In this document: piece by piece, positions 1 to 64,000 of the stretch | Layout: each line of letters opens with the position of its first letter | Position numbering within the stretch: the stretch's first letter is position 1 | NCBI GenBank assembly: GCA_016871375.1 | Contig: VFYY01000001.1 | Coordinates: 6,616 to 70,615, forward strand | Reading direction: 5' to 3' | DNA length: 64,000 bases | From: Acidimicrobiia bacterium | GTDB lineage: Bacteria > Acidobacteriota > Vicinamibacteria > Vicinamibacterales > UBA2999 | The notes under the pieces: generated by a model | The model's input: only the letters and a program-made list of their open reading frames with translations | Databases searched by the model: none | Told to the model about the DNA's origin: nothing | Program-made: the position numbers and the translations under genes

Positions 1-265
1 CGGGGGTGCCAATGAGCTCCACCATCCGGTAGCTGCCGGCGGCCGGGCAGTTGAAGCGGACGCGGATCGGGCGGTTCGACGACACCGCCTTGAGGCGTGC
101 GGCCTGAAGCTCGCGCTCCACTTCGCGCAGCCCCTGGCGCAGGCGCATCGAGCCCGTCAGGTCCGTCAGGCCCGGCACCGCGGCGCCCAGCACGATCGCG
201 AAGACCGTGACGGTCATCATCATCTCGATGAGGGTGAAGCCGGAGTCGTGAGTCCTTCTGGTCAC
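1..265 (-). CDS. Type IV pilus minor pilin, GspH/FimT-like (partial; C-terminus runs off the window start)
   Basis: My own reverse translation from GTG at 265-263 reads VTRRTHDSG-FTLIEMMMTVTVFAIVLGAAVPGL...IRVRFNCPAAGSYRMVEL. It has the prepilin cleavage/methylation motif G/FTLIE and the same RxRFxCPA..YRMxE block as the divergent paralogue at 581-1156. Absent from the ORF track because it is open at the edge. Confidence 0.75.
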   Translation of the reverse strand, partial: MTRRTHDSGFTLIEMMMTVTVFAIVLGAAVPGLTDLTGSMRLRQGLREVERELQAARLKAVSSNRPIRVRFNCPAAGSYRMVELIGTP

Positions 266-580
266 GCGTTCAGTCCTGTGGGGGTCCGGGCCGGCATTGA
301 GCAACGCCTCTGCCATTTGCGGCAGAATGCTGCTCTGTCGTCCGCAAGTGACTCAAGATCAGTTAGATACAGCCGATAGGGATCGTTGGTACGTTGAGGG
401 GGCGCTGTTGACGATAGGCTAATTCGTTACATTCAGTAACAGTTTTGGAAGGGCCGGTCGGCCATAACTGCGTGTAGGACGCGATCGGTCACGGAGGAGC
501 TCGTCGTTTATACTTGTAGAGGCCTCCCAGCCGACTGGTTCATCCTGTCGAACACCCTCGAAACAGAGACTGTAGCTCAC

Positions 581-1156
581 GTGTCTGTGAAGGCTGTCCG
601 GTCCGAGGCTGGCTTTACGCTGATCGAGGTGATGGTCGTCGGCGGCATCATGGCGATTGTCGCCGCGATTGCCGTGCCGACCGTCGCGTCGATGTTGCGC
701 CGCTACGCCCTCAACAGCGTGGCGCAGCAGCTTGCCGCCACCATCCGTTCCGCGCGCTACACCGCAGTCGCGAAGAACAAGTGGGTCCGCATCCGGTTCG
801 ACTGCCCGGCGACCGACCAGTACCGCATGATCGAGTACGTCGCGGTCAGCGCCGTGGACGAAGCCGCGGATCGCTGCAGCCTGTCGGCGTATCCCTATCC
901 CGACGATACGCCCGGGGTCCCGGAAGTGGACGGGCCGGTCATCGCACTGCCGAACGGTATCTCCCTGGGCACTGTGACCGATATACAGATCGATCCCATG
1001 GGCCGCATGGAGCTGCTCTCCGGCTGCCCGACGTGCGTGGCGAGCTCGGGCACGGCGTCGCTGACGATCGACGACGGATCGGAAGCGCAGACGGTCTCGG
1101 TGGACCGGACGGGCAGGGTGACTGTGGAAGACCCGGTGGTGAGCGATGGCGGATGA
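581..1156 (+). CDS. Type IV pilus minor pilin, FimT/GspH-like
   Basis: N-terminus MSVKAVRSEAG-FTLIEVMVVGGIMAIVAAIAVP (prepilin-type cleavage/methylation domain). The following AQQLAATIRSARYTAV segment is typical of GspH/FimT. First gene of a minor-pilin operon. Confidence 0.85.
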   Translation: MSVKAVRSEAGFTLIEVMVVGGIMAIVAAIAVPTVASMLRRYALNSVAQQLAATIRSARYTAVAKNKWVRIRFDCPATDQYRMIEYVAVSAVDEAADRCSLSAYPYPDDTPGVPEVDGPVIALPNGISLGTVTDIQIDPMGRMELLSGCPTCVASSGTASLTIDDGSEAQTVSVDRTGRVTVEDPVVSDGG

Positions 1157-1625
1157 TCGCGGCCGTGGGCGCCGGAACGGTCCGCGTACGCGGACCGTTC
1201 AGCCAGCACTGCCTTGTCGGGTCGCACAGCGACCCGACAGTGGCGAAGGCGGCTTCTCGCTGATCGAGGTCATGATCTCCATGCTGGTGGTGACGATCGG
1301 CCTGATCGGCATGGCCCAGCTCATGGCGGTCACGACGATCGTGCACTCCGACGCGCGTGAGACATCGATGGGGACGGAGCTCGCCCAGGCCAAGCTCGAC
1401 GAGCTGTCGGGCATGGACCTGGCCGGCGACGCGGAGGTGCAGGTCGGCGGCGACCTCGACGCCAACACCGCCAACTACTTCTCCGAGCCGTCCCCGGGGG
1501 TCACGCTGCGCTGGCTGGTTGAGGCCGGCCCGACGGCTGGGACCCGCGTCCTGACGATCCGCGTCGTCAACACGGCCTCGCGCCAGTACGGCGACTCGCT
1601 CTATTTCCGGACGATGCTGCGGTAA
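1146..1625 (+). CDS. Type IV pilus minor pilin, PilV-like
   Basis: GEGG-FSLIEVMISMLVVTIGLIGMAQL matches the PilV-type N-terminus. Position after the FimT-like gene fits. No closer in-frame ATG/GTG/TTG, so the start at 1146 is uncertain. Confidence 0.75.
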   Translation: MADDRGRGRRNGPRTRTVQPALPCRVAQRPDSGEGGFSLIEVMISMLVVTIGLIGMAQLMAVTTIVHSDARETSMGTELAQAKLDELSGMDLAGDAEVQVGGDLDANTANYFSEPSPGVTLRWLVEAGPTAGTRVLTIRVVNTASRQYGDSLYFRTMLR

Positions 1626-2275
1626 TGGTGATGCGCGACCAACGGGGCTTCACGCTCGTCGAGATGATGATCGCGGCCGCGCTGACGATGGTGGTCGTGG
1701 GCGCGGCGGTCGCGCTGGCGACGACGGTCCAGAACTCGTACTCGTACGAGATCAACGACGCGGCGATCCAGCAGGAGGCGCGCTTTGCGCTCGACTGGAT
1801 CTCGCGGACGATCGCGCAGGGCGGCAGCAACCCGTACGACATCGGCGATCCGGCCGACGGCGCCGCGATCGACCAGGACCTGAGCTGCACGCCGATGGAG
1901 CCGGGGTTCGCCCTCAGCGTGGACGGCAACAGCATCCAGGTGCTGTCGGACGTCAGCCCGCCGAACGGACTGGTCGGCGGCGAGGACATGGACTGCGTCG
2001 AGCCGGGCGAGGACGTCACCATCGCCTTCGACGACGTGGCGAACACGATCACCCGCCTCGATGTCGCGCTCGACGCCACGGCCACGGACATGACCGACAC
2101 CGTCGTGACCGATCTCAGCTTCACGTTCCTCGACTCGTCGCGGACGGTGACGACGAGTGCGGCCGCCCTCGCCTACGTGCAGATCAGCCTGACGGTGGAG
2201 TCGAAGACGCGGAACCCCTATACGAACCAGAACACCACCTACACGTACACCTCGGAAGTGCGCGTGAGGTCATAG
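1625..2275 (+). CDS. Type IV pilus minor pilin, PilW-like
   Basis: MVMRDQRG-FTLVEMMIAAALTMVVVGAAVAL prepilin N-terminus. Size and position (after the PilV-like gene, start abutting its stop) fit PilW. Confidence 0.8.
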   Translation: MVMRDQRGFTLVEMMIAAALTMVVVGAAVALATTVQNSYSYEINDAAIQQEARFALDWISRTIAQGGSNPYDIGDPADGAAIDQDLSCTPMEPGFALSVDGNSIQVLSDVSPPNGLVGGEDMDCVEPGEDVTIAFDDVANTITRLDVALDATATDMTDTVVTDLSFTFLDSSRTVTTSAAALAYVQISLTVESKTRNPYTNQNTTYTYTSEVRVRS

Positions 2276-2280
2276 CCGGC

Positions 2281-3606
2281 ATGCCGTCGAGACGCCTGGC
2301 GCGGGAACAGGGGATGGCCCTGGTGGCGGTCATGCTGCTGCTGATGGCGATGTCCGCGCTCGCGGCCGCGCTGGCCATCAGCAGCACCACCGAGACGATG
2401 ATCGCCCGCAACCACCAGAACGCCGCCCAGGCCCGCGCCGCGGCGGAGGCGGGGCTCGCGCACGCGATCGACATCACGCTCGACTACCTGGCGGTGTGGC
2501 AGGCCGACTTCGCCTCGGTGGAGATGGCGATGGACGCGCTGCTCACCAACCCCGCGATGTACATCGACGACTACGATGTCGTGGAGGCAGGCGTCATCCT
2601 CGCGGGCATCGGCACCAGCTACTCGAGCCTCACCAATTCGGTCAGCAGCTTCTCGAGCATCTTCTACGAAGCCGTGCTCATCGACGACGACGACGAGGAC
2701 GCGCGCGACATCGTGCTGAGCGCCGACGACCTGACGCGGATGGGCGAAGACGGCGACCCGGGCGACGACAACAACAAGAAGCTCATCATCCGCGCGGTCG
2801 GCTACGCCGGCGGGAACGCCGTCTCGGCGGTCGAAGCCACCATCAGCTCGACGAGCATGCCCGGCCTGCTGACGGACGGGGACCTCACGCTCGGCGGCAG
2901 CTTCAGCCTCGGCGGCAGCGGCGGGTCCGTGCACACGAACGGCGACTTCACCGACAAGGGTGCCGCCTGGAGCGCAGCGGAAGGATGCACGGCCTCGGGC
3001 AGCGGCGTCACCGGGCCGCCCGCCTGCACCGGAGGCCAGGGCGAGATCGCGATTCCCGACAAGAGCGCCGACGACTATCTCTCGCTGGCGAAGTACATCC
3101 TGCACGATGACGGCGAGATGACCACCGTCAGCACGGGCACCAAGGCCGCGTGCGACCCGTGCGCGGGCGGGTGGGAGTTCAGCTCCGGAACGTGGACGCT
3201 GAGCGGCACGCTGGCCGCCCCGGACGGCAGCGTGTTCTACGTCGACGGCGACGTCGAGCTGGAGGAAGGCCAGGCCGTCACCTTCTTTGCCACCGGGGAC
3301 GTCGGCGCCGGAAACGGCAACTGGGAACCGGCGCTGCCCGGCATCATGTGGGTGAACGACGGCGACTTCGACGACTCGGGCAACCCGAATTTCGGGACGG
3401 CGACCAACGCCGGATTGATCGTGATCGGGGAACAGATCTCGCTCGCCGGCACCCTGACCATCTACGGCGCGATCATCGTCCGTGACGCCACCAACGACAG
3501 CTCGACGGTTACCGACAACCTGCTGACGGGCAACGTCACCATGACCTACGACGGCTCGCTCGACGGCAATTTCTTCGGCGTCTCCGCCTGGCGGCGGAGC
3601 TTCTAA
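2281..3606 (+). CDS. PilX-like pilus assembly protein, unusually large (441 aa)
   Basis: N-terminus REQGMALVAVMLLLMAMSALAAALAISSTTETMIARNHQNAAQARAAAEAGL resembles the PilX N-terminal domain (no classical G/F cleavage site). It is followed by an acidic stretch (DDDDEDARD...GDDNNKK) and a Gly/Thr-rich C-terminal region. Confidence 0.7.
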   Translation: MPSRRLAREQGMALVAVMLLLMAMSALAAALAISSTTETMIARNHQNAAQARAAAEAGLAHAIDITLDYLAVWQADFASVEMAMDALLTNPAMYIDDYDVVEAGVILAGIGTSYSSLTNSVSSFSSIFYEAVLIDDDDEDARDIVLSADDLTRMGEDGDPGDDNNKKLIIRAVGYAGGNAVSAVEATISSTSMPGLLTDGDLTLGGSFSLGGSGGSVHTNGDFTDKGAAWSAAEGCTASGSGVTGPPACTGGQGEIAIPDKSADDYLSLAKYILHDDGEMTTVSTGTKAACDPCAGGWEFSSGTWTLSGTLAAPDGSVFYVDGDVELEEGQAVTFFATGDVGAGNGNWEPALPGIMWVNDGDFDDSGNPNFGTATNAGLIVIGEQISLAGTLTIYGAIIVRDATNDSSTVTDNLLTGNVTMTYDGSLDGNFFGVSAWRRSF

Positions 3607-3607
3607 C

Positions 3608-4858
3608 TCAGGCCGCGGCGAGCGGCAGCGTCACCTCGACGCTCGCGCCACCGGCCGGCGACGTCCCGATCCCCACCCGTCCGTTGTGCATCACCACGAT
3701 CTTCTGGACGATGGCGAGTCCCAGGCCTGTGCCGCGTGACCGCGTGGTCACGAACGGCTGAAAGACGCGCGCGCGTTCGGACTCCGGGATTCCCGGACCG
3801 TTGTCCTCCACCGAGATGCGGCAGGCGCGGCGGCGCGCGTCCACGTCGCCGCCAATCACGATCGCGGGGCGCACGCCCGCGCTTTCGCACGCTTCCGCGG
3901 CGTTGCGCACCAGGTTGCCGAACACCTGTCGCAGCAGCACCTCGTCGCCGTCCACGTCGGCGAACCGTCCGCGGAGGTCGAGCGTCGCGCCCGCGGGCAG
4001 CTCGTGCTGCAGGTCCTCGCCGAGCCGCCGCAGCAGCGGCTCGAGCTCGACGCGCGAGAACTGGAGGCGCTCGGGGCGGGCGAAGTTGAGGAAGTTCGTG
4101 ACGACCTTGCCGAGCGCCTCCGTCTCCTGCCGGATGCCCTCGACGTAGGGCCGGTACTGCCCGGGCAGCGCGTCGGGCACGATGAGCCGGCTGTAACCGT
4201 GGATCGTGGCCAGGCCGTTCCTGAACTCGTGGGCGATGCCCGCCGTCAGCTCGCCGAGACGCGCCAGCGTCTCCTTCAGGCGAAGCTGCTCCTCGAGCTC
4301 GACGACGTTCGTGAGGTCGGAGAAGAGGCAGATGGCGCCGTGGCCCTCACGGCCGCCGAGCGGCGAGACCGAGGCGCCAAGGTGCGTCGTGCGATCCGCG
4401 CCCGGAATCTGCAGCGAACGCCTGAGGATCGCCCGCCGCGTGCCGAGGCACTCGGTGATCGCCTCGACCAGCGGCGGGACCGACGCGAGCACCGCGCGAT
4501 AGTCGCCGCCGGCGACGGCTGCCGGCACCGCGAGCATCTGCTGCCCGGCCGGATTGAGGATCTCGATCCTGCCCGTCCCGTCGACGACCAGCAGGCCGGC
4601 CGTGAGACTCGAGACGATCTGGCTGCTGAGCTGCTCGGACGCGACCGCGCGCGCGCTCATCGCCTGCTCCTGCGCCTTCAGCTTCGCCACCGCTTCCTGC
4701 AGCGCCGCGGAGAGGATCGCGGAATCGGCGCCGCCGGCCAGGTGGCGCTTGGCGTCGCGGGCGCCCGCCGCAAACTTCAGGACGGCGAATGTCATGATCG
4801 CCACCAGCATCGCGACGACCGCGGTCAGCCCCAGGAGCGCGTAGCCGTACTGCGTCAT
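3608..4858 (-). CDS. Sensor histidine kinase (TM + PAS-like + HisKA + HATPase_c)
   Basis: H-box GIAHEFRNGLATIHGY and ATPase motifs (VEDNGPGIP, GTGLGLAIV). I moved the start to ATG at 4858 (MTQYGYALLGLTAVVAMLV...), which overlaps the pilD stop as ATGA. The 43-codon Arg-rich extension in the ORF track is rejected. Confidence 0.85.
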   Translation of the reverse strand: MTQYGYALLGLTAVVAMLVAIMTFAVLKFAAGARDAKRHLAGGADSAILSAALQEAVAKLKAQEQAMSARAVASEQLSSQIVSSLTAGLLVVDGTGRIEILNPAGQQMLAVPAAVAGGDYRAVLASVPPLVEAITECLGTRRAILRRSLQIPGADRTTHLGASVSPLGGREGHGAICLFSDLTNVVELEEQLRLKETLARLGELTAGIAHEFRNGLATIHGYSRLIVPDALPGQYRPYVEGIRQETEALGKVVTNFLNFARPERLQFSRVELEPLLRRLGEDLQHELPAGATLDLRGRFADVDGDEVLLRQVFGNLVRNAAEACESAGVRPAIVIGGDVDARRRACRISVEDNGPGIPESERARVFQPFVTTRSRGTGLGLAIVQKIVVMHNGRVGIGTSPAGGASVEVTLPLAAA

Positions 4859-5622
4859 TGGTAGAGCGAGATGTACCAGGCGAGGATCGCGTCGCCGGCC
4901 ACCGCGGCGATGACGGCGCCGATGGCGAGGAAGGTGCCGAACGGCAGCGCCGCCTGCATGCCGCCCTTGCGTGTGGCGATGACCCACAGGCCGATCGCCG
5001 AGCCGCTGAACGACGCCAGAATCAGCGTCAGCAGCATCTGCGGCCAGCCGAGAAACGCGCCGACCATGGCCAGCATCTTCACGTCGCCCATGCCGAGCCC
5101 CTCGCGGCCCCGCGTGCGGTAGTAGATCTCCGACAGCGCCAGCAGCACGCCGCCGCCCGCGAGGATCCCGATGAGCGACTGCACCCAGCCCGGCGGCAGG
5201 AAGAAGCTGGCCGCGAAGCCGATGACGATGCCGGGCAGCGTGATGGCGTTCGGCAGGATGCGGTGGCGGAGGTCGATGGCGAAGAGCACGATGAGCGCGC
5301 AGGCGAACGCGACGCGCACCACCATCAGCGGCGTCAGCCCGTAGACCAGCACGCCGCCCGCGAACACCAGCGCGGTTGCGAGTTCAACGCTGGGATACAT
5401 CGGCGAGATCGCGGCGCCGCACGTGCGGCAGCGCCCCCGCAGCACCAGCCAGCTCACCACGGGCACGTTCTCGTACCAGGACAGCGGCCGTTCGCAGGAC
5501 GTGCAGTGCGACGAGGGCCAGTTCAGCGACTCGCCCCGCGGCAGGCGGTAGATGCAGACGTTGAGGAAGCTGCCGACGACCAACCCGGTGATCGCTGCCA
5601 GCATTAGCAGGAACAGCAGCAT
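4855..5622 (-). CDS. pilD: Prepilin peptidase / N-methyltransferase PilD
   Basis: MLLFLLMLAAITGLVVGSFLNVCIYRLP...HCTSCERPLSWYENVPVVSWLVLRGRCRTCG is the hallmark PilD/A24 peptidase N-terminus with its Cys cluster. GMGDVKM is an active-site Asp motif. Start placed at ATG 5622; the ORF-track 5-prime extension is a GC artefact. Confidence 0.92.
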   Translation of the reverse strand: MLLFLLMLAAITGLVVGSFLNVCIYRLPRGESLNWPSSHCTSCERPLSWYENVPVVSWLVLRGRCRTCGAAISPMYPSVELATALVFAGGVLVYGLTPLMVVRVAFACALIVLFAIDLRHRILPNAITLPGIVIGFAASFFLPPGWVQSLIGILAGGGVLLALSEIYYRTRGREGLGMGDVKMLAMVGAFLGWPQMLLTLILASFSGSAIGLWVIATRKGGMQAALPFGTFLAIGAVIAAVAGDAILAWYISLYQ

Positions 5623-6461
5623 TACTGGAGCGTGTAGGGCCCGGTGGGCAGCGGGCTGAGCCGCGAGCGCGGGTCGAGGCTCACGGTTCCACCGTCGATC
5701 CGGTACGGGACGCCCGTCGGATCGACAGGCGTGCCCGGCAACGCGCGGCCGCGCCGCAGTTCGGCGGTGAGGAAGTCGATCTGGTCCATGGCGTCGAGCT
5801 GCATCAGGCGGCGCTGCGCCTCGTTGCGGAACCAGTCCTCCTCCGCCGTGCGCGCGAACTCTTCCCAGAGTCGCCGGGAGGAGTCGCGGCGTCCGCCCTG
5901 CGCCAGCGTGACGGCCGCCAGCGGCGTCAGCCAGCTCGGCGCGTCCGGCAGTGCCGCCGCGCGCGTGAACCAGTCCGCCGCCGTCGGATAGTCCATCAGC
6001 CACCAGTAATGCACGAACCCGATCGCCTGGGCAAACCGCCAGTTCTCCGGCTGGGTGTCGAGCCCCTTCTCCAGCAGGCGAATGGCCTGGTCGGGCCGGC
6101 CCGGCCCACCGGGATGGGGCTCCGCCAGGAACACCGCCCCGAAGAGGTACGCCACGGTCATCCGTGGATCGAGTGAGGTCGTGAGGTCGAGCAGCGGAAA
6201 CAGCAGGTCGTAGCGCTTGTCCGGGTCGTTCGACAGCTTCGTGCCGCCGTAGTGCTGCACGGTCCGGATCCAGTAGACGTCGGCGAGCAGCTGGTCGTAC
6301 GAGAGCGCGAGCCGCTTCATCGCCTCCGGCGAGCGGACGTAGAGCATCGCCGGCGTCTGCGCGGCGGGCGGACCGCCGGCGCGGTCGTGTACCGCCTGCA
6401 AACCGATGACGCCGCCGCCGAGCAGCGCGAGCAGCACGAACAGCCAGCGGCGCCCGCTCAT
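5622..6461 (-). CDS. Secreted/periplasmic TPR-like helical repeat protein (pilus-cluster associated)
   Basis: Signal-like N-terminus MSGRRWLFVLLALLGGGVIG, helical-repeat-looking body. The ATG at 6461 overlaps the permease stop (ATGA) and the stop abuts the pilD start. Function is inferred only from operon context. Confidence 0.6.
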   Translation of the reverse strand: MSGRRWLFVLLALLGGGVIGLQAVHDRAGGPPAAQTPAMLYVRSPEAMKRLALSYDQLLADVYWIRTVQHYGGTKLSNDPDKRYDLLFPLLDLTTSLDPRMTVAYLFGAVFLAEPHPGGPGRPDQAIRLLEKGLDTQPENWRFAQAIGFVHYWWLMDYPTAADWFTRAAALPDAPSWLTPLAAVTLAQGGRRDSSRRLWEEFARTAEEDWFRNEAQRRLMQLDAMDQIDFLTAELRRGRALPGTPVDPTGVPYRIDGGTVSLDPRSRLSPLPTGPYTLQ

Positions 6462-7264
6462 TTGAAATCGCGCCTGTCGAAGACCAGGACCGATGCCGTC
6501 AGCAGCAGCGCGATGTACACGACGCCGTACACCGCCGTCGTCAGCACGTACGCCGGCGGCACGGGGAGGGCATGCACGACCTGCGCCTTGACGTCGAAGG
6601 CGGCGAAGTTCGGCAGCACGTAATAGAGCCCCCGCGCGATCCAGCCCGCCGCCGGCGACTGGAGCACCGCCTCGAAGTTGCGGAGATCCGCGTTGAACGA
6701 GCCGATGACCCAGAGCCCGAGCGTCAGCGCCGCGGACAGGAACGGCCCGGAGAAGGTCGAGAAGAACAGCGCAATCGCCGTGACCAGCAGCAGCTCGACG
6801 AAGATGAGCGCGATGGCGAGCAGCATCCCCGGGTCGGTCGCGGGCGCCGGCCACGCCGCACGCATCGGCGCGGGGAACCGTGTGTTCAGGAATGCCAGCA
6901 CCGCATAGAACGCGAGCGTCATCACGGCGACGTTGACGAAGAGCGTCAGCGCCAGGCCCGCATACTTCCCCAGGATGAACTCGTAGCGGCGGATCGGCTT
7001 GGACAGCAGGCTGTAGATGCTCTTGCGCTCGACTTCCTTCCACACCAGCCCGATGCCGATGAAGACCGCGATCAGCAGGCCGAAGGTGGCGATGGCCGCC
7101 AGCCCCAGGTCCTTGATGATCTTCACGTCCTGCCCCGCCGTCAGCTGCCCCAGCAGGAACGACACGCTGATGAGCAGCACCGCGAAGGCGACGAGGATGT
7201 AGAGCACGCGGTCGCGCACCGCTTCGCGGAAGACGTTGACGGCGACGATGACGAGGGCGCGCAT
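6458..7264 (-). CDS. ABC-2 type transporter permease (PilI-like by context)
   Basis: 268-aa polytopic protein. The N-terminus MRALVIVAVNVFREAVRDRVLYILVAF...SLLSKPIRRYEFILGKY is typical of the ABC-2/NosY-like permease family. Immediately downstream of the ATPase. Confidence 0.8.
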   Translation of the reverse strand: MRALVIVAVNVFREAVRDRVLYILVAFAVLLISVSFLLGQLTAGQDVKIIKDLGLAAIATFGLLIAVFIGIGLVWKEVERKSIYSLLSKPIRRYEFILGKYAGLALTLFVNVAVMTLAFYAVLAFLNTRFPAPMRAAWPAPATDPGMLLAIALIFVELLLVTAIALFFSTFSGPFLSAALTLGLWVIGSFNADLRNFEAVLQSPAAGWIARGLYYVLPNFAAFDVKAQVVHALPVPPAYVLTTAVYGVVYIALLLTASVLVFDRRDFK

Positions 7265-7267
7265 GGG

Positions 7268-8209
7268 TCAGCGCTTCACCGCGGCCACCTGCCGCATGAA
7301 GAAGTCCTCGAGCGTCTCGCGAACCGGGTTGAGCGACCCGAGCTGCGCGCCGTGCGCGGTCAGGTCGGCGAGGATGCGATCCGGCGGCGTGGAGAGCGGC
7401 AGTTCGAGCGCGTAGCGGTCGCCGCCAAGCAGGGTCGCCTTCGTGATGCGCCCGAGGCCGCGCGCGTGTTCCAGCGCCTCCGTGGTGAGGCCCGTGACCA
7501 CCAGTTCCCAGCCGCGCAGCTGGAATGCCAGCATGTCGGCGAGCGAGCCGGACGTGACGAGCCGTCCGCCGGCGAGGATCGCGACGCGATTGCACAGCGC
7601 CTCCGCATCCGAGAGCACGTGCGAGCTGAAGAAGACGGTGCAGCCGCGGTCGCGCAGCCGGAGGATCATCTCGCGGATCTCGCGGCGGCCGACCGGGTCC
7701 AGGCCCGACATCGGCTCGTCGAAGACGACGAGATCGGGCTCGTTGACCAGCGCCTGCGCGATCCCCACCCGCTGGATCATCCCCTTCGAGAACTTCCGCA
7801 GCTGGAACCGCCGCTCCGCGCCGATGCCGACTTCGTCGAGCAGCGACGAGGCGCGGCGCCGCCGCTCTGCCCCCGCGTAGCCGAACAGCGCCGCGAAGTA
7901 CTCGAGCAGTTCCTCCGCGGTCAGGTAGTCGTAGAAGTACGGATGCTCGGGCAGGTAGCCGACGCGGCGCCTGACGCCCACGTCGCCGGCGGGCCGGCCG
8001 AGGATCTCGGCGCGGCCGCTGGTCGGGTGAATCAGCTGCATGAGCAGCTTCAGCGTGGTGGTCTTGCCGGCGCCGTTCGGCCCGAGAAAGCCGAACACCT
8101 CGCCGTCGGGCACGTCCAGCGTCAGCGCGTCGAGGGCGACGTACGGACGCCGCCGCCAAAACCCGACGCTGAAGTGCTTCGTGAGGGCTTCAGTCCGGAT
8201 GGCGCTCAT
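7268..8209 (-). CDS. ABC transporter ATP-binding protein (PilH-like by context)
   Basis: Walker A GPNGAGKTT, signature FSKGMIQR, Walker B LVVFDEPMSGLD. Start set at ATG 8209 (MSAIRTEALTKHF); the longer ORF-track version is an upstream frame shadow. Confidence 0.92.
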   Translation of the reverse strand: MSAIRTEALTKHFSVGFWRRRPYVALDALTLDVPDGEVFGFLGPNGAGKTTTLKLLMQLIHPTSGRAEILGRPAGDVGVRRRVGYLPEHPYFYDYLTAEELLEYFAALFGYAGAERRRRASSLLDEVGIGAERRFQLRKFSKGMIQRVGIAQALVNEPDLVVFDEPMSGLDPVGRREIREMILRLRDRGCTVFFSSHVLSDAEALCNRVAILAGGRLVTSGSLADMLAFQLRGWELVVTGLTTEALEHARGLGRITKATLLGGDRYALELPLSTPPDRILADLTAHGAQLGSLNPVRETLEDFFMRQVAAVKR

Positions 8210-8229
8210 GGGGCGGCGGCAGCCGCGGG

Positions 8230-9456
8230 CTACTGCGTCCCGCTCGGCTCCGATGTCCGTCTGAGTTCGTAGGCGATCGCGGCGTCGAAGTACACGGGCC
8301 GCAGGCTCGAGTTGATCCTGATGCCGTTGATGTAGAAGGTCGGCGTCCCCTGAATCTGCAGGCGCTGGCCGAGCTGCGCGTCGGCGCGCACCTGCTCGAG
8401 CACCGTCGGGTACTGGGCGTCGAAGTCGTCGACCTGCGCGATCTCCTGCAGGCCCTGCTTCACCTGGTCGCGCGTCATCGCCTGCGACTGGTTCGCGAAG
8501 AGCCACTCCTCCATCTGCTCCCCGCGGTTCTTCGCGCGCGCCATGCGCACCGCCGCCGCGGCCTCGCAGGCGGCGCCGTGGATGCCGCCGGTGTTGCACT
8601 CGGCCTCCAGCGGGAAGTCCACGCTGACGAACTTGACCTGGTCGGCGGCGGAGGCGCGGTACTTCTCGACGATCCAGCGGTACTCGAGGTACGTCTGGCG
8701 GCACGCCGGGCACTGATAGTCGTTGAACTTGGCGACGACGACCTTGGCGCCGTCGGCGGGGATCCCGAGATCGGTCCGCGGCTGCATGGCGAGCCACGCC
8801 TCGAACTGCGCCACCTCGTCGGGGTGCAGCGTTTCGGTCGGCGGCGCGACAGCCGCGGCGACCGTCTCGCCGCCGGTCGAGGCCGCCTCACGCGGGAAGA
8901 ACACGACGACGCCGAGCGAGGCGATGAGCCAGAGCGCGGCCAGCCCCGTCGCCGCGGAGTTCTTGAGCATGCCGCCGATGTCGCGGCCGACGCGGCCGGG
9001 CAGCGACCCGAGCGAGGCCGATCCCGCGCCGCCCGACAGCAGGAAGATGCCGATCACCGCCACGTACACCGCGACGCACAGCAGGCACGTGCGGTTGAGC
9101 ACGAAGAACGACGCGTAGGCGAAGTAGAGCACCGCCGCCAGGCCGATGGTGGCGAGCACGAAGATGTAGCTCCTGGTCGCGGCGGCGGTGTCGGGGTTGC
9201 GCGAATTCAGCCCGAAGGCGGCGAGCAGCGCGACGAGCCCGGCCCAGATCGCGCCGCCGGCGGCCACCGGCACGCCGCGCACGGTGCCGTACGCGCTCTC
9301 GTAGACGGCCTCGCAACTCACCGTTTCGCTGATGTCGCAGAAGCTCACGTAGTTCGGGTCGGCGATCATGCGGTAGTGCACGTAGAGCGACGCGATCGAC
9401 GCCCCGAGCGCCACCAGTGCGAGGAGGAGAATCCAGGTATTGAGCTGTTTTTTCAT
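8230..9456 (-). CDS. VKOR-domain / DsbA-like thioredoxin fusion (periplasmic disulfide-bond formation)
   Basis: N-terminal polytopic domain with loop cysteines (FCDISETVSC) and a membrane CXXC (CLLC), as in vitamin K epoxide reductase homologues. C-terminal domain has the thioredoxin motif YQCPACRQ. Start overlaps the stop of the YfhO-like gene. Confidence 0.85.
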   Translation of the reverse strand: MKKQLNTWILLLALVALGASIASLYVHYRMIADPNYVSFCDISETVSCEAVYESAYGTVRGVPVAAGGAIWAGLVALLAAFGLNSRNPDTAAATRSYIFVLATIGLAAVLYFAYASFFVLNRTCLLCVAVYVAVIGIFLLSGGAGSASLGSLPGRVGRDIGGMLKNSAATGLAALWLIASLGVVVFFPREAASTGGETVAAAVAPPTETLHPDEVAQFEAWLAMQPRTDLGIPADGAKVVVAKFNDYQCPACRQTYLEYRWIVEKYRASAADQVKFVSVDFPLEAECNTGGIHGAACEAAAAVRMARAKNRGEQMEEWLFANQSQAMTRDQVKQGLQEIAQVDDFDAQYPTVLEQVRADAQLGQRLQIQGTPTFYINGIRINSSLRPVYFDAAIAYELRRTSEPSGTQ

Positions 9457-11900
9457 GATGCGGTCGCTGCCAGTCGCATCCTACGGGCGGCTCCGCGGGC
9501 TGTCAACCACTCGCGGGCGCAGGCCAGCAGCAGCGCCAGGGCGGTCACCAGCGTCACGCCCAGCCCCGCGTAGAACTGGAGCGGCCGGTAGCGGAAGCGG
9601 ACTTCGTGCGGTCCCGGCGCCAGGCGCACGGCGCGGTAGATGCCGTTGGCGCGGAGCAGCTCGGCAGGCTCGCCGTCCACTTCGACCTGCCACCCCGGGT
9701 CGTACGTGTCGAGCGCGTTCACGTAACCACCACCTGCGCCAACCGACGCACTGATCAGCACCTCTGTGTTGCGCTCGCTGACGATGCGCGCGCGCGGCGG
9801 CCCCGGAGCGCCGGGCCGTCCGGCGGGCGGCGGCGGCTCCCGCTCGAGCAGCACTTCCGCGTACGGATCGTGCGCGGCCTCGAAGAGCGGACGGATCTGG
9901 TCGCGGCGCACGGAGACGACGCGGGCGGCAGGGGTTACGTAGACGCGCCGCGGCGAGGTCTCACATGCATACAGCGCCATCGGCGTCGTGGACAGATTGG
10001 GCGGCGTCAAGGGCTTCGCGCCGGGATGCGGCGGGTCGGCCATGTAGCAGTATCGGTTCCCCGTCCGCCGGATGAACCGAACGCGCTCCTCGGCGGACGC
10101 GCCGCCGAACATCTGGATCATCAGCGCGTACTCCGCCGGCCAGAGTTGTGGCAGGTCGTAGGAAACCGATTCCCGGACGCCCCAGACGGCCGGGAAGTAC
10201 GCGAACTCCGCGCCGAGCACCGCGTTGCCCTGTTCGAACGGCAGCGCGGCGTCCGAGGTATACGAGACCGCCGCGTCGACGGCCCTCGGCGCGCGCCGCG
10301 GCGGCTTGATGGGCGCCAGCACGCGGCCGCCGACGTACACCCGATCGGGATGACGGCGCGCGAGAGGCAGCCACGTCGGCGACGGGAGGGCCTCGGCCGC
10401 CATCGTCGGATGCGCGTCGCGGTTGATCACCAGCGGATCGACGATGGCGACCGCGCACACCAGCACCGCGGCCGCGGGCGCCTGGCGGTGGCCGCTCCAG
10501 ACGACGGCGACGAGCAGCGCGACGCCGCCGCTGATGGCCGCAACGGCAAGCAGCAGCGGCGGCGACGAGCTGACGATCCACTGCGTCGCCGCGGACGGAT
10601 CGGCGAATGCCAGTCCGTCTCCCAGCCGTGCCCAGACGGCGTGGATGACGTCCGGCGAGACAGAGGCGCCGAGGCCCAGGGTCACGCCGATCGCCGTCAC
10701 GGCGCCGGCGAGTGCGAGCGGGAGCACGGGCCGCCGCATCGCGCCTCGTCCACGGGCGTGGGCCAGCAGCGCGTCGGCGCCCATCGTGGCCAGCGCCGCG
10801 AGCGCGGCCATGGCGAAGACCAGGTACTTGACCGGAAAGCGGAACGACTGCACGAGCGGAAAGGCGCTCTGCAGCGCCGGGTAGAACGGCGTATATCGTC
10901 CGAGCGCGCACAGCAGCGCGACACCTGCCACCGCCCACCAGAAGACGCGGCGGCGGCGCGCGCCGGGCTCGCGCGAGGCCACGGCACCGAGCACCAGGGC
11001 GCCGACGCCGACATACAGCGTCACGAACAACGGCTCCCGGTTGTGAAAGGCGAGCATCCACGGCATGGTTTCCGCCTGGCCGGTCGCGGAATGGCCGAAC
11101 AGGTGCCCCACCATCAGCTCGCCGATTTCCAGCGGATGCAACGACCACGACACGTCATCGACACCGATGGCGCGCAGCGACCGGGTGGCTGCGAAGCCGA
11201 GCGGAAACGTCTGCACGGCCGACAGCAGCGCGCCCGCCGTCAGGGCAGCGGTGACGCGGATCACACGGAGCAGCCGCTCACGCCAGGCGACCGCGCCGTG
11301 CCCGAACGCCGCGTAGACGAGGACGAGGACGGCCGTACCGGCAAGCGTGACGGGCTCGCCTGTGATCGCCTGCAGCCCCATCCACGTCGCGAGCGTCGCG
11401 ACGCGGCCCGCGCCGGGCTCGTCCGCGAGGCGGTTGGTTGCCCATAACGCCCAGGGGATGCACGCGACCGCCCACGAGAGATTGGGAAAATTGCCCGTGG
11501 ACACGACCGGCCCGACCGCCACGAAGATCGCGGCACCGACGAAGGCCGACGCCGGCGACCCGTACCGCCGCAGCCAGAGCCACGCGCCGACGGCGGCGAC
11601 CGGAAACGGCGCCGCCACCCAGAAGTTGAAACCCGGAATCGGAGGAAGCGCCACCCGGACGAGCGTCACGGGCAGCAGGAAGAACTGGTTCAACGCGTCG
11701 GCAACCGCTGACTGTCCTCCCGCGGCGTACGGATCCCACCACGGCCAGTCGCCGCCGAGCACCGTCTCACGCAGCCACCGGTGGCGCGGCCAGAAATAAT
11801 TCGAGAGATCGCGCACGTAAAAGACGTGCGTCGTGGAAAACCCGCCGGCGACCGGGACCAGCGCGGCCACCGCGGCAAGCACCGGCCACAGACGTGTCAC
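9453..11900 (-). CDS. YfhO-family (GT-C-type) polytopic membrane protein
   Basis: 815 aa. The N-terminus has the YfhO-like pattern (FYVRDLSNYFWPRHRWLRETVLGGDWPWWDPYAAGGQ). There are many TM segments. The C-terminus is typical of the family: (YDPGWQVEVDGEPAELLRANGIYRAVRLAPGPHEVRFRYRP), followed by a final TM segment. GTG start overlaps the pilin stop (GTGA). Confidence 0.72.
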   Translation of the reverse strand: MTRLWPVLAAVAALVPVAGGFSTTHVFYVRDLSNYFWPRHRWLRETVLGGDWPWWDPYAAGGQSAVADALNQFFLLPVTLVRVALPPIPGFNFWVAAPFPVAAVGAWLWLRRYGSPASAFVGAAIFVAVGPVVSTGNFPNLSWAVACIPWALWATNRLADEPGAGRVATLATWMGLQAITGEPVTLAGTAVLVLVYAAFGHGAVAWRERLLRVIRVTAALTAGALLSAVQTFPLGFAATRSLRAIGVDDVSWSLHPLEIGELMVGHLFGHSATGQAETMPWMLAFHNREPLFVTLYVGVGALVLGAVASREPGARRRRVFWWAVAGVALLCALGRYTPFYPALQSAFPLVQSFRFPVKYLVFAMAALAALATMGADALLAHARGRGAMRRPVLPLALAGAVTAIGVTLGLGASVSPDVIHAVWARLGDGLAFADPSAATQWIVSSSPPLLLAVAAISGGVALLVAVVWSGHRQAPAAAVLVCAVAIVDPLVINRDAHPTMAAEALPSPTWLPLARRHPDRVYVGGRVLAPIKPPRRAPRAVDAAVSYTSDAALPFEQGNAVLGAEFAYFPAVWGVRESVSYDLPQLWPAEYALMIQMFGGASAEERVRFIRRTGNRYCYMADPPHPGAKPLTPPNLSTTPMALYACETSPRRVYVTPAARVVSVRRDQIRPLFEAAHDPYAEVLLEREPPPPAGRPGAPGPPRARIVSERNTEVLISASVGAGGGYVNALDTYDPGWQVEVDGEPAELLRANGIYRAVRLAPGPHEVRFRYRPLQFYAGLGVTLVTALALLLACAREWLTARGAARRMRLAATAS

Positions 11901-12412
11901 TGCAGGGGGTTGCCCGCGGTCATGTTCGCGAGTTGGACCACGTCGGCCCGTATCTGGCCGGTTTCGTCGGTGGCGAAGAACCGGACGCCGCTCGTGCCGG
12001 TCGCGTCGGGGTCGCCCTGAACGAAGAACGTGGAGGTCGAAGCGGCGGACGCGCTGTTGCAGGTATCGCCGGCCTCGAGCACGCTCGCGCCCGTGGCGGT
12101 GATCGTGAACTCATAGCCGCTCTTGGGCGTGCCGGCGGGAGTCGCCTCGGCCAGGTCAGCCGGGATGAACGCCGTGCCGCCCGGGGGCGCGGTGGCGAGA
12201 TCGGCCAGCGACGGCGCGTAGCCGCCACCGCCGCAGCCGGCGGCGTAGGTCATCTGCGCGCTGTGGATCGTCCGCATCGAGGCAATCGCCGACGCCTCGT
12301 TGCCCGACAGCTTCGCCCGCAGCAGGCCGGGGACGGCGATGGCCGCCAGAATCCCGATGACGGCGACGACCATCAGGAGTTCGATGAGCGTGAAGCCGCG
12401 GCTGTTCTGCAT
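11897..12412 (-). CDS. pilA: Type IVa pilin paralogue (second, distal copy)
   Basis: MQNSRG-FTLIELLMVVAVIGILAAIAVPGLLRAK: 6-residue leader plus canonical T4a pilin N-terminal helix. Two Cys (GCGGGGY ... DTCNSASAASTST) and a Ser/Thr-rich patch. Confidence 0.9.
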   Translation of the reverse strand: MQNSRGFTLIELLMVVAVIGILAAIAVPGLLRAKLSGNEASAIASMRTIHSAQMTYAAGCGGGGYAPSLADLATAPPGGTAFIPADLAEATPAGTPKSGYEFTITATGASVLEAGDTCNSASAASTSTFFVQGDPDATGTSGVRFFATDETGQIRADVVQLANMTAGNPLQ

Positions 12413-12421
12413 GGGTTCGTG

Positions 12422-12459
12422 CAGAGAAAAAGAGAGGGACGCCGCGCCGGCGTCCCTCT
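12422..12459 (-). terminator. Intrinsic terminator between the two pilin genes
   Basis: Minus strand reads AGAGGGACGCC-ggcgc-GGCGTCCCTCT followed by CTTTTTCTCT. That is an 11-bp GC-rich perfect stem, 5-nt loop and T-tract, starting about 20 nt after the stop of the upstream pilin. Confidence 0.8.
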
Positions 12460-12481
12460 TGGATCACGGACGCGATCGCCC

Positions 12482-13006
12482 TTACTGCAGGGCCGTGCCG
12501 CCGGTGATGTCGGTGAACACCGCGTCGGTCGCCTGGCGAATCTGGCCGCTGTGATCCGTCAGGAAATAGCGCGTGCCGCTGCTGCCCGGGTCCACCGGCT
12601 CGGCGGTCGCGTTGAAGCCCGACGTGGTCGTGCTCGAGTCGTTGCAGGCACCCGAGGCCAGAACGGTATCGCCCGCCGCGTTCACGTCGAACTCATAGCC
12701 GCTCTTCGGGGTCGTGTTGGCCACGTCCGCTGCCGCCAGGTCGGCCGGGATGAACGCGACGTTGGAACCCGGCGCGTTCGTTCCGAGCGTGTCGAGCGAG
12801 CCCGCATAGCCGCCGCCGCCGCAGCTCGAGGCGAACGTCGCCTGGCCGCTGCTGATGGTCCGAATCGACCCGATCGCGGAGGCCTCGTTGCCGGACATGC
12901 GCGCCCGGAGCAGGCCGGGGACCGCGATGGCCGCGATGATGCCGATGATCGCCACGACGATCAGCAGCTCGATCAGCGTGAAACCCTTGTTGTCGCGCAT
13001 TCTCAT
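12482..13006 (-). CDS. pilA: Type IVa major pilin candidate (promoter-proximal copy)
   Basis: MRMRDNKG-FTLIELLIVVAIIGIIAAIAVPGLLRAR. Two Cys and a Ser/Thr-rich patch (ACNDSSTTTSGFNAT). It has its own sigma-54 promoter, a GAGGAG RBS and a terminator. An alternative ATG lies at 13000. Confidence 0.92.
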   Translation of the reverse strand: MRMRDNKGFTLIELLIVVAIIGIIAAIAVPGLLRARMSGNEASAIGSIRTISSGQATFASSCGGGGYAGSLDTLGTNAPGSNVAFIPADLAAADVANTTPKSGYEFDVNAAGDTVLASGACNDSSTTTSGFNATAEPVDPGSSGTRYFLTDHSGQIRQATDAVFTDITGGTALQ

Positions 13007-13057
13007 ACAGGCAGGCTCCTCAGTTGTGTGCTGAAACGCTTAGCACCCCCCTTGAGG

Positions 13058-13072
13058 GCAACCCGTATGCCA
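13058..13072 (-). promoter_or_regulatory. Sigma-54 (-24/-12) promoter of the pilin gene
   Basis: Minus strand reads TGGCAT-ACGGG-TTGCC against the consensus TGGCAC-N5-TTGCW, with correct spacing. The -12 element is about 52 nt upstream of the ATG. A sigma-54 activator (PilR-like) is encoded immediately upstream. Confidence 0.75.
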
Positions 13073-13163
13073 CGCCGCCCTTGTGTGGCATGGAGACTAA
13101 GCCGCTCTTTCACAGAGAGTTAGGCCACCGACGCGAACCGTGATCGTGCGAAAGCGTGCACAA

Positions 13164-13193
13164 GCTGACAAAAACTGTCAGCGAGGGCTGACA
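13164..13193 (-). promoter_or_regulatory. Candidate enhancer (UAS) for the PilR-like activator
   Basis: Perfect palindrome GCTGACA-aaaac-TGTCAGC (13164-13182) plus a third GCTGACA half-site (13187-13193). It sits about 95-120 bp upstream of the sigma-54 promoter, the usual bEBP distance. (C/G)TGTC-type repeats are what I recall for PilR sites in Pseudomonas. Confidence 0.5.
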
Positions 13194-13237
13194 CTAATTG
13201 ACGATCTCGGAGGAAGCCCGCTCTCCCCGAGTCGTGC

Positions 13238-14679
<1,442 letters not shown>

Positions 14680-14683
<4 letters not shown>

Positions 14684-16347
14684 GAGGCGAGGCTCCCTGC
14701 GGCCACGCCTTCACGGACCGGGAACAGGACGCGCACGGTCGTGCCCACGCCGACGGTGGACGACACCTGGATGGAGCCGCCGTAGTCGGTGACGATGCGG
14801 TGCACGATCGCGAGCCCGAGGCCGCTGCCCTTCTCGAAGGAGGTGCGGAACGGCTGGAAGATGCTGTCCAGCTCCTCGGCGGGAATGCCGCGGCCTTCGT
14901 CCTGGACGGCGAGCACCAGCTCCCCCTCGCCGACGGCGGTGTTGTCCGTCACCGACAGCAGCAGGCGTCCGCCGCCAGGCATCGCGCGCAGGCCGTTGGT
15001 GGCGAGGTTCCAGACGATCTGGCGCACCTGGTTCTCGTCGGCCTCGTACCACGCCGGCTCCGCCGGAATGGCGACGTCCACGACGTGATCGCCGTGCACC
15101 TCCGCGCTGTTGCGCAGCAGGAGCGCGGTGTCCTGCACCACCTTGGCGATGTCGAGGCGCGCGACCGCGAACTTCTGCGGGCGGGCGTAGGCGAGGAACG
15201 AGCGGATCGTGTCGTTCAGGCGCTCCGACTCCTTGAGCACGATGTCCATGAGCTGCGCCTGGTCCTCGCTGAGCGGCAGCTCCTGGCGCAGGACCTGGAT
15301 CGAGCCCGACATGGACGCCAGCGGGTTGCGGATCTCGTGCGCGATGCCGGCCGCCATCTCGCCGACCGCGGCCAGACGCTGCTGCAGCCGCGCGTGCCGC
15401 TCGAGGCGCTTGACGTCGGTGACGTCCTGGAAGGTGAAGAGATATCCGTGGCGGCCGCTCGGGAAGGCGACCGTCGACGCCGTCATGCCGATGTCGATGC
15501 GGCGGCCGTCCGTGGTGCGGAACTCGACGTCGGAGCGGAGGCTGCGGCGCTCGGCGAGGTCGCTGAGGCGCGCGCGCATGGCGAGCGGCAGCTGCAGCAC
15601 TTCGGTGGCATCGTGGCCGACGGCCTGCTCCGCGGTCAGTCCGGTGATCTCCGCCGCGGACCGGTTGAACGTCAGCACGCGCAGGTCGCGGTCCGCCGTG
15701 ACCAGGCCGCTCAGCAGGCTCTCGATGACGTGCTCGTTGAAGGCGCGCAGGTCCTCGAGCTCGTGCGACGCGTCCTCGAGGCGCGCGTCCGCCGTCCGCC
15801 AGCCTTCGGCGAGCGCGCCGGAAAGGAGCGCCACGGCGACGAAGCCGAACAGGTTGATGGCGACGGTGTACTGCGCAAACTGCTGCGACGGCAGGTCGAG
15901 GCGGAGATCGCCGAGCCACGACCCGGGCCCGTACGGGAACACGTTGAGGTACTGCGCGGAGACGAGCGTCAGGTAGAGGATGGCGCTGAGCGCCGCGACC
16001 TGCAGGGCGCCGCGGCGGAACCGCACCATGCTCGCCGCCATGATGGGCAGCAGGTAGAGCGACGAGAAGTAGCTGGTGATGCCGCCCGTGAGCTGGATGA
16101 ACCCCGACACCAGGATCGCGTCGGCGCCGAGCTGGGCATCGGCGAGCCACAGGTGGCGGTCGACCAGGCGCAGGGTCCCCAGGTACGCCAGGCTCAGCGC
16201 GTAGGTCACCCCGATCAGGAAGAAGAACGGGTCGACCGGGAACGTGCCGGGCCTGTTCAGCTGAATCAGGATCGCCCAGCCGAGCAGCAGCGTGCTGACG
16301 ACGACCCTGACCGCGATCAGCGTGGAGAGCCGGGAGCGTAAATTCAT
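14680..16347 (-). CDS. pilS: Sensor histidine kinase, PilS-like
   Basis: Polytopic N-terminus (MNLRSRLSTLIAVRVVVSTLLLGWAILIQL...), PAS-like region, H-box GIAHEIRNPLASMSG, HATPase motifs (QDEGRGIP, GSGLGLAIV). Start moved to ATG 16347; upstream codons in the ORF track lie inside the heptamer repeat. Confidence 0.87.
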
Positions 16348-16409
16348 TTGCGATTTGCGATTTGTGATTTGTGATTTGCGTTTCCGATCGCAAATCACAA
16401 ATCACAAAT
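16346..16409. repeat. Heptanucleotide tandem repeat (ATTTGYG)5 + inverted (CRCAAAT)3; perfect 21-bp hairpin
   Basis: 16346-16380 is ATTTGCG ATTTGCG ATTTGTG ATTTGTG ATTTGCG, then an 8-nt loop, then 16389-16409 CGCAAAT CACAAAT CACAAAT. 16360-16380 is the exact reverse complement of 16389-16409. It fills the pilC-pilS spacer. Confidence 0.95.
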
Positions 16410-16419
16410 CCCCAATGTC

Positions 16420-17643
16420 CTAGCCTCCTCCCGTGAGCTCGCTGATGAGGCTGAAGATCGGCATGTACATCGCGATGACGATGCCGCCGACGACGCCGCC
16501 GAGGACCGCAATCATCATCGGCTCGAGCAGCGTCAGCAGGCCGGCGACCGCGACGTCGACCTCCTCTTCGTAGAAGTCGGCGATCTTCGACAGCATCGTG
16601 TCGAGCGCGCCCGTCGCCTCGCCGACGCCGATCATCTGCACCACCATCGGCGGGAAGACGGCGGTCTCACGCAGCGGCGCCGCAATCGTCTCGCCGCGCT
16701 CGATGCTGCGGCGCGTCGTGTAGATCGCGTCCTCGACGATGGCGTTGCCCGCCGTCTTGGCGGTGATGTCGAGCGCCTCGAGGATGGAGACGCCCGAGGC
16801 GAGGAGCGTCGACAGCGTGCGGCAGAACCGCGCCACCGCGATCTTCCGCATCAGCGGCCCGAGCACCGGCAGCTTGAGGACGATCCTGTCGACGACGTGG
16901 CGTCCCTTGTCGGTCGCGTAGTACTGCCGGAACGCGAAGCCGGCGGCAAAGAACCCCGCGATCAGGAACGGCCCAAAGCGCACCAGGTTGTTGCTGAGCG
17001 CGATGACGATGCGCGTCGGCAGCGGCAGCTCGGCGCCGAGGCCCGCAAACAGGTTGGCGAAGGTCGGAATGACCTTCCAGAGAATGACGCCGACGACCAC
17101 GGTGGCGATGACGACGACCGCGACCGGGTAGACCATCGCCGACTTCACCTGGCTCTGCAGCTTGACCGCCTTCTCGATGTAGGTGGCGAGCCGCTTGAGA
17201 ATGGTGTCGAGAATACCGCCCGCCTCACCCGCCGCGATCATGTTGGTGAAGAGCGGGTCGAACGTCTTCGGGTGCTTGCTCATCGCGTCGGCGAGCGACG
17301 CGCCGCCCTCGACGTCCCCGCGCGTGGCGAGAATGACCTCGGAGAAGTTCTTGTCCTCTTCCTGCGTGCCCAGGATCTCGAGGCACTGCACCAGGGGCAG
17401 GCCGGCGTCGATCATGACCGAGAACTGGCGGGTGAAGACCGCCAGGTTCTTCGGGTCGACCTTCTTGCCGCCCTTCTTCTTCACCGTCTTGGCGGCGGCC
17501 TTCTCCTTGACCGGGTTGATCTGCGTGACCAGGATCTGGTCGCGGCGCAGCGCGGCCACCGCCGCTTCCATGGAGTCGGCCTGGCGTTCGCCGGTCACGT
17601 TCTGCCCGGCGCGCGTCCGTCCGCTGTAGGCAAATGTGGTCAT
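16420..17643 (-). CDS. pilC: Type IV pilus platform protein PilC (GspF family)
   Basis: 407 aa with two GspF-type repeats (e.g. FTRQFSVMIDAGLPLVQCLEIL and FCRTLSTLLASGVSILEALDI). Context pilB-pilT-pilC. Confidence 0.95.
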   Translation of the reverse strand: MTTFAYSGRTRAGQNVTGERQADSMEAAVAALRRDQILVTQINPVKEKAAAKTVKKKGGKKVDPKNLAVFTRQFSVMIDAGLPLVQCLEILGTQEEDKNFSEVILATRGDVEGGASLADAMSKHPKTFDPLFTNMIAAGEAGGILDTILKRLATYIEKAVKLQSQVKSAMVYPVAVVVIATVVVGVILWKVIPTFANLFAGLGAELPLPTRIVIALSNNLVRFGPFLIAGFFAAGFAFRQYYATDKGRHVVDRIVLKLPVLGPLMRKIAVARFCRTLSTLLASGVSILEALDITAKTAGNAIVEDAIYTTRRSIERGETIAAPLRETAVFPPMVVQMIGVGEATGALDTMLSKIADFYEEEVDVAVAGLLTLLEPMMIAVLGGVVGGIVIAMYMPIFSLISELTGGG

Positions 17644-17653
17644 AGAGCTATCT

Positions 17654-17695
17654 CAAATCACAAATCGCAAATCGCAAATCACAAATCGCAAATGG
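17654..17695. repeat. Heptanucleotide tandem repeat (CAAATCR)6
   Basis: CAAATCA CAAATCG CAAATCG CAAATCA CAAATCG CAAATGG. Six direct units fill the pilT-pilC spacer. Same family as 16346-16409, with no inverted arm here. Confidence 0.95.
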
Positions 17696-17697
17696 GC

Positions 17698-18837
17698 CTA
17701 CCGTCCCACCACCGGGCGCTGGCCGGGCGCGGGCGGGCCGCCCGGGCGGCCGAGGCCCGCGCCGGCCACGACGCCGACGCCGCGGTTGATCATCTCCTGC
17801 AGCTCGTCGCGGTTCGACGACTTCTCCATGGCGTGCTCGAGCGTGATGAGCTTCTTCTGGTAGAGCGTGGCCAGCGACTGGTTCTGCGTCTGCATCCCGA
17901 ACTTCTCCTGGCCGGTCTGCATCGCCGAGTAGATCTGGTGGACCTTGTCCTCGCGGATCAGGTTCCGGATGGCGGGCGTCGGAATCATGATCTCGAGCGA
18001 GCAGACGCGGCCGCCGCCGACTTTCGGGACGAGCGCCTGGCAGACGATCCCCTCGAGCACGAGCGAGAGCTGCGTGCGGATCTGGCTCTGCTGGTGCGAG
18101 GGGAAGATGTCGATGATGCGGTTGATCGTCTGCGCCGCGGAGTTGGTGTGCAGGGTGCCGAACGTCAGGTGGCCCGTTTCCGCGATGCGCAGCGCCGCCT
18201 CGACGGTCTCGAGGTCGCGCATCTCGCCGATGAGCACGATGTCCGGGTCCTCGCGGAGGGCGGCACGCAGGGCGTCGGCGAAGCTCTTGGTGTCGGCGTG
18301 CACCTCGCGCTGGTTGACGAGGCAGCTCTGATGCTGGTGCACGAACTCGATCGGGTCCTCGATGGTGAGGATGTGCTCGTGCCGCTCCTTGTTGATCTTG
18401 TCGATCATCGCCGCCAGCGTCGTCGACTTGCCGCTGCCGGTCGGCCCGGTGACGAGGATCAGGCCGCGCGGCTTCTCGGCGAGCTGCGCGAGCACCGGCG
18501 GCAGCCCGAGCTCGTTGAAGCCGCGGATCTTCTCCGGGATGAGGCGGTAGACCGCGCCCACCGCGCCGCGCTGGTTGAACATGTTGCAGCGGAAGCGCGC
18601 GAGCCCCTTGATGCCGAACGAGAAGTCGAGCTCCAGCGCCTCCTCGAAGCGCTTCTTCTGCGCGTCGGTCAGCACGCTGTAGGTGAGCTGCTTGGTCTCC
18701 GAGGCGGTGAGGTCGGTGCCCTCGACGCGCTGGAGGTGGCCGTGGACGCGAATCTGCGGCGGCGTGTTGGTGGCGATGTGCAGGTCCGAGCCGCCGAGCT
18801 CGACGACCTTGTGCAGCAACTCAGGCAAATTGGCCAT
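17698..18837 (-). CDS. pilT: Type IV pilus retraction ATPase PilT
   Basis: MANLPELLHKVVELGGSDLHI..., Walker A GPTGSGKST, and the AIRNLIRE motif characteristic of PilT. Confidence 0.95.
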   Translation of the reverse strand: MANLPELLHKVVELGGSDLHIATNTPPQIRVHGHLQRVEGTDLTASETKQLTYSVLTDAQKKRFEEALELDFSFGIKGLARFRCNMFNQRGAVGAVYRLIPEKIRGFNELGLPPVLAQLAEKPRGLILVTGPTGSGKSTTLAAMIDKINKERHEHILTIEDPIEFVHQHQSCLVNQREVHADTKSFADALRAALREDPDIVLIGEMRDLETVEAALRIAETGHLTFGTLHTNSAAQTINRIIDIFPSHQQSQIRTQLSLVLEGIVCQALVPKVGGGRVCSLEIMIPTPAIRNLIREDKVHQIYSAMQTGQEKFGMQTQNQSLATLYQKKLITLEHAMEKSSNRDELQEMINRGVGVVAGAGLGRPGGPPAPGQRPVVGR

Positions 18838-20606
18838 TACTTAACCGTCTCCCTGACGACCTCTTCGATCGTCGTCACGCCGTCCTTGACCTTCCGCAAC
18901 CCGCTGCCGCGCAGCGTGATCATCCCTTCTTCCACCGCCTTGCGGCGCAGCTCCAGCGCGGAGGCGCCGACGAGGATCAGCTCGCGCAGCTCCTCGGTCA
19001 CTTCCATCACTTCATAGAGGCCGACGCGCCCCTTGTAGCCGGTGCCGTTGCACTTCTCGCAGCCCTTGCCGTGGTTCGGCACCACGGTCTTCGCGTCCTC
19101 GGGCGTGAACCCGGCCTGGATCAGCGCGGCCGGCGGCGTGGGCATCGGCTCCACGCAGTTCTTGCAGATGCGGCGCACGAGGCGCTGCGCGCACACGAGG
19201 TTCAGCGAGCTCGCCACCAGGAACGGCTCGATGCCCATGTTCATCAACCGGTTCACCGTGCTCGGCGCGTCGTTGGTATGGAGCGTGGAGAGCACCAAGT
19301 GGCCGGTGAGCGCCGCCTTCACCGCGATCTCCGCGGTCTCGAAGTCGCGGATCTCGCCGACGAGGATGATGTTCGGGTCCTGGCGCAGGAAGCTGCGCAG
19401 CGCGGCCGCGAAGTTGAGCCCGATGTTCTCGCGCACCTGCACCTGGTTGACGCCGACCAGGTTGAACTCGACCGGATCCTCGGCCGTCATGATGTTGGTG
19501 TCGATGGTGTTGATGCGCGAGATCGACGAGTAGAGCGTGTTCGTCTTGCCCGACCCGGTCGGGCCGGTCACCAGCACCATGCCCCACGGCTTCTGGATCT
19601 GCGTCTCGAACTTCGTCAGCGACTCCGGCTCGAACCCGAGCTTCGTCATGTCGAGCATCAGCTTGTCCTTGTCGAGCAGACGCATGACGATCTTCTCGCC
19701 GAAGAGCGTCGGCAGACAGGAGACGCGGAAGTCGATGTCCTTCGGGGAGCCGTTGTCCTGGAAGCGGATCTTGATGCGGCCGTCCTGCGGCAGGCGCTTC
19801 TCGGCGATGTCGAGCTTCGCCATGATCTTCACGCGCGAGGTGATCGCGTCGCGGAACTTCAGCGGCGGCGTCATGATGTTGTAGAGCAGCCCGTCCACGC
19901 GGTAGCGGACGCGGTACTCCTTCTCGTACGGCTCGATGTGGATGTCGCTCGCGCCCTTCTGAATCGCCGACATCAGGATGACGTTCACCAGCTTGATGAC
20001 CGGCGCCTCCTCGCCCTGCTTGGCGAGCATGTCGGCGCTGATCTCCTCGAGCTCCTCGAGGACCTCGACGTCGCCGGCGTCGGCGGTCAGCAGCGAGACG
20101 TCCTCGAGCGCCCTGCTGGCGACCTCGAGCGCGCTCGGCCCCGTGGACGACCCGCCCGCGCCGTTGCCGGCGGCGGCCGCGGCCTTGCCGTAGTACTTCG
20201 CGATCGCGTCCATCACCGCGAGCTCGGACGCCACCACCGGCTCGACGTTGTAGCCCGTCATGAACTTGATGTCGTCCATGGCGAACACGTTCGTCGGGTC
20301 GGTCATCGCAATCGTCAGCGTGGCGCCGGCGCGCGAGAGCGGCACGATCTGGTACTTCTGCGCGGTCTCGGCGGGCACCAGCTTGGCGACGGCGGGGTCG
20401 ATCTCGAACTGGGCGAGGGCGATCGAGGGCACGCCGTACTGCTTGCTGAGGAGCGAGGTGATCTCCTCGTCCTTGACGTAGCCCAGCTTGATCAGATTCA
20501 GGCCGAGCTTCCCCCCGTTCGTGCGCTGATAGTTCAGCGCCTCCTGCAACTGCTCCGGGGTGATGCGCTTCTCCTTGAGAAGCAGCTCGCCTATTCGAAC
20601 GGCCAT
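18837..20606 (-). CDS. pilB: Type IV pilus extension ATPase PilB (GspE family)
   Basis: N-terminal GSPII_E_N-type domain, Walker A GPTGSGKTNT, tetracysteine motif (CKNC...CEKCNGTGYKGR). 589 aa. Confidence 0.95.
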   Translation of the reverse strand: MAVRIGELLLKEKRITPEQLQEALNYQRTNGGKLGLNLIKLGYVKDEEITSLLSKQYGVPSIALAQFEIDPAVAKLVPAETAQKYQIVPLSRAGATLTIAMTDPTNVFAMDDIKFMTGYNVEPVVASELAVMDAIAKYYGKAAAAAGNGAGGSSTGPSALEVASRALEDVSLLTADAGDVEVLEELEEISADMLAKQGEEAPVIKLVNVILMSAIQKGASDIHIEPYEKEYRVRYRVDGLLYNIMTPPLKFRDAITSRVKIMAKLDIAEKRLPQDGRIKIRFQDNGSPKDIDFRVSCLPTLFGEKIVMRLLDKDKLMLDMTKLGFEPESLTKFETQIQKPWGMVLVTGPTGSGKTNTLYSSISRINTIDTNIMTAEDPVEFNLVGVNQVQVRENIGLNFAAALRSFLRQDPNIILVGEIRDFETAEIAVKAALTGHLVLSTLHTNDAPSTVNRLMNMGIEPFLVASSLNLVCAQRLVRRICKNCVEPMPTPPAALIQAGFTPEDAKTVVPNHGKGCEKCNGTGYKGRVGLYEVMEVTEELRELILVGASALELRRKAVEEGMITLRGSGLRKVKDGVTTIEEVVRETVK

Positions 20607-20649
20607 CTACGGACTGAAACGTGTATTAGGAACCGGCTGACAATTTCTG

Positions 20650-21612
20650 TCAAAAGGAAACGCGCGCCGCCAGGCCCCAGCCCTCCTCGTCGGCCGCCCC
20701 CCCTTTGACCGCGTATCCGTCCACGAAGACACCCGACCGCACCGCCACGCTGGCCCCCCCGGTGGCGCTTCGCTCCCGCCGGCCCACCATATTGAAACGG
20801 CCACCGGCCCGGATTCCGAACCGCCGCGCCTGGAACCACCGCTCGATCCCGGCGGCCACCACCCGGCGGTCCCCGCCGCCGGCGTCATACGACCGCAGGT
20901 CGGCATCGACGGCGACGGTCAACGGCCCGCCGGTCGCCCGCTCCGCGTCGAAGGCCGCGCCGGCCCGCACCTGGCGAGGCAGGCGAAAATCCTCGAATTC
21001 GGGCTGACCCACGTTCCGGACGACGGCTCCAAGCCGCACCGGACCGGCCACCGCGAGCACTCCCACATCCGCGTCGAATCGGTTGTGCGTGGCCCCCTCA
21101 CCAACGGTGCCGCGCACGTATTTCAGCGTGGTTCCGGCATGAACTCCGGGCGTCAGCGTCTGGACCAGCGTGACACCCAGCTGGCTGGCGGACAGCGACC
21201 GGGCGGGGAGTCCAACCCGTCTATCTTCTCGGTCTGGTGTGCCCTGTCCTGTAGGGCTGAATGGCTGTATGTCTGTGAGCCGAAAGCGGTAATAGCCGAT
21301 TCCGAATGGCGGCGTCGCAAGCGTGAACGAGGTCGTCCGGTGGCGCCAGGCCGGCAGCGACTCCTCCGCCTCGGTCGCGGCCCTTGCCAGCGCCATGTCC
21401 ATGAACGGGCCCGCGGCAAGCCCACCCGGATTCCACCAGATGGCACTCGAATCAGACGCAACCGCGACGAAGGCTCCCCCCATCCCAAGCGCACGCGGAC
21501 CAGTCGATTCGATGATTTGGGCAGACGCCGGAACGCTGAGGCCGAGGCAAAGCAGTGTAATACTGACCAGCTGGTCGCGCCGCCCGGCGGTATAATTTTT
21601 TTGATTACTCAA
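20650..21612 (-). CDS. Putative outer-membrane beta-barrel protein
   Basis: The C-terminal residue is Phe (...GLAARVSF) and the body has alternating beta-strand-like patterns. It carries the motif ALGMGGAFVAVASDSSAIWWNPGGLA seen in FadL/PorV-like barrels. I propose a TTG start at 21612, giving a signal peptide (M)SNQKNYTAGRRDQLVSITLLCLGLSVPASA-Q. The long ORF-track extension is rejected; the start is uncertain. Confidence 0.6.
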   Translation of the reverse strand: MSNQKNYTAGRRDQLVSITLLCLGLSVPASAQIIESTGPRALGMGGAFVAVASDSSAIWWNPGGLAAGPFMDMALARAATEAEESLPAWRHRTTSFTLATPPFGIGYYRFRLTDIQPFSPTGQGTPDREDRRVGLPARSLSASQLGVTLVQTLTPGVHAGTTLKYVRGTVGEGATHNRFDADVGVLAVAGPVRLGAVVRNVGQPEFEDFRLPRQVRAGAAFDAERATGGPLTVAVDADLRSYDAGGGDRRVVAAGIERWFQARRFGIRAGGRFNMVGRRERSATGGASVAVRSGVFVDGYAVKGGAADEEGWGLAARVSF

Positions 21613-21675
21613 AACCGTAGAGAGGAACAGACGCAAAATCGTAATCGTATCAGGAGTTTGGGTGACATCGCCCGG

Positions 21676-22353
21676 ATGCTCGGCATCATCCATTCGCCCC
21701 GCATCACGCTCACGGCCGTGGCCGCCGACCCCCGCTGGGGGCCGGTGATGGCGCTGACCTTTGTCGTCAGCCTGGTCAGCAGCGCCGCGCTCCTGGCGAC
21801 CGACGTCGGGCAACTGGCGCTGGTGGACCAGTGGGAGCGCGCGGCGATCGCCTTCGGCCAGCCGGTGGACGATGCGCAATACGCGGCGATGCTGGACGCC
21901 AGCGAGAGGGGCAGCACGGTGTACGCGGCGGCGAGCTCGCTGCTGAGCGGACCAGTGCTGGCGGTGGGGCTCGCCGCACTCCTCTACGTGGTGTTCGCGC
22001 GAGGCGCAGCCGGCGTCACCTACCGGCAGGTGCTGGCGGTGGTCGTGTACGCGGGGGTGATCCTCGCGGCGCGGCAGGTGATCGCCGCGCCCGTGAATTA
22101 CGCGCGCGAGACGCTGGCGAGCCCGACCACGGCGACGGTGCTGTTCACGATGCTCGACGAAGCGTCGCCGCTCGCGCGGTTCTTCGGCGTGATCGACCTG
22201 TTCGTGCTCTGGTGGATTGGCGTGCTGGCGGTCGGCATGTCGGTGCTCACGCGCCGGCCGGCCCGCCCCCTCGCCATCACGTTCGTCGGCGCCTACATTA
22301 CGCTCGCACTCGTGCTCGCGATCGTCATGGCGGTGACGGGAGGAACCGCGTGA
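21676..22353 (+). CDS. Yip1-domain-like polytopic membrane protein
   Basis: 225 aa from ATG 21676 (MLGIIHSPRITLTAVAADPRWG...) with about 5 hydrophobic segments. The stop overlaps the GTG start of the adaptor gene. Family assignment is by general resemblance only. Confidence 0.6.
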   Translation: MLGIIHSPRITLTAVAADPRWGPVMALTFVVSLVSSAALLATDVGQLALVDQWERAAIAFGQPVDDAQYAAMLDASERGSTVYAAASSLLSGPVLAVGLAALLYVVFARGAAGVTYRQVLAVVVYAGVILAARQVIAAPVNYARETLASPTTATVLFTMLDEASPLARFFGVIDLFVLWWIGVLAVGMSVLTRRPARPLAITFVGAYITLALVLAIVMAVTGGTA

Positions 22354-23729
22354 CACGGAAGAGGAAGTGGATCATCGGCGGCGTGCTCCTGCTCCTCGTC
22401 GCGGGAGGCGGCGCGGGTGCGTACGTCGCCAACCGGCCGAACCTGCCGCAGGTGACGGCCGAAGCGCTGCGCATCCGCGACCTCGAGGCGATCGTCTCCG
22501 CCTCCGGCAAGATCCAGCCCAAGCGGCAGATCAACGTCTCGGCGAACACGATGGGGCGTGTGACGCGCCTGGCCGTCGAGGAGGGCCAGCGCGTGCGCGC
22601 CGGACAGTTCCTGCTCGAGATCGACCCGCGATCGCTCGAGGGCATGCTGCAGCGCGGCGAAGCGAGTGTGGCGGCGGCGCGGTCGTCGATGCAGCAGGCG
22701 CGCACCAACGTCGAGCAGGCGCGCGTCGGCCTCGATCTCGCGCGGCAGAACCTGCGCCGGCAGGAGGAGCTGTGGAAGGGCGGCCTGACGTCGCGTGAAG
22801 CGCTCGACCGCGCGCAGAACGAGGTCGCCAGCCGCGAGCAGGAGCTGAAGGCGCGCGAGCAGGACATCCAGACGCGCGAGGAGCAGATCCGGCAGGAGCA
22901 GGCCGGCCTCGCGACCACGCGCTACAACCTGAGCCAGGTCATCATCAACGCGCCGATGGACGGCATCGTGACGCGCCGCAACATCGAGGAGGGCGAGACG
23001 GCCGTCGTCGGCACGATGAACAACGCCGGCACGGTGCTGCTGACGATCGCGGACATGTCCGTGATCGAGGCGGAGGTCGAGGTCGACGAGACCGACATTC
23101 CCACCGTCACGATCGGCCAGGAGGCGCGCGTCACCATCGACGCGGTGCCCGACCGGACGTTCCGCGGCCACGTGACCGAGATCGGCAACAGCCCGATCCA
23201 GGCGACCGGCCAGACGACCACGACCACGCAGCAGGCGACCAACTTCAAGGTGGTGATCACGCTCGACGAGCAGGTGCCCGACGTGCGTCCCGGCTTCACG
23301 TGCACGGCCGAGATCACGACCGCGACGCGCACGAGCGTGCTGTCGGTCCCCATTCAGGCGCTCACCGTGCGCGAGATGCTGTTCGACGACGCGGGCACGC
23401 TCATCCACGAGCCGCCTCCCCCGCCGCCGCGCCGCTTCCGCTTCGGTCCCCCCAACCCGGAGCCGAGCGTCGCCGCCGCGCCGCCCGAACCTGGCCCGGG
23501 CCAGACGCGCGAGGAGATCGAGGGCGTGTTCGTCATGCGCGACGGCCGCGCCGTCTTCGTGCCGGTCAAGGTCGGCATCGCCGGCGAGCGCTTCTTCGAG
23601 GTGGTGTCGGGATTGAAGGAGGGCGACCGGGTGATCACGGGGCCGTTCGCGTCGGTGCGCGAGCTGGCCGACGGAGCCCAGGTGCGCCTGCAGGAGCCGC
23701 CGGCGCGATCGCAGCCGGCCGCGCCGTAA
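22350..23729 (+). CDS. HlyD/MacA-family periplasmic adaptor (membrane fusion protein)
   Basis: GTG start at 22350 (VTRKRKWIIGGVLLLLVAGGG TM anchor). Lipoyl-like motif (GRVTRLAVEEGQRVRAGQFLLEIDP), long coiled-coil (QQARTNVEQARVGLDLARQNLRRQEEL...), beta-barrel region. Unusual PPPPPPRRFRFGPPNPEP insert. Confidence 0.85.
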   Translation: MTRKRKWIIGGVLLLLVAGGGAGAYVANRPNLPQVTAEALRIRDLEAIVSASGKIQPKRQINVSANTMGRVTRLAVEEGQRVRAGQFLLEIDPRSLEGMLQRGEASVAAARSSMQQARTNVEQARVGLDLARQNLRRQEELWKGGLTSREALDRAQNEVASREQELKAREQDIQTREEQIRQEQAGLATTRYNLSQVIINAPMDGIVTRRNIEEGETAVVGTMNNAGTVLLTIADMSVIEAEVEVDETDIPTVTIGQEARVTIDAVPDRTFRGHVTEIGNSPIQATGQTTTTTQQATNFKVVITLDEQVPDVRPGFTCTAEITTATRTSVLSVPIQALTVREMLFDDAGTLIHEPPPPPPRRFRFGPPNPEPSVAAAPPEPGPGQTREEIEGVFVMRDGRAVFVPVKVGIAGERFFEVVSGLKEGDRVITGPFASVRELADGAQVRLQEPPARSQPAAP

Positions 23730-23730
23730 C

Positions 23731-24954
<1,224 letters not shown>

Positions 24955-24955
24955 C

Positions 24956-26266
24956 ATGGGGTTCCGCCGACCGAGCGTCCGTATCGGCCTGCTGCGGGAG
25001 GTCGTCCACCTCGCGCTCGACACCCTGCGGACCAACAAGCTGCGCTCGGGCCTGACCGTCCTCGGCGTCGTCATCGGCATCACGGCCATCGTCGGCATGA
25101 CGTCGCTCATCCGCGGCTTCGACCAGTCGCTGCGCGACAGCATCCGCGAGCTCGGCCCGAGCACGGTGTTCCTCGCAAAGTTCAGCGGCATCAGCCTCGC
25201 CGCCGGCAACTCCTTCGACGACCTGCTCAGGCGTCCCAACATCACGGTGGACGATGCGACGGCGATCGAGAAGCTGGCGCCGTCGGTGGGCATCGTGGAC
25301 ATCTGGCTCGGCGCCGGCGGTCCGCCGACGCAGGCGCGCGTCACCTACGACGGCGAGCGGACGAAACAGCTCGCGGTGCTCGGCGCAACCGAGAACTTCG
25401 CCGAGGTGAACTTCCTGAAGCTCGAAGCCGGCCGGTTCTTCACCGAGGGCGAGGTCGCGCGGCGGCGGAACGTCGTCGTCCTCGGTGACACGCCGTACCA
25501 GGCGCTCTTCGGCAAGTCGGGGCTCGACCCGGTCGGCAAGAAAGTCCGCATCGGCCAGTCCGAGTACACGGTGATCGGCGTCGTCGGCAAGCGCCCGGCG
25601 GCGGGCGGGTTCAACCTCGGCCAGGACGATCTGGTGGTCATCCCCGAGACCACCTATCGCAAGCAGTTCGGCATCCGGATGTTCCGGCGCGGCGACGGCA
25701 TCATCCACCAGAGCGTGCTCATCGTGGCGGCGCCGCGCGTCGAGAGCGAGCGCGACACGCTGATTGCCGAGATCCAGGAGATCATGCGCATCCGCCACGG
25801 CCTGAAGGTGGACGAGGCGAACGACTTCGACATCGGGACGCAGGACGCCGCGCTGCGCGTGTGGGAACAGGTGAGCCGCGCGGTGCTGCTGGCGCTGGTC
25901 GTCATCTCGTCGATTGCGCTGATGGTCGGCGGCATCGGCGTGATGGCCATCATGATGATCTCGGTCACCGAGCGGACGCGCGAGATCGGCGTCCGCAAGG
26001 CGCTTGGCGCGCGCCGCCGCGAGATCCTCTTCCAGTTCCTCGCCGAGGCGGTCGTGCTGACGGCCTTCGGCGGCATCCTCGGGATTGCCTGCGGCAGCGC
26101 CATCGGCATGCTGGTCAACGTGGTGACCGGCTTCCCCGTGTCGCTGCCGTGGTGGTCGTTCGCGCTCGGGCTCGGGTTCTCGGCGGCGGTCGGTATCTTC
26201 TTCGGCATGGTACCCGCGGTGCGGGCAGCACGCCTCGACCCGATTGAAGCCCTCCGCCACGAATAG
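24956..26266 (+). CDS. MacB/FtsX-type ABC transporter permease, second paralogue
   Basis: Same architecture as the preceding gene (LALDTLRTNKLRSGLTVLGVVIGITAIV...; ERTREIGVRKALGARRREI). Confidence 0.87.
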   Translation: MGFRRPSVRIGLLREVVHLALDTLRTNKLRSGLTVLGVVIGITAIVGMTSLIRGFDQSLRDSIRELGPSTVFLAKFSGISLAAGNSFDDLLRRPNITVDDATAIEKLAPSVGIVDIWLGAGGPPTQARVTYDGERTKQLAVLGATENFAEVNFLKLEAGRFFTEGEVARRRNVVVLGDTPYQALFGKSGLDPVGKKVRIGQSEYTVIGVVGKRPAAGGFNLGQDDLVVIPETTYRKQFGIRMFRRGDGIIHQSVLIVAAPRVESERDTLIAEIQEIMRIRHGLKVDEANDFDIGTQDAALRVWEQVSRAVLLALVVISSIALMVGGIGVMAIMMISVTERTREIGVRKALGARRREILFQFLAEAVVLTAFGGILGIACGSAIGMLVNVVTGFPVSLPWWSFALGLGFSAAVGIFFGMVPAVRAARLDPIEALRHE

Positions 26267-26267
26267 C

Positions 26268-27839
26268 GTGTGGAACGCCACCCGGTGGTATCTGCCCGCC
26301 ATCCTCCTCGGTATCTATCCTGTCGTCACCGTCATCGGTGCGAATCTCGGCGTCGTCCCGTTGACTCCGTCCATCGTCGCCCGCTCGCTCGCCTTCTCGG
26401 CCGGCGTCGTCGTCGTCATCCTGATTGGCCTGCGGATGGTTCAGCGGGACCTTGCCCGACGAGCGTCGTGGCTGGCGTGGCTGCTGCTGCTGCTCGCGTT
26501 CTATTCAGCGGTGGTGCTGCTCGCGGAACGGCTCGGCTATGTGAACGTCTACGCCGGCGATCCGGGCTTTGCCGCCACCTATGGTCTCGTCGCGGCAGCC
26601 ATCGCAACCGCAGTCAGTCGCCCCTGGAAGACACACGCCCGCGAGCCGAAGGCCTTTCTCCTGGTGGCCGTCGGGCTGGTCCTCGTGACACTGGCGCCAG
26701 GGCTTGTCGCGGCGGCACGCGGACGGGCCGCGGCCTGGAGACCCGCGGCTGACGCGGTGATCGCGGGGTCGCTGTCCGAGGCCCCACGGGGGGCGGTGGC
26801 GCCTGAGCGCGACATCTACTACGTCGTGGTCGACGGCCTGGGACGGCGCGACGTCGTCGAGGAGTTCTACGAGGTCGACCTCGCTCCCTTCGCGGACGAC
26901 CTGACCGCGAGGGGGTTTTATGTTGCGGAGCGCGCGCGCGCCAACTACGCGCAGACGTTTCTGTCGCTCGCCTCGGCGCTCAACATGACCTATCTGGATG
27001 CGATCGCCGCCGAGGTCGGCGTGTCGGCCGAGGGCCGACAGCCGCTGATGTATCTCATCCAGCAGAACGCGCTGATGCGAGCGGCGTCGCGCGCCGGTTA
27101 CCGGGTCATCGCCGTCGGCTCGGACTACATGGCGACGGAACGGTTCGCGCGCGCGGACATGTGCCTCTGCAGCCAGCACGGGCTGGACGATTTCGAGCTG
27201 GCGGCGCTGGAGTTGACGCCGCTCGCGGCGCTGCCGGCAGGCTGGCTGCGGGAGGACTCATACGATGCGCACCGGCGGAAGGTCACCGACTCGTTCGCCG
27301 GGCTCGAGCAGTCCGCGGCGCTGGCGGGGCCGAAGTTCGTGTTCGCTCACCTGATGGTGCCGCATCCTCCGTTCGTGTTCGCCGCCGACGGCGCGCCCCG
27401 GCACCCCCGCGGGGGAATGTTCGGCGACGGGGACGGCTTTCCCGGATCGCGCGCCGAGTACGTGGCCGGCTACCGCGACCAGGTGCAGTTCGTGACGGCA
27501 CGGCTGTCGGCGGTTGTGGATGCGGTCCTGCGCGCGCCGGGACCACGACCGGTCATCGTCATCCACGCGGATCACGGCCCCGGATCGAGACTCGTCTGGA
27601 ACGATCCGCGCAGGACCAGCATGCGCGAGCGGTTCGGTATCTTCGCCGCGTTCTATTTCCCGGACGGCCCGGCCGGGCTGTACCCGGCAATCACGCCGGT
27701 GAACGCGACGCGCGTGCTCGCCTCGAGATACCTCCACGCCAATCTCGCGGTCTTGCCGGACATGAGCTTCTTCTCCACCTGGAACCGGCCGTACAACTTC
27801 TTGAGGGTGCCGGCGGACGATCCGCCGCGCTCCGACTAG
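26268..27839 (+). CDS. Paralogue 1 of 5: membrane-anchored alkaline-phosphatase-superfamily (sulfatase/LtaS/EptA-like) protein
   Basis: N-terminal region with about 5 hydrophobic segments (RWYLPAILLGIYPVVTVIGANLG...). The soluble domain carries DIYYVVVDGLG, NYAQTFLSLASALN, YDAHRRK, FVFAHLMVPHPPF and IVIHADHGPG. I prefer the GTG at 26268, 1 nt after the upstream stop, by alignment with the paralogue N-termini; the ORF track starts at 26244. Confidence 0.75.
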   Translation: MWNATRWYLPAILLGIYPVVTVIGANLGVVPLTPSIVARSLAFSAGVVVVILIGLRMVQRDLARRASWLAWLLLLLAFYSAVVLLAERLGYVNVYAGDPGFAATYGLVAAAIATAVSRPWKTHAREPKAFLLVAVGLVLVTLAPGLVAAARGRAAAWRPAADAVIAGSLSEAPRGAVAPERDIYYVVVDGLGRRDVVEEFYEVDLAPFADDLTARGFYVAERARANYAQTFLSLASALNMTYLDAIAAEVGVSAEGRQPLMYLIQQNALMRAASRAGYRVIAVGSDYMATERFARADMCLCSQHGLDDFELAALELTPLAALPAGWLREDSYDAHRRKVTDSFAGLEQSAALAGPKFVFAHLMVPHPPFVFAADGAPRHPRGGMFGDGDGFPGSRAEYVAGYRDQVQFVTARLSAVVDAVLRAPGPRPVIVIHADHGPGSRLVWNDPRRTSMRERFGIFAAFYFPDGPAGLYPAITPVNATRVLASRYLHANLAVLPDMSFFSTWNRPYNFLRVPADDPPRSD

Positions 27840-27923
27840 AAGATCCCCTATGGAGGAACACGCGGTATCGGCGCGCCACGCAAACCGCTACAGTCGGCTG
27901 CGGCCTGCGCCGAGAGAGATCGT

Positions 27924-29507
27924 ATGCCGCGAGTCCGCGTCCCGGTGCGCCCGCTGATGGTCCGTGCGTGGGGGGTGGTGCGCTGGTGTCTGCCCGCGCT
28001 CCTGCTGGCTGTCGCCCCGTTGATGGTCGTATTCGGCGCCAATCTCGCCACTGTGCCGCTGCGCCAGGTCGTCGTCGTGCGGTCGCTCCTGGCGGTCGCC
28101 GGGACGGTGCTCCTGATGCTGTGGGGGCTGCGCTGGGCGCAGCGCGACCTCGCTGCGCGGGCGACGTTTCTGGCATGGTTCCTCCTGCTGTTCACCATGT
28201 ACGAGCCGGCGGCGCAGGGTCTTCGCGCGTTCGGCCTGCAGATCTGGGCCCGGGACGCGCTGTTCGCCGTCCCGTACCTCGTCGCGATCACCGCGATCGC
28301 GGCCCTCGTGAGCCGCCCGTGGGAGACGCGCCCGCGCGACCCGGTTCCCCTCACGCTGGTCGGAGGCTTCTTCGTCTTCATTGCCCTGGCGCCGGCGGCA
28401 ACCGCCGAACGGCCGGCGGCGCCGCTCTGGCGTGGAGCAGCGGACGCGATCATCGAGTCCGCTCTCTCGAAGATGCCCGCCGCACCGGCGCCGCCGTCGC
28501 GCGATATCTACTACATCGTGCTCGACGGCATGGGCCGCGCCGACACCCTGCTGGACAAGCACGCGGTCGATCTCGAACCACTGATCGCGACGCTTCGGGC
28601 GAAGGGCTTTTATGTACCCGACGCCGCACGCAGCAACTACTCGCAGACCTACCTGTCGTTGTCGTCAACGCTCAACATGAGCCACCTCCAGGACATCGTC
28701 CGGGTCGTCGGCACGGAGACGGACAACCGCGATCCGCTGCAGTACCTGATTCAGGAAAACGCGTTGATGCGCATGGCCGCGCGCGCCGGCTACTCCATCG
28801 TGGCGATCGGCTCCGACTACATGGCGACCCAGGAATTCGACCGTGCCGACGTCTGTGTGTGCAGGCTCGAAGGGCTCGACGAGGTCGAGCTCGCCGCGAT
28901 GGCACTGACGCCGCTGGCCGCGTTGCCGCCCAGTCTGTGGGCGACCGATCCGTATGACGCGCACCGGCGGAAGATCCTCGACGGGTTCGAGGCGCTCGAG
29001 GCGTACACCCCGTCGTCGAGGCGGTCCTTCGTCTTCGCCCACATCATTGCCCCGCACCCTCCCTTCGTCTTCGGGAAGGACGGCCGTGCGCTGCGCCCGT
29101 CCGCGCGCTACAGCCTCGCGGACTGGCGGGGCTTCGGCGGAACGCACGAGCAGTACGTCAAGGGCTACGGCGAACAGACGGAGTTCATCCTGCGTCGAAC
29201 GGTGGCGGCGATCGAGGCGATCCTCCGGCGCCCCGGGCCGGCGCCGATCATCGTCGTGCACGGCGATCACGGGCCGGGGTCGATGGTGCGGTGGGAAAAA
29301 CCGAGCGACGAGAACGTCCGCGACCGGATGGCGATCTTTGCCGCGTACTACTTTCCCGACGGCGCCGCGGATCTCTATCCGACGATGACGCCGCTCAATG
29401 GGGCGCGCGTGCTCGCGCGCCAGTTCGGCGCCGAGCTGCCACGGCTCCCTGACGACAGCTTCTTCGCGGAGTGGAACCGCCCGTACGTGTTCATGCCCGT
29501 GCCCTAG
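27924..29507 (+). CDS. Paralogue 2 of 5: membrane-anchored alkaline-phosphatase-superfamily protein
   Basis: Motifs DIYYIVLDGMG, NYSQTYLSLSSTLN, YDAHRRK, FVFAHIIAPHPPF, IVVHGDHGPG and a conserved CVC. ATG preceded by a leader conserved with paralogue 3. Confidence 0.8.
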   Translation: MPRVRVPVRPLMVRAWGVVRWCLPALLLAVAPLMVVFGANLATVPLRQVVVVRSLLAVAGTVLLMLWGLRWAQRDLAARATFLAWFLLLFTMYEPAAQGLRAFGLQIWARDALFAVPYLVAITAIAALVSRPWETRPRDPVPLTLVGGFFVFIALAPAATAERPAAPLWRGAADAIIESALSKMPAAPAPPSRDIYYIVLDGMGRADTLLDKHAVDLEPLIATLRAKGFYVPDAARSNYSQTYLSLSSTLNMSHLQDIVRVVGTETDNRDPLQYLIQENALMRMAARAGYSIVAIGSDYMATQEFDRADVCVCRLEGLDEVELAAMALTPLAALPPSLWATDPYDAHRRKILDGFEALEAYTPSSRRSFVFAHIIAPHPPFVFGKDGRALRPSARYSLADWRGFGGTHEQYVKGYGEQTEFILRRTVAAIEAILRRPGPAPIIVVHGDHGPGSMVRWEKPSDENVRDRMAIFAAYYFPDGAADLYPTMTPLNGARVLARQFGAELPRLPDDSFFAEWNRPYVFMPVP

Positions 29508-29508
29508 C

Positions 29509-29613
29509 GCGGTTTCGACTTCTTCGTAGTGTCCGGCTGTAGCCGGACCACACACGGCGGTGCCGATCAACGTGGTCCGGCTACAGCCGGACACTACGAC
29601 GTTTCAGAAACCG
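29509..29613. repeat. 105-bp nested palindrome (27-bp perfect inverted repeat, 20-nt loop) between convergent genes
   Basis: 29525-29551 CGTAGTGTCCGGCTGTAGCCGGACCAC is the exact reverse complement of 29572-29598. Each arm contains its own mini-palindrome (TCCGGCT-gt-AGCCGGA). Outer GCGGTTTC (29509-16) pairs with GAAACCGC (29606-13). Probably a bidirectional terminator or REP-like element. Confidence 0.9.
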
Positions 29614-29615
29614 CT

Positions 29616-31022
29616 CTAGAATCGCATCCGATAGACGTTGTAGCCGTCATCGGGGGAGTTGGGGGCGAGCCGGACCCGCTCCAGCTTCACACCCTGCGCT
29701 TCCAGGCCCTCCGTCAGCGAGAAGATCGCTTCCCAGTTCGAGCTCACGATCAGGTATTCGGCGCCCGATGACCGCGCGATCGCGGCGACCGCCTGTGCCC
29801 GGTCCGCGCCGCAGCTGGCAAGCGTCCACCGCCGGTGCGGCTCAACGCTTGCCGGCGTCTTGAGGCCGACGAGATCGACGAGCGGATTGGAGGTGAACAC
29901 GGAGAACACACCCGCGTCCTGCACCAGGAGGCGCGCGCCCGCATCGACGTGCTCCCTGACCCACGCCGCGGCGGCCAGACGCTCGCCGGGAATGCTCGAG
30001 TCCGCGCGGGACGGCTGGATCGCCCAGATCGCGAGGCCCATCACCAGAACGGCGATCGCCGCCGCCCGCCAGGCCAGTTCGCGACGCGTGAGGCAGACGG
30101 CCATGCCGAGTGCCAGCACGGGAACCGCGATCGGGTACAGGTAGCGGTGATCGTTGTGCCACAGCGCGCCTGGAAGCATCACGACATAGGCCGCGAACGT
30201 CGCGAGGCCGGCGGCCGCCGCAAGCCTCCCGAGGCGGCATGCCGGCACCCAGATTGCGGCAAGGACCGCCGCAGGAAGCGACAAGGCGAACCAGGTCCGC
30301 ACGGCCCGGCCGGCGCTGCCGAGCTTCGCACCGAGCGGGAAACAGGATTCGGCAAAGAACGCCGCTTTCGCGGCCATCGTCTGTGGAATCCAATGGCCCG
30401 TATCGACGTACACCCACAGCGCCCAGGGCAGGCTGCAGAGCGCGCCCACTGCGATCGCTCGCACGCGCACGCGCGCCGGCTGGCGCCAGAGCACTGCGAC
30501 CGCGCCCACGGCGGCAAACGGGAGCAGATCCGGTCGCAGCCACGGCAGCACGCCAGCGGCAGCCAGCGCGAGGAACGGACGACCGGCCACGCAGGCCGCC
30601 AACAGGGCGATGGCAACCGCCATCGCCCAGCCTGTCTCGACGCCGTTGATCGCCTGGTCGATGACCGCGCCGGTCGTCAGGATCATCACCGGCATGGCGG
30701 CGCGCCGCCATCCCGTGAGGCCCATGCTTCCTGCGAGGACCCACAAGGCCGCAGCCATCGCCGCCAGCCCGGCGGCGCGCGCCGCTCTCAGCGCGACGAG
30801 CGGCTCGAGGCCCGCGCCGAGCAACGCCGTCAGCATGAGGACGTACGGCGGCGAGGTGACACCGGTGAGCGGCCGCGTGCCGTATTGCGGATCGCCGCCG
30901 GCAAGCAGGCTCTGTGCGCTATCAAGCGAAATGTAGGCGTCGTCGAGCCACGGGAGCATGGGGGTGAGGAACCACGCTGCGGCTGCCAGGAGGACCGCCA
31001 TCGTCGCCGCCCGGAAATGCAT
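29616..31022 (-). CDS. GT-C-fold-like polytopic membrane protein (putative glycosyl/polymer transferase)
   Basis: 468 aa with more than 10 hydrophobic segments. An acidic DDAYIS motif follows the first TM segment, where GT-C enzymes carry their DxD/DDx motif. The C-terminal approx. 110 aa look soluble. No family could be named from sequence alone. Confidence 0.55.
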   Translation of the reverse strand: MHFRAATMAVLLAAAAWFLTPMLPWLDDAYISLDSAQSLLAGGDPQYGTRPLTGVTSPPYVLMLTALLGAGLEPLVALRAARAAGLAAMAAALWVLAGSMGLTGWRRAAMPVMILTTGAVIDQAINGVETGWAMAVAIALLAACVAGRPFLALAAAGVLPWLRPDLLPFAAVGAVAVLWRQPARVRVRAIAVGALCSLPWALWVYVDTGHWIPQTMAAKAAFFAESCFPLGAKLGSAGRAVRTWFALSLPAAVLAAIWVPACRLGRLAAAAGLATFAAYVVMLPGALWHNDHRYLYPIAVPVLALGMAVCLTRRELAWRAAAIAVLVMGLAIWAIQPSRADSSIPGERLAAAAWVREHVDAGARLLVQDAGVFSVFTSNPLVDLVGLKTPASVEPHRRWTLASCGADRAQAVAAIARSSGAEYLIVSSNWEAIFSLTEGLEAQGVKLERVRLAPNSPDDGYNVYRMRF

Positions 31023-31090
31023 CGAGATGGCGATTCTAGCGCCGAAAACAACGGCTACAGTCGGCTAGAGTGTCCGCCGAGAAGGATCGT

Positions 31091-32656
31091 ATGCGCGCCG
31101 TCCGTTGGTACGTGCCCCCGGTCCTGCTGAGCCTCTGTCCGCTGGCGATCGTCGTCGGGGCAAACGTCGGCACGGTTCCTCTTCGTGGCGCCGTCGTCGC
31201 CCGGGCAGTGCTGTTCGCGGCAGGCGCCGTCGTCGTGATGCTCTGGGCGCTGCGGGGCGTGCAGCGCGACCTCGGCGCGCGCGCTGCCTGGCTCTCGTGG
31301 TTTCTGATGCTGTGCAATCTGTACGGCGCCAGCGCACAGGGACTTCGGCAGCTGAACCTGCAGATCTGGGCGCCGGACCCGCTGTTCGCGATCCCCTATG
31401 TGGTGACCAGCGCCGTCGTTGCGGCGATCGCGTGCCGCCCATGGGAGGTGCGGCCGCGACAGCCGCTGCCGCTGACGATCGCCGCCGCACTGTTGCTGGC
31501 CGTTGCCTTCCTGCCCGCGGCCGCGGAGGGCCGGCAGGCACATCCGTCGTGGCGCGCGTCCGCTGATCGCCTCGTGACAGCGGCGCTCGCAGACGCGCCG
31601 GCACCTGCCTTCGTGCCCACACGCGACATCTATTACATCGTGCTCGACGGCCTCGGACGGGCGGACACGATGGCGAAGGACTACGGCGTTGATCTGACCG
31701 ACGCGGTGGAGGCCCTCGAGGCACGCGGCTTCTATGTCGCCCGCGACGCCCGGAGCAACTACACGCAGACGTACCTCTCGCTCGCGTCGACACTGAACCT
31801 GAACTACCTCGACGATCTGGCTGTCGCAGTCGGACCGGCGGCGCAGGACCGCGACCCGCTCGACTATCTGATTCAGGAAAACGCGCTGATGCGGATCGCG
31901 TCGCGCGCCGGCTATCGCGTGGTCGCGATCGGATCGGACTTCATGGGGACGCAGCAGATCGAGCAGGCCGACGTCTGCATCTGTGCGCGGTCCGGCCTGG
32001 ACGAAGTGGAGGTGGCGGCGATCGCGCTGACGCCGCTGGCCGCGCTGCCGCTCGAGGCGGACGCGCTCGATCCGTATGAGGCGCACCGCCGGAAGATCAT
32101 CGACGGTCTCGCGGCGCTCGAGGGCTACGAGCGGGGAGGACGACGCACGTTGGTGTTCGCCCACGTGGTCGCGCCGCACCCGCCGTTCGTGCTGGCGAGG
32201 GACGGCACGCCGCTGCGGCCGCCGCGGCGGCCATACAGCCTGGCCGACTGGCGCGAGTTCGCTGGACCGCGCGAGGAGTACATCAGTGGATACGGCCAGC
32301 AGACGCAGTATGTGCTGGACCGCGTCGTGACCGCCGTCGACGCCATCCTGCGGCAGCCGGGCCCAACACCGGCCATTGTGATTCACGGCGATCACGGACC
32401 GGGCGCCCGCTGGCGCTATGACGGCCCGAGCGAGTCGGCCGTTGGCGAACGCATGCAGATCTTCGCGGCCTACCTATTCCCCGACGGCGCGGCCGACCTC
32501 TATCCGGCCATCACGCCGGTCAATGGCGCCAGGCTGCTCGCGCGGCGTTATCTCGGCGCGGATCTGCCCCCGCTGCCCGATCGCGTGCTGTTCTCGACGG
32601 GCGACCGCCCGTACGACCTGATGCCAGTCACGCAGCCACAGTCCGCCGGCCACTGA
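31091..32656 (+). CDS. Paralogue 3 of 5: membrane-anchored alkaline-phosphatase-superfamily protein
   Basis: Motifs DIYYIVLDGLG, NYTQTYLSLASTLN, YEAHRRK, LVFAHVVAPHPPF, IVIHGDHGPG, CIC. I chose ATG 31091 because the 37 nt before it align with the leader of paralogue 2; the ORF track starts at 31070. Confidence 0.8.
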   Translation: MRAVRWYVPPVLLSLCPLAIVVGANVGTVPLRGAVVARAVLFAAGAVVVMLWALRGVQRDLGARAAWLSWFLMLCNLYGASAQGLRQLNLQIWAPDPLFAIPYVVTSAVVAAIACRPWEVRPRQPLPLTIAAALLLAVAFLPAAAEGRQAHPSWRASADRLVTAALADAPAPAFVPTRDIYYIVLDGLGRADTMAKDYGVDLTDAVEALEARGFYVARDARSNYTQTYLSLASTLNLNYLDDLAVAVGPAAQDRDPLDYLIQENALMRIASRAGYRVVAIGSDFMGTQQIEQADVCICARSGLDEVEVAAIALTPLAALPLEADALDPYEAHRRKIIDGLAALEGYERGGRRTLVFAHVVAPHPPFVLARDGTPLRPPRRPYSLADWREFAGPREEYISGYGQQTQYVLDRVVTAVDAILRQPGPTPAIVIHGDHGPGARWRYDGPSESAVGERMQIFAAYLFPDGAADLYPAITPVNGARLLARRYLGADLPPLPDRVLFSTGDRPYDLMPVTQPQSAGH

Positions 32657-32659
32657 TCG

Positions 32660-34165
32660 ATGGTCAGTCTTCGCTGGTATCTGCCTCCAGTTCTGCTCGC
32701 ACTCGCGCCACTCGCGACAGTAGTCGGCGCAAACCTCGGTAACGTGCCGCTGCGTCCTGAAGTGGTCACCCGCTCCGCGCTCACCGCCGCCGGCGGCGCT
32801 GCCGTTGTCCTGTTGGTCCTTCGCCTGGTGCGCCGCGATCTGGCCGCGCGATCCGCCTGGCTTTGGTGGTTCCTGCTGCTATCCACCCTGTATGGCGCGA
32901 GCGCGCGGGGGCTGCAGTACCTCGGCCTGCCGATTCTCGCGACCGATCCGCTGTTCGCCGTCCCCTACGTCCTCACCAGCGCGGTGGTTGCCGCCGTCGC
33001 GAGCAGGCCCTGGGAAGTCAGACCTCGGGACCCGGTGCCCATGACAGTCGTCGCCGCGCTGTTCGTGCTCGTCGGCCTGATACCCGCTGGCGCACAGGAG
33101 CGGCGGACCACGCGACCGTGGGAGGCAACCGCGGACGCATTGATCGAATCCGCCCTGTCCAGGCAGTCGGCGCCGGCGACGGTGCCCAGCCGCGACATTT
33201 ACTACGTCGTGATCGACAGCCTCGGCAGCCCGGACACGCTGCGCCGCAGCTACGGCGTGAACCTGGCGCCCTTCGTCGACGCGCTCCGCGCGAGAGGCTT
33301 CTACGTGGTCGAGGGGGCGCGCAGCAACTACGCACAGACGTACCTGTCGCTCGCCTCGACGCTGAACATGGACTACCTCGATGGGATTGCCGGACGCGTG
33401 GGGCGCTCGACAACGACCCGCGACCCGCTCGGATATCTCATTGAGGACAATGCGCTCATGCGGATGGCGTCGCGGGTGGGGTACCGCGTGGTGGCGATCG
33501 GCTCCGGCTACATGGCCACGCGGAGGTTCCCGCGCGCCGACGTCTGCGTCTGTTCACTCAGCGGACTCGACGACATCGAGACCGCAACGTTGGCGCTGAC
33601 GCCCCTGGCGGCGGCGCCGCTCGAGTGGTCGTCGCGCGTCGATCGGTACGCGGTTCACCGCCGCAGGATCATCAACGCGTTTGGCGCGCTCACCGAATAC
33701 GGCGGCAGCACGCGGCCGGCGTTCGTCTTTGCCCACATCCTGGCGCCGCACCCGCCATTCGTGTTCGCCCGCGACGGTACGCCGCTGCGGCACCCGCGGG
33801 CAGAGTTCCGGGACGCGTACGGCCAGCAGTCGCAGTACGCGCTGACCCGGACCCTTGCGGTCGTCGACGCACTTCTGGCGCGGCCCGGACGTCCACCGGC
33901 GATCGTCGTCCACGCCGACCATGGGCCCGCCCGCGACATCCTCGATCGCATCAACGACCAGGGCATCGGTATCCAGGAACGGATGGAAATCTTCGCGGCG
34001 TACTACTTCCCCGGGGCGTCTCCTGGCTTCTATCCCGGCATGACGCCGGTCAACGGTGCGAGGCTGCTCGCGCGAGAGTATCTGGGCGCAGACCTGCCGC
34101 CGCTCCCGGATCGCGTCATGTTCTCGCCGCTCGATCGGCCCTACGACTTCGTGCCGGTTCCCTGA
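32660..34165 (+). CDS. Paralogue 4 of 5: membrane-anchored alkaline-phosphatase-superfamily protein
   Basis: Motifs DIYYVVIDSLG, NYAQTYLSLASTLN, YAVHRRR, FVFAHILAPHPPF, IVVHADHGPA, CVC. Starts 4 nt after the paralogue 3 stop. Shortest copy: it has a deletion relative to the others after the PHPPF block. Confidence 0.8.
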   Translation: MVSLRWYLPPVLLALAPLATVVGANLGNVPLRPEVVTRSALTAAGGAAVVLLVLRLVRRDLAARSAWLWWFLLLSTLYGASARGLQYLGLPILATDPLFAVPYVLTSAVVAAVASRPWEVRPRDPVPMTVVAALFVLVGLIPAGAQERRTTRPWEATADALIESALSRQSAPATVPSRDIYYVVIDSLGSPDTLRRSYGVNLAPFVDALRARGFYVVEGARSNYAQTYLSLASTLNMDYLDGIAGRVGRSTTTRDPLGYLIEDNALMRMASRVGYRVVAIGSGYMATRRFPRADVCVCSLSGLDDIETATLALTPLAAAPLEWSSRVDRYAVHRRRIINAFGALTEYGGSTRPAFVFAHILAPHPPFVFARDGTPLRHPRAEFRDAYGQQSQYALTRTLAVVDALLARPGRPPAIVVHADHGPARDILDRINDQGIGIQERMEIFAAYYFPGASPGFYPGMTPVNGARLLAREYLGADLPPLPDRVMFSPLDRPYDFVPVP

Positions 34166-34166
34166 C

Positions 34167-35741
34167 ATGTGGATCCGCTGGTATGTCCCCGGCGTCCTCC
34201 TGGCGATTCATCCGGTCGCCGTCATCGTCGGCGCGAACCTCGGGACCGTGCCGCTGCGAACCGCCGTCGTCACGCGTGCGCTGATCACCGCGGCTGCCGC
34301 AGCGGTCGTGCTCACCGTGGCGCTGCGCGTCGCCCGGCGCGACCTTGCCGCACGGTCGTCGTGGCTGGCGTGGTTCCTGATCCAGTTCAACCTGTACGGC
34401 GCTGCGGCTGAAGGTCTTCGCGGGCTGGGCCTGGCGATCTGGCCGGGCGACCCGTGGTTCGCGGTCCCGTACGTCCTGACGGCGGGCGTGATTGCCGCGA
34501 TCGCCAGCCGGCCCTGGGAGGTCCGGCCTCGCAGCGCGATGCCGCTGACCGTGGCCGCCGCTCTCCTGCTGCTGGTGGCGTTCATCCCGGCGGCGGCGGG
34601 CAGCCGGCGCGCGGATCCGACCTGGCGCGAGGCGGCCGAGCATCTCGCCTCGGCGCCGCTGTCGGGCGCCGGACGGGTCTCACCCTCGCGCGACGTGTAT
34701 TACATCGTCCTCGACGCGCTCGGACGGCCGGACGCGCTGCGCCGCAACTACGGCCTGGACCTGCAGCCGTTCGTCGAGGCGCTGCGGGCGCGCGGCTTCT
34801 ACGTCGTCGAACGGGCGCGCGCCAACTACGCGCAGACCTATCTGTCGCTCGCGTCGGCGTTGAACCTCGATTACCTGGACGGCATCGCGCAGGTCGTGGG
34901 CGCGCCGTCGACGACCCGCGAGCCGCTCGACTACCTCGTTCAGCAGAACGCGCTGATGCGGCTGGCGTCGCGCGCGGGTTACCGGGTCGTGGCGTTCGGA
35001 TCGGATTACATGGCCACGCGGCAGTTCGACCGGGCTGACGTGTGCGTGTGCGCGGTGAGCGGGCTGGACGAGCTCGAGGTGGCGGCGATCGCGCTGACGC
35101 CGCTCGCCGCGGTGCCGCTCGGCACCGTCCCCGGCGACGCGTCGTTCGACGGACACCGGCGGAAACTGGTCCGCACGCTGACAGAGCTCGAGGAATGGCG
35201 GCGTGGGACCGAACCGACGTTCGTGTTCGCGCACATCCTGGCCGCCCACGCGCCGTTCGTCATCGCCCGCGACGGGAGCCCGCTGGCGCCCTCAGGCGCC
35301 CTGTACACCATGTCGGAGGGAGGCGCCGCCGGCCGTCCCCGGCAGGAGTACCTCCACGGCTACGCGCAGCAGTCGCAGTACGTGCTCGACCGCTTCGTCG
35401 CCATCGTGGACGCCGCGCTCCGCCAGCCGGGTCCCGCGCCGGCGATCGTGGTCCACGGCGACCACGGCCCGGGCCTGAGCACCGACACGTCCCTGGAGAC
35501 GATGATGCGCGAGCGCATGGAGATCTTCGCGGCCTACTACTTTCCCGACGGCGATCCGGGCTTCTATCCGACCATGACCCCGGTGAACGGGGCGAGGCTG
35601 CTCGCGCGGCGCTACTTCGGCGCGGACCTCGCGCCGCTGCCCGACCGGGTCCTGTACTCGCAGTGGGTCCGGCCGTACGACTTCACCCCCGTGCCGGACC
35701 CGCCGCCTCAGGACTCCCTTTCGCCGGTGCGGATGCGGTAG
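34167..35741 (+). CDS. Paralogue 5 of 5: membrane-anchored alkaline-phosphatase-superfamily protein
   Basis: Start moved to ATG 34167 (MWIRWYVPGVLLAIHPVAVIVGANLG), 1 nt after the paralogue 4 stop. Motifs DVYYIVLDALG, NYAQTYLSLASALN, FDGHRRK, FVFAHILAAHAPF, IVVHGDHGPG, CVC. The 3-prime end overlaps the convergent P-II gene by 34 nt. Confidence 0.8.
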   Translation: MWIRWYVPGVLLAIHPVAVIVGANLGTVPLRTAVVTRALITAAAAAVVLTVALRVARRDLAARSSWLAWFLIQFNLYGAAAEGLRGLGLAIWPGDPWFAVPYVLTAGVIAAIASRPWEVRPRSAMPLTVAAALLLLVAFIPAAAGSRRADPTWREAAEHLASAPLSGAGRVSPSRDVYYIVLDALGRPDALRRNYGLDLQPFVEALRARGFYVVERARANYAQTYLSLASALNLDYLDGIAQVVGAPSTTREPLDYLVQQNALMRLASRAGYRVVAFGSDYMATRQFDRADVCVCAVSGLDELEVAAIALTPLAAVPLGTVPGDASFDGHRRKLVRTLTELEEWRRGTEPTFVFAHILAAHAPFVIARDGSPLAPSGALYTMSEGGAAGRPRQEYLHGYAQQSQYVLDRFVAIVDAALRQPGPAPAIVVHGDHGPGLSTDTSLETMMRERMEIFAAYYFPDGDPGFYPTMTPVNGARLLARRYFGADLAPLPDRVLYSQWVRPYDFTPVPDPPPQDSLSPVRMR

Positions 35742-36037
35742 CTCTCGAGGACCGGGAACACGAACACGCGGCCATCGCCGATCTCGCCGGTGCGCGCCGC
35801 CTGCACGATCGCCTTGATCGCCTCCTCGGCGATCGAGTCCGGCACGACGATCTCGATCTCCATCTTCGGCAGCAGGCTGACGTTGTACTCCTTGCCGCGG
35901 TAGATCGCTGTGTGCCCCTTCTGCTTGCCGTGCCCGCGCACTTCGGTGACGGTCATCCCCGAGATGTTCAGCTTCGCGAGCGCGTCCTTGACATCGTCGA
36001 CCTTGTTCGGCCGGACGATGCTCTTGATCAGCTTCAT
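35708..36037 (-). CDS. glnB: Nitrogen regulatory protein P-II
   Basis: MKLIKSIVRPNKVDDVKDALAKLNISGMTVTEVRGHGKQKGHTAIYRGKEY...: canonical P-II including the T-loop Tyr (YRGKEY). ATG 36037 overlaps the glnD stop (ATGA). Could equally be named glnK given the amtB context. Confidence 0.93.
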   Translation of the reverse strand: MKLIKSIVRPNKVDDVKDALAKLNISGMTVTEVRGHGKQKGHTAIYRGKEYNVSLLPKMEIEIVVPDSIAEEAIKAIVQAARTGEIGDGRVFVFPVLESYRIRTGERES

Positions 36038-38625
36038 GTCGTGCCCTCCAGTGTGCGTTGCAGGTCGGACGTCAGCCCGCGGTGCTCCGCGTCGGTGAGT
36101 TTGGCTCCGCCCTTCGTGATGTGGAACACGTCGATCGCGCGCTCGCCCTCGGTGGAAATGAGCACGAGGTCGACGTCGCAGCCGTGCTGCGAAATCACAC
36201 GGCTGATCCGGTACAGCAGCCCGAGCGCATTGCCGGCCACGATGTCCACGATCGTGTAGCGCCCCGACGTCTCGTTGTCGGCGTGGACCACCGGCGCCAC
36301 GCGCGGCGCCGTCTTCGGCTGCAGCACGCTCTGCTCGCGGCCGCGCACGAGCTGCCTGACGTCGGCGCGGCCGGCGACGACGTCCTGCAGCACGTGCAGC
36401 ACCTGCCGGTGCGCGTCCGGGTTCAGCTCCAGGAAGCGCTCCTCGTCGGTGAAGTGGAAGACGTCCAGCACCAGCCCGTTGGGGTTCGTCATCGCGTGCC
36501 CGCGCAGGATGTTCATGCCGAACGACGACAGCACGCCGCAGATGTTCGAGAAGAGAAACGGCTTGTCGAGCGTGACGACCGCGAGCGTCCACACGGCGTC
36601 GGCGCACTCGAGCGAGAGGTGCACCTGGTCGGAGTTGATGTCGCGCGCCAGCCGGACGTGGCGGTAGATCGCTTCCTTCGGGAAGAGGTGCAGGTAGCGC
36701 TGCGGCAGGCCTTCGAGAAAGCGCGCGATCTCGGCTTCGGGCATGTCCGCCGGCCGGCCCGACAGCAGCTCCTGCAGCCCCGCCTGGCTGCGCTCGATCA
36801 GCTCGTCGCCGTAGCGCTGCGTCAAATGGTTGTACGTATCGACGTACAGCCGCCACACCAGCTCCTCTTTCCACGGGGTGAGCGTCTCCGGGCTCACCGC
36901 CTCGACGTCGGCCAGCGTCATCAGGCACAGCATCTTCAGCTTGTCTTCGGTGCCGAGCAGCGACGCGAACTCGCGGACGATGTCGGGGTCTTCGGTGTCC
37001 CGGCGGAACGCGACGAGCGACATCCTGAGGTGGTTCCGGATCAGGAACTGCACCATCTCGCACGACTCGGGACTCAGCTGCAGGCGGTTGAGGACGTCTT
37101 CCGCCATGCGCACGCTCTCGAGATGGTGGTCGTCGTCGCGCCACTTGCCGACGTCGTGCAGCAGGAGCGACAGCACGAGCAGCTCCGGCGCGGGCAGGCT
37201 CGTCGCCACGTTCTTGAAGCGCTGGCGCTCCGGCGCGTCGGTCGTCGAGAGGCGCTCGAGGTTCCGGATCGTCAGCAGCGTGTGCTCGTCGACCGTGTAC
37301 TTGTGGTAGAAGTCGCGGACCACCCGCCACGAGATCGCCTGGAACTCCGGGAACACGCGCCCCAGCATCCCGCAGTCGTGCATCTGCGACAGGGCGGTGT
37401 AGAGGCCCGAACGCGGCTTCAGGAACTTCATGAGGGCCGCGCGGTCGCGCGCCTCGGGGACGAAGTCCTCCGCGCGGTAGCGATCCACGTGCTGCTGGAT
37501 GCACGACAGCGCTTCTTCGGTGACCCCGGTGCCGAGATCGACGGCTGCCTGGAACGCGCCGACCCACGACGCCGGGTTGCGCGCGGCCAGTACCGGATCG
37601 AGGAAGCGGACGCCGTCGCGCGACCGTCCCAGGTTCGGGCCGACCGGCGTCGGCGCCGTCCGCCGCGTCCACTCGAGCGAGCGCGACACGATCCGCGCGT
37701 GGCGGAAGTAGTCGCTCATCAGCCGCTCCACGCGCTGCCGCGGCTCGTTGCCGGGGTAGCCGAGGATGTCGGCGGTCTTTTCCTGGAGCTCGTGGCTGAG
37801 CACGTTCTGATTGCGGCCGGTCTCGAGGTGCAGGATCGAGCGGACGCGGAGCAGGAAGTCCTCGGCCTCCTCGAACCGTCCGGGATCGGCGGGACCGCGG
37901 CGCAGCAGCAGCGGATCGGTCAGCGCGGTGATCGTGCGCGTCGCCATCAGGTCGCGCAGCGCACCCGGCGCCTCCTTCACGTCAGGCTCGAGCTGGTAGA
38001 GCGTCGAATTGAACTTCGCATGGCGCTCGTCGATGAGCGCCTCGAGCGACTGCACGATGCAGGCGTGCGTCGCCGGCTGGTGGAAGACCGCCTGCTGCCG
38101 ATCGAAGAGCGCCTGATCGCCGGCCACGAGCCGCGCGTCGAGCAGCGCCAGCAGGAACTCGGGGTTGTCGGTCTCGAGGTCCGAGAACTCGTCGATCTCG
38201 CGCACCTGGTGCCCGACGACGACGCCGAGGTCCCAGAGCGGATGCATGAACGCGCGGAGAAAACGCTCCTCGGACGGCCCGATGCGGCTGCCGAAGAGCA
38301 CGAGCAGGTCGATGTCGGAGTGGAGCGACAGGTGGCGGCGGCCGTAGCCGCCGAGCGCGACGATCGCCGCCGCGGCCTGCGGCTGCCCCGCCTCCTCGTA
38401 GAGCTGCCGGAGGAGATCGTCGACGCGGCCGGCATGCCGGTCGAGGGCCGCGCGCCCTGCCGTGCCCCGCGCGGTCTCGGCGCGCAGCTCGTCCTTCGCG
38501 GCGTCGAGCGCGGCCCGCAGCGTCGAACCCGTGCCCCGCGCGGTCATCGACATACGAGGAACATCTCCGGGTTCGGGTGGCGGGGTCATAACGGGGATGG
38601 CGACGACAGGAATCATCGTCGGCAT
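36034..38625 (-). CDS. glnD: [Protein-PII] uridylyltransferase / uridylyl-removing enzyme GlnD
   Basis: Nucleotidyltransferase region (ALGGYGRRHLSLHSDIDLLVLF), HD domain (LLLHDVGK...DDDHH), two C-terminal ACT-like regions. The start is uncertain: in-frame alternatives lie near 38553. Confidence 0.88.
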   Translation of the reverse strand: MPTMIPVVAIPVMTPPPEPGDVPRMSMTARGTGSTLRAALDAAKDELRAETARGTAGRAALDRHAGRVDDLLRQLYEEAGQPQAAAAIVALGGYGRRHLSLHSDIDLLVLFGSRIGPSEERFLRAFMHPLWDLGVVVGHQVREIDEFSDLETDNPEFLLALLDARLVAGDQALFDRQQAVFHQPATHACIVQSLEALIDERHAKFNSTLYQLEPDVKEAPGALRDLMATRTITALTDPLLLRRGPADPGRFEEAEDFLLRVRSILHLETGRNQNVLSHELQEKTADILGYPGNEPRQRVERLMSDYFRHARIVSRSLEWTRRTAPTPVGPNLGRSRDGVRFLDPVLAARNPASWVGAFQAAVDLGTGVTEEALSCIQQHVDRYRAEDFVPEARDRAALMKFLKPRSGLYTALSQMHDCGMLGRVFPEFQAISWRVVRDFYHKYTVDEHTLLTIRNLERLSTTDAPERQRFKNVATSLPAPELLVLSLLLHDVGKWRDDDHHLESVRMAEDVLNRLQLSPESCEMVQFLIRNHLRMSLVAFRRDTEDPDIVREFASLLGTEDKLKMLCLMTLADVEAVSPETLTPWKEELVWRLYVDTYNHLTQRYGDELIERSQAGLQELLSGRPADMPEAEIARFLEGLPQRYLHLFPKEAIYRHVRLARDINSDQVHLSLECADAVWTLAVVTLDKPFLFSNICGVLSSFGMNILRGHAMTNPNGLVLDVFHFTDEERFLELNPDAHRQVLHVLQDVVAGRADVRQLVRGREQSVLQPKTAPRVAPVVHADNETSGRYTIVDIVAGNALGLLYRISRVISQHGCDVDLVLISTEGERAIDVFHITKGGAKLTDAEHRGLTSDLQRTLEGTT

Positions 38626-38641
38626 CCCCGTTGGACTGCAA

Positions 38642-39454
38642 CTAGAAGGCGAACCCGAGACCGATCGACACGATCCCGGCGGTGTCCTGGCCGTTGTACT
38701 CGCTCACGGTGTCGCCGAAGGCCTGGAACTCCACGCCGCCGTGGATATTGGCGTGCGAGCCCATGGGCACGGTGACGAGACCCCCGACGCTGAAGTAGCC
38801 GAACGTGGAGTCGCTGCCCGTGGCGAACTCGTAGTAGTCGCTGCCGCTGAGGCCGACTTTCACGGGAATCGCGAGCGACGCCCTCGATCCGCTGATGCCG
38901 GGCGCGATCCCGAGCTCGATGTAGGTGCCCGTCGAGTCGCCGGCGTCCGCCTGGTTGTCCATCTCGAAGGCGACGAGCGCGTAGGGCTTGAGCGCGCCGC
39001 GGCCGAGCGCCGCGCTGTCGTCGAACGACGCCTTCACCGAGAGCTCCTTCACGTGCGCGAACAGATCCGCCGGGCTCGTATAGGACGTGTAGGTGAACGC
39101 CAGCGCGCCCCTGCTGAAACCGAAGCCGAGCGTCCCGTAGAAGTCGGTCTCATACAGCTTGTTGCCGTCGTTGATCTGCGAATGGATCGCGTTCCAGGTC
39201 CCGATGTTGACGTTGACCGTCTTCAGCGAGCCGTCGCCCCTGAACGGCGTGAAGCCGAAGTCCACGAACGGCCACACGGAGACACCCTCGGTGTTCTGCC
39301 GGATGCCGCGGAAGTTGTACTGGTTGACGAAGTCGATGCCGCCCGTCACCACCACGACCGGAGCGGCGTCCTGGGCCGCGGCCGGCGAGGCCATGAGCGC
39401 CACGGCAAGCGCCGCCAGTGCGGAGAGTCCAAAACGTCGTGCGCGATTCAACAT
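38642..39454 (-). CDS. TorF/Gcw_chp-family putative outer-membrane porin
   Basis: Start set at ATG 39454. Signal peptide MLNRARRFGLSALAALAVALMASPAAA-QD, the FVNQYNFRGIRQN motif typical of this family, C-terminal ...GLGFAF. The family is frequently adjacent to amtB/glnK. Confidence 0.75.
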   Translation of the reverse strand: MLNRARRFGLSALAALAVALMASPAAAQDAAPVVVVTGGIDFVNQYNFRGIRQNTEGVSVWPFVDFGFTPFRGDGSLKTVNVNIGTWNAIHSQINDGNKLYETDFYGTLGFGFSRGALAFTYTSYTSPADLFAHVKELSVKASFDDSAALGRGALKPYALVAFEMDNQADAGDSTGTYIELGIAPGISGSRASLAIPVKVGLSGSDYYEFATGSDSTFGYFSVGGLVTVPMGSHANIHGGVEFQAFGDTVSEYNGQDTAGIVSIGLGFAF

Positions 39455-39485
39455 TACAGCTGCCTCCCTTGGATGGTGGTGAGCG

Positions 39486-40790
39486 TTACCCGTTGGACTT
39501 GAGCGGCTGCAGCAGCGGCTCCGGCTCGGCCGCGATCTCCCGCCTGTGTACCGCCGGCGAGGCGCCGCCGACGTGCAGGTACGCCTCTTCACCGTGCTGC
39601 GTGATGTCGAGACCCGTGCCCTCGTCGGTCGCATCGGCGCGGAGCGGAATCACCATGCCGATCAGCTTGAGCAGGATGAAGCTGACCAGACCGCTGTAGA
39701 CGATCGCGGTCAGCACGGCCGCGCCCTGGATCCCGACCTGACCCGGGTTGCCCGCGATCAGGCCGTCGAACAGGCCGTTCAGGCTCTTCTCGGCGAAGAC
39801 ACCGGTCAGGAGCGCGCCCACCGTGCCGCCGACGCCGTGTGCGGCGACGACGTCGAGCGAGTCGTCGAGATTCGTCTTGGCGCGGATGATCAACGCGAAG
39901 TAGCTCGGCACCGCCGCGATGGCGCCGAGGAAGATGGCGTTCGTCGGGCTGATGAAGCCCGCCGCCGGCGTGATGGCGACGAGGCCGACGACAATCGCGG
40001 TGGCGCAGCCGACGGCCGTCGGCTTGCCCGAGCGCATCATGTCGAGGAAGGTCCAGACGACCAGCGTGGCCGCGGGCGCCAGCATCGTCGTCACGAACGC
40101 CAGGCCCGCGATCGGGCTGGCCGCGAGCGCGCTGCCGGCGTTGAAGCCGAACCACCCGAACCAGAGCAGCCCGGCGCCCAGCAGCACGAACGGCACGTTG
40201 TGCGGCAGGATCGGCGCATTCTTGTAGTCGGACCGCTTGCCGACCACGAGCGCGGCCACCAGCGCCGCCGCGCCCGCGTTGACGTGCACGACGGTGCCGC
40301 CGGCGAAGTCCCACGCCCCCATGTCCGCCAGCCAGCCGCCGCCCCACACCCAGTGCGCCAGCGGCGCGTAGACGACCACCGACCAGAGCGAGATGAACAG
40401 CAGGTAGGCCGAGAACCGCATCCGCTCGACGATGGCGCCCGAGATCAGCGCCGCCGTGATGATGCAGAAGGTGGCCTGGAAGGCCATGTAGAGCACGTGC
40501 GGAATGGTCAACACGTCGCCGAGGATGCTGCCGGTGTTGGCGAGGCCCACACCGGTCAGGAACGACGCCGACATGTCGCCGAGCCAGTTATTGCCCGCGG
40601 TCAGGGCGAGCGAGTACCCCACCACGGCCCAGAGCACGCCCACGAACCCCAGAGAGATGAAACTCATCATCATGGTGTTGAGGGCGTTCTTGGAGCGGAC
40701 GAGGCCGCCGTAGAAGAAAGCCAGCGCGGGCGTCATGAGCAGCACCAGCGCCGTTGAAATCAACATCCATGCGGTGTCAGCTTGATTCAT
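39486..40790 (-). CDS. amtB: Ammonium transporter AmtB
   Basis: MNQADTAWMLISTALVLLMTPALAFFYGGLVRSKN..., DFAGGTVVHVNAGAAALV, and about 11 TM segments. Canonical Amt family signatures. Confidence 0.95.
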   Translation of the reverse strand: MNQADTAWMLISTALVLLMTPALAFFYGGLVRSKNALNTMMMSFISLGFVGVLWAVVGYSLALTAGNNWLGDMSASFLTGVGLANTGSILGDVLTIPHVLYMAFQATFCIITAALISGAIVERMRFSAYLLFISLWSVVVYAPLAHWVWGGGWLADMGAWDFAGGTVVHVNAGAAALVAALVVGKRSDYKNAPILPHNVPFVLLGAGLLWFGWFGFNAGSALAASPIAGLAFVTTMLAPAATLVVWTFLDMMRSGKPTAVGCATAIVVGLVAITPAAGFISPTNAIFLGAIAAVPSYFALIIRAKTNLDDSLDVVAAHGVGGTVGALLTGVFAEKSLNGLFDGLIAGNPGQVGIQGAAVLTAIVYSGLVSFILLKLIGMVIPLRADATDEGTGLDITQHGEEAYLHVGGASPAVHRREIAAEPEPLLQPLKSNG

Positions 40791-40979
40791 TCCTCACCTC
40801 AGCGACAGTGACCAGGGTCCGGGTTGACCGTGGGGGAACACGCCCCGCTTCATGCGGGCGTTGCCCGGCCGCTGAGCAAGATGGGATCCAGCCGGCAGGG
40901 CCACGCGGAAACCGGCGATCGGCGTGAATTTGTTCCGAAAACACGCTGTTCCGGAAGGTCCGGCCCGCAGCGATGATGG

Positions 40980-41139
40980 TGACAATTTTGTCAGAACGGC
41001 CACTGACGTCGACATTCGTGTCTGAATCAGTCCGATGCCCCGGGCGCGGGCGGTCCGCCGCGGGTCCCCGGTCCTGTACGAGACGCCTTACGACAGACAA
41101 AATCGTCGATCTAAAGTGTCAAACAGACATTCTTGTCTG
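40980..41139. promoter_or_regulatory. Cluster of GACA-N4-TGTC palindromes in the amtB / EF-G-paralogue divergent intergenic region
   Basis: TGACA-attt-TGTCA (40980-40993). GACATTCgTGTCTGA (41011-41025) and aGACATTCtTGTCTGA (41125-41140) are near-identical 15-mers 115 bp apart. A degenerate GACAaaatCGTC lies at 41096-41107. The region is locally AT-richer than its surroundings. Confidence 0.45.
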
Positions 41140-41215
41140 ATGTGCCGTTCTGTGACCTCCCCGACTATGATCCACGCCTGCGTGGGTCGACCCACAGGTC
41201 AGGAGGACTACCCCT

Positions 41216-43312
41216 ATGAAGGTCTATGATGCCGCCGCCATCCGCAACGTGGCCGTCGTCGGTCATGGCGGGTGCGGCAAGACGCAGCTGGTGGCCGCCC
41301 TGCTCTTCGCCTCGGGCGCCGTCAACCGGCTGGGCAGGGTCGATGACGGGTCCACCGTCACCGACTTCGACGAAGAAGAGATTGCCCGCAAGCACACCCT
41401 CTCCTCCAGCCTGGCCCACACCGAGTGGCAGAAATCCAAGATCAACCTCATCGACACCCCCGGCTTCGCGAACTTCCTGACCGACGCCCGCTCCGCGCTG
41501 CGCGTCGTGGAAGCCGCCGTGGTGGTCGTCGACGCCGTCGCCGGCGTCGAGGTGCAGACTGAAAAGCTTTGGAGCGAGGCCGCCGGCCTCGGTCTCCCCC
41601 GCGTCGTCGCCGTCAACCGCCTGGAGCGCGACCGCGCGAGCCTCGAGCGCACGCTTGCGTCGCTGCACCGCGACTGCGCCCGCGAGATCGTGCCCATTCA
41701 GCTGCCGCTCGGCGAGGAGCGCGGCTTCACGGGCGTGGTGGACCTGGTGCGCATGAAGGCGCTGACGTTTGCCGCCGATGGCAGCGGCAAGGTGACCGAA
41801 GGCGACGTGCCGGCGGCGCTGGCGGACAGCGCCGGCAAGGCACGCGAGCAGCTCATCGAGATGGTGGCCGAGGCGGACGAGTCCCTGATGGAGACGTTCT
41901 TCGCCGAAGGGACCCTGACGCAGGAGCAGCTCGTGTCGGGTCTTCGCGCGGCGACGGTCGCCGGCAAGCTCTACCCGCTCGTCTGCACGTCGGGGCTGCA
42001 CGTCATCGGCGCGCAGCCGCTGCTGGACGCGATCGCCAGCTACGTGCCGTCGCCCGCCGAGCGCGACTTTCCCGCGCTGGCGCCGGACGGCACCGACACC
42101 ACGGTGAAGGCGAGCGACACGGCGCCGTATTCCGCATTCGTCTGGAAGACGATTGCGGATCCGTTCGCCGGCCGCATCACCATGCTGCGCGTGGTGTCGG
42201 GGACGCTGAAGTCGGACACGACGGTCCACAACGCCACGCACGATTCGCCGGAGCGCCTGGGCCACCTGCTGGCGCTGCAGGGCAAGACGCAGACACACGT
42301 GGCGGAGCTCAAGGCGGGCGACCTCGGCGCCGTCGCGAAGCTGAAGGACACGAAGACCAACGACGCCCTCGCCGAAAAGACGACCAAGGTGAAGTTCGCC
42401 GAGATCACGTTCCCGGAGCCCGTGCTCTCGTACGCGATCGAGCCGAAGTCGCGCGGGGACGAGGACAAGATCAACCAGTCGATGCAGCGACTCCGCGAGG
42501 AGGACCCGACCATCGGCTACACCCGCGACCCGCAGACGCACGAGCTGCTGCTGGCCGGCCAGGGCCAGCTTCACATCGAGGTCACGGTGGCGAAGCTGAA
42601 GCGCCGGTTCGGCGTCGAGGTGAACCTGAAGCCGCCGCGGATCCCGTACCGGGAGACGATTACCGCCTCCACGGAAGCGCACGGCCGGCACAAGAAGCAG
42701 ACCGGCGGCCACGGGCAGTTCGGCGACTGCAAGATCAGGGTCGAGCCGCTGCCGCGCGGGAGCGACTTCCAGTTCGAGGACGACATCTTCGGCGGCGCGA
42801 TCCCGCGCCAGTTCGTCCCGGCCGTCGAGAAGGGCATCCAGGACGCGCGGATGCGCGGCTTCCTGGCCGGCTACCCGATGGTGGACTTCAAGGCGACCGT
42901 GTTCGACGGGTCGTACCATCAGGTGGACTCGAACGAGCTCTCGTTCAAGATGGCGGGCTCGCTGGCGTTCAAGGACGCGATGACGCGGGCGCGCCCCACG
43001 ATCCTCGAGCCGGTGATGAAGGTCGAGGTCTACTCGCCCAGCGACTTCGCCGGCGACCTGATGGGCGATCTGAACGGCCGGCGCGGCCGCATTGCGGGCA
43101 TGGACACGCGCGGGGCGATGACCGTGATCCGCGCGCAGGTGCCGATGGCGGAGATGCTGACCTACGAGCAGCACCTCACGTCGGCGACCGGCGGCCGCGG
43201 GTCGTACCACATGGAGTACTCGCACTACGAAGAAGTGCCGCAGCACCTGCAGGGCAAGATCATCGCCGCCGCACGGGCGGAGCGGGGGCAGGAAGCGGTC
43301 GAAGAAGTCTGA
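41216..43312 (+). CDS. Elongation factor G paralogue (EF-G2-like translational GTPase)
   Basis: Five-domain EF-G architecture, 698 aa, AGGAGG RBS 8 nt upstream. The G motifs are deviant: G1 is GHGGCGKT (canonical AHIDAGKT) and G3 is DTPGFANF (canonical DTPGHVDF). It is not in a str operon context. Confidence 0.88.
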   Translation: MKVYDAAAIRNVAVVGHGGCGKTQLVAALLFASGAVNRLGRVDDGSTVTDFDEEEIARKHTLSSSLAHTEWQKSKINLIDTPGFANFLTDARSALRVVEAAVVVVDAVAGVEVQTEKLWSEAAGLGLPRVVAVNRLERDRASLERTLASLHRDCAREIVPIQLPLGEERGFTGVVDLVRMKALTFAADGSGKVTEGDVPAALADSAGKAREQLIEMVAEADESLMETFFAEGTLTQEQLVSGLRAATVAGKLYPLVCTSGLHVIGAQPLLDAIASYVPSPAERDFPALAPDGTDTTVKASDTAPYSAFVWKTIADPFAGRITMLRVVSGTLKSDTTVHNATHDSPERLGHLLALQGKTQTHVAELKAGDLGAVAKLKDTKTNDALAEKTTKVKFAEITFPEPVLSYAIEPKSRGDEDKINQSMQRLREEDPTIGYTRDPQTHELLLAGQGQLHIEVTVAKLKRRFGVEVNLKPPRIPYRETITASTEAHGRHKKQTGGHGQFGDCKIRVEPLPRGSDFQFEDDIFGGAIPRQFVPAVEKGIQDARMRGFLAGYPMVDFKATVFDGSYHQVDSNELSFKMAGSLAFKDAMTRARPTILEPVMKVEVYSPSDFAGDLMGDLNGRRGRIAGMDTRGAMTVIRAQVPMAEMLTYEQHLTSATGGRGSYHMEYSHYEEVPQHLQGKIIAAARAERGQEAVEEV

Positions 43313-43347
43313 GGTTCCGGGTTCCGGGTTCCGGGTTCGACGTTCGG
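43313..43347. repeat. Heptanucleotide tandem repeat (GGTTCCG)3 + two degenerate units
   Basis: GGTTCCG GGTTCCG GGTTCCG GGTTCGA CGTTCGG, immediately after the EF-G paralogue stop codon. Confidence 0.9.
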
Positions 43348-43377
43348 CCCTGGCGGCTCCCGCCGCCAGGGCCTTTT
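43346..43377 (+). terminator. Intrinsic terminator of the EF-G paralogue
   Basis: GGCCCTGGCGG-ctcccg-CCGCCAGGGCC followed by TTTT: an 11-bp perfect GC-rich stem. Confidence 0.85.
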
Positions 43378-43413
43378 CGTGTGCGCGACTACTGCCGTGT
43401 GCGCGACTACTGC
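43378..43413. repeat. Perfect 18-bp tandem duplication
   Basis: CGTGTGCGCGACTACTGC occurs twice back-to-back (43378-43395, 43396-43413). It lies between the terminator and the stop of the convergent gene, overlapping the latter by 7 nt. Confidence 0.9.
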
Positions 43414-45788
43414 GCCTGGCGCACTCGGAGCGTGATCGAGTACGGCTCCGGCCCCTCGGCGTCGACGAACGTCTTCCATCCCAGGAGAGCACCCCCAGAC
43501 AGAGGCCGTGGATTCACGGACGCGCTGAAATCGAGGTCGGGCGCCTCTGGAAACGGAGCCGTCAGCACGATCGGCGCCAGCACCGCCTGCGCCTGGAGGA
43601 TCGTTCCCGTCAGCTCCTGGAGGAAGGTGTTGCGGCCGTGCGTCGCCGTGCCGCCCTGGGTGCCGCTGACCGTCACCCCTCCGCTGCGGATGGCAAACCC
43701 TGGCGGGAGAAAGTCGCCTTGAATGGACGTCGGCAACGGATACCCGCCGATCGCGGCGGTGGCCAATCGCCCGGCATCAATGTTCATGACCACGGACGTG
43801 TTGCGGAGCGTGTAGAGAAAGTAGCCCCCTGTCGCAAACAGGCGCGCCTGCTTCTCGGCTGAGGTCCTCAGGCTGCGGAACGTCGCCAGCTGCGTGGTGA
43901 CGACGGTCCCGCCCCGAATGGTCACCCTGAGCATGAGCCTGCTGGTGCCGGGACGCGCAGCGGGGTCCACGATGGTGAACGCCTCGGGGTTCGGCTCGGC
44001 GCCCGCGCGCTGCCACACGCCGGCGGCAGAATCGATGTCGTTGATGCGCAGTGGCGCCGGGACGACCGGTCCGGTCCCTTCCCACGTCGCCTGGATGCGC
44101 TCGATGATGGGGTCGGATGGATTCCCGCTATCGCTCTCACGGAAATTGCTCGCGATGCGGCCCTCGACGCGGTGGTTGACCGGCTGCCAGGTGCATTCGA
44201 GCAGCTCTCGGAACGGCAAGTTGAACGTCGGCGCCGGCCGCGTCACCGCGCAGGTGCTTGCGGCGTCCGCGTCGTAGGAGGCCTGAATCACGTCCACCTG
44301 CGGCGCAGCGAATACCTGCCCCGCGACCGCGTTCTCCTCCAGCCCCAGGCGCCCGCGGAAGACGAGCACGAAGAAGCCGGTGGGGTCATCGGGCGGTACG
44401 TCGAGCGGATATCGATTCCACGCGCCCGGCGCGAGCGAGATTGGGTTACCGCCATTGAGGACGGACCACCGGACTCGTTCCTCGGAAGCGCTCCCCTTCT
44501 GATAGCGGCCGTAGACCTCGAACACGCCCTCGAGCGGTTCGGCCGACTGGTTCTCCACGTCGATGAAGATCAGCGTGCTGCCGATGGGACCAACGCGGCG
44601 GACACCGACCTTGCCGCGGAAGAAGTAGTCGAGCACGCCGCGCGCGTACCCGACGGCGCGCGGCAGCATGTGCGTGGCCGTCTCCTCCCACACGGCCTCG
44701 TCCACGCACGGATACGGCGCCGGCCTGCCGGCGCTCCACCGGCTCAGAACGCTCTCGCTTGCGCACTCGGCCAGGGCGACGCTTGTCGGCAGTCCCTGGC
44801 CTGCAGGCTTGGCGAAATAGCGGCGGACCTGCGGGCTGTGCGGCGCCACGCGCGGGTTTGGCGTCAGCGCATCGCGGCGGGGAAAGGTGAACTGGCCCGT
44901 CAGCGTGTCCTCGCTGAAGAAGTTCGCGCTCGCGAACTCGGCGAGCCCGATGGGACCCGACAGCGTCAGGTTCGGATCCAGCGCCTCCTGCTCGTACCGG
45001 TCAGAGTCGATGAGCCGCGCGACCGGCGCCTTCGCGATCGTCTCTCCAGGCGGCAACACGATGTTGAACACCGAGGTGTCGATCGCGATCGGGCTCGACA
45101 GATACCGCGCGCGGAACGCTGCCTCGGCGGCTTTCTTCTGCGTGTCGTTCGCGCCGTCATGCTGATCCGACACCCAGTATTCGTAGTTTCCCGCCTTCTT
45201 GCGGAACAAGTACTTTCGCGAGATCTCGCCGAACGGATGCGCATCGTCTCGTGTGTGCTCGGGCACGGAGGCATCCACGACGAGGTGCATGACGTGGCCG
45301 AGCGCCCGGAACATGTCCGCAGCGGCCGCTTCTCGTTCTTGCGCGTCTGAGACGGTCAGGGCGCGAAAATAGAGTTCACGCGCGCGTTGCCACGACCAAT
45401 TCCCGCCAGGCGATTGATCGGCACTCTGCATCCAATGAATGGATGAGCGACGCTGGGTCAGGAAGTTCAGACCCGCTTCAGGCCACGCCTTGAGAGGGTT
45501 GTGGAAGTGGTTGAGATACCGACTGTTTATCGGTACGCCATCGTCTTCGTGTTCGCCGCCCTCCTCGATCCATTGCTCAATGGTGAACGCCTGTGCTCCT
45601 CTGCGGAGACGTGTTTCACGCGCGCCGACGAGTCCGAGAGACGAGCGAATGTAGTTGTCGAAGGCCGCGTACTCGAGAGCAGCGGAATTGATCAGACGAT
45701 GCGTCGAGACATTCAGCGCGGTTAGATTCGCTGAGCTATAACCAGCGGCAAGGACTACTAGCAACGTAAGCGCGCCCCTCGGCAACAT
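43407..45788 (-). CDS. Large secreted protein with N-terminal zinc-dependent phospholipase C / P1-nuclease-like motifs
   Basis: Start moved to ATG 45788 (signal-like MLPRGALTLLVVLAAGYSSA). Motifs YLNHFHNP and GHVMHLVVDASVPEHTRDD resemble the His/Asp zinc ligands of the PLC/P1 nuclease fold. The remaining approx. 550 aa have no recognisable motif. Confidence 0.6.
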   Translation of the reverse strand: MLPRGALTLLVVLAAGYSSANLTALNVSTHRLINSAALEYAAFDNYIRSSLGLVGARETRLRRGAQAFTIEQWIEEGGEHEDDGVPINSRYLNHFHNPLKAWPEAGLNFLTQRRSSIHWMQSADQSPGGNWSWQRARELYFRALTVSDAQEREAAAADMFRALGHVMHLVVDASVPEHTRDDAHPFGEISRKYLFRKKAGNYEYWVSDQHDGANDTQKKAAEAAFRARYLSSPIAIDTSVFNIVLPPGETIAKAPVARLIDSDRYEQEALDPNLTLSGPIGLAEFASANFFSEDTLTGQFTFPRRDALTPNPRVAPHSPQVRRYFAKPAGQGLPTSVALAECASESVLSRWSAGRPAPYPCVDEAVWEETATHMLPRAVGYARGVLDYFFRGKVGVRRVGPIGSTLIFIDVENQSAEPLEGVFEVYGRYQKGSASEERVRWSVLNGGNPISLAPGAWNRYPLDVPPDDPTGFFVLVFRGRLGLEENAVAGQVFAAPQVDVIQASYDADAASTCAVTRPAPTFNLPFRELLECTWQPVNHRVEGRIASNFRESDSGNPSDPIIERIQATWEGTGPVVPAPLRINDIDSAAGVWQRAGAEPNPEAFTIVDPAARPGTSRLMLRVTIRGGTVVTTQLATFRSLRTSAEKQARLFATGGYFLYTLRNTSVVMNIDAGRLATAAIGGYPLPTSIQGDFLPPGFAIRSGGVTVSGTQGGTATHGRNTFLQELTGTILQAQAVLAPIVLTAPFPEAPDLDFSASVNPRPLSGGALLGWKTFVDAEGPEPYSITLRVRQAQ

Positions 45789-45798
45789 AACTCTCTCC

Positions 45799-46320
45799 CT
45801 ACAAAGAGCCACACCGTAACGCGTCGCTCTCACCGTGAGTTACCGCCAGATACTTAGGAATCCTCAGAGTGTTCTCGGGTACGGATGGCGACGACAGGTG
45901 ACGCAAGAATTGGCACCGCTCTTCGCGGGACGGTAACCTTCGCATTCGCGTGACGGTCGGGTCGATGTACGCCTTACCGCTCGGAGGTGTCACCAAGACG
46001 TTGTCGTCCGCATAGCCATATCCCGCTCCGAAGGCGTGGAACGTCACCTCTAAGGTGAATATCGAGTTCAAAGGACTCACCGCTGGAATCTCAACCCGCC
46101 CGTCGGGGCCGCTGACAGCCTCGCGGGCCTCGTAGAAGTACCGCCCGCCGTCACCGGTGACGGTCGGGTAGACCTTCTCCCAGACAGCAAGGAAGACGAC
46201 TCCCTGGATAGGCTTGCCCGTGTCCACGTCGATGTACTGATTCCGAAACGGGCCGCGGATTTCAGGGCCGGCACAGGCGGCTGTGAGTACGGCGACGAGA
46301 GCAGCGACGGTGAGTTTCAT
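45799..46320 (-). CDS. Probable lipoprotein, unknown function
   Basis: MKLTVAALVAVLTAAC: signal peptide with a lipobox-like TAAC. 173 aa. Lies in a locally lower-GC stretch. Confidence 0.65.
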   Translation of the reverse strand: MKLTVAALVAVLTAACAGPEIRGPFRNQYIDVDTGKPIQGVVFLAVWEKVYPTVTGDGGRYFYEAREAVSGPDGRVEIPAVSPLNSIFTLEVTFHAFGAGYGYADDNVLVTPPSGKAYIDPTVTRMRRLPSREERCQFLRHLSSPSVPENTLRIPKYLAVTHGESDALRCGSL

Positions 46321-46345
46321 GTGAGCCTCGCTTGCAGGAGCGTGC

Positions 46346-48874
46346 TCAGAACCGCCACAGACGCCAGCGGCCGTCCGCGTCGAGCCGGAACCAGACGGCG
46401 TAGGAGTAGATCAGGCCGTCGCGCTCGGCGACCATCTCGTACTGCGCGCCGCCGTAGCCGGCCTCGACCAGCGTGATGGCGGTGAACACGAGGTCCACGT
46501 CCTCGAACGCATCCGGCGGCAGCGACGCGAAGTACTCGGCCCACCCGCCGCGGCGCTCCGCCGCAATGAACGATACGGCCGCCGCGACGTCACCTTTGCG
46601 CAGAGAATCCCGGAACCCCGCCCAGACCGCCTGCAGCCGTGCGTCGAGGCGGGAGCCGTCGTACACCTCGACTACCGCGCGCTGCGTCAGCACCGTGCCA
46701 TCCGGCGCCGTAAACCGGAGCGCCGGGACGTGGATACCTGCGGTCGCGTAGGTGAAATACAGGCTGTCATCGTCCGGCACGCCGTCAAAATCCACGGTGC
46801 CGTCGCCCTCAAAGTCGATCGCCACCGGCGCGCCGACGAACCCGGCGACGCTCACGCGAACCGGCAACGGGGCGAGCCCGCCCGGCGGCCAGACGCTGAG
46901 CGTCTGCACTTCGCTGCCATCCGGCGCCATGATGAGGGTGACGCTCGCCTCCGCAGTGGCCCCTGAACTGTCCGTCGCGACGGCCCTCAGCGTGGCGAGC
47001 GACGGATCCGCCGGAATCTCGAGCGCGAAGCGGCCGTCTTCAACCGGCGCTCCGGCCATTCCACCGAGTCCCTCCGGCAGCGGCACCGTCACGGCCACCT
47101 CGCCTGCGCCGCCCTCCACGGTGCCGCGAAGCCACAGAGAACCGCCCGTCACGACGGCGCCGTCCGCCGGCTCGAGCAGCGACAACCGCAGCGAGCGGAC
47201 GATGAACGCCTGAACGGCCGGCGTCAGGTCCTCGTTGCCCGCCAGATCGCGCGCCTTCACCTCGAAGCGATGCTCGCCTGGCGTCAGTCCGGTCAACGAA
47301 ACGGTCGAGACCAGGCCGAACGGCGACCAGGCGCCGGCATCCAGCCGCCAGGCGAACTCGACGACCGGTGAATGCACGTCCTGCGCTTCCACGACGAAGG
47401 TGGCCGCGGGTTCGGCAATCGTGCCGGCGGGCCCGCTGACGATGCGCGTCTCAGGCGGGGTCCGATCGACGGTGACGAGCAGCGCCGTGCTTGCGCCGTT
47501 TCCGGCGCGATCGGCCGCGGTGACCGTGAGCGCGCGAGGCCCCTCCGCCAGCGAGGCCGTGCTGAGGCTTGCCGTCACTTCCATCGGCAGGTCCGGATCT
47601 GGATTCTCGAAACGCGCGGCAACCGTGTCGTCCCACAGAACCGCCACCTTCGCGACGCCACTGCCATCGTCATCCGCCTGCGCGCGGAGCGGCACGTCGG
47701 CCCGGGTGTAGATGCCCGGCGCGGGCTCGGCGACGGACAGCACGGGCAGGTGGTCGTCGTGAACGACGACGTGGGAACTCGCAGCGGACGTGAGGCCCCG
47801 GCCGCCGCTCGCGGTCGCGGTCAGCAGGAAGCGGGTCTCCTCGTTGAGCCCAAGCGGGACGGCCGCGGTGAACGCGCCGCTCGAGGCGTCGGCTGCCGCA
47901 GACGCACGCGGCCCAGCAGACAAGTCGGCAAACACCTGCACCAGGCTGCCGGGCGCCGCGTGGCCGCTGAGCGCCAGTGGCGCGGTATTCGTGAACGGCG
48001 GCACCACCGCGTCGGGCGGGGACGGCGCGCGGTATCGCCGGAGCTGCCGCACCGGCTCCGCTTCCACCACCAGCAGGTGGCCGGCCGGCTCGAACGCGAC
48101 GCCCCGCGGACTTCGGAGGGTGCTCGCAAGCGCCGCGAACTCACCGGCCGGACTTTGTTTGATCACGCCGCCGCGGTCCCGGCCACGGCTGTCCCGGCGG
48201 ACGCTCGCGACCAGCGCGCCAAGGTGGTCGGCGGCAAGAGCCACCGGCTCTTTCGCGGTGTCGCGCAAGAGCGTCCGCATCGGACCGGCAGCAGCCCCGT
48301 CGGCGCGCAGCTCGAACGCGACGATCTCGGTGTCGCGGCGACCGCGGTCGGTGTCGAGCCGGCGGGCCGCCGCGTACAGCACACCGTTGCTGACAGCGAG
48401 GCCGGCGAGCCCGCGGAATCCCCGCGCGACGGTCCGTACCTCACCCGACGGCGTGACATGAACGATGCGACGACGACGCTCAGTGACGTAGAGATGGCCG
48501 CCCGTGCCGACGGCAATCCAGCGCGGCCGAAGAATCCCCGACGCAACGATGCCCATCGCGCCGGACGCATCCCGCCGGAGCACGCGCCCCGCGCGCTCCT
48601 CCGCGATCAGCAGACCATCGTCTTCGTCGAACGCAATGCCTGCGGGAGCGTCGAGGCGCCGCAGGAGCACTGTGCGGCGGCCGTTGGACCCGACCTCGAC
48701 GATCGTGCCTGCGGCGCGATCCGAGACGACGATCCGGCCGCCTGCGCTGACCGCGACGCCGACCGGATCCTGGAATCCGCGCGCGACGATCTCGTCCTGC
48801 GTCCCCACGGCGGGTGTCTGGAGGGTCGTCGCGAGCGCGACGAGCAGCGATGCGGCAACACGGTGCGGCGACAT
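46346..48874 (-). CDS. Secreted NHL-repeat beta-propeller protein with Ig-like middle domains and NTF2-like C-terminus
   Basis: Repeating units of the type G(F)xxPxGVAVsaGGrIVVSD / LDAPAGIAFDEDDGLLIAEE / LRPRWIAVGTGGHLYVTE (NHL-like). Central beta-rich repeats. The C-terminal approx. 120 aa have an NTF2/SnoaL-like pattern. Signal-like N-terminus. Confidence 0.7.
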   Translation of the reverse strand: MSPHRVAASLLVALATTLQTPAVGTQDEIVARGFQDPVGVAVSAGGRIVVSDRAAGTIVEVGSNGRRTVLLRRLDAPAGIAFDEDDGLLIAEERAGRVLRRDASGAMGIVASGILRPRWIAVGTGGHLYVTERRRRIVHVTPSGEVRTVARGFRGLAGLAVSNGVLYAAARRLDTDRGRRDTEIVAFELRADGAAAGPMRTLLRDTAKEPVALAADHLGALVASVRRDSRGRDRGGVIKQSPAGEFAALASTLRSPRGVAFEPAGHLLVVEAEPVRQLRRYRAPSPPDAVVPPFTNTAPLALSGHAAPGSLVQVFADLSAGPRASAAADASSGAFTAAVPLGLNEETRFLLTATASGGRGLTSAASSHVVVHDDHLPVLSVAEPAPGIYTRADVPLRAQADDDGSGVAKVAVLWDDTVAARFENPDPDLPMEVTASLSTASLAEGPRALTVTAADRAGNGASTALLVTVDRTPPETRIVSGPAGTIAEPAATFVVEAQDVHSPVVEFAWRLDAGAWSPFGLVSTVSLTGLTPGEHRFEVKARDLAGNEDLTPAVQAFIVRSLRLSLLEPADGAVVTGGSLWLRGTVEGGAGEVAVTVPLPEGLGGMAGAPVEDGRFALEIPADPSLATLRAVATDSSGATAEASVTLIMAPDGSEVQTLSVWPPGGLAPLPVRVSVAGFVGAPVAIDFEGDGTVDFDGVPDDDSLYFTYATAGIHVPALRFTAPDGTVLTQRAVVEVYDGSRLDARLQAVWAGFRDSLRKGDVAAAVSFIAAERRGGWAEYFASLPPDAFEDVDLVFTAITLVEAGYGGAQYEMVAERDGLIYSYAVWFRLDADGRWRLWRF

Positions 48875-48952
48875 GCCGCACCGTGGCGAGCAACGGCTGG
48901 ACCGCCGCCCGGCATCGACGGGTGTCGCCGCTAGTCCGTGATGGAAAAGAGG

Positions 48953-49837
48953 TTAGTGCGACGCGCGCGGGCCGTGCCAGCCGCCGGATTCGGAATCGTC
49001 AACCGCCGTTGTCGGCCAGAACGCCGACAGCGCCGCGCGAAGCTCGTCGACGTTGTCGAAGCCGGCGCGGTTGTGGCCGCCGGTCGTCTCGATCATCACC
49101 TTCGGCCCGCCTGCGCGCGCGAACAGCTCGCGCGCGGCCGCCATCGGCACCCAGCGGTCGCTCGGCGAATGGACGACAACCACAGGAGCGCGCACGCGCC
49201 CGATCTTGCCCAACGAGTCGAAGCGGCTCGACGCGAGCAGGCTGACCGGCACCCACGGGTACATGCGGCTGCCCATGAGCGGGATCGAGTCGATGGGGCT
49301 GAACAGCAGAACGCCCGCGCTCGGCAGGCGGGATGCGGTCTCGACGGCGACCGCCGACCCGAGGGAGCGTCCGGCCAGCACGATCCCCGACGGAGACACG
49401 CGGCGCTCGACGGTCAGATACCGGTACGCCGCGCGCGCATCCTCGTAGAGCCCGCTCTCGCTCGGCGTCCCCTCGTTGCGGCCGAAGCCCCGGTACTCGG
49501 GCGCCAGCACGTTGTACCCGAGCGCGCGCAGCTGATCGAGCTGCCCCTGCACGCGGGGGTTGCGAATCGAATGGCCGCTGCCGTGGAAGAACACGATCCA
49601 CGGCGCCGCCGGGTCGCCGGCGTCGAGCCGCAGCGTCTCGAGCTTCTGGCCGTCGGCAGCCACGATCTCGATCAGCTCCATGCCGCCCGGCATCCACGCC
49701 GACGCCGCCGCGTGCGAGATGTGACTCCGGAACACGATGCGCGTCTCATTCGCCCAGAGAAACCCGACGCAGCCCGCGTACATGACGCTGCAGAACAGGA
49801 CTCCTCCGGCGATGCCGCCCGCGATGCGTCTGGTCAC
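48953..49837 (-). CDS. Alpha/beta hydrolase (membrane-anchored)
   Basis: GTG start at 49837 preceded by GGAGAGAAAGAG, N-terminal TM segment (IAGGIAGGVLFCSVMYAGCVGF). HG oxyanion motif (VFFHGSGHS), nucleophile elbow GRSLGS, and C-terminal D/H candidates. The ORF-track 5-prime extension is rejected. Confidence 0.8.
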   Translation of the reverse strand: MTRRIAGGIAGGVLFCSVMYAGCVGFLWANETRIVFRSHISHAAASAWMPGGMELIEIVAADGQKLETLRLDAGDPAAPWIVFFHGSGHSIRNPRVQGQLDQLRALGYNVLAPEYRGFGRNEGTPSESGLYEDARAAYRYLTVERRVSPSGIVLAGRSLGSAVAVETASRLPSAGVLLFSPIDSIPLMGSRMYPWVPVSLLASSRFDSLGKIGRVRAPVVVVHSPSDRWVPMAAARELFARAGGPKVMIETTGGHNRAGFDNVDELRAALSAFWPTTAVDDSESGGWHGPRASH

Positions 49838-50231
49838 ACTCTTTCTCTCCTGAATTCTACCGAGGTCAGCGGCCGTGCTCCGGAGCGGACGCTCAGCCGT
49901 GCGGACGGCTGAAATCAGGCCTGATTCCGCGTGGCACGGACCATGAGTGATGCCCATCCGGAGGTGACCATGGCGGGAAGGCCAAGGGCAACGGCCCGGC
50001 GTTCTGCCGCAGCGGGCAGGGCCATCCGGTTCACGGCTGGGCGTGTGCCGCGACAAGGGCTGGACGCGCAACGACAACTTCTGGGATCGCGCGAGAGATC
50101 GGGACGATCGCGCACGGCGGCGTGACGACCGCGATCGCGATCGCGATCGGGACCGCCGCGACGACGGCGGCTGGTGGCCCTTCTAAACTGTCTCAACGAG
50201 GCGGGCTCGGCTTAGGCATTTCCACCGAGCC

Positions 50232-51443
50232 TTAGAGCTCGACGACCAGACGGCGAACCAAGGCCGTCACCTCCGATTGCCACGTAGATAGTACCCAAGG
50301 TACTCCAGCAGTCACGGCACCGGAGATCAGCCCCGCGATAACATTGCGTCCCGGAGTACCGACGGAATCGAGGTCCTTCAATTCATCGACGACGATACCG
50401 GATACCTGTCCGCTCGTAGAGGCCGCCAGTACCCCGCGATACCTGATCAGTTCTCGATCGTGTGACACCCAACGGCCTTCTACAGCGAAGTGAATCACCT
50501 GTAGGAGCGGTGTAGTTAGCACCGTGCGCGTGATCTCGCGCTCGAGGTCGGTCAACACCTGCACCATCCGTGCTTCGCGGAATTGACTCTCCGGCAGCCT
50601 TGCAACGCCCGCCAGCGAACGTAGCCACTGCTTACGCCACTCGAGGAGTTGCTTCGTGCGATGCCTGGATAAGGACAGGCCCAAGAAGAACGGGCAAACA
50701 AACGCGAACAAGTAAATCAGAAACGGCGCCGAGACTATCACCCAGGTGTCGGCCGCACTAGGTAACGAGGCACCGGCCTGTTCAGACACAAGTCTCGGAA
50801 CAGCTAGATATGCCGCGATCGGGAATACCAGCATCAGGCCAAACGCCAACGACGAGTTGCGCACGTCATCGTCGCCATGGGTTGTCGCCACTGCGGGCCA
50901 CATTGCAACCATCATCATGACTGCGCCCAGAATCGACGGCATGATGAAGAGCGTCCATGCCAAGCGGACGGGCTTCGCAGCACTAGGTCCTTCGGTCCAA
51001 AACACCCATAGAGTCCCGATTACCGACATCGCGAGGACACTTATCGCGATAGCTGAAATGGCAATTTGTGAAACTTGGAGTTGTCGTCTCGCGGCGTTTA
51101 GAAACCCGCGCTCGTAAGATGAAGCGAACATCAAAAACGCGAGCTTGTTTCGCTTCTCCTCGAGCCAAAAGCCGGAGACCGCTCCTATCACAACGTAGAC
51201 GACATGCCCCAAGAATGTCGCCCCAACAACGAGTGCGACGGCACTCCACGCGAACGAAGCGGACACAGCCCAGAACGCCATGACAAAAAGGGCCATGAAT
51301 CCCAGCTGATGTACCAACACGTCGTACCAAGGGGGCGCATGACCGAGCTGCCGAATTGAGCGCTTGCTTTGGAGGATCCCAAGCCAGAATGCCGCGGCCA
51401 TCGTGAGAAGAAATGCGGCGGTACGCAATAGCTGCTCGATCAT
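50232..51443 (-). CDS. Orphan polytopic membrane protein with approx. 130-aa C-terminal soluble domain
   Basis: 403-aa ORF with about 8 hydrophobic segments and no motif I recognise. Hand GC counts on two samples inside it give about 54-59% against about 70-75% in flanking genes. Confidence 0.6.
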   Translation of the reverse strand: MIEQLLRTAAFLLTMAAAFWLGILQSKRSIRQLGHAPPWYDVLVHQLGFMALFVMAFWAVSASFAWSAVALVVGATFLGHVVYVVIGAVSGFWLEEKRNKLAFLMFASSYERGFLNAARRQLQVSQIAISAIAISVLAMSVIGTLWVFWTEGPSAAKPVRLAWTLFIMPSILGAVMMMVAMWPAVATTHGDDDVRNSSLAFGLMLVFPIAAYLAVPRLVSEQAGASLPSAADTWVIVSAPFLIYLFAFVCPFFLGLSLSRHRTKQLLEWRKQWLRSLAGVARLPESQFREARMVQVLTDLEREITRTVLTTPLLQVIHFAVEGRWVSHDRELIRYRGVLAASTSGQVSGIVVDELKDLDSVGTPGRNVIAGLISGAVTAGVPWVLSTWQSEVTALVRRLVVEL

Positions 51444-51480
51444 TTGGCGCCGAGATTACCAGACCCACACAATCGCCATT

Positions 51481-51519
51481 GCAAAAACAAAAGGCCCGGC
51501 GACGTCGTCGGCCGGGCCT
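51481..51519 (-). terminator. Intrinsic terminator of the rpoA-rplQ operon
   Basis: Minus strand reads AGGCCCGGC-cgacgacgtc-GCCGGGCCT followed by TTTTGTTTTTG. Confidence 0.85.
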
Positions 51520-51534
51520 CTGTCTGGAGCTTGA

Positions 51535-51575
51535 GCGTTGGGCGTTGGGCCTTGGGCCTTGGGCCTTGGGCCTTG
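51535..51575. repeat. Heptanucleotide tandem repeat (GCSTTGG)6
   Basis: GCGTTGG GCGTTGG GCCTTGG GCCTTGG GCCTTGG GCCTTG, directly abutting the rplQ stop codon and upstream (in the transcription sense) of the terminator. Confidence 0.9.
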
Positions 51576-52169
51576 TTATGATCCGCCAGCCTTGCGCGGC
51601 GTCGTGGCCTTGCGCGCGGCGCCCTTCGTCTGGCCGCCCGCCTGCGCCTTGGAGCCGCCCTGGTCCTTGCCGCCGCGCATGCGCGACGCGGCTGCCTTCA
51701 GGCGGTCGCCGACGCCCTTGGCCTTCGGCTTCTCGGCGGCGTCCTTCTCCTCGTCGCCCTTCACCTCCGCCGTGCGCGGATCGTACTCGCTGCCGATGAG
51801 CTCGACCTGCGCCACCTCGGCGGAGTCGCCGCGCCGGAAGCCGACGCGCAGGATGCGCGTGTAGCCGCCCGGCCGCTCCGCGAAGCGCGGCGCAATCGTC
51901 TCGAACAGCTTGCCGACGACGGCCTTGTCCTGGATGTCCTCGGCGACGAGGCGCCGCGCCGCCAGGGTCCTGCCGTTGGCGTCGCCCGCGGCGACGCCGC
52001 GCTTGGCGATCGTGATCAGGCGCTCGACGAACGGCCGCAGCTCCTTGGCCTTCGGCATCGTCGTCTCGATGCGCTCGTGCCGCAGCAGCGCGGTGGCCTG
52101 GTTCCGCAGCAGCGCGAGGCGATGCTCGGTGACGCGGCCCAGTTTCCGGTGTCCAACGTTGTGTCTCAT
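51576..52169 (-). CDS. rplQ: 50S ribosomal protein L17 with a long Lys/Ala/Gly-rich C-terminal extension
   Basis: [37 protein letters not shown]... is canonical L17. At 197 aa it carries roughly 70 extra low-complexity C-terminal residues. Confidence 0.93.
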
Positions 52170-52205
52170 AGCGTTTCCTGCCGGCTGCCCACTGCCCGCT
52201 GCCGA

Positions 52206-53189
52206 CTACTCCTGGTGTGCCTGCGCGGGCTGATCGAGCCTCATGCCCAGGCTCAGGCCCATGCTGTGCAGGATCTCCTTGATCTCGTTCAGCGACTTGC
52301 GGCCGAAGTTCTTCGTCTTCAGCATCTCGGCCTCGGTCTTCTGCACGAGCTCGCGGATGGTCCGGATGTTCGCGTTCTTCAGGCAGTTGTAGGAGCGCAC
52401 CGAGAGCTCCAGCTCCTCGACGCTCTTGTCGAGGTTCTCGTTGAGCGCGCCGGCACGCGGCTGCTCGGCCGCGGCCTCGGTCGCCTCACCCGCCTCCTCG
52501 AGGTTGATGAAGATGTTGAGGTGATCGCGAATGAGCTTGGCGGCCAGCGACACGGCGTCGCGCGCGGTCACCGAGCCGTTGGTCCACACGTCGATGGTCA
52601 GCTTGTCGTAGTCGGTGGTCTGGCCGAGGCGCGCCGCCTCGACGAGGTAGTTCACCTTCTTGACCGGCGAGTGCACCGAGTCGACGGGGATCCAGCCGAT
52701 GCCGAGGTCCTCGTCGAAGTTCTTGTCCGCCGAGACGTAGCCGCGGCCGCGCTTCATGCGCAGCTCCATGTGCAGCTTGCCGCCCTCGGAGACCGTGGCG
52801 ATGTGCGCTTCCGGCTCGAGGATCTCGACGTCGGCGTCGCCCTCGATGTCCTTGGCGCGGACGATGCCCGGCTTGTCCACGCGCAGGTACAGCGTCTTCG
52901 TGTAGTCGACGTGCAGCTTCAGCGGAATCTGCTTCAGGTTGAGGATGATGTCGGTGGCGTCCTCGACCACGCCGGGAATCGGCGAGAACTCGTGGAGCAC
53001 GCCGTCGATCTTCACCGCGGTGATGGCGGCGCCCTCAATCGAGGAGAGCAGCACGCGGCGCAGCGCGTTGCCGATGGTCGTGCCGAAGCCGCGCTCGAAC
53101 GGCTGCGCGTAGAACCGGCCGAACCGGTCGGTGAGGGTGTCGCGCTCGAACTCGAGCCGCTTGGGACGCTGAAAACCTTTCCACAGCAT
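52206..53189 (-). CDS. rpoA: DNA-directed RNA polymerase alpha subunit
   Basis: [47 protein letters not shown]... and the C-terminal domain [23 protein letters not shown]. Confidence 0.96.
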
Positions 53190-53351
53190 GGAGTGCTTCC
53201 TTTCGCGAACGGGCCGCCAGGTGCGGCCTCCAGACCTGCGAGTCGTGTCCGCCGGCCTCCCGCTGCAGGTCTGTAAAGCTGCGGGCCGGCGGATGCGACG
53301 TAGGGCGGGTTCCGCGCCGGGTCCCGTGAGCGGACCCGCCGGGCACCCGGC

Positions 53352-53981
53352 CTACTTCGAGTAAAGCTCGACGATGAGCTGTTCCTGCACCGGCAGGTTG
53401 ATCTGCGCGCGCGTCGGCACCGAGCCGACCTTGGCCGACATCCCCTCGGCGTCGAACTGCAGCCACTCGGGGATGCCGCGCCCCTTGACCTCCTCCATGG
53501 CGTGGAGAATCGCCGGCGCCTTGCGGCTGCTCTGCCGCACGGCGATGACGTCGCCCGGCTTCACCGAGTACGACGGGATGTCCACCTTGCGGCCGTTCAC
53601 CGTGAAGTGGCCGTGGCGCACGAGCTGGCGCGCCTGCGGGCGCGAGGTCGCGAAGCCGAGGCGGTAGGTCACGTTGTCGAGCCGCCGCTCGAGCAGCTGC
53701 AGCAGCGTCTCGCCGGTGATGCCGCGCGTGCGCTCGGCCTGCTCGAAGTAGCCGCGGAACTGGTCCTCCAGCACGCCGTAGATGCGCTTCACCTTCTGCT
53801 TCTCGCGCAGCTGGATGCCGTAGCCGGCCATCTTCGACTTCCGCGTCTTGCCGTGCTGCCCGGGCGCGAAGTTGCGCTTCTCGATGGCGCACTTCTCCAT
53901 GTAGCAGCGCTCGCCCTTGAGGAACAGCTTCATGCCCTCGCGGCGGCACAGGCGGCAGACGGGTCCGATGTATCTCGCCAT
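53352..53981 (-). CDS. rpsD: 30S ribosomal protein S4
   Basis: [26 protein letters not shown]... is canonical S4. Confidence 0.96.
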
Positions 53982-53997
53982 TCAGTCGATCCTTGTC

Positions 53998-54064
53998 ATT
54001 TGCGATTTCCGAATTGCGATTCGTGATGTCACATCACAGATCACAAATCACAAATCATCGATTC
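53998..54064. repeat. Degenerate heptanucleotide repeat array (ATTTGCG family) with imperfect dyad symmetry
   Basis: 7-nt phased units ATTTGCG ATTTCCG AATTGCG ATTCGTG ATGTCAC ATCACAG ATCACAA ATCACAA ATCATCG fill the rpsK-rpsD spacer. Confidence 0.85.
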
Positions 54065-54514
54065 TCACACCCTGCGACGCTTGGTCGGACGGCAGCCGTT
54101 GTGCGGATTCGGCGTGACGTCGCGGATCGACTTCACCTCGATGCCGACGGTCTGCAGCGCCCGGATGGCCGACTCGCGGCCCGACCCCGGCCCCTTCACC
54201 CGCACGTCCACGGAGCGCAGGCCGTAGTTCTTGGCGGCGTTGCCGGCGTTCATGGCGGCCTGGGTGGCCGCGAACGGCGTTCCCTTGCGCGAGCCCTTGA
54301 AGCCGATGCCGCCCGCGCTCGACCACGCGATCACGTTCCCCTCGGTGTCGGTGATCGTGATGTGCGTGTTGTTGAACGAGGCGTGGATGTGCACGTAGCC
54401 GTGGTGCACCACGCGCTTCTCGCCGCGCTTCTTGAAGGTCTTCTTGGGCGCCTTCTTGCCGCCCTCGCCCTTCTTGGGAACGTCGGGTGTTGCCGCTGCT
54501 TCAGTCTTGGCCAT
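54065..54514 (-). CDS. rpsK: 30S ribosomal protein S11 (Lys-rich N-terminal extension)
   Basis: ...[45 protein letters not shown]... is canonical S11. Confidence 0.95.
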
Positions 54515-54527
54515 GATTCCTCAGCGA

Positions 54528-54908
54528 TTACTTCGTCTCGGCCTTCCGCCGGGCGACCGCACCCTTGCGCGGCCCCTTGCGCGTGCGCGCGTTGGTGCGC
54601 GTGCGCTGCCCGCGCACGGGCAGGTTGCGGCGGTGGCGCAGGCCGCGGTAGCAGCCGATCTCCATCAGCCGCTTGATGTTCATCGAGATCTCCTTGCGGA
54701 GGTCGCCCTCGACGCCGCCCACCTCTTCGATCACGCGGCTGATCTTGCGGACATCGTCTTCCGACAGGTCCTTGACGCGGATGTCCCCGCTCACGCCCGC
54801 CGCCGACAGGATGTCGTTCGAGCGCTTCCGCCCGATCCCGTAGATATAGGTCAGCCCGATCTCGACCCGCTTGGTCCGCGGCAGATCGACGCCAGCAATA
54901 CGCGCCAT
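54528..54908 (-). CDS. rpsM: 30S ribosomal protein S13
   Basis: [30 protein letters not shown]... is canonical S13. Confidence 0.96.
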
Positions 54909-54911
54909 CGC

Positions 54912-55025
54912 TTATCCCTGCCTCTGCTTGTGCTTCGAGTTCGTGCAGATCACGCGCACGACACCGCGCCTGCGCACGACCTTGCACTTGTCGCAAATTC
55001 TCTTCACCGACGCTCGTACCTTCAT
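54912..55025 (-). CDS. rpmJ: 50S ribosomal protein L36
   Basis: Not in the ORF track (37 aa). My reverse translation gives [37 protein letters not shown]-stop, which is canonical L36 with a CxxC...C...H zinc ribbon. Confidence 0.93.
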
Positions 55026-55031
55026 AAGGTC

Positions 55032-55256
55032 CTACAGCTTTCTCACGATCCGGCCGCGGGTCAGATCCCGCGGCGTCAGCTCCACGACGACCCGGTCGCC
55101 GACGAGCACCCGGACGAAGTTCTTCTCGACCCCGCCGCCGATGTGCGCCGTCACCCGCGCGCCCTCGACGGTCACTGCATACAACCCGCTCGGCAGCTGC
55201 GCCGCGACGACGCCTTCCATCTGCGATGTGCGATTTGCGATTCGTGAATCATCCAT
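55032..55256 (-). CDS. infA: Translation initiation factor IF-1 (divergent)
   Basis: MEGVVAAQLPSGLYAVTVEGARVTAHIGGGVEKNFVRVLVGDRVVVELTPRDLTRGRIV aligns with the IF-1 S1-like fold. The ORF-track start at 55256 places the first 12 codons inside the heptamer repeat, so the true start is probably ATG 55220. Confidence 0.8.
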   Translation of the reverse strand: MDDSRIANRTSQMEGVVAAQLPSGLYAVTVEGARVTAHIGGGVEKNFVRVLVGDRVVVELTPRDLTRGRIVRKL

Positions 55257-55288
55257 ACGTCACAAATCACGAGTCACACATCACAAAT
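55223..55288. repeat. Heptanucleotide repeat, dyad form (4 units + 10-nt spacer + 4 inverted units)
   Basis: GCGATGT GCGATTT GCGATTC GTGAATC - atccatacgt - CACAAAT CACGAGT CACACAT CACAAAT. By my count the arms match at 17 of 22 positions, and every mismatch is a C/T transition. It fills the map-infA spacer. Confidence 0.9.
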
Positions 55289-56075
55289 GCGCGTGAGGGA
55301 GCAGCTCGCGCGCCTTGTCGGCGTCCTGCTCGAGCAGCGTCAGGATCTCCCGCCCGTCGCCGGTGACGACCACCGTGTGCTCGAAGTGCGCCGACAGGCT
55401 CCCGTCGCGCGTCACCGCCGTCCACCCGTCGCCCAGCACCTTCACCGCCGGGTCGCCGAAGTTCACCATCGGCTCGATCGCCAGGACCATCCCTTCCGAC
55501 AGCCGGGGACCGCGGCCGCCGGGTCCGTAGTTGGCGATCTGCGGCTCCTCGTGCAGCGCGCTGCCGATGCCGTGCCCGACGAACTCGCGCACCACCGAGA
55601 ACCCGTGCGCCTCCACGTGCCGCTGCACGGCGGCGCCGATGTCCGACACCCGCGCGCCCGGCTTCACCGCGTCGATGCCCATGAAGAGCGCTTCCTGCGT
55701 CACCTTCAGGAGCGTCTCCGCCTCCGGCGACACGCGCCCGATCGGCACCGTCACCGCGCAGTCGCCGAAAAACCCGTCGAGCTTCGCGCCCATGTCGATG
55801 GAGAGAATGTCTCCGTCGACGAGGGTGCGGGCCGAGGGGATCCCGTGGACCACCTGCTCGTTCACCGACACGCACACGGTGGCGGGATACCCGTGATACC
55901 CCTTGAACGCCGGCTCGGCGCCCGCCGCGCGCACCTGCGCCTCGGCATACGCGTCGAGCTCCTGCGTCGTCACGCCGGGCGCCGCCCTCCCGCGCAGGTC
56001 GGCGAGAATCCGCCCCACGAGCTGGTTCACCCGGCGGAGCCTGTCGATCTCCGCCTTCGACCGGCAGACGATCAC
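55281..56075 (-). CDS. map: Type I methionine aminopeptidase
   Basis: GTG start at 56075 overlapping the adk stop (GTGA). Motifs FKGYHGYPATVCVSVNEQVVHGIP, DILSIDMGAKLDGFFGD, FVGHGIG, LAIEPM, HFEHTV (metal ligands). Confidence 0.93.
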   Translation of the reverse strand: MIVCRSKAEIDRLRRVNQLVGRILADLRGRAAPGVTTQELDAYAEAQVRAAGAEPAFKGYHGYPATVCVSVNEQVVHGIPSARTLVDGDILSIDMGAKLDGFFGDCAVTVPIGRVSPEAETLLKVTQEALFMGIDAVKPGARVSDIGAAVQRHVEAHGFSVVREFVGHGIGSALHEEPQIANYGPGGRGPRLSEGMVLAIEPMVNFGDPAVKVLGDGWTAVTRDGSLSAHFEHTVVVTGDGREILTLLEQDADKARELLPHAHL

Positions 56076-56740
56076 GCCACCGCCCCGCCCACGGCCGCCG
56101 CGTCGTCGATCACGGTGTCGAGCTCGTGCGCGACCCGGTCCGGCGGCTGCGCGCCGTTCACCACGCGGAACGTCGGCCGCTCGCGGTAGTACTCGACGAG
56201 CGGCCTGGTGGTGCGCTGGTAGACCTTGAGGCGCTCCATCACCACGTTCCTGTCGTCGTCGACGCGCGTCACCATCTCGCCGCCGCAGCGCTTGCAGGCC
56301 GCCGCCGCCGCCTCGCCCGGCTCGGCGTTGGTGCCGCACCCCGAGCAGATGCGCCGCTCGGCCAGCCGCCGCACCAGCTCCTGCTCGGGAACGACGATGT
56401 CCACGACGACCAGCGGCCCGCTGCCGCGCTCCTCGACCAGCTGGTCGAGCGCGCGCGCCTGCGCCACCGTCCGCGGAAAGCCGTCGAGGACGAACCCGGG
56501 CTTCGCGTCCGGCCGCGACAGCCGCTCGCGGACGATCGCCACCATCGTGTCGTCGTCCACCAGCTCGCCGCGATCCATCTTCGCCTTGGCGGCCAGCGCC
56601 ACGGGCCACTGCTCCTTGACCCCGTCGCGGAGGATGTCCCCCGTCGAGATCTTGGGCAGGCCGCGCTCGCGCGCAAAGCGCGCCGACTGGGTGCCCTTTC
56701 CCGCCCCGGGCGGCCCGAGCATGACGATGTTCAGCCCCAC
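56072..56740 (-). CDS. adk: Adenylate kinase
   Basis: MGLNIVMLGPPGAGKGTQ P-loop and a zinc-lid CSGCG...CKRCGGE. Confidence 0.95.
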   Translation of the reverse strand: MGLNIVMLGPPGAGKGTQSARFARERGLPKISTGDILRDGVKEQWPVALAAKAKMDRGELVDDDTMVAIVRERLSRPDAKPGFVLDGFPRTVAQARALDQLVEERGSGPLVVVDIVVPEQELVRRLAERRICSGCGTNAEPGEAAAAACKRCGGEMVTRVDDDRNVVMERLKVYQRTTRPLVEYYRERPTFRVVNGAQPPDRVAHELDTVIDDAAAVGGAVA

Positions 56741-56752
56741 CTGCGCCCCTGA

Positions 56753-58138
56753 TCAGCCCCGGCGTCCGCGAATCCTGGTCTTCTTCATGAACCCGTCGTA
56801 GTGCCGCATGATGAGCTGCGACTCGACCTGGTTCACGGTGTCCATGGCCACGCCGACGACGATGAGGAGCGAGGTGCCGCCGAAGAAGAACGTGACGCCG
56901 AGACCCGTCGACACCCACTGCGGCATCAGCGCCTCGAGCTGCTCGCCGATCCCGGGGATCGGCGCCAGGCGCACGCCGCTGATCAGGAACGTCGGGATCA
57001 GCGCGATGACCGCGAGGTAGACCGCGCCGACCAGCGTGATGCGGCTGAGAATCGTGTCGATGTACTCCGCCGTCCGCTTGCCCGGCCGGATGCCGGGAAT
57101 GAACCCGCCGTACTTGCGCATGTTCTCCGCCACGTCATCCGGGTTGAAGATGATCGCGGTGTAGAAGTAGGCGAAGAAGATGATGCCCACCACGTAGAGC
57201 AGGTTGTAGAGCGGCATGTTGTAGCCGAGCTGATCCGTGATGGCGCGGCCCCACGAGCCGGTCGGGAACATCGTGGCGATGGTGGCGGGGAACGCCAGGA
57301 TCGACGAGGCGAAGATGACCGGGATGACGCCGCCGGTGTTGACCTTCAGCGGGATGTGCGTGCTCGAGCCGCCGTACTGGCGCCGGCCGACCACGCGCTT
57401 GGCGTACTGCACCGTGATTCGACGATGGCCGCGCTCGACGAAGATGATGCCGGCCACGACCGCCACCATCATCAGCAGCAGGAACACGATCCGCAGCAGG
57501 CTGATCTGCCCGGTGCGCATCTGGTCGAACGTGGTCAGCACCGCGCTCGGCAGGCCGACGACGATGCCGGCGAAGATGAGCAGCGACATGCCGTTGCCGA
57601 TGCCGCGCTCGGTGATCTGCTCGCCGAGCCACATCACGAACAGCGTCCCCGTCGTCATCGTGACGACGCACATGAAGCGGAAGCTCCAGCCCGGCGCGTA
57701 GACGAGCGGCACGCCGGCGATCTGCGTCTGGTTCTCGAGCCAGACGGCGATGCCGAGCGACTGCACGAGCGCGAGCCCGAGCGTGAGGTAGCGCGTGTAC
57801 TGCGTGATCTTGCGGCGGCCGAGCTCGCCTTCCTTCGAGATGCGCTCGAGGGTCGGCCACACGACGGTGAGCAGCTGCAGGATGATCGACGCGCTGATGT
57901 ACGGCATGACGCCGAGCGCGAAGATCGTCATCTGCGACAGGTTCTGCCCGGAGAACATGTCGTAGAGGCCGAACATCGTGTTCCGCGTCTGTTCCGCCAG
58001 CACGAGCAGCGCCTGCGGGTTCACTCCCGGGGTGGTGATGTGGCTGCCGATGCGATACACGCCGAGCAGCGCCAGCGTGAACAGCACGCGGTTGCGCAGG
58101 TCGGCGATCTGGAACAGGTTCTTGAGCGCGTTTTCCAT
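56753..58138 (-). CDS. secY: Preprotein translocase subunit SecY
   Basis: 461 aa. ...LFTLALLGVYRIGSHITTPGV..., MFSGQNLSQMTIFALGVMPYISASIILQLL is canonical SecY. Confidence 0.96.
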   Translation of the reverse strand: MENALKNLFQIADLRNRVLFTLALLGVYRIGSHITTPGVNPQALLVLAEQTRNTMFGLYDMFSGQNLSQMTIFALGVMPYISASIILQLLTVVWPTLERISKEGELGRRKITQYTRYLTLGLALVQSLGIAVWLENQTQIAGVPLVYAPGWSFRFMCVVTMTTGTLFVMWLGEQITERGIGNGMSLLIFAGIVVGLPSAVLTTFDQMRTGQISLLRIVFLLLMMVAVVAGIIFVERGHRRITVQYAKRVVGRRQYGGSSTHIPLKVNTGGVIPVIFASSILAFPATIATMFPTGSWGRAITDQLGYNMPLYNLLYVVGIIFFAYFYTAIIFNPDDVAENMRKYGGFIPGIRPGKRTAEYIDTILSRITLVGAVYLAVIALIPTFLISGVRLAPIPGIGEQLEALMPQWVSTGLGVTFFFGGTSLLIVVGVAMDTVNQVESQLIMRHYDGFMKKTRIRGRRG

Positions 58139-58585
58139 TTAGGCCAGCACTTCTGCCGCGCCACCCGCCGCGGCGATCTTCTCCGCCGCCCTGCCGCTGA
58201 ACTTGTGCGCCCGCACGGTCAGCTTCTTCGCGATGTCGCCGCGGGCGAGCACCTTGATCGGGGCCGTGGCGCCGTGCACCAGGCCGCTCTCGCGGAGCAG
58301 CTCCGGCGTGATCACCGTGCCGGCGTCGAAGCGCTCGGCCAGCGTGTCGAGGTTGACGACCGCGTACTCGCGGCGGAACCCGTTGTGGAACCCGCGCTTC
58401 GGGATGCGCCGGTGCAGCGGCATCTGGCCGCCCTCGAACCCGCGCTTGAACTTGAAGCCCGAGCGCGACTGCGCGCCCTTGTGGCCGCGCCCGGCCTGCG
58501 CGCCCTGGCCCGTGCCGTGGCCGCGGCCGACGCGCTTCTTCGCGTGCTTCGCCCCCTGGGCCGGCTTGAGATTGGAGAGATCCAT
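58139..58585 (-). CDS. rplO: 50S ribosomal protein L15
   Basis: Start set at ATG 58585: MDLSNLKPAQGAKHAKKRVGRGHGTGQGAQAGRGHKGAQSRSG... The upstream ORF-track codons lie in the heptamer repeat. Confidence 0.94.
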   Translation of the reverse strand: MDLSNLKPAQGAKHAKKRVGRGHGTGQGAQAGRGHKGAQSRSGFKFKRGFEGGQMPLHRRIPKRGFHNGFRREYAVVNLDTLAERFDAGTVITPELLRESGLVHGATAPIKVLARGDIAKKLTVRAHKFSGRAAEKIAAAGGAAEVLA

Positions 58586-58661
58586 ATGTGTATTTGTGAT
58601 TTGTGATTTGTGATTTGCGATTTGTGATTTGTCTTCACGAATCACGAATCGCACATCGTCA
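58586..58661. repeat. Heptanucleotide tandem repeat (ATTTGYG)6 followed by degenerate inverted units
   Basis: ATTTGTG x3, ATTTGCG, ATTTGTG, ATTTGTC (58592-58633), then TTCACGA ATCACGA ATCGCAC ATCGTCA. It fills the rpmD-rplO spacer. Confidence 0.92.
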
Positions 58662-58868
58662 ATCGCTCACCCTCACCAAATGACGCACCTTGTGAATCAT
58701 GCCGCGTGTTTCCGGCGTGTCCGGCAGCTCCACCGTGTGGCGGATGCGGCGCAGGCCCAGGCCTTCCACCGTCAGCGCCTGCGTCTTGTTGAACCCGATC
58801 GGGCTGCGCAGGAGGGTCACCTTGACCCGCTTCGCGGCCGCGCCCTTCGCTGCAGTCTTCTTGGCCAT
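58659..58868 (-). CDS. rpmD: 50S ribosomal protein L30
   Basis: ...VKVTLLRSPIGFNKTQALTVEGLGLRRIRHTVELPDTPETRGMIHKVRHLV is canonical L30. Confidence 0.93.
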   Translation of the reverse strand: MAKKTAAKGAAAKRVKVTLLRSPIGFNKTQALTVEGLGLRRIRHTVELPDTPETRGMIHKVRHLVRVSD

Positions 58869-58870
58869 CG

Positions 58871-59395
58871 TTACGCCCCGACCAGTTCCCCTTCTTCCTT
58901 GCCGCGCATCCGCGCCACCAACGCCGGATCCTTGAGGCCCATCAGCCCCGAGAAGGTGGCGCGCACCACGTTGTGCGGGTTCGCCGATCCGAGCGACTTC
59001 GTCAGCACGTTCTGGATGCCCGCCGACTCCACGACCGCGCGGACGGCGCCGCCCGCGATGAGCCCGGTGCCCTCGGGCGCCGGCTTGAGCAGCACGCTGC
59101 CCGAGCCGAAGCGGCCGACCACCTGGCGCGGAATCGTGGTGCCCCTGAGCGGGACCTTGATGAGGTTCTTCTTCGCGGCCTCGATGCCCTTCTTGATCGC
59201 CGACGGCACTTCCTTCGCCTTGCCGACGCCGAAGCCCACCACGCCGTGGCCGTCGCCGACGACGACCAGCGCGCTGAAGCTCAGGTTCTTGCCGCCCTTG
59301 ACGACCTTCGTCACGCGGTTGATCGAGACGACCGTGTCCTTGATCTCGAGCTGGGACGCGTCGATCTTCTCGCGGTCGCGATTCATGTTCGCCAT
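58871..59395 (-). CDS. rpsE: 30S ribosomal protein S5
   Basis: ...[49 protein letters not shown]... is canonical S5. Confidence 0.96.
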
Positions 59396-59769
59396 CAGAA
59401 CTCCAGACCTGCTTCGCGCGCCGCGTCGGCCACCGCCTTCACGCGCCCGTGATAGAGGAACCCGTTGCGGTCGAACACGACGCGCTTGACGCCCTGCTCG
59501 AGCAGCCGCTCGGCGATCGTCTTGCCGATCGCCTTGGCGCCCGCGACGTTGCCGCCGCGCGCGTCCTGCTTCATGCCGCCCTTCACCTTCGGCTCGACGC
59601 TGGACGCCGACGCGATCGTCCTGCCGGTCCTGTCGTCCACCACCTGCACGTAGATGTGCGCCACGCTGCGGAACACCGTCAGGCGCGGCCGCGCCTCGGT
59701 GCCCTGCACGCGCTTGCGGATCCGGTGCTTGATCCGGTCCCGGCGATCCTCTTTCGTCTTGATCCGCAT
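59395..59769 (-). CDS. rplR: 50S ribosomal protein L18
   Basis: ...[31 protein letters not shown]...[27 protein letters not shown] is canonical L18. Confidence 0.95.
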
Positions 59770-59771
59770 CG

Positions 59772-60320
59772 TTATGCTCCGGTCTTCCCGACCTTCTTCT
59801 TCAGCACTTCGCCCGTGTAGCGGACGCCCTTCTGCTTGTACGGGTCGGGCTTCCGCATGCGGCGGATGTTGGCCGCCACCTGGCCGACGAGCTGCCGGTC
59901 GGCGCCCGTCACCGTGATGTGCGTCTGCTTGTCGATGGCGACGTCGATCCCGTTCGGGATGTCGAACACGATCGGATGCGAGTAGCCGAGGGCGAACACC
60001 ACCTGCTTGCCCTTCACCTCGGCGCGGTAGCCGATGCCGACGATGTCGAGCTCCTTCTTGAAGCCCTCGGTCACGCCGGCCACGGCATTGGCGACGAGGC
60101 TGCGCGCCAGGCCGTGGAACTTGCGCAGCTCGCCGTCCTCGCGGGCCAGCGACGCCACCAGCTGGTCGCCGGCGCCGGTCTTGTCCCGCGCGAACACGAT
60201 GCCCGGCGGCAGCGCCTGCCGCAGCTGCCCCTTCGGGCCCTTCACTTCGACCGCGTCGGGCGCAATCGTGACGGTGACGCCCTTCGGGATCGGGATCGGC
60301 TTCTTACCAATTCGAGACAT
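59772..60320 (-). CDS. rplF: 50S ribosomal protein L6
   Basis: [33 protein letters not shown]... is canonical L6. Confidence 0.96.
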
Positions 60321-60326
60321 GGTCCA

Positions 60327-60740
60327 TTACCACACGTTGCAGAGCACTTCGCCGCCGACGCCGGCCTTGCGGGCCGCGCGACCGGTCATCACGCCGCGCG
60401 AGGTCGTCAGGATGCTCGTACCCAGGCCGCCGAGCACCGTCGGCACGTCGTCGACGCCGAGATAGACGCGGCGCCCCGGACGGCTGATGCGCTCGATGCC
60501 GCTGATCACCTTCTCGCCGCGCGGGCCGTACTTGAGGAACACGCGAATCACCTGGCGCGGCTGCCGGCCCTCCTTCTCGGCCGGCTCCTCGACGAGGCGA
60601 TAGCCCTGGATGTAGCCCTCGTCCTGCAGGATGCGGGCAATCTCCGCCTTGAGCCTGCTGGCGGGCAGGTCCACCCGGGAGTGCTTGGCCGCAACCCCGT
60701 TGCGGATGCGCGCGAGCATGTCGGAAATCGGATCTGTCAT
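60327..60740 (-). CDS. rpsH: 30S ribosomal protein S8
   Basis: MTDPISDMLARIRNGVAAKHSRVDLPASRLK... is canonical S8. Confidence 0.96.
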   Translation of the reverse strand: MTDPISDMLARIRNGVAAKHSRVDLPASRLKAEIARILQDEGYIQGYRLVEEPAEKEGRQPRQVIRVFLKYGPRGEKVISGIERISRPGRRVYLGVDDVPTVLGGLGTSILTTSRGVMTGRAARKAGVGGEVLCNVW

Positions 60741-60747
60741 ATCCCTC

Positions 60748-60933
60748 TCACCACGAGCTCTTGGTCACGCCGGTGATGTCGCCTTCGAGCGCCAGCTTGC
60801 GGAAGCAGAGGCGGCACATCGAGAACTTGCGGATGAACGCCCGCGGCCGCCCGCACAGCTTGCAGCGGTTGCGGAGGCGGATCTTGTACTTGGGTGGCTT
60901 CGCTTCTTTCGCGACTTTTGCTGTCGTTGCCAT
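60748..60933 (-). CDS. rpsN: 30S ribosomal protein S14, short zinc-binding (type Z) form
   Basis: 61 aa with [22 protein letters not shown] (CxxC...CxxC). Confidence 0.94.
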
Positions 60934-60943
60934 CTCGATCCTT

Positions 60944-61489
60944 CTAGTTCGTGGTCCGGAACGGCATGCCCATGAACTGCAGCAGCTTCCGCGCCTCTTC
61001 GTCGGTCCTGGCCGTCGTCACCACCGACACGTTCATCCCGCGCGCCTTGTCGACCTTCATGTAGTCGATCTCGGGAAACAGCAGCTGGTCGCGCAGGCCC
61101 AGCGTGTAGTTGCCGCGGCCGTCGAACCCCTTCGGCGACACGCCGCGGAAGTCGCGCACGCGCGGCAGCGCGATGTTCATCAGGCGGTCGAGGAACTCGT
61201 ACATCCGCTCCCCGCGCAGCGTGACCATCGCCCCGACCGGCATGCCCTGGCGCAGCTTGAACTGCGCGATGGACTTGGTGGCGCGGCGCACGACCGCCTT
61301 CTGGCCGGTGATGCGCGACAGCTCGTCGGCGCCGACGTCGGCCAGCTTGGCGTTCTGCGTCGCCTCGCCGAGCCCCATGTTGATGACGACCTTCTCGATC
61401 TTGGGGATCGCCATGACGTTCGTGTAGCCGAACTCCTTCTTGAGCGCCGGCACGACGTCCTTCTGATACCGCTCTTTCAACCGGCTCAT
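60944..61489 (-). CDS. rplE: 50S ribosomal protein L5
   Basis: Start set at ATG 61489, overlapping the rplX stop (ATGA): [43 protein letters not shown]... Confidence 0.95.
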
Positions 61490-61818
61490 TTGTCGACCAC
61501 TCCCTCGCACTTGCGGCAGATCCGCACCTTGCGGCCGTCGTTGAGGATCCGGTGCCCGACGCGCGTCATCTTGCCGCACTCGGGGCACACGAGCTGGACG
61601 TTGCTGGCGTGCAGCGACGCCTCGCGCTCGACGATCCCGCCCTTGATGTTGCGCTGCGGGTTCGGCCGCGTGTGGCGCTTGATGATGTTCACGCCCTCCA
61701 CGATCAGCCGGTTCCGCGTCGGGAGCACCTTCAGCACGCGCCCCCGCTTGCCGCTGTCCTTGCCGGTCGTGACGACCACCTGGTCGTTGCGGCGGATCGG
61801 TGTTTGCAGTCTCGACAT
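61486..61818 (-). CDS. rplX: 50S ribosomal protein L24
   Basis: ...[24 protein letters not shown] (KOW motif). It carries a CPECG...CRKCEG zinc-ribbon-like C-terminal segment. Confidence 0.94.
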
Positions 61819-61849
61819 AGTTCGTTCCCGGGCCGACTACCGTCGGCCC

Positions 61850-62218
61850 CTACAGCACCTCGGGCGCCAGCGAGATGATCTTCATGAACCGGCGCTCGCG
61901 GAGCTCGCGCGCCACCGGCCCGAACACGCGCGTGCCCACCGGCTCGCCCTGGTCGTTGATGAGCACCGCGGCGTTGCGGTCGAAGCGGATGTAGCTGCCG
62001 TCGCGGCGGCGCTGCTCCTTGACCGTGCGCACGATGACCGCCTTGACGACCTGCCCCTTCTTGACCGTCCCGTCCGGCGTCGCTTCCTTCACCGAGGCGG
62101 TGATGATGTCGCCGAGCCGCGCGTAGCGGCCGGTGGACCCGCCAATCGGGTTGATGACGGCGATCTTGCGCGCGCCGGAGTTGTCGGCGACGTCGAGAAT
62201 CGATCGCATCTGAATCAT
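61850..62218 (-). CDS. rplN: 50S ribosomal protein L14
   Basis: [33 protein letters not shown]... is canonical L14. Confidence 0.96.
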
Positions 62219-62230
62219 GGCGGCTCTCCG

Positions 62231-62485
62231 TTAGACCTGCGGCGCCCTGGCGACGACGCGCGTGACGACCCAGCGCTTGCGCCGGCTGAGCGGACGCGAC
62301 TCGGCGATGGCGACCGTGTCGCCCACCTTCGCCTCGTTGTTCTCGTTGTGCGCGACGAACGTCGACGTCTTGCGCTGCGACTTGCCGTACACGTCGTGCC
62401 GCACCTGCCGCTCGACGGCGACGACGACGGTCTTCTCCATCTTGTCGCTGACGACGGTGCCGGTGAGTTGTGACTTAGCGCTCAT
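62231..62485 (-). CDS. rpsQ: 30S ribosomal protein S17
   Basis: ...[29 protein letters not shown]... is canonical S17. Confidence 0.95.
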
Positions 62486-62492
62486 GTCCTGC

Positions 62493-62696
62493 CTACTGCC
62501 GGCTGCCGGCTGCCTGCTTCTCTTTCAGAATCGTCTTGATCCGGGCCAGGTCCTTGCGGACCTCGCGCACCCTGGCCGGCGCCTCGAGCTGGCCCATCGA
62601 CTTCTGGATGCGCAGCCGGAAGAGCTGATCGTCGAGGTCCTTCACGCGCGCGCGCAGATCGTCGACCGTCAGCTCGCGGATCTCCGCCACCTTCAT
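62493..62696 (-). CDS. rpmC: 50S ribosomal protein L29
   Basis: Start set at ATG 62696, overlapping the rplP stop (ATGA): [38 protein letters not shown]... Confidence 0.93.
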
Positions 62697-63118
62697 GACA
62701 CCCTCTCCTGCGCGAAGCGCGTGGCGAACTTGGTCTTGATGGGCAGCTTGGCCGCGGCGAGCTCCATCGCGCGCCGGGCGTCGACCTCGGGCACGCCCTC
62801 CATCTCGAAGAGGATGCGGCCGGGCCGGATCACGCACACCCATTCCTCGGGCGCGCCCTTGCCCTTGCCCATGCGCGTCTCCTGCGGCTTCTTCGTGATC
62901 GGCTTGTCGGGGAAGACGCGCACCCAGATCTTGCCGCCGCGCTTGGTCGACCGCGCCAGCGCCACGCGCGCCGCCTCGATCTGGCGCGCCGTCATCCAGC
63001 ACGGCTCCATCGCCTTGAGCCCGAAGTCGCCGAACGACACGTCGGACCCGCGCCACGCCTTGCCGGCCATGCGCCCGCGCTGCTGCTTCCTGTACTTGAC
63101 CTTCTTCGGCATCAACAT
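62693..63118 (-). CDS. rplP: 50S ribosomal protein L16
   Basis: [36 protein letters not shown]... is canonical L16. Confidence 0.96.
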
Positions 63119-63154
63119 GATGCGATTCCTCGTTCCACGTTCCGCGTTCGCTCG

Positions 63155-63844
63155 CTACGCTCGCCGCTCAGGACGACGCGGCGCCCGATCGCGATATTCC
63201 TCGTCGCGGCCCACGCGCGGCACGAGGCGCTCGCCCTTGTAGAGCCACACCTTCACGCCGATCTGCCCGTAGGTCGTGTTGGCTTCCGCGAAGCCGTAGT
63301 CGATGTCCGCGCGCAGCGTCTGCAGCGGCAGCTGGCCGTGCAGGTACCACTCGGAGCGCGCGATTTCCGCGCCGTTCAGCCGCCCCGACACGCGCACCTT
63401 GATGCCGCGCGCGCCGAAGCGCAGGGCGGACTCGACCGCCTTGCGCATCGCGCGGCGGAACGCCACGCGCTTCTCGAGCTGCACGGCGACCGACTCGGAG
63501 ATCAGCTGCGCCTCGAGCTCCGGCTTCTGGATCTCCTGGATGTTGATGAAGACCTGGCGGCTCGTCCGCTTCTGGATCTCCTGCTTTAGCTTGTCGACCT
63601 CCGTCCCCTTGCGGCCGATGATGATGCCCGGGCGCGAGGTGTAGATGTCGATCTTCAGGTTGTTCGCCGCGCGCTCGGTCTCGATGCGCGACACGCCCGC
63701 GTGCGAGAAGCGCTTCTTCAGCTCCTGCCGCAGCTTCAGGTCCTCGTGGAGCAACTTCGCGTACTCCTTGTCCGAGAACCAGCGCGAGCGCCAGGTCTTG
63801 TTGAAGCCGAGCCGGAATCCGTAGGGGTGAACCTTCTGGCCCAC
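63155..63844 (-). CDS. rpsC: 30S ribosomal protein S3
   Basis: GTG start at 63844 preceded by AGGAGA: [23 protein letters not shown]... is canonical S3. The upstream ORF-track codons lie in the heptamer repeat. Confidence 0.95.
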
Positions 63845-63854
63845 AGTCTCTCCT

Positions 63855-63931
63855 ATTTGCGATTTGTGATTTGTGATTTGCGATTGGAGCTGTGATTCGA
63901 AATCACAAATCGCAAATCGCAAATCGCAAAT
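63855..63931. repeat. Heptanucleotide repeat, dyad form: (ATTTGYG)4 + spacer + (CRCAAAT)4
   Basis: ATTTGCG ATTTGTG ATTTGTG ATTTGCG (63855-63882), a 21-nt spacer, then CACAAAT CGCAAAT CGCAAAT CGCAAAT (63904-63931). It fills the spacer between the presumed rplV and rpsC. Confidence 0.93.
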
Positions 63932-63935
63932 GTCA

Positions 63936-64000
63936 TTACGCCTTCGCCGCCGCCGCGCGCTTCGGCGCCGCGGTCTTTCTCGCTCGCGCCGGTTTCTGCG
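63936..64000 (-). CDS. rplV: Probable 50S ribosomal protein L22, C-terminal tail only (partial at window end)
   Basis: Reverse frame reads ...[20 protein letters not shown]-stop (TAA at 63938-63936). The assignment rests only on the conserved gene order L22-S3-L16 and the basic tail; no core L22 sequence is visible. Confidence 0.5.

Follow-up and report, generated by a model that had tools for sequence, protein, structure and literature searches.

How is the gene of the major type IV pilin switched on in a bacterium of the phylum Acidobacteriota, and how are the second pilin gene and the accessory genes chained behind it transcribed? The question is raised by a 64 kb stretch of DNA, called the window in the following, from an uncultured soil/freshwater Acidobacterium of the order Vicinamibacterales. 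Members of this order are abundant in soil and fresh water and mostly uncultured. A literature search turned up no publication dealing with how pilins are regulated in Acidobacteria, and the literature searched reports no regulatory data for Vicinamibacterales. A preliminary description of the window had listed a palindrome, a -24/-12 element, a ribosome-binding site, a pilin gene and a terminator, all of which were recovered at the positions given for them and far above chance. Taken as a whole, positions 12422-13202 are best explained as the control module of the gene of the major type IV pilin, a reading from the sequence that we consider rather probable.

For comparison we used 80 Vicinamibacterales loci whose PilR is 62-82% identical to that of the window. 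In about 70 of these loci pilR is followed by a pilin gene, with one or more pilins per locus. Contigs L081-L084 of the same species are 99.95-100% identical to the window and therefore carry no polymorphism information. The coordinates of the features (Table 1) refer to the minus strand of the window. A scan of 11800-13300 against Rfam gave only sub-threshold chance matches and thus no known RNA element.

Table 1. Features of the type IV pilin locus and their positions in the window
Feature	Position	Strand	Sequence or evidence
pilS-type sensor kinase	14680-16398	-	Pfam 6TM_PilS, PAS, HisKA, HATPase_c
pilR-type sigma-54 enhancer-binding response regulator	13238-14683	-	Pfam Response_reg, Sigma54_activat (6e-72), AAA_lid_14, HTH_8
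Distal imperfect PilR-type palindrome (putative)	13190-13202	-	GTCAattagTGTC; 1 mismatch to GACA-N5-TGTC
Proximal perfect PilR-type palindrome (putative)	13167-13179	-	GACAgttttTGTC (cTGACA-N5-TGTCAGc); sequence and relatives
Possible DNA-bending (IHF-like) region, weak in the window	13098-13124	-	Suggested by the AT-rich zone in relatives
Sigma-54 -24/-12 promoter TGGCAT-N5-TTGCC (predicted)	13057-13072	-	TGGCATACGGGTTGCC (TGGCAT-ACGGG-TTGCC); consensus match and relatives
Shine-Dalgarno sequence of pilin 1	13016-13021	-	GAGGAG; -8.4 kcal/mol against the anti-SD
Pilin 1	12482-13006	-	174 aa; leader MRMRDNKG/FTLIE; two Cys; Pfam N_methyl (1.6e-10)
Intrinsic terminator/attenuator (predicted)	12423-12459	-	Stem-loop 12433-12459 plus CTTTTTCTCT at 12423-12432
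Pilin 2	11897-12412	-	171 aa; leader MQNSRG/FTLIE; two Cys; Pfam N_methyl (9.8e-9)
YfhO-like membrane protein	9453-11900	-	815 aa; start overlaps pilin-2 stop (GTGA)
Sigma-70-type promoter-like site	9478-9506	-	TTGACA-N17-TAGGAT; within the 3'-terminal part of the YfhO-like ORF
VKOR-DsbA fusion, at the head of the conserved accessory operon	8230-9456	-	Pfam VKOR, Thioredoxin_4, DSBA
ABC ATPase	7268-8209	-	Pfam; same gene order across relatives
ABC-2 permease	6458-7264	-	Pfam; same gene order across relatives
Conserved orfX	5622-6461	-	Same gene order across relatives
Prepilin peptidase pilD	4855-5622	-	Pfam; same gene order across relatives
Second sensor kinase	3608-4858	-	Pfam; same gene order across relatives

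The control of pilA by PilR and RpoN was reportedly a subject of Jin et al. in 1994. It is documented in Geobacter (PMC2725144), Myxococcus (PMC6211767) and Pseudomonas (PMC6058289). In the window a kinase with a 6TM_PilS domain is encoded directly upstream of pilR and the pilin gene follows 231 nt downstream, an arrangement that recurs in about 70 relatives. The PilR protein has the complete domain order of receiver, AAA+ domain with GAFTGA (at residue 240) and C-terminal Fis-type helix-turn-helix (HTH_8), and it carries the Walker A motif GESGTGKE and the motif ESELFGH. NCBIfam holds no PilR-specific model; the best matches, AtoC and NtrC, lie below their cutoffs. Neither an RpoN-box motif nor rpoN was found within the 64 kb window.

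The consensus TGGCAY-N5-TTGCH has a single exact match in the 64 kb, where 0.08 are expected, and this match is the element assigned to the first pilin in the preliminary description. Its GG and GC dinucleotides are exactly 10 nt apart and it ends 50 nt before the ATG of pilin 1. The predicted transcription start is near 13046-13048. The element stands upstream of 97 pilin genes of the relatives, as TGGCAY-N5-TTGCT at 40-130 nt before nearly every related pilin with a long upstream spacer; second pilins preceded by a short spacer lack it. This position-specific conservation across about 70 related genomes supports the assignment of a PilR/sigma-54 module to the proximal pilin. The ribosome-binding site had also been recognized correctly: GAGGAG lies 9 nt before the ATG of pilin 1, and AAGGAG or GAGGAG is conserved before the first pilins of the relatives.

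Upstream of the promoter the heptamer TGTCAGC occurs at 13187-13193, in opposite orientation at 13176-13182, and at 13164-13170, so that three of the eight copies in the 64 kb are clustered within 30 nt. The preliminary description saw here one palindrome plus an extra half-site (13164-13193); the palindrome stands, and the half-site turned out to belong to a second palindrome, the imperfect GTCAattagTGTC, of which it forms the right half. Counted from the T of the -24 element, the center of the proximal palindrome is 101 nt upstream. Related loci totaling 938 kb contain 95 exact copies of GACA-N5-TGTC, and 78 of these are found no more than 200 nt ahead of a pilin sigma-54 promoter, with their centers at -100 to -130; within these 200-nt stretches the palindrome is enriched roughly 200-fold. 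At 39 of 63 related promoters a distal site with 3 or fewer mismatches starts 23 bp further upstream than the proximal one. The pairs are thus consistent with putative PilR binding sites. The literature search found nothing relevant in published work that pairs PilR with TGTC. The PilR site of Pseudomonas aeruginosa is a TGT-N11-AGA element with GTCT elements nearby (PMC6058289), unlike which the window appears to have two 13-bp GACA-N5-TGTC palindromes with starts 23 bp apart.

Between palindromes and promoter the zone from -50 to -28 has an AT content of 0.6 in the 97 aligned promoters as compared to 0.32 for the whole window, and its conserved pattern is aA...aat..aa.....TTt. By strict consensus an IHF site is matched in just 3 of the 97, and a DNA-bending function is therefore suggested only loosely.

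Both pilins have the hallmarks of type IVa pilins, that is a short basic leader ending in G, FTLIE(LL) and a hydrophobic helix, and a pilD gene is found in the cluster. The N_methyl motif of Pfam confirms the proximal gene as that of a pilin. The best NCBIfam match of pilin 1 is a Myxococcus-type PilA, below the cutoff of the model, and its N-terminus resembles the PilA structures of Geobacter and Myxococcus; its orthologs L003.1 and L007.1 are 63-66% identical. Pilin 2 is 58% identical to pilin 1 and is best matched (59-64% identity) by the second pilins of three related species, L003, L007 and L025.

The hairpin behind pilin 1 begins 22 nt after the stop codon and has a G+C-rich stem of 12 bp, including 9 G-C pairs, a loop of 3 nt and a folding energy of about -24 kcal/mol. 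It is the same hairpin as the one first given with a stem of 11 bp, which is obtained if the loop is drawn with 5 nt. The 91-nt stretch around it has a z-score of -3.75 against shuffled sequence, and between 3500 and 12500 it is the only terminator-like site. Equivalent hairpins of -21 to -30 kcal/mol were found at the same place in L003, L007, L025, L004 and L016. The support comes from these individual folds, as the alignment of six hairpin regions with MAFFT/RNAalifold was out of register and gave no clean covariation. Of 105 pilin genes, 63 (60%) have a strong hairpin with a T-rich tail behind them; among random windows the figure is 8 of 600 (1.3%). The stem sequences fall into families common to different species, and the T-tracts of the relatives are often interrupted (TTGTATTGC, CTTGCTTAA).

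The ATG of pilin 2 comes 14 nt after the T5 run. No pairing with the anti-SD was found for this gene (0 kcal/mol as compared to -8.4 kcal/mol for pilin 1), and between the start of pilin 1 and the ATG of pilin 2 there is no site resembling a sigma-70 or sigma-54 promoter, with the proviso that a promoter consensus for Acidobacteria is not established. The absence of both, as noted in the preliminary description, therefore holds, and the SD-less start as a distinctive feature does not: since pilB, pilC, VKOR-DsbA, the ABC genes, pilD and the kinase gene are also without SD, the missing SD of pilin 2 is not diagnostic. Two candidates were rejected. For an internal pilin-2 promoter of the sigma-70-like or sigma-54-like type, nothing is conserved in the five genomes with this arrangement. 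For a leaderless-mRNA promoter, the window has no -10-like hexamer before the ATG, and the hexamers of L003 and L007 are weak and badly spaced. The pilin-2 orthologs in L003, L007 and L025 start 10-22 nt after the pilin-1 hairpin, likewise without SD and with no promoter-like site found upstream. Because these orthologs sit directly behind the hairpin with no such site, it is plausible that pilin 2 is expressed by terminator read-through.

The YfhO-like gene that follows is absent from all 80 related loci and is an insertion specific to the lineage of the window. Its product matches Pfam YfhO at threshold and in the C-terminal part only, with weak matches to PgfM1/PgfM2; no relative with a solved structure was found, and three distant homologs from metagenomes have no pilin nearby. 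A role as pilin glycosyltransferase is not supported by these results.

From pilin 2 on the genes are joined by GTGA, ATGA, a 21-nt gap, a 3-nt gap, ATGA, TAATG and ATGA. The tight chaining reported before, with overlaps and gaps of at most 21 nt, is thus real. The preliminary description had concluded that pilin 2 and the genes chained behind it, as far as the kinase, depend on read-through alone, a conclusion that fails at VKOR-DsbA, since a putative conserved sigma-70-type site precedes this gene. A perfect copy of TTGACA-N17-TAGGAT lies 21 nt before its ATG, unique in the 64 kb at up to 1 mismatch (0.00 expected) and the only promoter-like site in 3500-12500. In 60 related loci VKOR-DsbA is the gene behind the last pilin. 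The same element precedes it in L003, L007 and L025, and most relatives have TTGACG-N17/18-TACAAC or TAGGAT/TATAGT/TATAAT at the same offset. Of 61 loci across the order, 27 have a -35/-10 pair with a score of at least 10 of 12 at 38-50 nt ahead of VKOR-DsbA; most of the loci below 10/12 have a -10-like hexamer. In the relatives the element occupies a free spacer between genes, behind the last pilin, and it was the comparison with them that exposed the putative promoter buried in the inserted gene. Hence most of the genes assigned to read-through appear to have their own, putative conserved promoter. Neither pilin 2 nor the YfhO-like gene was found to have a promoter-like site, and the read-through unit shrinks to at most these two. 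The site at 9478-9506 could also be a relic left by the insertion of the YfhO-like gene, although it is perfectly preserved.

That read-through of the pilin-1 terminator alone feeds all eight genes, pilin 2 through the kinase, and alone sets their stoichiometry is very improbable. The genes are tightly chained, there is no terminator-like site between 12433 and 3500, and transcripts that pass the hairpin would continue into the genes downstream. This has to be set against the perfect site at 9478-9506 and the promoter-like site that relatives keep before VKOR-DsbA behind the pilin terminator; besides, the processing of any pilin or pseudopilin presumably requires PilD and the ABC proteins, which makes PilR-driven read-through unlikely as their sole source. 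For pilin 2 and the YfhO-like gene the terminator may be efficient and the two genes either use an unrecognized promoter, in the 3' part of pilin 1 or over the hairpin, or are essentially silent. We regard this as unlikely, with the strong look of hairpin and U-tract, the lack of an SD and the poorly known promoter motifs of Acidobacteria in its favor. Five genomes, however, have no conserved -35/-10-like or -24/-12-like site upstream of pilin 2, and in each species the ATG, at 10-22 nt behind the hairpin, is too close to it for a separate promoter to fit in between. Silence fits poorly with a gene that four species have preserved intact (59-64% identity), which suggests that pilin 2 is expressed somehow.

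The two hairpin-like structures themselves may be read differently. The one behind pilin 1 might mainly stabilize the 3' end of a processed pilin-1 mRNA, giving segments of different stability, rather than terminate transcription. The stem families shared between species could mean that the stem is more constrained than that of a generic terminator, and the interrupted T-tracts of relatives also count for stabilization, whereas the hairpin of the window is followed by a canonical CTTTTT tract; we hold this reading to be improbable, and stabilization and termination are not exclusive and would yield the same excess of pilin 1. Upstream, the TGTCAGC repeats lie 45 nt after the pilR stop codon and were scored as terminator-like in the scan (TGTCAGCCCTCGCTGACA followed by GTTTTT; stem of 7 bp, about -13 kcal/mol with flanking bases), so that they could be the terminator of pilR instead of a PilR-binding enhancer. 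This is extremely improbable: the palindromes also occur before second, third and fourth pilin cassettes that no pilR precedes, their distance is fixed to the -24 element and not to the pilR stop (from which the -24 element is about 118 to more than 400 nt away in relatives), and the conserved unit GACA-N5-TGTC is a DNA palindrome and not the stem of the proposed hairpin.

We therefore stay with a PilR-dependent pilin promoter followed by a terminator. From the elements, their statistical rarity and their conserved positions we infer how binding, activation, termination and promoter activity may be linked. Sigma-54 RNA polymerase would wait as a closed complex at TGGCAT-N5-TTGCC. Dimers of phosphorylated PilR, the product of the gene immediately upstream, would occupy the two GACA-N5-TGTC palindromes, assemble into an AAA+ ring and reach the polymerase about 100 bp further downstream, so that the promoter opens; the AT-rich stretch between palindromes and promoter may aid DNA bending. 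The transcript, with a leader of about 40 nt and the strong GAGGAG, would allow bulk production of pilin 1. The 12-bp hairpin with its U-tract would end most of these transcripts, and the fraction reading through would carry pilin 2 and the YfhO-like gene. VKOR-DsbA, the ABC transporter, orfX, pilD and the second kinase would be transcribed independently of read-through from their own constitutive-type promoter at 9478-9506.

At the head of the pilB-pilT-pilC-pilS-pilR genes stands pilB. At 33 nt before this gene there is a -35-like hexamer, with which the sequence TTGACAgaaatTGTCAGC (20636-20653) overlaps, and the layout of hairpin/U-tract and SD-less pilin-2 start is conserved in four species. 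A linked pair of proposals, which we consider doubtful, is that in this order the PilR palindrome serves in two opposite roles, as enhancer and as operator, and that the terminator fixes the ratio of distal to proximal pilin at two levels. If true, PilR would act as enhancer at the sigma-54 pilin promoters and through an operator at the pilB operon, with feedback on the operon of pilR, and the terminator would keep transcription of the distal pilin gene low, with the U-tract doubling as the SD-less translation start region of that gene.

The module is an ordinary but well-preserved type IV pilin switch consisting of PilR sites, sigma-54 promoter, strong RBS, pilin and terminator. P. aeruginosa, Myxococcus xanthus and Geobacter sulfurreducens resemble the window in having pilS-pilR immediately upstream of the pilin gene, a PilR of the type REC-AAA+(GAFTGA)-HTH_8, a -24/-12 pilin promoter and upstream sites with a TGTC core; the host of the window differs from Pseudomonas, Myxococcus and Geobacter in belonging to the order Vicinamibacterales of the Acidobacteriota. 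[quoted passage not shown] Cassettes of the P. aeruginosa pilA-tfpY/tfpO/tfpW type have, like the window, a strong intrinsic terminator directly after the major pilin gene and co-directional genes downstream, which lack a promoter of their own in the cassettes and may lack one in the window in the case of pilin 2 and the YfhO-like gene. In contrast to these cassettes, the window has behind the terminator a second full-length pilin paralog and then the YfhO-like gene, and not a homolog of TfpY, TfpO or TfpW.

For M. xanthus, Wu and Kaiser reportedly found in the 1990s the order pilB-pilT-pilC-pilS-pilR-pilA-pilGHI-pilD-pilS2 and further genes. The window shares with this cluster pilB, pilT, pilC, pilS, pilR, the pilin gene, ABC genes, pilD and a second kinase, and the PilA models of M. 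xanthus and Geobacter are closest to the N-terminus of its pilin. It differs in the VKOR-DsbA fusion, the conserved orfX and the inserted YfhO-like gene; the relatives of the window differ also in their tandem pilin cassettes.

The general view of pilin regulation is left unchanged by the module, and the locus illustrates that tight gene chaining in one genome is no proof of a single transcription unit. The design of pilin, terminator and downstream genes at a low level, known from Proteobacteria, would extend to Acidobacteriota. The analysis provides a promoter map of a type IV pilus cluster of the Vicinamibacterales and, for this uncultured group, a testable motif of the PilR regulon, namely palindromes 23 bp apart at about 100 bp from TGGCAY-N5-TTGCT.

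A PilR scan with one genome per species yielded 80 related loci (denoted by L and a number), on which the comparative counts were scripted. Their PilR proteins are 62-82% identical to that of the window, and nearly all loci are labelled Vicinamibacterales or Acidobacteriota; a pilin gene lies 3' of pilR in about 70 of them, and many contain two to five pilins in tandem. The pilin-1 protein was found on 4 metagenome contigs, which are 99.95-100% identical to the window across the aligned stretches.

The gene order in the window (see table) overall resembles that of the pil cluster of M. xanthus. From pilin 2 on, the genes overlap or are separated by very short gaps (GTGA, ATGA, 21 nt, 3 nt, ATGA, TAATG and ATGA, in this order).

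Features of the pilin cluster and its putative control elements, in minus-strand order within each group
Feature	Position	Strand	Remarks
pilB, pilT, pilC		−	first in order; Pfam
PilS-type kinase		−	after pilC; Pfam 6TM_PilS domain
PilR-type enhancer-binding protein		−	after the PilS-type kinase; REC-AAA+-HTH_8 by Pfam, GAFTGA present
Pilin 1	12482-13006	−	after the enhancer-binding protein
Pilin 2	11897-12412	−	after pilin 1
YfhO-like membrane protein	9453-11900	−	after pilin 2; Pfam
VKOR-DsbA fusion	8230-9456	−	after the YfhO-like gene; Pfam
ABC ATPase, then ABC-2 permease		−	after VKOR-DsbA; Pfam
Conserved orfX, then pilD, then second kinase		−	after the ABC-2 permease
Distal PilR-type palindrome GTCAattagTGTC	13190-13202	−	one mismatch
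Proximal PilR-type palindrome	13167-13179	−	perfect GACA-N5-TGTC
TGGCAT-N5-TTGCC	13057-13072	−	sole exact TGGCAY-N5-TTGCH in window (0.08 expected)
GAGGAG	13016-13021	−	Shine-Dalgarno of pilin 1
Hairpin	12433-12459	−	12 bp, 9 G-C pairs, about −24 kcal/mol, then CTTTTTCTCT
TTGACA-N17-TAGGAT	9478-9506	−	perfect; 21 nt before the VKOR-DsbA ATG

All elements that the preliminary description had listed were found again on reading the minus strand, and conservation in the related loci supports well the predicted sigma-54/PilR control of the 174-aa prepilin encoded by the proximal gene (anti-Shine-Dalgarno pairing −8.4 kcal/mol). Nearly all pilins of these loci with an upstream spacer longer than about 200 nt have TGGCAY-N5-TTGCT 40-130 nt 5' of the start (n = 97; consensus TGGCAccgCcGTTGCT). 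Exact GACA-N5-TGTC occurs 95 times in the 938 kb of related loci, 78 of the 95 at most 200 nt upstream of a pilin sigma-54 promoter, which corresponds to 4.0 per kb there versus 0.0185 per kb elsewhere; measured from the −24 T, the centers are 100-130 nt upstream. In 39 of 63 cases a second, more degenerate palindrome begins 23 bp further upstream than the first (22-24 bp in 48 of 63). In the window, three of the 8 TGTCAGC heptamers found in 64 kb lie within 13164-13193 (minus strand). The heptamer previously taken for an extra half-site does exist but, since there are two palindromes, it would form the right half of another dimer site; the predicted enhancer architecture is better defined by the relatives than the window alone allowed.

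One of the palindromes in the TGTCAGC region is flagged as terminator-like by the terminator scan. That they are merely the terminator of pilR is ruled out, because these palindromes also occur ahead of pilin cassettes that are located downstream and do not adjoin pilR. In the relatives, enhancer and promoter are joined by an AT-rich stretch of loosely conserved pattern, weak in the window, which may be a bending site; a strict IHF consensus is rare in this stretch among the aligned promoters of the relatives. A 7-bp inverted repeat, ATGCCAC-N11-GTGGCAT (13067-13091, minus strand), whose 3' arm is the −24 element, is absent from the relatives and may be due to chance.

Three to five tandem pilin genes are present in each of L011, L019, L020, L022 and L048, and in most of these loci every gene has its own GACA-N5-TGTC sites, −24/−12 promoter and terminator hairpin. 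This layout of self-contained cassettes suggests duplication of whole cassettes. In L011, L012, L016 and L017 the promoter-driven cassettes are preceded by a pilin-like ORF (178-181 aa, long leader) that starts 4 nt before the pilR stop and overlaps the stop codon, so that its translation would be coupled to that of pilR.

The terminator proposed after pilin 1 is present and conserved: of 105 pilin genes, 63 are followed within 100 nt by a hairpin with a T-rich tail (−15 kcal/mol or below), versus 8 of 600 windows drawn at random from these loci. It is the single terminator-like site found by a scan of window positions 3500-12500. The stems after pilins (in L034, L035, L037, L041, L043, L047, L052, L057, L063, L074, L079, L080 and others) fall into a few sequence families common to several species, e.g., CGGGATGCC...GGCATCCCG in 18 of the 63 hairpins and CCGGCATGGCC...GGCCATGCCGG in about 7; this conservation appears to exceed the need of a generic terminator.

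Pilin 2, also a prepilin, is 58% identical to pilin 1 but closer to the pilins in second place in L003, L007 and L025 (59-64% identity), and is thus an old paralogue that has been maintained. Its ATG lies 14 nt past a T5 run, and in all four genomes (window, L003, L007 and L025) pilin 2 or its orthologue starts 10-22 nt past the pilin-1 hairpin (−22 to −30 kcal/mol). L004 and L016 have the same layout with other pilins. Upstream of pilin 2 no conserved −35/−10 or −24/−12 element was found in these four genomes, nor did the scan find a promoter-like site between the pilin-1 start and the pilin-2 ATG in the window. Read-through from the sigma-54 promoter is plausibly the simplest route for transcription of pilin 2. 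The Shine-Dalgarno sequence noted as missing is indeed absent before this pilin in all four genomes (anti-Shine-Dalgarno pairing in the window 0 kcal/mol), but this carries little weight, since by the same measure none precedes pilB, pilC, VKOR-DsbA, the two ABC genes, pilD or the second kinase either.

In the relatives a free spacer separates the last pilin terminator from VKOR-DsbA, behind which come ABC ATPase, permease, orfX, pilD and kinase. The spacer contains a sigma-70-type promoter-like element 38-50 nt 5' of the VKOR-DsbA start: TTGACA-N17-TAGGAT in L003, L007 and L025, TTGACG-N17/18-TACAAC in many others, and a TAGGAT, TATAGT or TATAAT hexamer at the same offset in most of the remainder. 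In the window TTGACA-N17-TAGGAT, located within the 3' end of the YfhO-like ORF, is the sole match in 64 kb allowing one mismatch (0.00 expected) and the sole promoter-like site in the scan of 3500-12500. The accessory operon including pilD thus very probably has its own promoter. The preliminary description had eight genes behind pilin 2 expressed only by read-through, which the conserved element contradicts; read-through stays plausible for pilin 2, without a promoter-like site, but not from VKOR-DsbA onward, and the candidates for read-through-only expression would be pilin 2 and the YfhO-like gene alone.

The YfhO-like gene (815 aa) overlaps its neighbors at both ends, the pilin-2 stop in GTGA and the VKOR-DsbA start in ATGA, and is missing from all 80 related loci. 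It is therefore a lineage-specific insertion between pilin 2 and a pre-existing putative promoter, now covering this conserved VKOR-DsbA element. The protein gave only threshold-level C-terminal matches to the YfhO and PgfM glycosyltransferases; no solved structure was found among its relatives, and none of three distant metagenome homologues has a pilin beside it.

Besides the proximal site of pilin 1, the only other exact GACA-N5-TGTC in the window is TTGACAgaaatTGTCAGC at 20636-20653 (minus strand), 33 nt upstream of the pilB ATG (20606), where it overlaps a −35-like TTGACA; the promoter scan of the window called no sigma-70 promoter there. Of the 27 loci that extend to the start of pilB, 8 (the window plus 7 relatives) have the exact palindrome in this position, and a few others have variants resembling TGACG-N5-CGTCA. 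A second conserved palindrome-like motif, TGACGTTTTAGGTCA, is found about 15 nt further upstream in many relatives (L033, L050, L054, L066, L076, L077, L055 and L041) and is not obvious in the window. The pilB palindrome may be a PilR operator acting on pilB-pilT-pilC-pilS-pilR. The broader reading, in which this palindrome over the −35-like hexamer goes together with a terminator U-tract in which translation of the distal pilin would also start, seems rather unlikely.

Each pilin has exactly two cysteines (62/121 in pilin 1, 60/118 in pilin 2), which, together with the conservation of VKOR-DsbA in the pilus cluster across the order, points to a dedicated disulfide-bond supply for the pilins.

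Control of an adjacent pilin gene by PilS-PilR and RpoN is established in Geobacter (PMC2725144), Myxococcus (PMC6211767) and Pseudomonas (PMC6058289). The Pseudomonas PilR site consists of a TGT-N11-AGA element plus GTCT elements (PMC6058289), whereas the two palindromes seen here are arranged differently around a similar core. Pilin cassettes of P. aeruginosa commonly have a Rho-independent terminator behind the pilin, attenuating the accessory genes that follow, and such a terminator is also reported in D. nodosus, E. corrodens and X. campestris; terminator mutation has been used to test the part it plays in stoichiometry (PMC11841053). Our literature search turned up no paper that deals with pilin regulation in Acidobacteria; a known arrangement of pilin control would now be recognized in a phylum where it was previously undescribed.

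Follow-up and report, generated by a model that had tools for sequence, protein, structure and literature searches.

The window analysed here, a stretch of 64,000 nucleotides, carries on its minus strand a type IV pilus gene cluster, pilB-pilT-pilC-pilS-pilR, two of whose spacers are built of tandem heptanucleotides. The host is a soil/lake bacterium whose proteins cluster with those of Vicinamibacterales; a search with the exact sequence of its S3 protein found no record. The features of the cluster are as follows.

13238-20606, minus strand: pilB-pilT-pilC-pilS-pilR gene cluster (Pfam), enclosing the pilC-pilS and pilT-pilC spacers
13238-14683, minus strand: PilR (Pfam Response_reg+Sigma54_activat+HTH_8)
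16347-16345, minus strand: ATG of the PilS-like kinase (Pfam 6TM_PilS+PAS+HisKA+HATPase)
16346-16409, no strand assigned: ATTTGYG heptad hairpin of the pilC-pilS spacer (sequence and RNA fold)
16420-17643, minus strand: PilC (Pfam T2SSF)
17652-17695, minus strand: direct heptad array, AUUUGYG in the mRNA sense, of the pilT-pilC spacer (sequence, tandem repeat search)
17698-18837, minus strand: PilT (Pfam T2SSE)
18837-20606, minus strand: PilB (Pfam T2SSE+MshEN)

The pilC-pilS element comprises a direct arm of five units at 16346-16380 (ATTTGCG ATTTGCG ATTTGTG ATTTGTG ATTTGCG), an 8-nt loop at 16381-16388 (tttccgat) and an inverted arm of three units at 16389-16409 (CGCAAAT CACAAAT CACAAAT). 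The inverted arm is the exact reverse complement of 16360-16380, giving a perfect 21-bp stem, and the outermost unit of the element is overlapped by the pilS ATG. RNA folding assigns it -36.1 kcal/mol (z = -7.7), a stability that none of 200 shuffles reached. The pilT-pilC array consists of six CAAATCR units at 17654-17695, the last of which (CAAATGG) is imperfect; it has no inverted partner and is unstructured in the mRNA sense (z = 0.0, RNA folding). The hairpin array is identical across three independent assemblies, and the direct array is likewise identical in three assemblies. The initial annotation, made from the letters alone, had described the first spacer as five units, a loop of 8 nt and three inverted units forming a 21-bp stem, and the second as six direct CAAATCR units; sequence and coordinates bear out both descriptions, apart from the imperfect final unit of the second, and the few nucleotides that it placed between the arrays and the adjacent stop and start codons measure 2-11 nt. 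A GTG-start open reading frame at 16398 runs through the pilS spacer, an instance of gene callers prolonging reading frames across heptad arrays.

Six ATTTGYG elements are found in the 64-kb window, four of them in the spacers of ribosomal-protein operons. Matches to the two-unit ATTTGYG pattern number 28 in the window, where shuffles lead one to expect 0.04, and the units are AT-rich in DNA whose GC fraction is 0.63-0.72. The four elements beyond the pil cluster are listed here.

53998-54055, no strand assigned: degenerate ATTTGYG hairpin, rpsK(S11)-rpsD(S4) spacer (fold z -2.2, mRNA sense)
55222-55288, no strand assigned: degenerate ATTTGYG hairpin, map-infA spacer (fold -38.1 kcal/mol, z -5.4)
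58587-58665, no strand assigned: ATTTGYG element, rpmD(L30)-rplO(L15) spacer (fold z -3.5 in the mRNA sense, -5.3 antisense)
63855-63931, no strand assigned: ATTTGYG hairpin of 4 + 4 units, rplV(L22)-rpsC(S3) spacer (fold -37.1 kcal/mol, z -6.7)

The rpmD-rplO element has six good units and a decayed inverted arm, and the L15 ATG comes after its CA-rich units, with no Shine-Dalgarno sequence; AGGAG and the GTG start of S3 come immediately after the rplV-rpsC hairpin. Five of the six elements fold far more stably than their shuffles (z -2.2 to -7.7). Two of them fold better in the mRNA sense, two in the antisense and one equally well in both, and the stem mismatches of the ATTTGYG elements show no bias towards G-U pairs in the mRNA sense. 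Since the stems have no sense-strand bias, there is no sign of selection on an RNA helix rather than on a DNA palindrome, and RNA-specific selection on the stems is rejected for want of any consistent difference between the two strands.

At least five further spacers are built of other heptads: GGCCCAA, NGGGCAG, GCCGGCA, CGNGGAA and GGTTCCG.

51530-51575, minus strand: (GGCCCAA)x6 in the mRNA sense, between the rplQ(L17) stop codon and a canonical terminator hairpin
52170-52205, minus strand: rpoA-rplQ spacer, TCGGCAG CGGGCAG TGGGCAG CCGGCAG followed by GAAACGCT and ATG
62489-62520, minus strand: (GCCGGCA)-type heptads over the last codons and stop codon of rpmC(L29)
63119-63154, minus strand: three to four CGNGGAA heptads forming the rpsC(S3)-rplP(L16) spacer
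43313-43346, plus strand: (GGTTCCG)x4-5, directly after the stop codon of the gene at 41216-43312

The terminator hairpin that follows the GGCCCAA array, at about 51490-51528, has a T-run, as does the one that comes after the GGTTCCG array. The GCCGGCA-type array overlaps the last seven codons of L29 and ends 7 nt ahead of the rpsQ(S17) ATG. In the ribosomal-protein and pil operons almost all of the longer spacers are built of heptads, and all 11 heptad arrays of the window lie in spacers or 3′ UTRs, the one exception in extent being that which reaches into L29 codons. Their flanking sequences are not conserved. Two unit families, ATTTGYG and NSGGCAG, recur at unlinked spacers. The repeat is therefore far from absent elsewhere, the outcome on which the initial annotation would have abandoned its reading, as five of the six ATTTGYG elements and five other arrays lie outside the pilC-pilS spacer; its framing of the repeat as a feature of the pil operon and of ATTTGYG alone was too narrow, since nine heptad elements stand outside that operon and period-7 filling is general.

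The preference for a period of seven is sharp. Arrays of at least four units number 10 at lag 7 in the window and 0-1 at each other lag from 4 to 12; at the loci of PilC orthologues there are 18 lag-7 arrays against 0-3 at other lags, and the loci fetched for ATTTGYG, once arrays of that unit are set aside, add 117 at lag 7, with no other lag exceeding 19. Inverted pairs number 37 among 377 arrays, many arrays having no inverted partner, and the polarity of these hairpins is non-random, the G+T-rich arm being 5′ in 30 of the 37. With genes called by a crude GC3-based caller and the loci a non-random sample, heptad elements occupy 36 of 131 co-directional, 4 of 10 divergent and 2 of 14 convergent gaps at high-GC loci. 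Restriction to spacers within operons is thus not supported. The notion that the units serve to place stop codons in all three frames is rejected: in a tally by hand of the sense-strand units of PilC-locus arrays, 8 of 21 contain a stop triplet, a proportion not clearly greater than expected.

Comparison with relatives shows the same habit with different letters. Across 80 related PilC loci, all 22 period-7 arrays lie in the pilB-pilT, pilT-pilC or pilC-pilS spacers and none in coding sequence; the unit differs in each genome, and in most of the direct arrays of these spacers the sense strand has more G than C. In many relatives the spacers are short and hold no array, and arrays become less frequent as phylogenetic distance grows. 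The S11-S4 spacer, ATTTGYG here, carries GCAAAAT-type hairpins in two close Vicinamibacterales genomes; of those two, whose S4 proteins are identical, only one has a heptad hairpin between S4 and rpoA. Orthologous spacers of related genomes thus vary in unit sequence and number and sometimes lack the array. A compensatory change in the S11-S4 hairpin between two of these loci (L212 and L213) was considered and rejected, the two substitutions being out of register. Within the population, by contrast with this variation between genomes, no change in copy number is seen among assemblies (five samples overall, two to five assemblies per spacer). Comparison of unit number between strains had been proposed as a check for slippage; each spacer has the same array in every independent assembly covering it, so that rapid slippage is unsupported and we reject a phase-variable contingency repeat. 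As for the unit itself, (ATTTGYG)3 is found in many phyla in a genome scan, and in viral contigs three permuted control heptads have 24-30 matches against 23 for ATTTGYG. Because permuted controls are equally common, ATTTGYG is not special in itself, and we reject the idea of a horizontally shared motif.

Several familiar kinds of element do not fit. After the AT-rich pilC-pilS stem comes CGCAAAUCGCAAAUGAAUUU; the terminator reading is rejected because no U-run stands 3′ of the stem on the mRNA strand, as had been pointed out from the start, and because the genuine terminators of the window look different. Rfam gives no match at the gathering threshold and, at E-values up to 1, only sub-threshold likeness to animal miRNA precursor hairpins. 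Target-site duplications and conserved flanks were sought at the six ATTTGYG elements and none was seen; with no conserved core either, these are not MITEs.

That the arrays are bacterial intergenic tandem heptanucleotide repeats, STRR-like or period-7 'long simple sequence repeats' (LSSR), is well supported: they consist of at least three head-to-tail 7-nt copies, lie in non-coding DNA, are dispersed with an excess at period 7 and vary between genomes. Bacterial tandem heptanucleotides of the STRR kind have been on record for decades. The present arrays share with the STRR/LSSR group their head-to-tail 7-nt units, their intergenic position and the occurrence of many dispersed arrays and several unit families in one genome, and the analogy with STRR drawn by the initial annotation holds for tandem intergenic heptanucleotide repeats dispersed over several loci. 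They are not STRR in the strict cyanobacterial sense, the units being others and the host non-cyanobacterial; they differ also in their Acidobacteriota-like host of about 68% GC, in the AT-rich units set in this GC-rich genome and in the large share paired with an inverted array into long hairpins. Heptamer repeats are over-represented in bacteria generally, in excess of repeats with other periods, according to Mrazek et al. 2007 as cited in PMC4679880 and PMC4692102, and are known in Xanthomonas (PMC4692102), in Beggiatoaceae and Bacteroidetes (PMC4679880) and in Geobacter (PMC2700814), with precedents that include sites close before start codons and within ribosomal-protein operons (PMC4679880, PMC4692102, PMC2700814, bioRxiv 10.1101/2022.06.06.494920). 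The initial annotation was not aware of an equivalent in a high-GC genome of this kind; equivalents beyond the cyanobacteria are already on record in the taxa just named. Our literature search found no account of such repeats for Acidobacteriota, and the lineage is a fresh example of a known repeat class, not a new kind of element; what may be novel is that the hairpins usually have the G+T-rich arm 5′ and that one unit family recurs within a genome.

The closest comparisons are with two described families. The TAACTGA direct repeats of marine Beggiatoaceae, some Cyanobacteria and Bacteroidetes resemble the present arrays in standing a few nucleotides upstream of start codons, often in place of a Shine-Dalgarno sequence, in lying inside ribosomal-protein operons, including upstream of S4, and in being spread over distant phyla (PMC4679880). 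In Cand. Maribeggiatoa (BOGUAY), however, 169 sets are direct and one inverted and a single unit dominates (PMC4679880), whereas here hairpins are common and units are many, only some of them with stops in all frames. The GGGAATC repeats of Xanthomonas and GGGGAYT repeats of Nostoc are likewise intergenic heptamer arrays, of 2-26 units and about 180 per genome; some form inverted pairs capable of stem-loops or cruciforms, and their length and sequence vary widely between related species at the same intergenic sites (PMC4692102). Those units are G-rich and have been studied as G-quadruplex formers (PMC4692102), a structure that ATTTGYG cannot form.

In this lineage, then, non-coding DNA of every kind is repeatedly filled with head-to-tail 7-nt units of arbitrary sequence; the arrays are frequently trailed by their own inverted copy, a few unit families recur per genome, and arrays emerge, switch unit and vanish fast between related genomes and are stable inside a population. 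On balance we lean towards the view that these are heptad repeats of the known class whose paired elements act as intercistronic mRNA stem-loops, the effect on RNA being one that we infer. The arrays could have originated by local replication slippage with a strong 7-nt preference, and strand-switch or copying events could have produced the inverted arm and dispersed a unit family; simple slippage leaves unexplained the exclusive period of seven, the occurrence of a single unit family at six unlinked loci and the fixed hairpin polarity. Since arrays lie within polycistronic transcripts, the paired elements must form near-perfect intercistronic RNA stems of 21-28 bp. Stems of about two helical turns have the classic length of RNase III substrates and block 3′-5′ exonucleases, and the elements should therefore behave like intercistronic stem-loops of the REP/BIME type. 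Such hairpins would segment the mRNA, would give flanking cistrons, for example pilC and pilS, unequal stability and would partly cover the ribosome-binding region downstream; the pilT-pilC array, being unpaired, would be no more than an unstructured U/G-rich linker.

REP/BIME elements, known from enterobacteria and pseudomonads, are palindromes outside genes, present in many copies and frequently located between the genes of an operon; where tested they serve as mRNA 3′-end stabilisers or as processing or attenuation points. REPs have a fixed ~35-nt consensus with no internal 7-nt periodicity and are linked to RAYT transposases. The window resembles them in its imperfect multi-copy extragenic palindromes, five palindromic ATTTGYG elements in 64 kb, and differs in that these are made up of heptads alone, in varying number, and have neither loops nor flanks in common. 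By this analogy, the hairpin elements would most plausibly work like REP/BIME.

A neutral or selfish origin would make the arrays a by-product of a lineage-specific replication/repair bias that expands 7-nt units and palindromes, tolerated solely where coding stays undisrupted, with any effect on mRNA incidental and unselected. Much is consistent with this: the units are arbitrary and unlike between orthologous spacers, entire elements are present or missing between close relatives, many relatives have short array-free spacers and arrays grow rarer with phylogenetic distance, arrays occur in all types of intergenic gap, stem quality has no sense-strand bias, one array extends into the C-terminal codons of L29, and permuted heptads match the frequency of ATTTGYG in viral contigs. 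Independent local origin does not, however, predict one unit at six unlinked loci in 64 kb, nor is the polarity of the hairpins random, and arrays are tolerated, and identical across samples, in highly expressed ribosomal-protein operons. We consider filler alone possible but rather unlikely.

The recurrence of a unit family at unlinked spacers of a genome, the fixed hairpin polarity with the G+T-rich arm 5′ and the near-exclusive period of seven with arbitrary sequence could be accounted for by a molecular ruler rather than plain slippage, that is, a shared process or protein that writes or reads nucleic acid in 7-nt steps. It may be common to Acidobacteriota, Bacteroidota, Verrucomicrobiota, Planctomycetota, Chloroflexota and Cyanobacteria, and candidates may include an OB-fold or ribbon-helix-helix (RHH) protein bound one per unit, or a copying activity by which units are set in place first and an inverted copy of them afterwards. 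We hold this to be distinctly unlikely.

More specific forms of recognition are improbable. A role in translation initiation or antitermination through a bound OB-fold protein has been proposed for the Beggiatoaceae TAACTGA repeats (PMC4679880), and the heptad could correspondingly be the footprint of one such protein, cold-shock-protein-like or an S1 domain, with arrays near start codons recruiting or excluding proteins on single-stranded RNA. CspB is reported to have a heptamer footprint, the same length as the unit, and comparable repeats occur ahead of start codons and within ribosomal-protein operons (PMC4679880). Here the pilT-pilC array is U/G-rich RNA without structure that stops 9 nt short of the pilC ATG, pilS and rplO have unpaired CA-rich units ahead of them and no Shine-Dalgarno sequence, and most direct arrays of pil spacers have more G than C on the sense strand. 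Most ATTTGYG elements, however, are held in long stems, an ordinary Shine-Dalgarno sequence still lies between array and start codon in most downstream genes, and arrays are present also in 3′ UTRs ahead of terminators; units unrelated across loci and genomes, GC-rich ones included, argue against a single sequence-specific binder.

Dispersal as REP-like mobile palindromes, by a RAYT-type Y1 transposase or another copying activity, would explain the genome-specific unit families and suits palindromic elements that lie outside genes, often within operons, occur in many copies, have a consensus peculiar to the genome and are gained or lost whole between close genomes. It is nevertheless quite improbable, given that nothing beyond the heptads is conserved, whether core, loop or flank, that unit numbers vary, that no target-site duplication is visible and that REP families lack internal 7-periodicity.

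Very improbable, finally, is an operator- or centromere-like array with one RHH dimer per 7 bp of double-stranded DNA, as for omega/ParB of plasmid pSM19035, which binds contiguous 5′-WATCACW-3′ heptads, direct or inverted (PMC9499535): (AATCACA)n is the same periodic sequence, in register, as the (CACAAAT)n units here (PMC9499535), and one unit family is repeated in the genome with non-random hairpin orientation, but about half of the units are CGCAAAT, which alters the ATCAC core, loops part the arms by 8-23 nt, unrelated heptads fill other spacers, and ATTTGYG is no commoner than permuted controls in viral contigs. Omega sites are plasmid-borne, with their precedent in Firmicutes, contiguous without loops, placed over promoters and dependent on a cognate RHH protein (PMC9499535), whereas the present arrays are chromosomal, mix CGCAAAT with CACAAAT and lie within transcription units, between pil and ribosomal-protein cistrons and in 3′ UTRs, not over par or copy-control promoters.

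For annotation, the practical consequence is that gene callers prolong reading frames through heptad arrays. For the biology, the lineage offers a dense and tractable example of heptanucleotide repeats, many of them hairpins of 21-28 bp, in which the orthologous spacers of relatives are natural replacement experiments. The polarity of the hairpins, unit families that differ from genome to genome and the sharp preference for period 7 could together yield testable hypotheses of replication slippage, of RNA processing or of a protein that reads nucleic acid seven nucleotides at a time.

The two spacers flanking pilC in the pilB-pilT-pilC-pilS-pilR cluster contain heptads, 7-nt units in head-to-tail array, exactly as the initial annotation had described them. 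In the pilC-pilS spacer, five direct units on the plus strand at 16346-16380 (ATTTGCG ATTTGCG ATTTGTG ATTTGTG ATTTGCG) are followed by an 8-nt loop (16381-16388) and by three inverted units (16389-16409; CGCAAAT CACAAAT CACAAAT) that match the reverse complement of 16360-16380 exactly. Six CAAATCR units, the last of them imperfect, lie in the pilT-pilC spacer at 17654-17695. The repetition is statistically overwhelming: the two-unit ATTTGYG pattern matches 28 times in the window, where shuffled sequence would give 0.04. Pfam confirmed the identity of the genes flanking both spacers, all of which lie on the minus strand:

13238-14683, minus strand, PilR (Pfam)
14680-16347, minus strand, PilS-like kinase (Pfam), its ATG overlapping the last ATTTGYG unit
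16420-17643, minus strand, PilC (Pfam)
17698-18837, minus strand, PilT (Pfam)
18837-20606, minus strand, PilB (Pfam)

RNA folding against shuffled sequences gives the pilC-pilS element a stability of -36.1 kcal/mol (z = -7.7, where z is fold stability relative to shuffles), and predicts no structure for the pilT-pilC array (z = 0.0). No U-run lies 3' of the pilC-pilS hairpin, which rules out an intrinsic terminator, as had been argued from the outset. The elements have no MITE features and lack conserved flanks and loops. No Rfam family was matched at gathering scores, and permissive thresholds returned only look-alikes of animal miRNA precursors.

Mechanical minus-strand GTG ORFs from 16398 (572 aa) and 16405 cross heptad units, and a 176-aa mechanical ORF at 58666 likewise traverses an array; automatic callers may thus over-extend the N-termini of pilS and rplO into the repeats. 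Just downstream of pilR sits an N_methyl pilin-like gene (12482-13006), with a terminator-like hairpin and T-run on its 3' side (about 12420-12470). On its 5' side, TGGCATacgggTTGC (about 13050-13075, minus strand) fits a predicted sigma-54 -24/-12 promoter, matching expectation for a PilR-activated pilA.

The repeats extend well beyond the pil operon. Four further ATTTGYG elements occupy spacers of the ribosomal-protein operon in the window, on the same strand as the pil genes, and five more spacers or 3' UTRs are made of heptads unrelated to ATTTGYG:

53998-54055, ATTTGYG element, S11-S4 spacer
55222-55288, ATTTGYG element, map-infA spacer
58587-58665, ATTTGYG element, L30-L15 spacer
63855-63931, ATTTGYG element, L22-S3 spacer
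51530-51575, (GGCCCAA)6, between the L17 stop and its canonical terminator
52170-52205, (NGGGCAG)4, rpoA-L17 spacer
62489-62520, (GCCGGCA)n, covering the final codons and stop of L29
63119-63154, (CGNGGAA)3-4, S3-L16 spacer
43313-43346, (GGTTCCG)4-5, between a stop codon and a canonical terminator

All four ribosomal-protein-operon ATTTGYG elements are heptad hairpins, that is, array, loop and inverted array, with fold z from -2.2 to -6.7. When tandem arrays of at least 4 units were counted at lags (tandem periods) of 4 to 12, period 7 proved essentially the sole period in the window, with 10 arrays versus 0-1 for each other lag. Some spacers have ordinary terminators or small GC-rich hairpins instead of heptads. 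Six unlinked spacers have ATTTGYG units, and two have units of another family, NSGGCAG; such sharing of a unit by unlinked spacers of one genome is not predicted by local slippage from random seeds.

Other features of the window include a perfect 18-nt tandem duplication (CGTGTGCGCGACTACTGC x2) at 43378-43413, just past a terminator and between two convergent genes. Two stretches of ~1.5 kb, 20607-22097 and 50078-51575, have no gene according to a GC3-based caller. The second is of lower GC (0.625) and contains the start of a minus-strand ORF near 51443 (MIEQLLRTAAFLL...), which the public annotation of two related contigs lists as a 389-aa protein without Pfam hits.

The PilC, S4 and SecY proteins of the window are NCBI records of a MAG labelled Acidimicrobiia (Actinobacteria), whose proteins from this contig include MBM3817405.1, MBM3817430.1 and MBM3817437.1. 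However, the other members of the S4 cluster at 90% identity are Vicinamibacterales, and the contig encodes PilS, a sigma-54-dependent PilR and a type IV pilus cluster of the Gram-negative kind. We therefore treat the source as a Vicinamibacterales-like acidobacterium, the contig being probably mis-binned or mis-classified under its present label. Four JGI samples and one ENA sample, assembled independently, yield these PilC, S4 and SecY proteins too. All seven spacers compared are identical in each assembly that covers them (2-5 independent assemblies per spacer), so that no variation in array length was seen at the population level in these spacers.

Comparison between genomes gives a different picture. 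Across 80 metagenomic loci whose PilC is 67-85% identical to that of the window, TRF finds 35 arrays with 3 or more copies, 22 of them of period 7; with a minimum of 4 units, lag counting gives 18 arrays at lag 7 and 0-3 at other lags. The 22 period-7 arrays are all non-coding and confined to the pilB-pilT, pilT-pilC and pilC-pilS spacers, and the array plus inverted array layout recurs in several of these spacers. The unit itself differs genome by genome (for example GATTAGT, TGGTTGG, AAGTGCA, GTAGAAG, AGAACTG, CTTAGAA and GGGATTG). Array frequency drops as distance grows: where PilC identity is at least 80%, arrays occur in 4/16 upstream and 5/17 downstream spacers, and at 73% or below in 0/19 and 1/21 respectively.

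Two close Vicinamibacterales genomes with identical S4 proteins (loci L212 and L213) both have a heptad hairpin with a GCAAAAT-type unit in the S11-S4 spacer, and both carry GC-rich hairpins of the GGCCYNA type between L5 and S14 and between infA and L36. A heptad hairpin of roughly 100 nt is present in the S4-rpoA spacer of only one of them, where the spacer is 220 nt, 86 nt longer than the 134 nt without it. A Pyrinomonadaceae ribosomal-protein operon carries at least 6 heptad hairpins, with different units, within 8 kb. What recurs is thus the position and the 7-nt period but not the sequence, and closely related genomes differ by gain or loss of entire elements.

Not all repeats of this pair are heptads. 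In the S8-L6 spacer (L212 3142-3212, L213 3261-3299) a 16-nt Shine-Dalgarno-containing unit (GCCAACAAGGACTAGC) is present in one of the two genomes in ~3 copies rather than 1, a tandem expansion that is not of period 7. GC-rich palindromes of the GGCGGGTCTTGAGACCCGCC type recur in the S3-L16 and L30-L15 spacers of both loci and may form a separate REP-like family.

A scan for (ATTTGYG)3, with one genome per species, found at least 119 loci. Among the matches listed, these are mostly in Acidobacteriota, Bacteroidota, Verrucomicrobiota, Planctomycetota, Chloroflexota, Patescibacteria and a few Cyanobacteria; Proteobacteria are hardly represented, and Firmicutes and Actinobacteria not at all. The GC content of the listed loci ranges from 0.33 to 0.71. 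The same listed loci hold 117 additional period-7 arrays of other sequence, often adjoining the ATTTGYG array, and no other period exceeds 19. Viral contigs contain 23 matches to (ATTTGYG)3, and three control heptads, made by permuting its bases, have 24, 30 and 29. Cross-phylum occurrence is thus expected from a general tendency to form heptad arrays of any sequence, and is no evidence for ATTTGYG as a shared sequence-specific element.

The arrays are period-7 tandem repeats of arbitrary unit in non-coding DNA, with fast turnover between genomes, and are frequently long palindromes. The analogy with the cyanobacterial STRR repeats drawn in the initial annotation was apt. Tandem intergenic heptanucleotides are a described class; PMC4679880 and PMC4692102 give an overview of STRR and of the general excess of heptamers in long simple sequence repeats. 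A claim that there is no equivalent beyond the cyanobacteria would be mistaken. GGGAATC is known in Xanthomonas and GGGGAYT in Nostoc, with some inverted pairs and differences between sister species (PMC4692102); TAACTGA occurs just 5' of start codons and within ribosomal-protein operons in Beggiatoaceae, Cyanobacteria and Bacteroidetes, with S1, Csp and CsrA considered as possible binders (PMC4679880); and Geobacter metallireducens has GGGACCG and MTYCTGA (PMC2700814). Nostoc heptamer repeats alter reporter expression (bioRxiv 10.1101/2022.06.06.494920). Our literature search found no paper connecting tandem heptanucleotide repeats to Acidobacteriota.

The arrays probably originate in a slippage or copying process biased to 7 nt. 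Located inside polycistronic transcripts, paired arrays would form RNA stems of 21-28 bp, a length that fits RNase III cleavage and blocks 3' exonucleases, so that they would probably act like REP-type intercistronic stem-loops and make one cistron independent of its neighbour in stability and translation, as with pilC and pilS. The unpaired pilT-pilC array would be merely a U/G-rich linker. Neutral filler is a strong rival to this stem-loop reading, and an operon-specific function of the pil repeats is putative. Two ATTTGYG elements are more stable when folded as mRNA, two when folded antisense and one equally so in both, and stem mismatches show no G-U bias in the mRNA sense, hence no sequence evidence of selection on the RNA helix as such. 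Heptad elements also occur outside co-directional gaps, as judged from crude gene calls in a biased set of loci. The heptad hairpins have a polarity: the G+T-rich arm is the 5' arm in 30/37 (18/25 without the ATTTGNG type), and with strict units ATTTGYG precedes CRCAAAT six times and the reverse order never occurs. Because a palindrome is identical on both strands, the polarity belongs to the element itself and is independent of transcription direction.

Arrays that bind a protein, as RNA or DNA, are less likely. Omega, an RHH protein of plasmid pSM19035, recognises 7-bp WATCACW units that adjoin one another in direct or inverted orientation (PMC9499535). In tandem, AATCACA and the CACAAAT units of the window give one and the same periodic sequence, but the genomic setting, the mixture of units and the presence of unrelated heptads close by argue against omega-type binding. 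REP-like mobility, by which the elements themselves would move, is also less likely. We conclude that the heptad arrays are an Acidobacteriota addition to a known, poorly understood class of tandem intergenic heptanucleotides, of which a few regularities are possibly new and deserve a genome-wide test.

Follow-up and report, generated by a model that had tools for sequence, protein, structure and literature searches.

Intervening sequences and intergenic repeats comparable to the heptamer elements

The 23S rRNA genes of Coxiella burnetii (PMC4990558), Leptospira and Salmonella contain intervening sequences (IVSs) with an open reading frame (ORF) for the 23S rRNA intervening-sequence protein S23p (PF05635). 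In Coxiella, RNase III cuts the 28-bp terminal stem of the IVS, S23p is encoded in the loop, and there are two to three GACAGAT heptamers (CAG N4), their number depending on the strain (PMC4990558). The heptamer elements analyzed here resemble these IVSs in having an inverted-repeat stem of ∼28 bp, tandem CAG N4 heptamers in the 5′ arm that vary in number, a PF05635 gene in the loop of full-length forms, and a place in an abundant transcript that leaves its function intact. They differ in lying in intercistronic or 3′ gaps of mRNA operons rather than in rRNA helices, in mostly lacking an ORF (as do all copies in the 64,000-nt window of DNA analyzed), and in number, which reaches tens per 20 kb in certain genomes. 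Stem cleavage by RNase III is experimental for the rRNA IVS and predicted for the heptamer elements.

Heptamers are the most frequent of the long simple-sequence repeats in many bacterial genomes, with slippage as their proposed origin (Mrazek 2007, cited in PMC4679880; PMC4692102). Known sets include the cyanobacterial STRR, GGGAATC of Xanthomonas and GGGGAYT of Nostoc (PMC4692102), the long repeats of this type in Mrazek 2007, and TAACTGA of Beggiatoaceae, Cyanobacteria, and Bacteroidetes (PMC4679880). Like our elements, they have a 7-nt intergenic unit close to where the upstream ORF ends, mostly in co-directional gaps, occur within ribosomal-protein operons (before the S4 and L3 genes), precede weak ribosome-binding sites, and vary in copy number. 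However, the published accounts are of direct arrays, with a single inverted case in 170 sets in BOGUAY, whereas our elements follow a dyad rule with fixed polarity and many unit families, and have a link to PF05635 that is mentioned in neither PMC4679880 nor PMC4692102.

The REP/BIME and REPIN-RAYT elements of Enterobacteria and Pseudomonas are also short, palindromic, and multicopy, with genome-specific sequences that lie in transcribed extragenic gaps and form mRNA hairpins. REPs, too, are described as limited to co-directional and convergent transcribed gaps. When less than ∼15 nt from a stop codon, they can reportedly stall ribosomes and reduce upstream expression, as Liang, Rudd and Deutscher are said to have found in 2015.

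Heptamer arrays in the window

The host is a soil/lake acidobacterium of the Vicinamibacterales (Acidobacteriota), and its ribosomal-protein block lies on the minus strand, with gene identities confirmed by homology. A sequence-only reading had placed ATTTGYG/CRCAAAT arrays in four spacers of this block; all four are present, and two further arrays lie in spacers of the type IV pilus operon pilB-pilT-pilC-pilS-pilR. ATTTGYGATT occurs 27 times on the two strands against 0.05 expected from shuffles (0 of 100 shuffles as high). Three of the four block loci had been called dyads; all four are, with arms of 26 to 31 nt that are 77 to 90% complementary, although three are degenerate (z −2 to −4).

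The rplV–rpsC spacer (63845..63936, minus strand, 92 nt) contains a dyad at 63855-63931 of four ATTTGYG units, a 15-nt center, and four CRCAAAT units. Its 31-nt arms are 90% complementary, and the sense-strand RNA folds at −36.8 kcal/mol (z −6.6), leaving the rpsC Shine-Dalgarno sequence AGGAGAG and GTG start (63844) outside the stem. In the rpmD–rplO spacer (58586..58658, minus strand, 73 nt; −19.8 kcal/mol, z −4.3), the mRNA has a degenerate 5′ arm, CGATGTG CGATTCG TGATTCG, then six CACAAAT-type units as its 3′ arm, followed directly by the rplO ATG (58585), with no Shine-Dalgarno sequence. The map–infA dyad (spacer 55221..55280, minus strand, 60 nt; −22.2 kcal/mol, z −2.8) is in 7-nt register both with the map TGA stop (TGA TGTG / TGA CTCG / TGA TTTG ...) and with the infA ATG (ATC GCAC / ATC GCAG / ATG), and its loop holds an in-frame ATG at 55256. 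The degenerate rpsK–rpsD dyad (spacer 53982..54064, minus strand, 83 nt; −26.2 kcal/mol, z −2.0) is followed by the conserved rpsD ribosome-binding region ACAAGGATC. The claim that arm mismatches fall at the Y position holds for the best-kept of these four, 63855-63931, where only the Y/R position is affected; the other three also vary at other positions of the unit (ATTCGTG, ATGTGCG). Mechanical ORFs do cross the repeats, as reported, but the infA extension may not be spurious, since the close relative L081 has ATC in place of this genome's ATG and retains the in-frame upstream ATG.

The best-kept dyad of the ATTTGYG family (16346-16410; −36.1 kcal/mol, z −8.3) is in the pilC–pilS spacer (16340..16419, minus strand), where the final unit (CAAATGA) includes the pilS ATG, which pairs with CAU immediately past the pilC stop. 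The array in the pilT–pilC spacer (17644..17697, minus strand; array 17650-17693, fold z −0.9) is a single arm of six ATTTGYG on the mRNA strand without a partner arm. Arrays of other unit families in the ribosomal block had escaped the earlier inventory. A second family, GGCAGNN x4, forms a single arm in the rpoA–rplQ spacer (52170..52205, minus strand) in stop-codon register, TAG TCGG CAG CGGG CAG TGGG CAG CCGG CAG; the same junction in L081 contains a full dyad of 84 nt. ACGNGGA x4 (period 7) directly follows the stop codon in the rpsC–rplP spacer (63119..63154, minus strand). At the rplQ 3′ end (51483..51575, minus strand), CAAGGCC x6.6 (51530-51575) directly follows the stop codon and precedes a GC hairpin and T-run terminator (∼51483-51518). 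GGTTCCG x4 likewise stands between the TGA of an EF-G-like gene, identified by alignment to an L086 gene bearing EF-G Pfam domains, and a terminator hairpin with T-run in a convergent gap (43313..43377, plus strand). The single-arm arrays are unable to form a stem. Apart from the four array spacers and rpsD–rpoA, junctions in the block measure 36 nt or less, in agreement with the earlier description of most as short, and the elements do lie inside a compact S10-spc-alpha-type cluster, off the classical boundaries (rpsQ–rplN, 12 nt; rpmJ–rpsM, 3 nt).

Filled and compact junctions in related genomes

Ribosomal-protein junctions at 42 related loci fall into two classes, compact (≤15 nt) and filled (60 to 130 nt), and occupancy is a mosaic. 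A 7-nt period is found in 58% of filled spacers; lag-7 identity over 282 filled spacers is 0.43 against ∼0.27 at other lags, and in 81 loci period 7 accounts for 241 arrays and period 8 for 41. Of the 282 filled spacers, 263 have one dominant hairpin with 10 or more pairs (median 26), and the median fold z-score is −2.8. The hairpin starts a median of 3 nt past the stop codon and ends a median of 13 nt ahead of the start codon. The spacer left outside it is 17 nt, out of an actual length of 90 nt, compared with a median of 10 nt at empty junctions. Loops and ends showed no conservation. At single mismatches on the mRNA strand, G-U was not in excess over A-C (126 versus 163 in a strand-neutral fold), a result that offers no separate evidence for selection on RNA pairing as opposed to DNA-level homogenization.

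The junction alignment with relatives that had been asked for revealed differences in presence and absence, and the elements behave as insertions, as had been suspected: junctions filled here are compact in close relatives and vice versa. Occupancy is almost completely different in L081, whose SecY is 99% identical at ∼93% nucleotide identity. rpmD and rplO are separated by 14 nt in L081 and by 3 nt in L083, and rpsK and rpsD overlap (TAATG) in both. Elements occupy ten junctions in the relative with 99% identical SecY that are compact in this genome, including a clean 63-nt insert at rplE–rpsN flanked by the stop codon and AAGGATC. The comparison with relatives revealed no target duplication at inserts. 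The notion of one family in all spacers holds within this genome only; in relatives, these spacers contain different heptamers. Unit sequences differ from genome to genome, one unit recurs at many places within a genome, several unit families coexist in each, and unit number differs even between two samples with identical protein (L212 and L213).

Polarity and position

Dyad polarity is fixed in 67 of 67 cases, usually as 5′-(CAG N4)n ... (N4 CTG)n-3′, with CAG in the 5′ arm of 44 dyads and CTG in 5. Arrays without a scored partner obey the same polarity (35:6 and 27:9), and the CAG/CTG core is common to different species and unit families; it is absent from the window's ATTTGYG unit. Arms average ∼4.4 units. 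Stop-codon register was found in 22 of 65 arrays (chi-square p = 0.0008) and in 20 of 41 that follow TAG stops; no register of the 3′ arm with the start codon was detected (p = 0.2). Outside the ribosomal block, 20 divergent gaps contain no arrays, whereas 90 co-directional or convergent gaps contain 28. From rough gene calls, arrays per junction were no more frequent inside the block than outside, and two loci lie in the pilus operon, so the suggested targeting to highly expressed genes finds no sign here. The specificity of the elements is for a position after the stop codon in co-directional or convergent gaps and not for highly expressed operons.

PF05635 genes in dyad loops

All PF05635 genes examined, at eight independent places in several phyla and without a matched control, lie within a dyad loop. 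They include those of L003, L004, and L019, those of L195 and L065, and an orthologous locus in L207, L211, and L212, at which arms 400 nt apart co-vary (CAGCTTC/GAAGCTG versus CCGCTTC/GAAGCGG). Five homologs picked on protein similarity alone, from genomes of 35 to 54% GC, are all in a dyad loop. The duplex of the flanking arms has a z-score of −2.3 to −7.7 in nine of 11 loci; in the other two, whose flanks are the longest, it is −1.0 and −1.5. In L136 the gene lies between arms of ATTTGTG, the unit of the window. No PF05635 gene was found within the window, and the tie to this genome's ATTTGYG family is suggested by shared architecture and L136. The PF05635 protein is an Avd-like four-helix bundle.

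Proposed origin and alternatives

We lean, with some reserve, toward reading the four loci as ORF-less, IVS-like stem-loop insertion elements, with inverted arms of 7-nt units, that are tolerated in transcribed gaps. The anatomy, position, polarity, turnover, and PF05635 association of the elements are observed; pairing in vivo, RNase III cleavage, the mode of spread, and effects on expression we infer. The class shares the design of the 23S rRNA IVS, inverted terminal arms forming a stem of ∼25 to 30 bp around a loop that is empty or holds a PF05635 gene, and persists in transcribed untranslated gaps straight after stop codons, within operons or ahead of terminators. Arm pairing in the polycistronic RNA would loop out the extra 60 to 120 nt and keep the stop codon about as near the next ribosome-binding region as it is where a junction is empty. 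The parallel with the rRNA IVS makes the long near-perfect stem a probable target of RNase III; if RNase III acts, well-kept copies may be excised or the operon RNA cut there. Arrays presumably change by slippage and are quickly gained and lost, which makes it probable that most copies are selfish or close to neutral and not site-specific regulators. The elements would then tie together two unexplained features of bacterial genomes, heptamer hairpins in ribosomal gaps and RNase III-excised 23S intervening sequences, a link that the sequence-only reading had not drawn.

Plain simple-sequence repeats, generated by slippage in place, made palindromic by template switching, and kept as neutral filler unrelated to IVS or protein, are an unlikely explanation but the most serious competitor. 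They would account for the polymorphic unit number, unconserved loops and ends, fast turnover, and lack of G-U excess on the mRNA strand, and they agree with the heptamer prevalence and proposed slippage set out in PMC4679880 and PMC4692102. They do not readily explain the recurrence of one unit at many places per genome, the uniform polarity and shared CAG/CTG core, or the PF05635 genes in loops at eight independent places with distant arms co-varying.

We give a small chance to the units being mRNA sites for a protein that reads repeats (S1, a CsrA-like protein, a TRAP/HutP-like ring, or pentameric S23p) and sets downstream translation, with the partner arm as a competing anti-site. The 7-nt spacing, with a conserved triplet and four variable bases in each unit, resembles that of HutP and TRAP sites. 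A Shine-Dalgarno dG of −5 or below is found after 44 to 47% of filled junctions against 71% of compact ones, and rplO, infA, and pilS start straight after a 3′ arm without a Shine-Dalgarno sequence. TAACTGA repeats of Beggiatoaceae similarly stand just ahead of poor-RBS starts, including in ribosomal-protein operons (PMC4679880), and the arm average of ∼4.4 units may be set beside the S23p pentamer (PMC4990558). However, occupancy that is unconserved even in close relatives fits poorly with site-specific regulation; in addition, several unit families coexist per genome, and the 3′ arm shows no register with the start codon.

Less probable again are REP/REPIN-type mobile elements moved by a RAYT (Y1/HUH) transposase that reads a hairpin plus short motif (YAG/GTAG) (biology in PMC3116915 and PMC3337134). 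Palindromic, multicopy, genome-specific elements confined to co-directional or convergent transcribed gaps, the lack of target duplication, and GTAG in every L083 unit would suit them, but our elements have periodic arms instead of a fixed palindrome of 20 to 40 nt, no fixed sequence, and variable loops and termini, and the window's ATTTGYG family lacks a conserved GTAG. A search without a profile revealed no RAYT gene in the loci examined. We know of none for heptamer elements, whose partner gene, if any, would be PF05635.

It is very improbable that the arrays serve at the DNA level as operators or centromere-like sites to which a protein binds cooperatively, comparable to the heptads of the inc18 plasmid omega repressor, which binds them both direct and inverted: the mismatch pattern is strand-symmetric and the AATCACA unit appears to match the heptad WATCACW, but the AATCGCA variant does not, relatives have unrelated heptamers, and arrays avoid promoter (divergent) gaps, with no promoter-like sites found at the array loci.

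Autoregulatory leaders of ribosomal-protein operons are likewise structured RNAs within such operons, but they are conserved, covarying, and fixed in site, whereas the heptamer elements are conserved at no junction and matched no Rfam family. The rpsD–rpoA spacer, correctly given before as 162 nt, is occupied by a conserved pseudoknot that behaves like a ribosomal-protein operon leader, unlike the heptamer elements.

Heptamer Dyads Lie between Ribosomal Protein Genes in the Window

By homology, the minus-strand ribosomal block of the window has the gene order rplV-rpsC-rplP-rpmC-rpsQ-rplN-rplX-rplE-rpsN-rpsH-rplF-rplR-rpsE-rpmD-rplO-secY-adk-map-infA-rpmJ-rpsM-rpsK-rpsD-rpoA-rplQ. Arrays of ATTTGYG on one side and CRCAAAT on the other, reported by the sequence-only reading at 53998-54064, 55223-55288, 58586-58661, and 63855-63931, were present at all four loci. 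The array-bearing spacers are 92 (rplV|rpsC), 73 (rpmD|rplO), 60 (map|infA), and 83 nt (rpsK|rpsD) long, and no other junction exceeds 36 nt except rpsD|rpoA (162 nt). The sequence ATTTGYGATT occurs 27 times in the window against 0.05 expected from shuffles, none of which reached this count. The sequence-only reading had recognized three of the loci as dyads, that is, two inverted arrays of a 7-nt unit around a central loop; the dyad form was borne out but the count was too low: every one of the four loci is a dyad, its arms 26-31 nt long and 77-90% complementary. When the transcribed strand was folded, the mRNA-strand z-scores were −6.6 at rplV|rpsC, −4.3 at rpmD|rplO, −2.8 at map|infA, and −2.0 at rpsK|rpsD. 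Two more loci of the family are found in the type IV pilus operon, a dyad at pilC|pilS (z = −8.3) and a single arm at pilT|pilC, and the start codons of rplO, infA, and pilS lie directly 3′ of the 3′ arm. Shorter arrays of other units, overlooked by the sequence-only reading, directly follow the stop codons of rpsC, rpoA, rplQ, and an EF-G-like gene.

The four loci showed neither promoter-like nor terminator-like sites, and their stems are not followed by a U-run (T-run in the DNA), unlike at an intrinsic terminator; separate terminators, at 51483-51518 and 43346-43377, follow arrays elsewhere in the window. Beside the latter, in the convergent gap after the EF-G-like gene, is an 18-nt tandem repeat, CGTGTGCGCGACTACTGC, of ~2.4 copies (43378-43422). 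No Rfam family matched at gathering score anywhere in the window, which by Rfam contains no rRNA, and the contents of the junctions are not conserved among relatives, so the elements were also rejected as ribosomal protein leaders or members of an Rfam family. The start of infA is ambiguous: the sequence ATG GAA GGC is present at 55220, and there is an in-frame ATG in the dyad loop at 55256. In a close relative (L081, 12871-12945) the first position is ATC and the loop ATG is kept, suggesting that the 3′ arm may be translated (MDDSRIANRTSQ- in the window, MDQSQIANHESQ- in L081) or that infA may have a nonstandard start codon.

Related Genomes Fill the Same Junctions with Other Heptamers

The SecY protein (P0001; 56753-58138) places the host in the Vicinamibacterales (Acidobacteriota). 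An identical NCBI SecY carries the label "Acidimicrobiia bacterium," but its close relatives are all Vicinamibacterales/Acidobacteriota, and the label is therefore probably a binning or taxonomy error. The ATTTGYG family was absent from the orthologous operon of all 80 species-level relatives, and the search was accordingly extended to other unit families. The relatives' spacers proved to be full of their own heptamers, such as CAGCTTC, CCAGTTG, ATCCTCA, GGGACCA, and TTCAGGA. Across 42 Vicinamibacterales loci (L001-L037, L078, L081, L083, L086, and the window), each junction is either compact or filled with a long insert, in a mosaic that varies by genome; the only ones that are always closed are those of three overlapping gene pairs, rplP|rpmC, rplX|rplE, and adk|map. 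Four loci (L003, L004, L019, and L023) have a dyad at nearly every ribosomal protein junction. A dominant hairpin of at least 10 pairs is found in 263 of 282 filled spacers (median 26 pairs), and the best period is 7 in 164 of them. Over all loci, 241 arrays have a period of 7, 41 a period of 8, and 32 a period of 5. Some dyads are built of 8-nt units (GAATTGGT, ATCCTCAN, and GTAGACAA; L018 rpsK|rpsD and map|infA, L005 rpsK|rpsD, and the flanks of a gene in L195 discussed below), and the period is thus strongly, though not absolutely, 7. A metagenome scan with three ATTTGYG units returned contigs of 36-70% GC from many taxa, of little use for the distribution of the host's own elements; it was the source of L105, L136, and L195.

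Elements Turn Over between Close Relatives

Two further assemblies of the window's strain (L084 and L085) are identical to the window, without copy-number variation among the three. L081 has a SecY 99% identical and DNA ~93% identical to the window, and most of its junctions differ. It has no element at rpmD|rplO or rpsK|rpsD, ATTTGTG dyads at rpsJ|rplC and rplN|rplX, a single-arm array at rpsM|rpsK, and, at seven junctions where the window is compact or differs, a second family, GGCAGNN/NNCTGCC. At rplE|rpsN, the one clean pair, filled and empty sites differ only by 63 nt inserted between TAG and AAGGATC; there is no target-site duplication, unlike in a MITE. Entire spacers have also been swapped for unrelated GC-rich hairpins, and between two samples, L212 and L213, the unit number differs although the PF05635 protein (see below) is identical, a strain-level copy-number variation for which slippage would be the source. 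Element gain, loss, and exchange thus outpace divergence of the flanking genes, which argues against a conserved site-specific function. No conserved loop or terminal motif marks a discrete mobile element: the loops are diverse, mostly of 3-6 nt, and AGCGTTCC is shared only by two copies in L081 and by one orthologous pair.

Nonperiodic GC-rich hairpins occupy other spacers: rplN|rplX in the window (61819-61849), rplO|secY in L081, L083, and L086, map|infA in L023, and rplV|rpsC and rplN|rplX in L028. Some belong to repeated families (GGCGTCCGGCTTTAGCCGGACC three times in L023; GCAGGGCTTCAGCCCTGC and TACCAGGGACCACCGGTAGGGC repeats in L028), and a second, REP-like class of intercistronic palindromes therefore coexists with the heptamer dyads.

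Position, Register, and Polarity of the Dyads

The hairpin starts a median of 3 nt past the stop codon and ends a median of 13 nt before the next start, so that looping it out leaves a spacer of ~17 nt, compared with 10 nt at empty junctions. In 22 of 65 cases (P = 0.0008), and in 20 of 41 with TAG stops, the 5′ arm keeps a 7-nt register with the stop codon, well above chance; the 3′ arm shows no significant register with the start codon (P = 0.2). Polarity is fixed: among 67 scored dyads no family occurs in both orientations, and CAG is found in the 5′ arm of 44 dyads, against 5 with CTG there; the 3′ arms show the reverse. Arrays lacking a scored partner follow this CAG/CTG rule too, and the ATTTGYG family, which lacks the CAG core, also has fixed polarity, including in its metagenome copies. 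By rough gene calls, only 28 of 284 arrays lie in coding sequence, and outside the ribosomal block arrays occupy codirectional and convergent gaps but none of 20 divergent gaps; the divergent gaps of the window likewise contain no array. Shine-Dalgarno pairing is weaker in genes following filled than in those following compact junctions.

Enrichment near highly expressed genes, which the sequence-only reading had proposed to test, was not upheld: arrays are denser inside the ribosomal block than outside (0.42 vs. 0.18 per kb), but the excess vanishes per junction, with gene calls outside the block being rough. TAG is the commonest stop at nonoverlapping ribosomal protein junctions of the 42 loci, both compact (53%) and heptamer-filled (61%), and overlapping junctions use TGA. 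At two junctions that are empty in the window the stop is TGA or TAA, and in L081, where they are filled, it is TAG, raising the possibility that arrays influence stop-codon choice.

Sense-strand folds are more stable than antisense folds by a mean of 2.6 kcal/mol (195 vs. 83). When folding forbade G-U pairs, single mismatches comprised 126 G/T and 163 A/C, and the majority of mismatches were purine-purine; the energy difference is therefore due to purine-rich composition and not to wobble pairs kept on the mRNA strand. These counts are compatible with either selection on an RNA stem or homogenization of the arms at the DNA level.

PF05635 Genes Are Found in the Loops of Dyads

L003 has a pair of arrays of opposite type, separated by 420 nt, and the ORF between them encodes a PF05635 protein, annotated "23S rRNA-intervening sequence protein" (S23p; E = 4e-32). 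A PF05635 ORF is also found between inverted arrays in L004, L019, and the orthologous macB-like|PF05635|EF-G-like locus of other assemblies, where the arms covary as whole arrays: CAGCTTC/GAAGCTG in some genomes and CCGCTTC/GAAGCGG in another. Three independent cases came from loci retrieved for other reasons. L136 (41% GC) has seven copies of ATTTGTG, the window's own unit, followed by a PF05635 ORF and six copies of AATCACC; the ORF of L195 is flanked by 8-mer arrays, and in L065 the arrays are of CAG type upstream of the ORF and of CTG type downstream of it. Selection by protein similarity alone added five more homologs, from genomes of 35-54% GC, and inverted short-period arrays flank all five. 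Of these genes, one has topA and an arginase gene as neighbors, one mraY and murD, one manC and an ABC-2 gene, and one the genes for an efflux adaptor and an MFS transporter; the fifth adjoins NADH dehydrogenase genes. Flank-pairing z-scores were −2.3 to −7.7 in 9 of 11 PF05635 loci. Altogether, a PF05635 ORF lies within a dyad of the same architecture as the window's copies in eight independent places, a small sample without matched controls.

The window encodes no PF05635 ORF, either in its dyads or elsewhere. The gene lies between MacB-like permease and EF-G-like genes in many Vicinamibacterales (L003 19359-19751; L207, L211, and L212 ~1501-1887); the window instead has its EF-G-like gene (41216-43312, plus strand) oriented divergently from the adjacent gene (39486-40790, minus strand), with no PF05635 ORF there. 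Very many PF05635 homologs are on contigs of only 0.5-1.5 kb, the pattern that would be expected if short-read assemblies break at the repeat arms flanking the gene on each side.

Relation to Intervening Sequences and Alternative Explanations

The 23S rRNA intervening sequence (IVS) of Coxiella has a 28-bp terminal inverted-repeat stem that is cut by RNase III, an S23p ORF in the loop, and, in its 5′ part, two or three tandem GACAGAT heptamers (CAG N4) whose number varies between strains (PMC4990558). The window elements resemble it in having terminal inverted repeats that close a long stem, with arms of similar length. They differ in location, since every copy is in a gap between protein-coding genes or in a 3′ untranslated region and none in a 23S rRNA helix. 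Their loops carry no S23p ORF, which is present in some IVSs and, elsewhere, in dyads of the same architecture. The reading we favor is that the window elements are ORF-less copies within an IVS-like class of stem-loops. The stem would take the insert out of the path from stop to start, and this geometry would allow it to be tolerated in translationally coupled operons; a ribosome at the stop codon would have to open the base of the stem, beside the following start. The stem in the two best window copies is long enough for a double-strand-specific RNase, and by analogy with the IVS, cleavage of well-kept stems by RNase III is likely.

To our knowledge, the excess of intergenic 7-nt repeats, the IVSs that fragment 23S rRNA, and the large S23p/PF05635 family have gone without explanation for decades, and the only studied PF05635 member is Avd, the accessory protein of diversity-generating retroelements. 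Only one PF05635 relative has a solved structure, XCC0516 of Xanthomonas campestris; its PDB entry contains five chains, and it is described as a homopentameric toroid (PMC4990558). We raise, as a speculation we consider rather improbable, that heptamer dyads and an Avd-like PF05635 ring form one widespread element-protein system. The pentamer would recognize some five consecutive 7-nt units, on either RNA or single-stranded DNA, and be responsible for spreading, maintaining, or processing the stem-loops; ORF-less dyads would be nonautonomous copies and the 23S IVS a special case. If true, the system would jointly explain the excess of heptamers among long simple-sequence repeats in many phyla, the role of S23p, and the origin of IVSs.

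None of the rival explanations accounts as well for the association with PF05635. As neutral slippage products, the arrays would belong with the heptameric, STRR-like simple-sequence repeats, which they resemble in their head-to-tail 7-nt units, above-chance frequency, intergenic location, and variation of unit number between strains. Such heptamers, which have no established function, are known from Xanthomonas, Nostoc, and Beggiatoaceae near the 3′ ends of upstream genes, also in ribosomal protein operons (PMC4692102, PMC4679880). Regulators that read the repeats to control translation would be a second rival, against which the rapid turnover counts insofar as regulation would be tied to particular sites. 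For REP/REPIN elements mobilized by RAYT, the ATTTGYG family lacks GTAG, which we found only in the L083 unit CCGGTAG, and loops and ends are not conserved. For DNA operators, the comparison was with the omega repressor, a ribbon-helix-helix protein that binds WATCACW heptads in promoter regions; the AATCACA variant alone matches this consensus, and the arrays are intercistronic rather than in promoter regions. Telomerase-like repeat addition at DNA breaks, also considered, would account for the fixed polarity.

Intergenic heptamers and the IVSs of rRNA genes were already known. We did not find described the fixed-polarity dyads, their register with stop codons, their saturation and rapid turnover in Vicinamibacterales operons, or the consistent placement of PF05635 in dyads outside rRNA, and a literature search found no paper linking heptamer repeats in general to PF05635 and none on heptamer dyads in Acidobacteria. 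The same architecture of inverted heptamer arms, fixed polarity, and an optional PF05635 gene in the loop is found in rRNA and in conserved operons (mraY|murD, topA, manC), and its ORF-less form occupies up to most ribosomal protein operon junctions in a major soil phylum. This raises the questions of how inserts of 60-120 nt are tolerated at nearly every junction of the most tightly coupled operons, whether RNase III cuts operon mRNAs at the stems, and whether S23p binds the repeats. In practice, the repeats break assemblies (many PF05635 contigs are <1.5 kb) and give false N-terminal extensions in gene calls.

A Conserved Pseudoknot Upstream of rpoA

The rpsD|rpoA spacer (53190-53351) contains, just upstream of rpoA, a conserved H-type pseudoknot of ~105 nt (53190-53295, minus strand), consisting of P1 (CCGCCGGCC/GGCCGGCGG), P2 (CAGACCTGC/GCAGGTCTG), and a P3 hairpin, followed by GAAAGGAAG. 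Pairing is kept in 95.6% of alignment cells across 20 Vicinamibacterales sequences, with compensatory changes at 10 of 24 pairs, a result reached by none of 500 shuffles; slid controls gave 25-51%. An Rfam search of rpsD|rpoA to E = 10 returned microRNA noise only, and the pseudoknot may be a new ribosomal protein or rpoA leader. The 5′ part of the spacer is variable, and in relatives it contains heptamer dyads.
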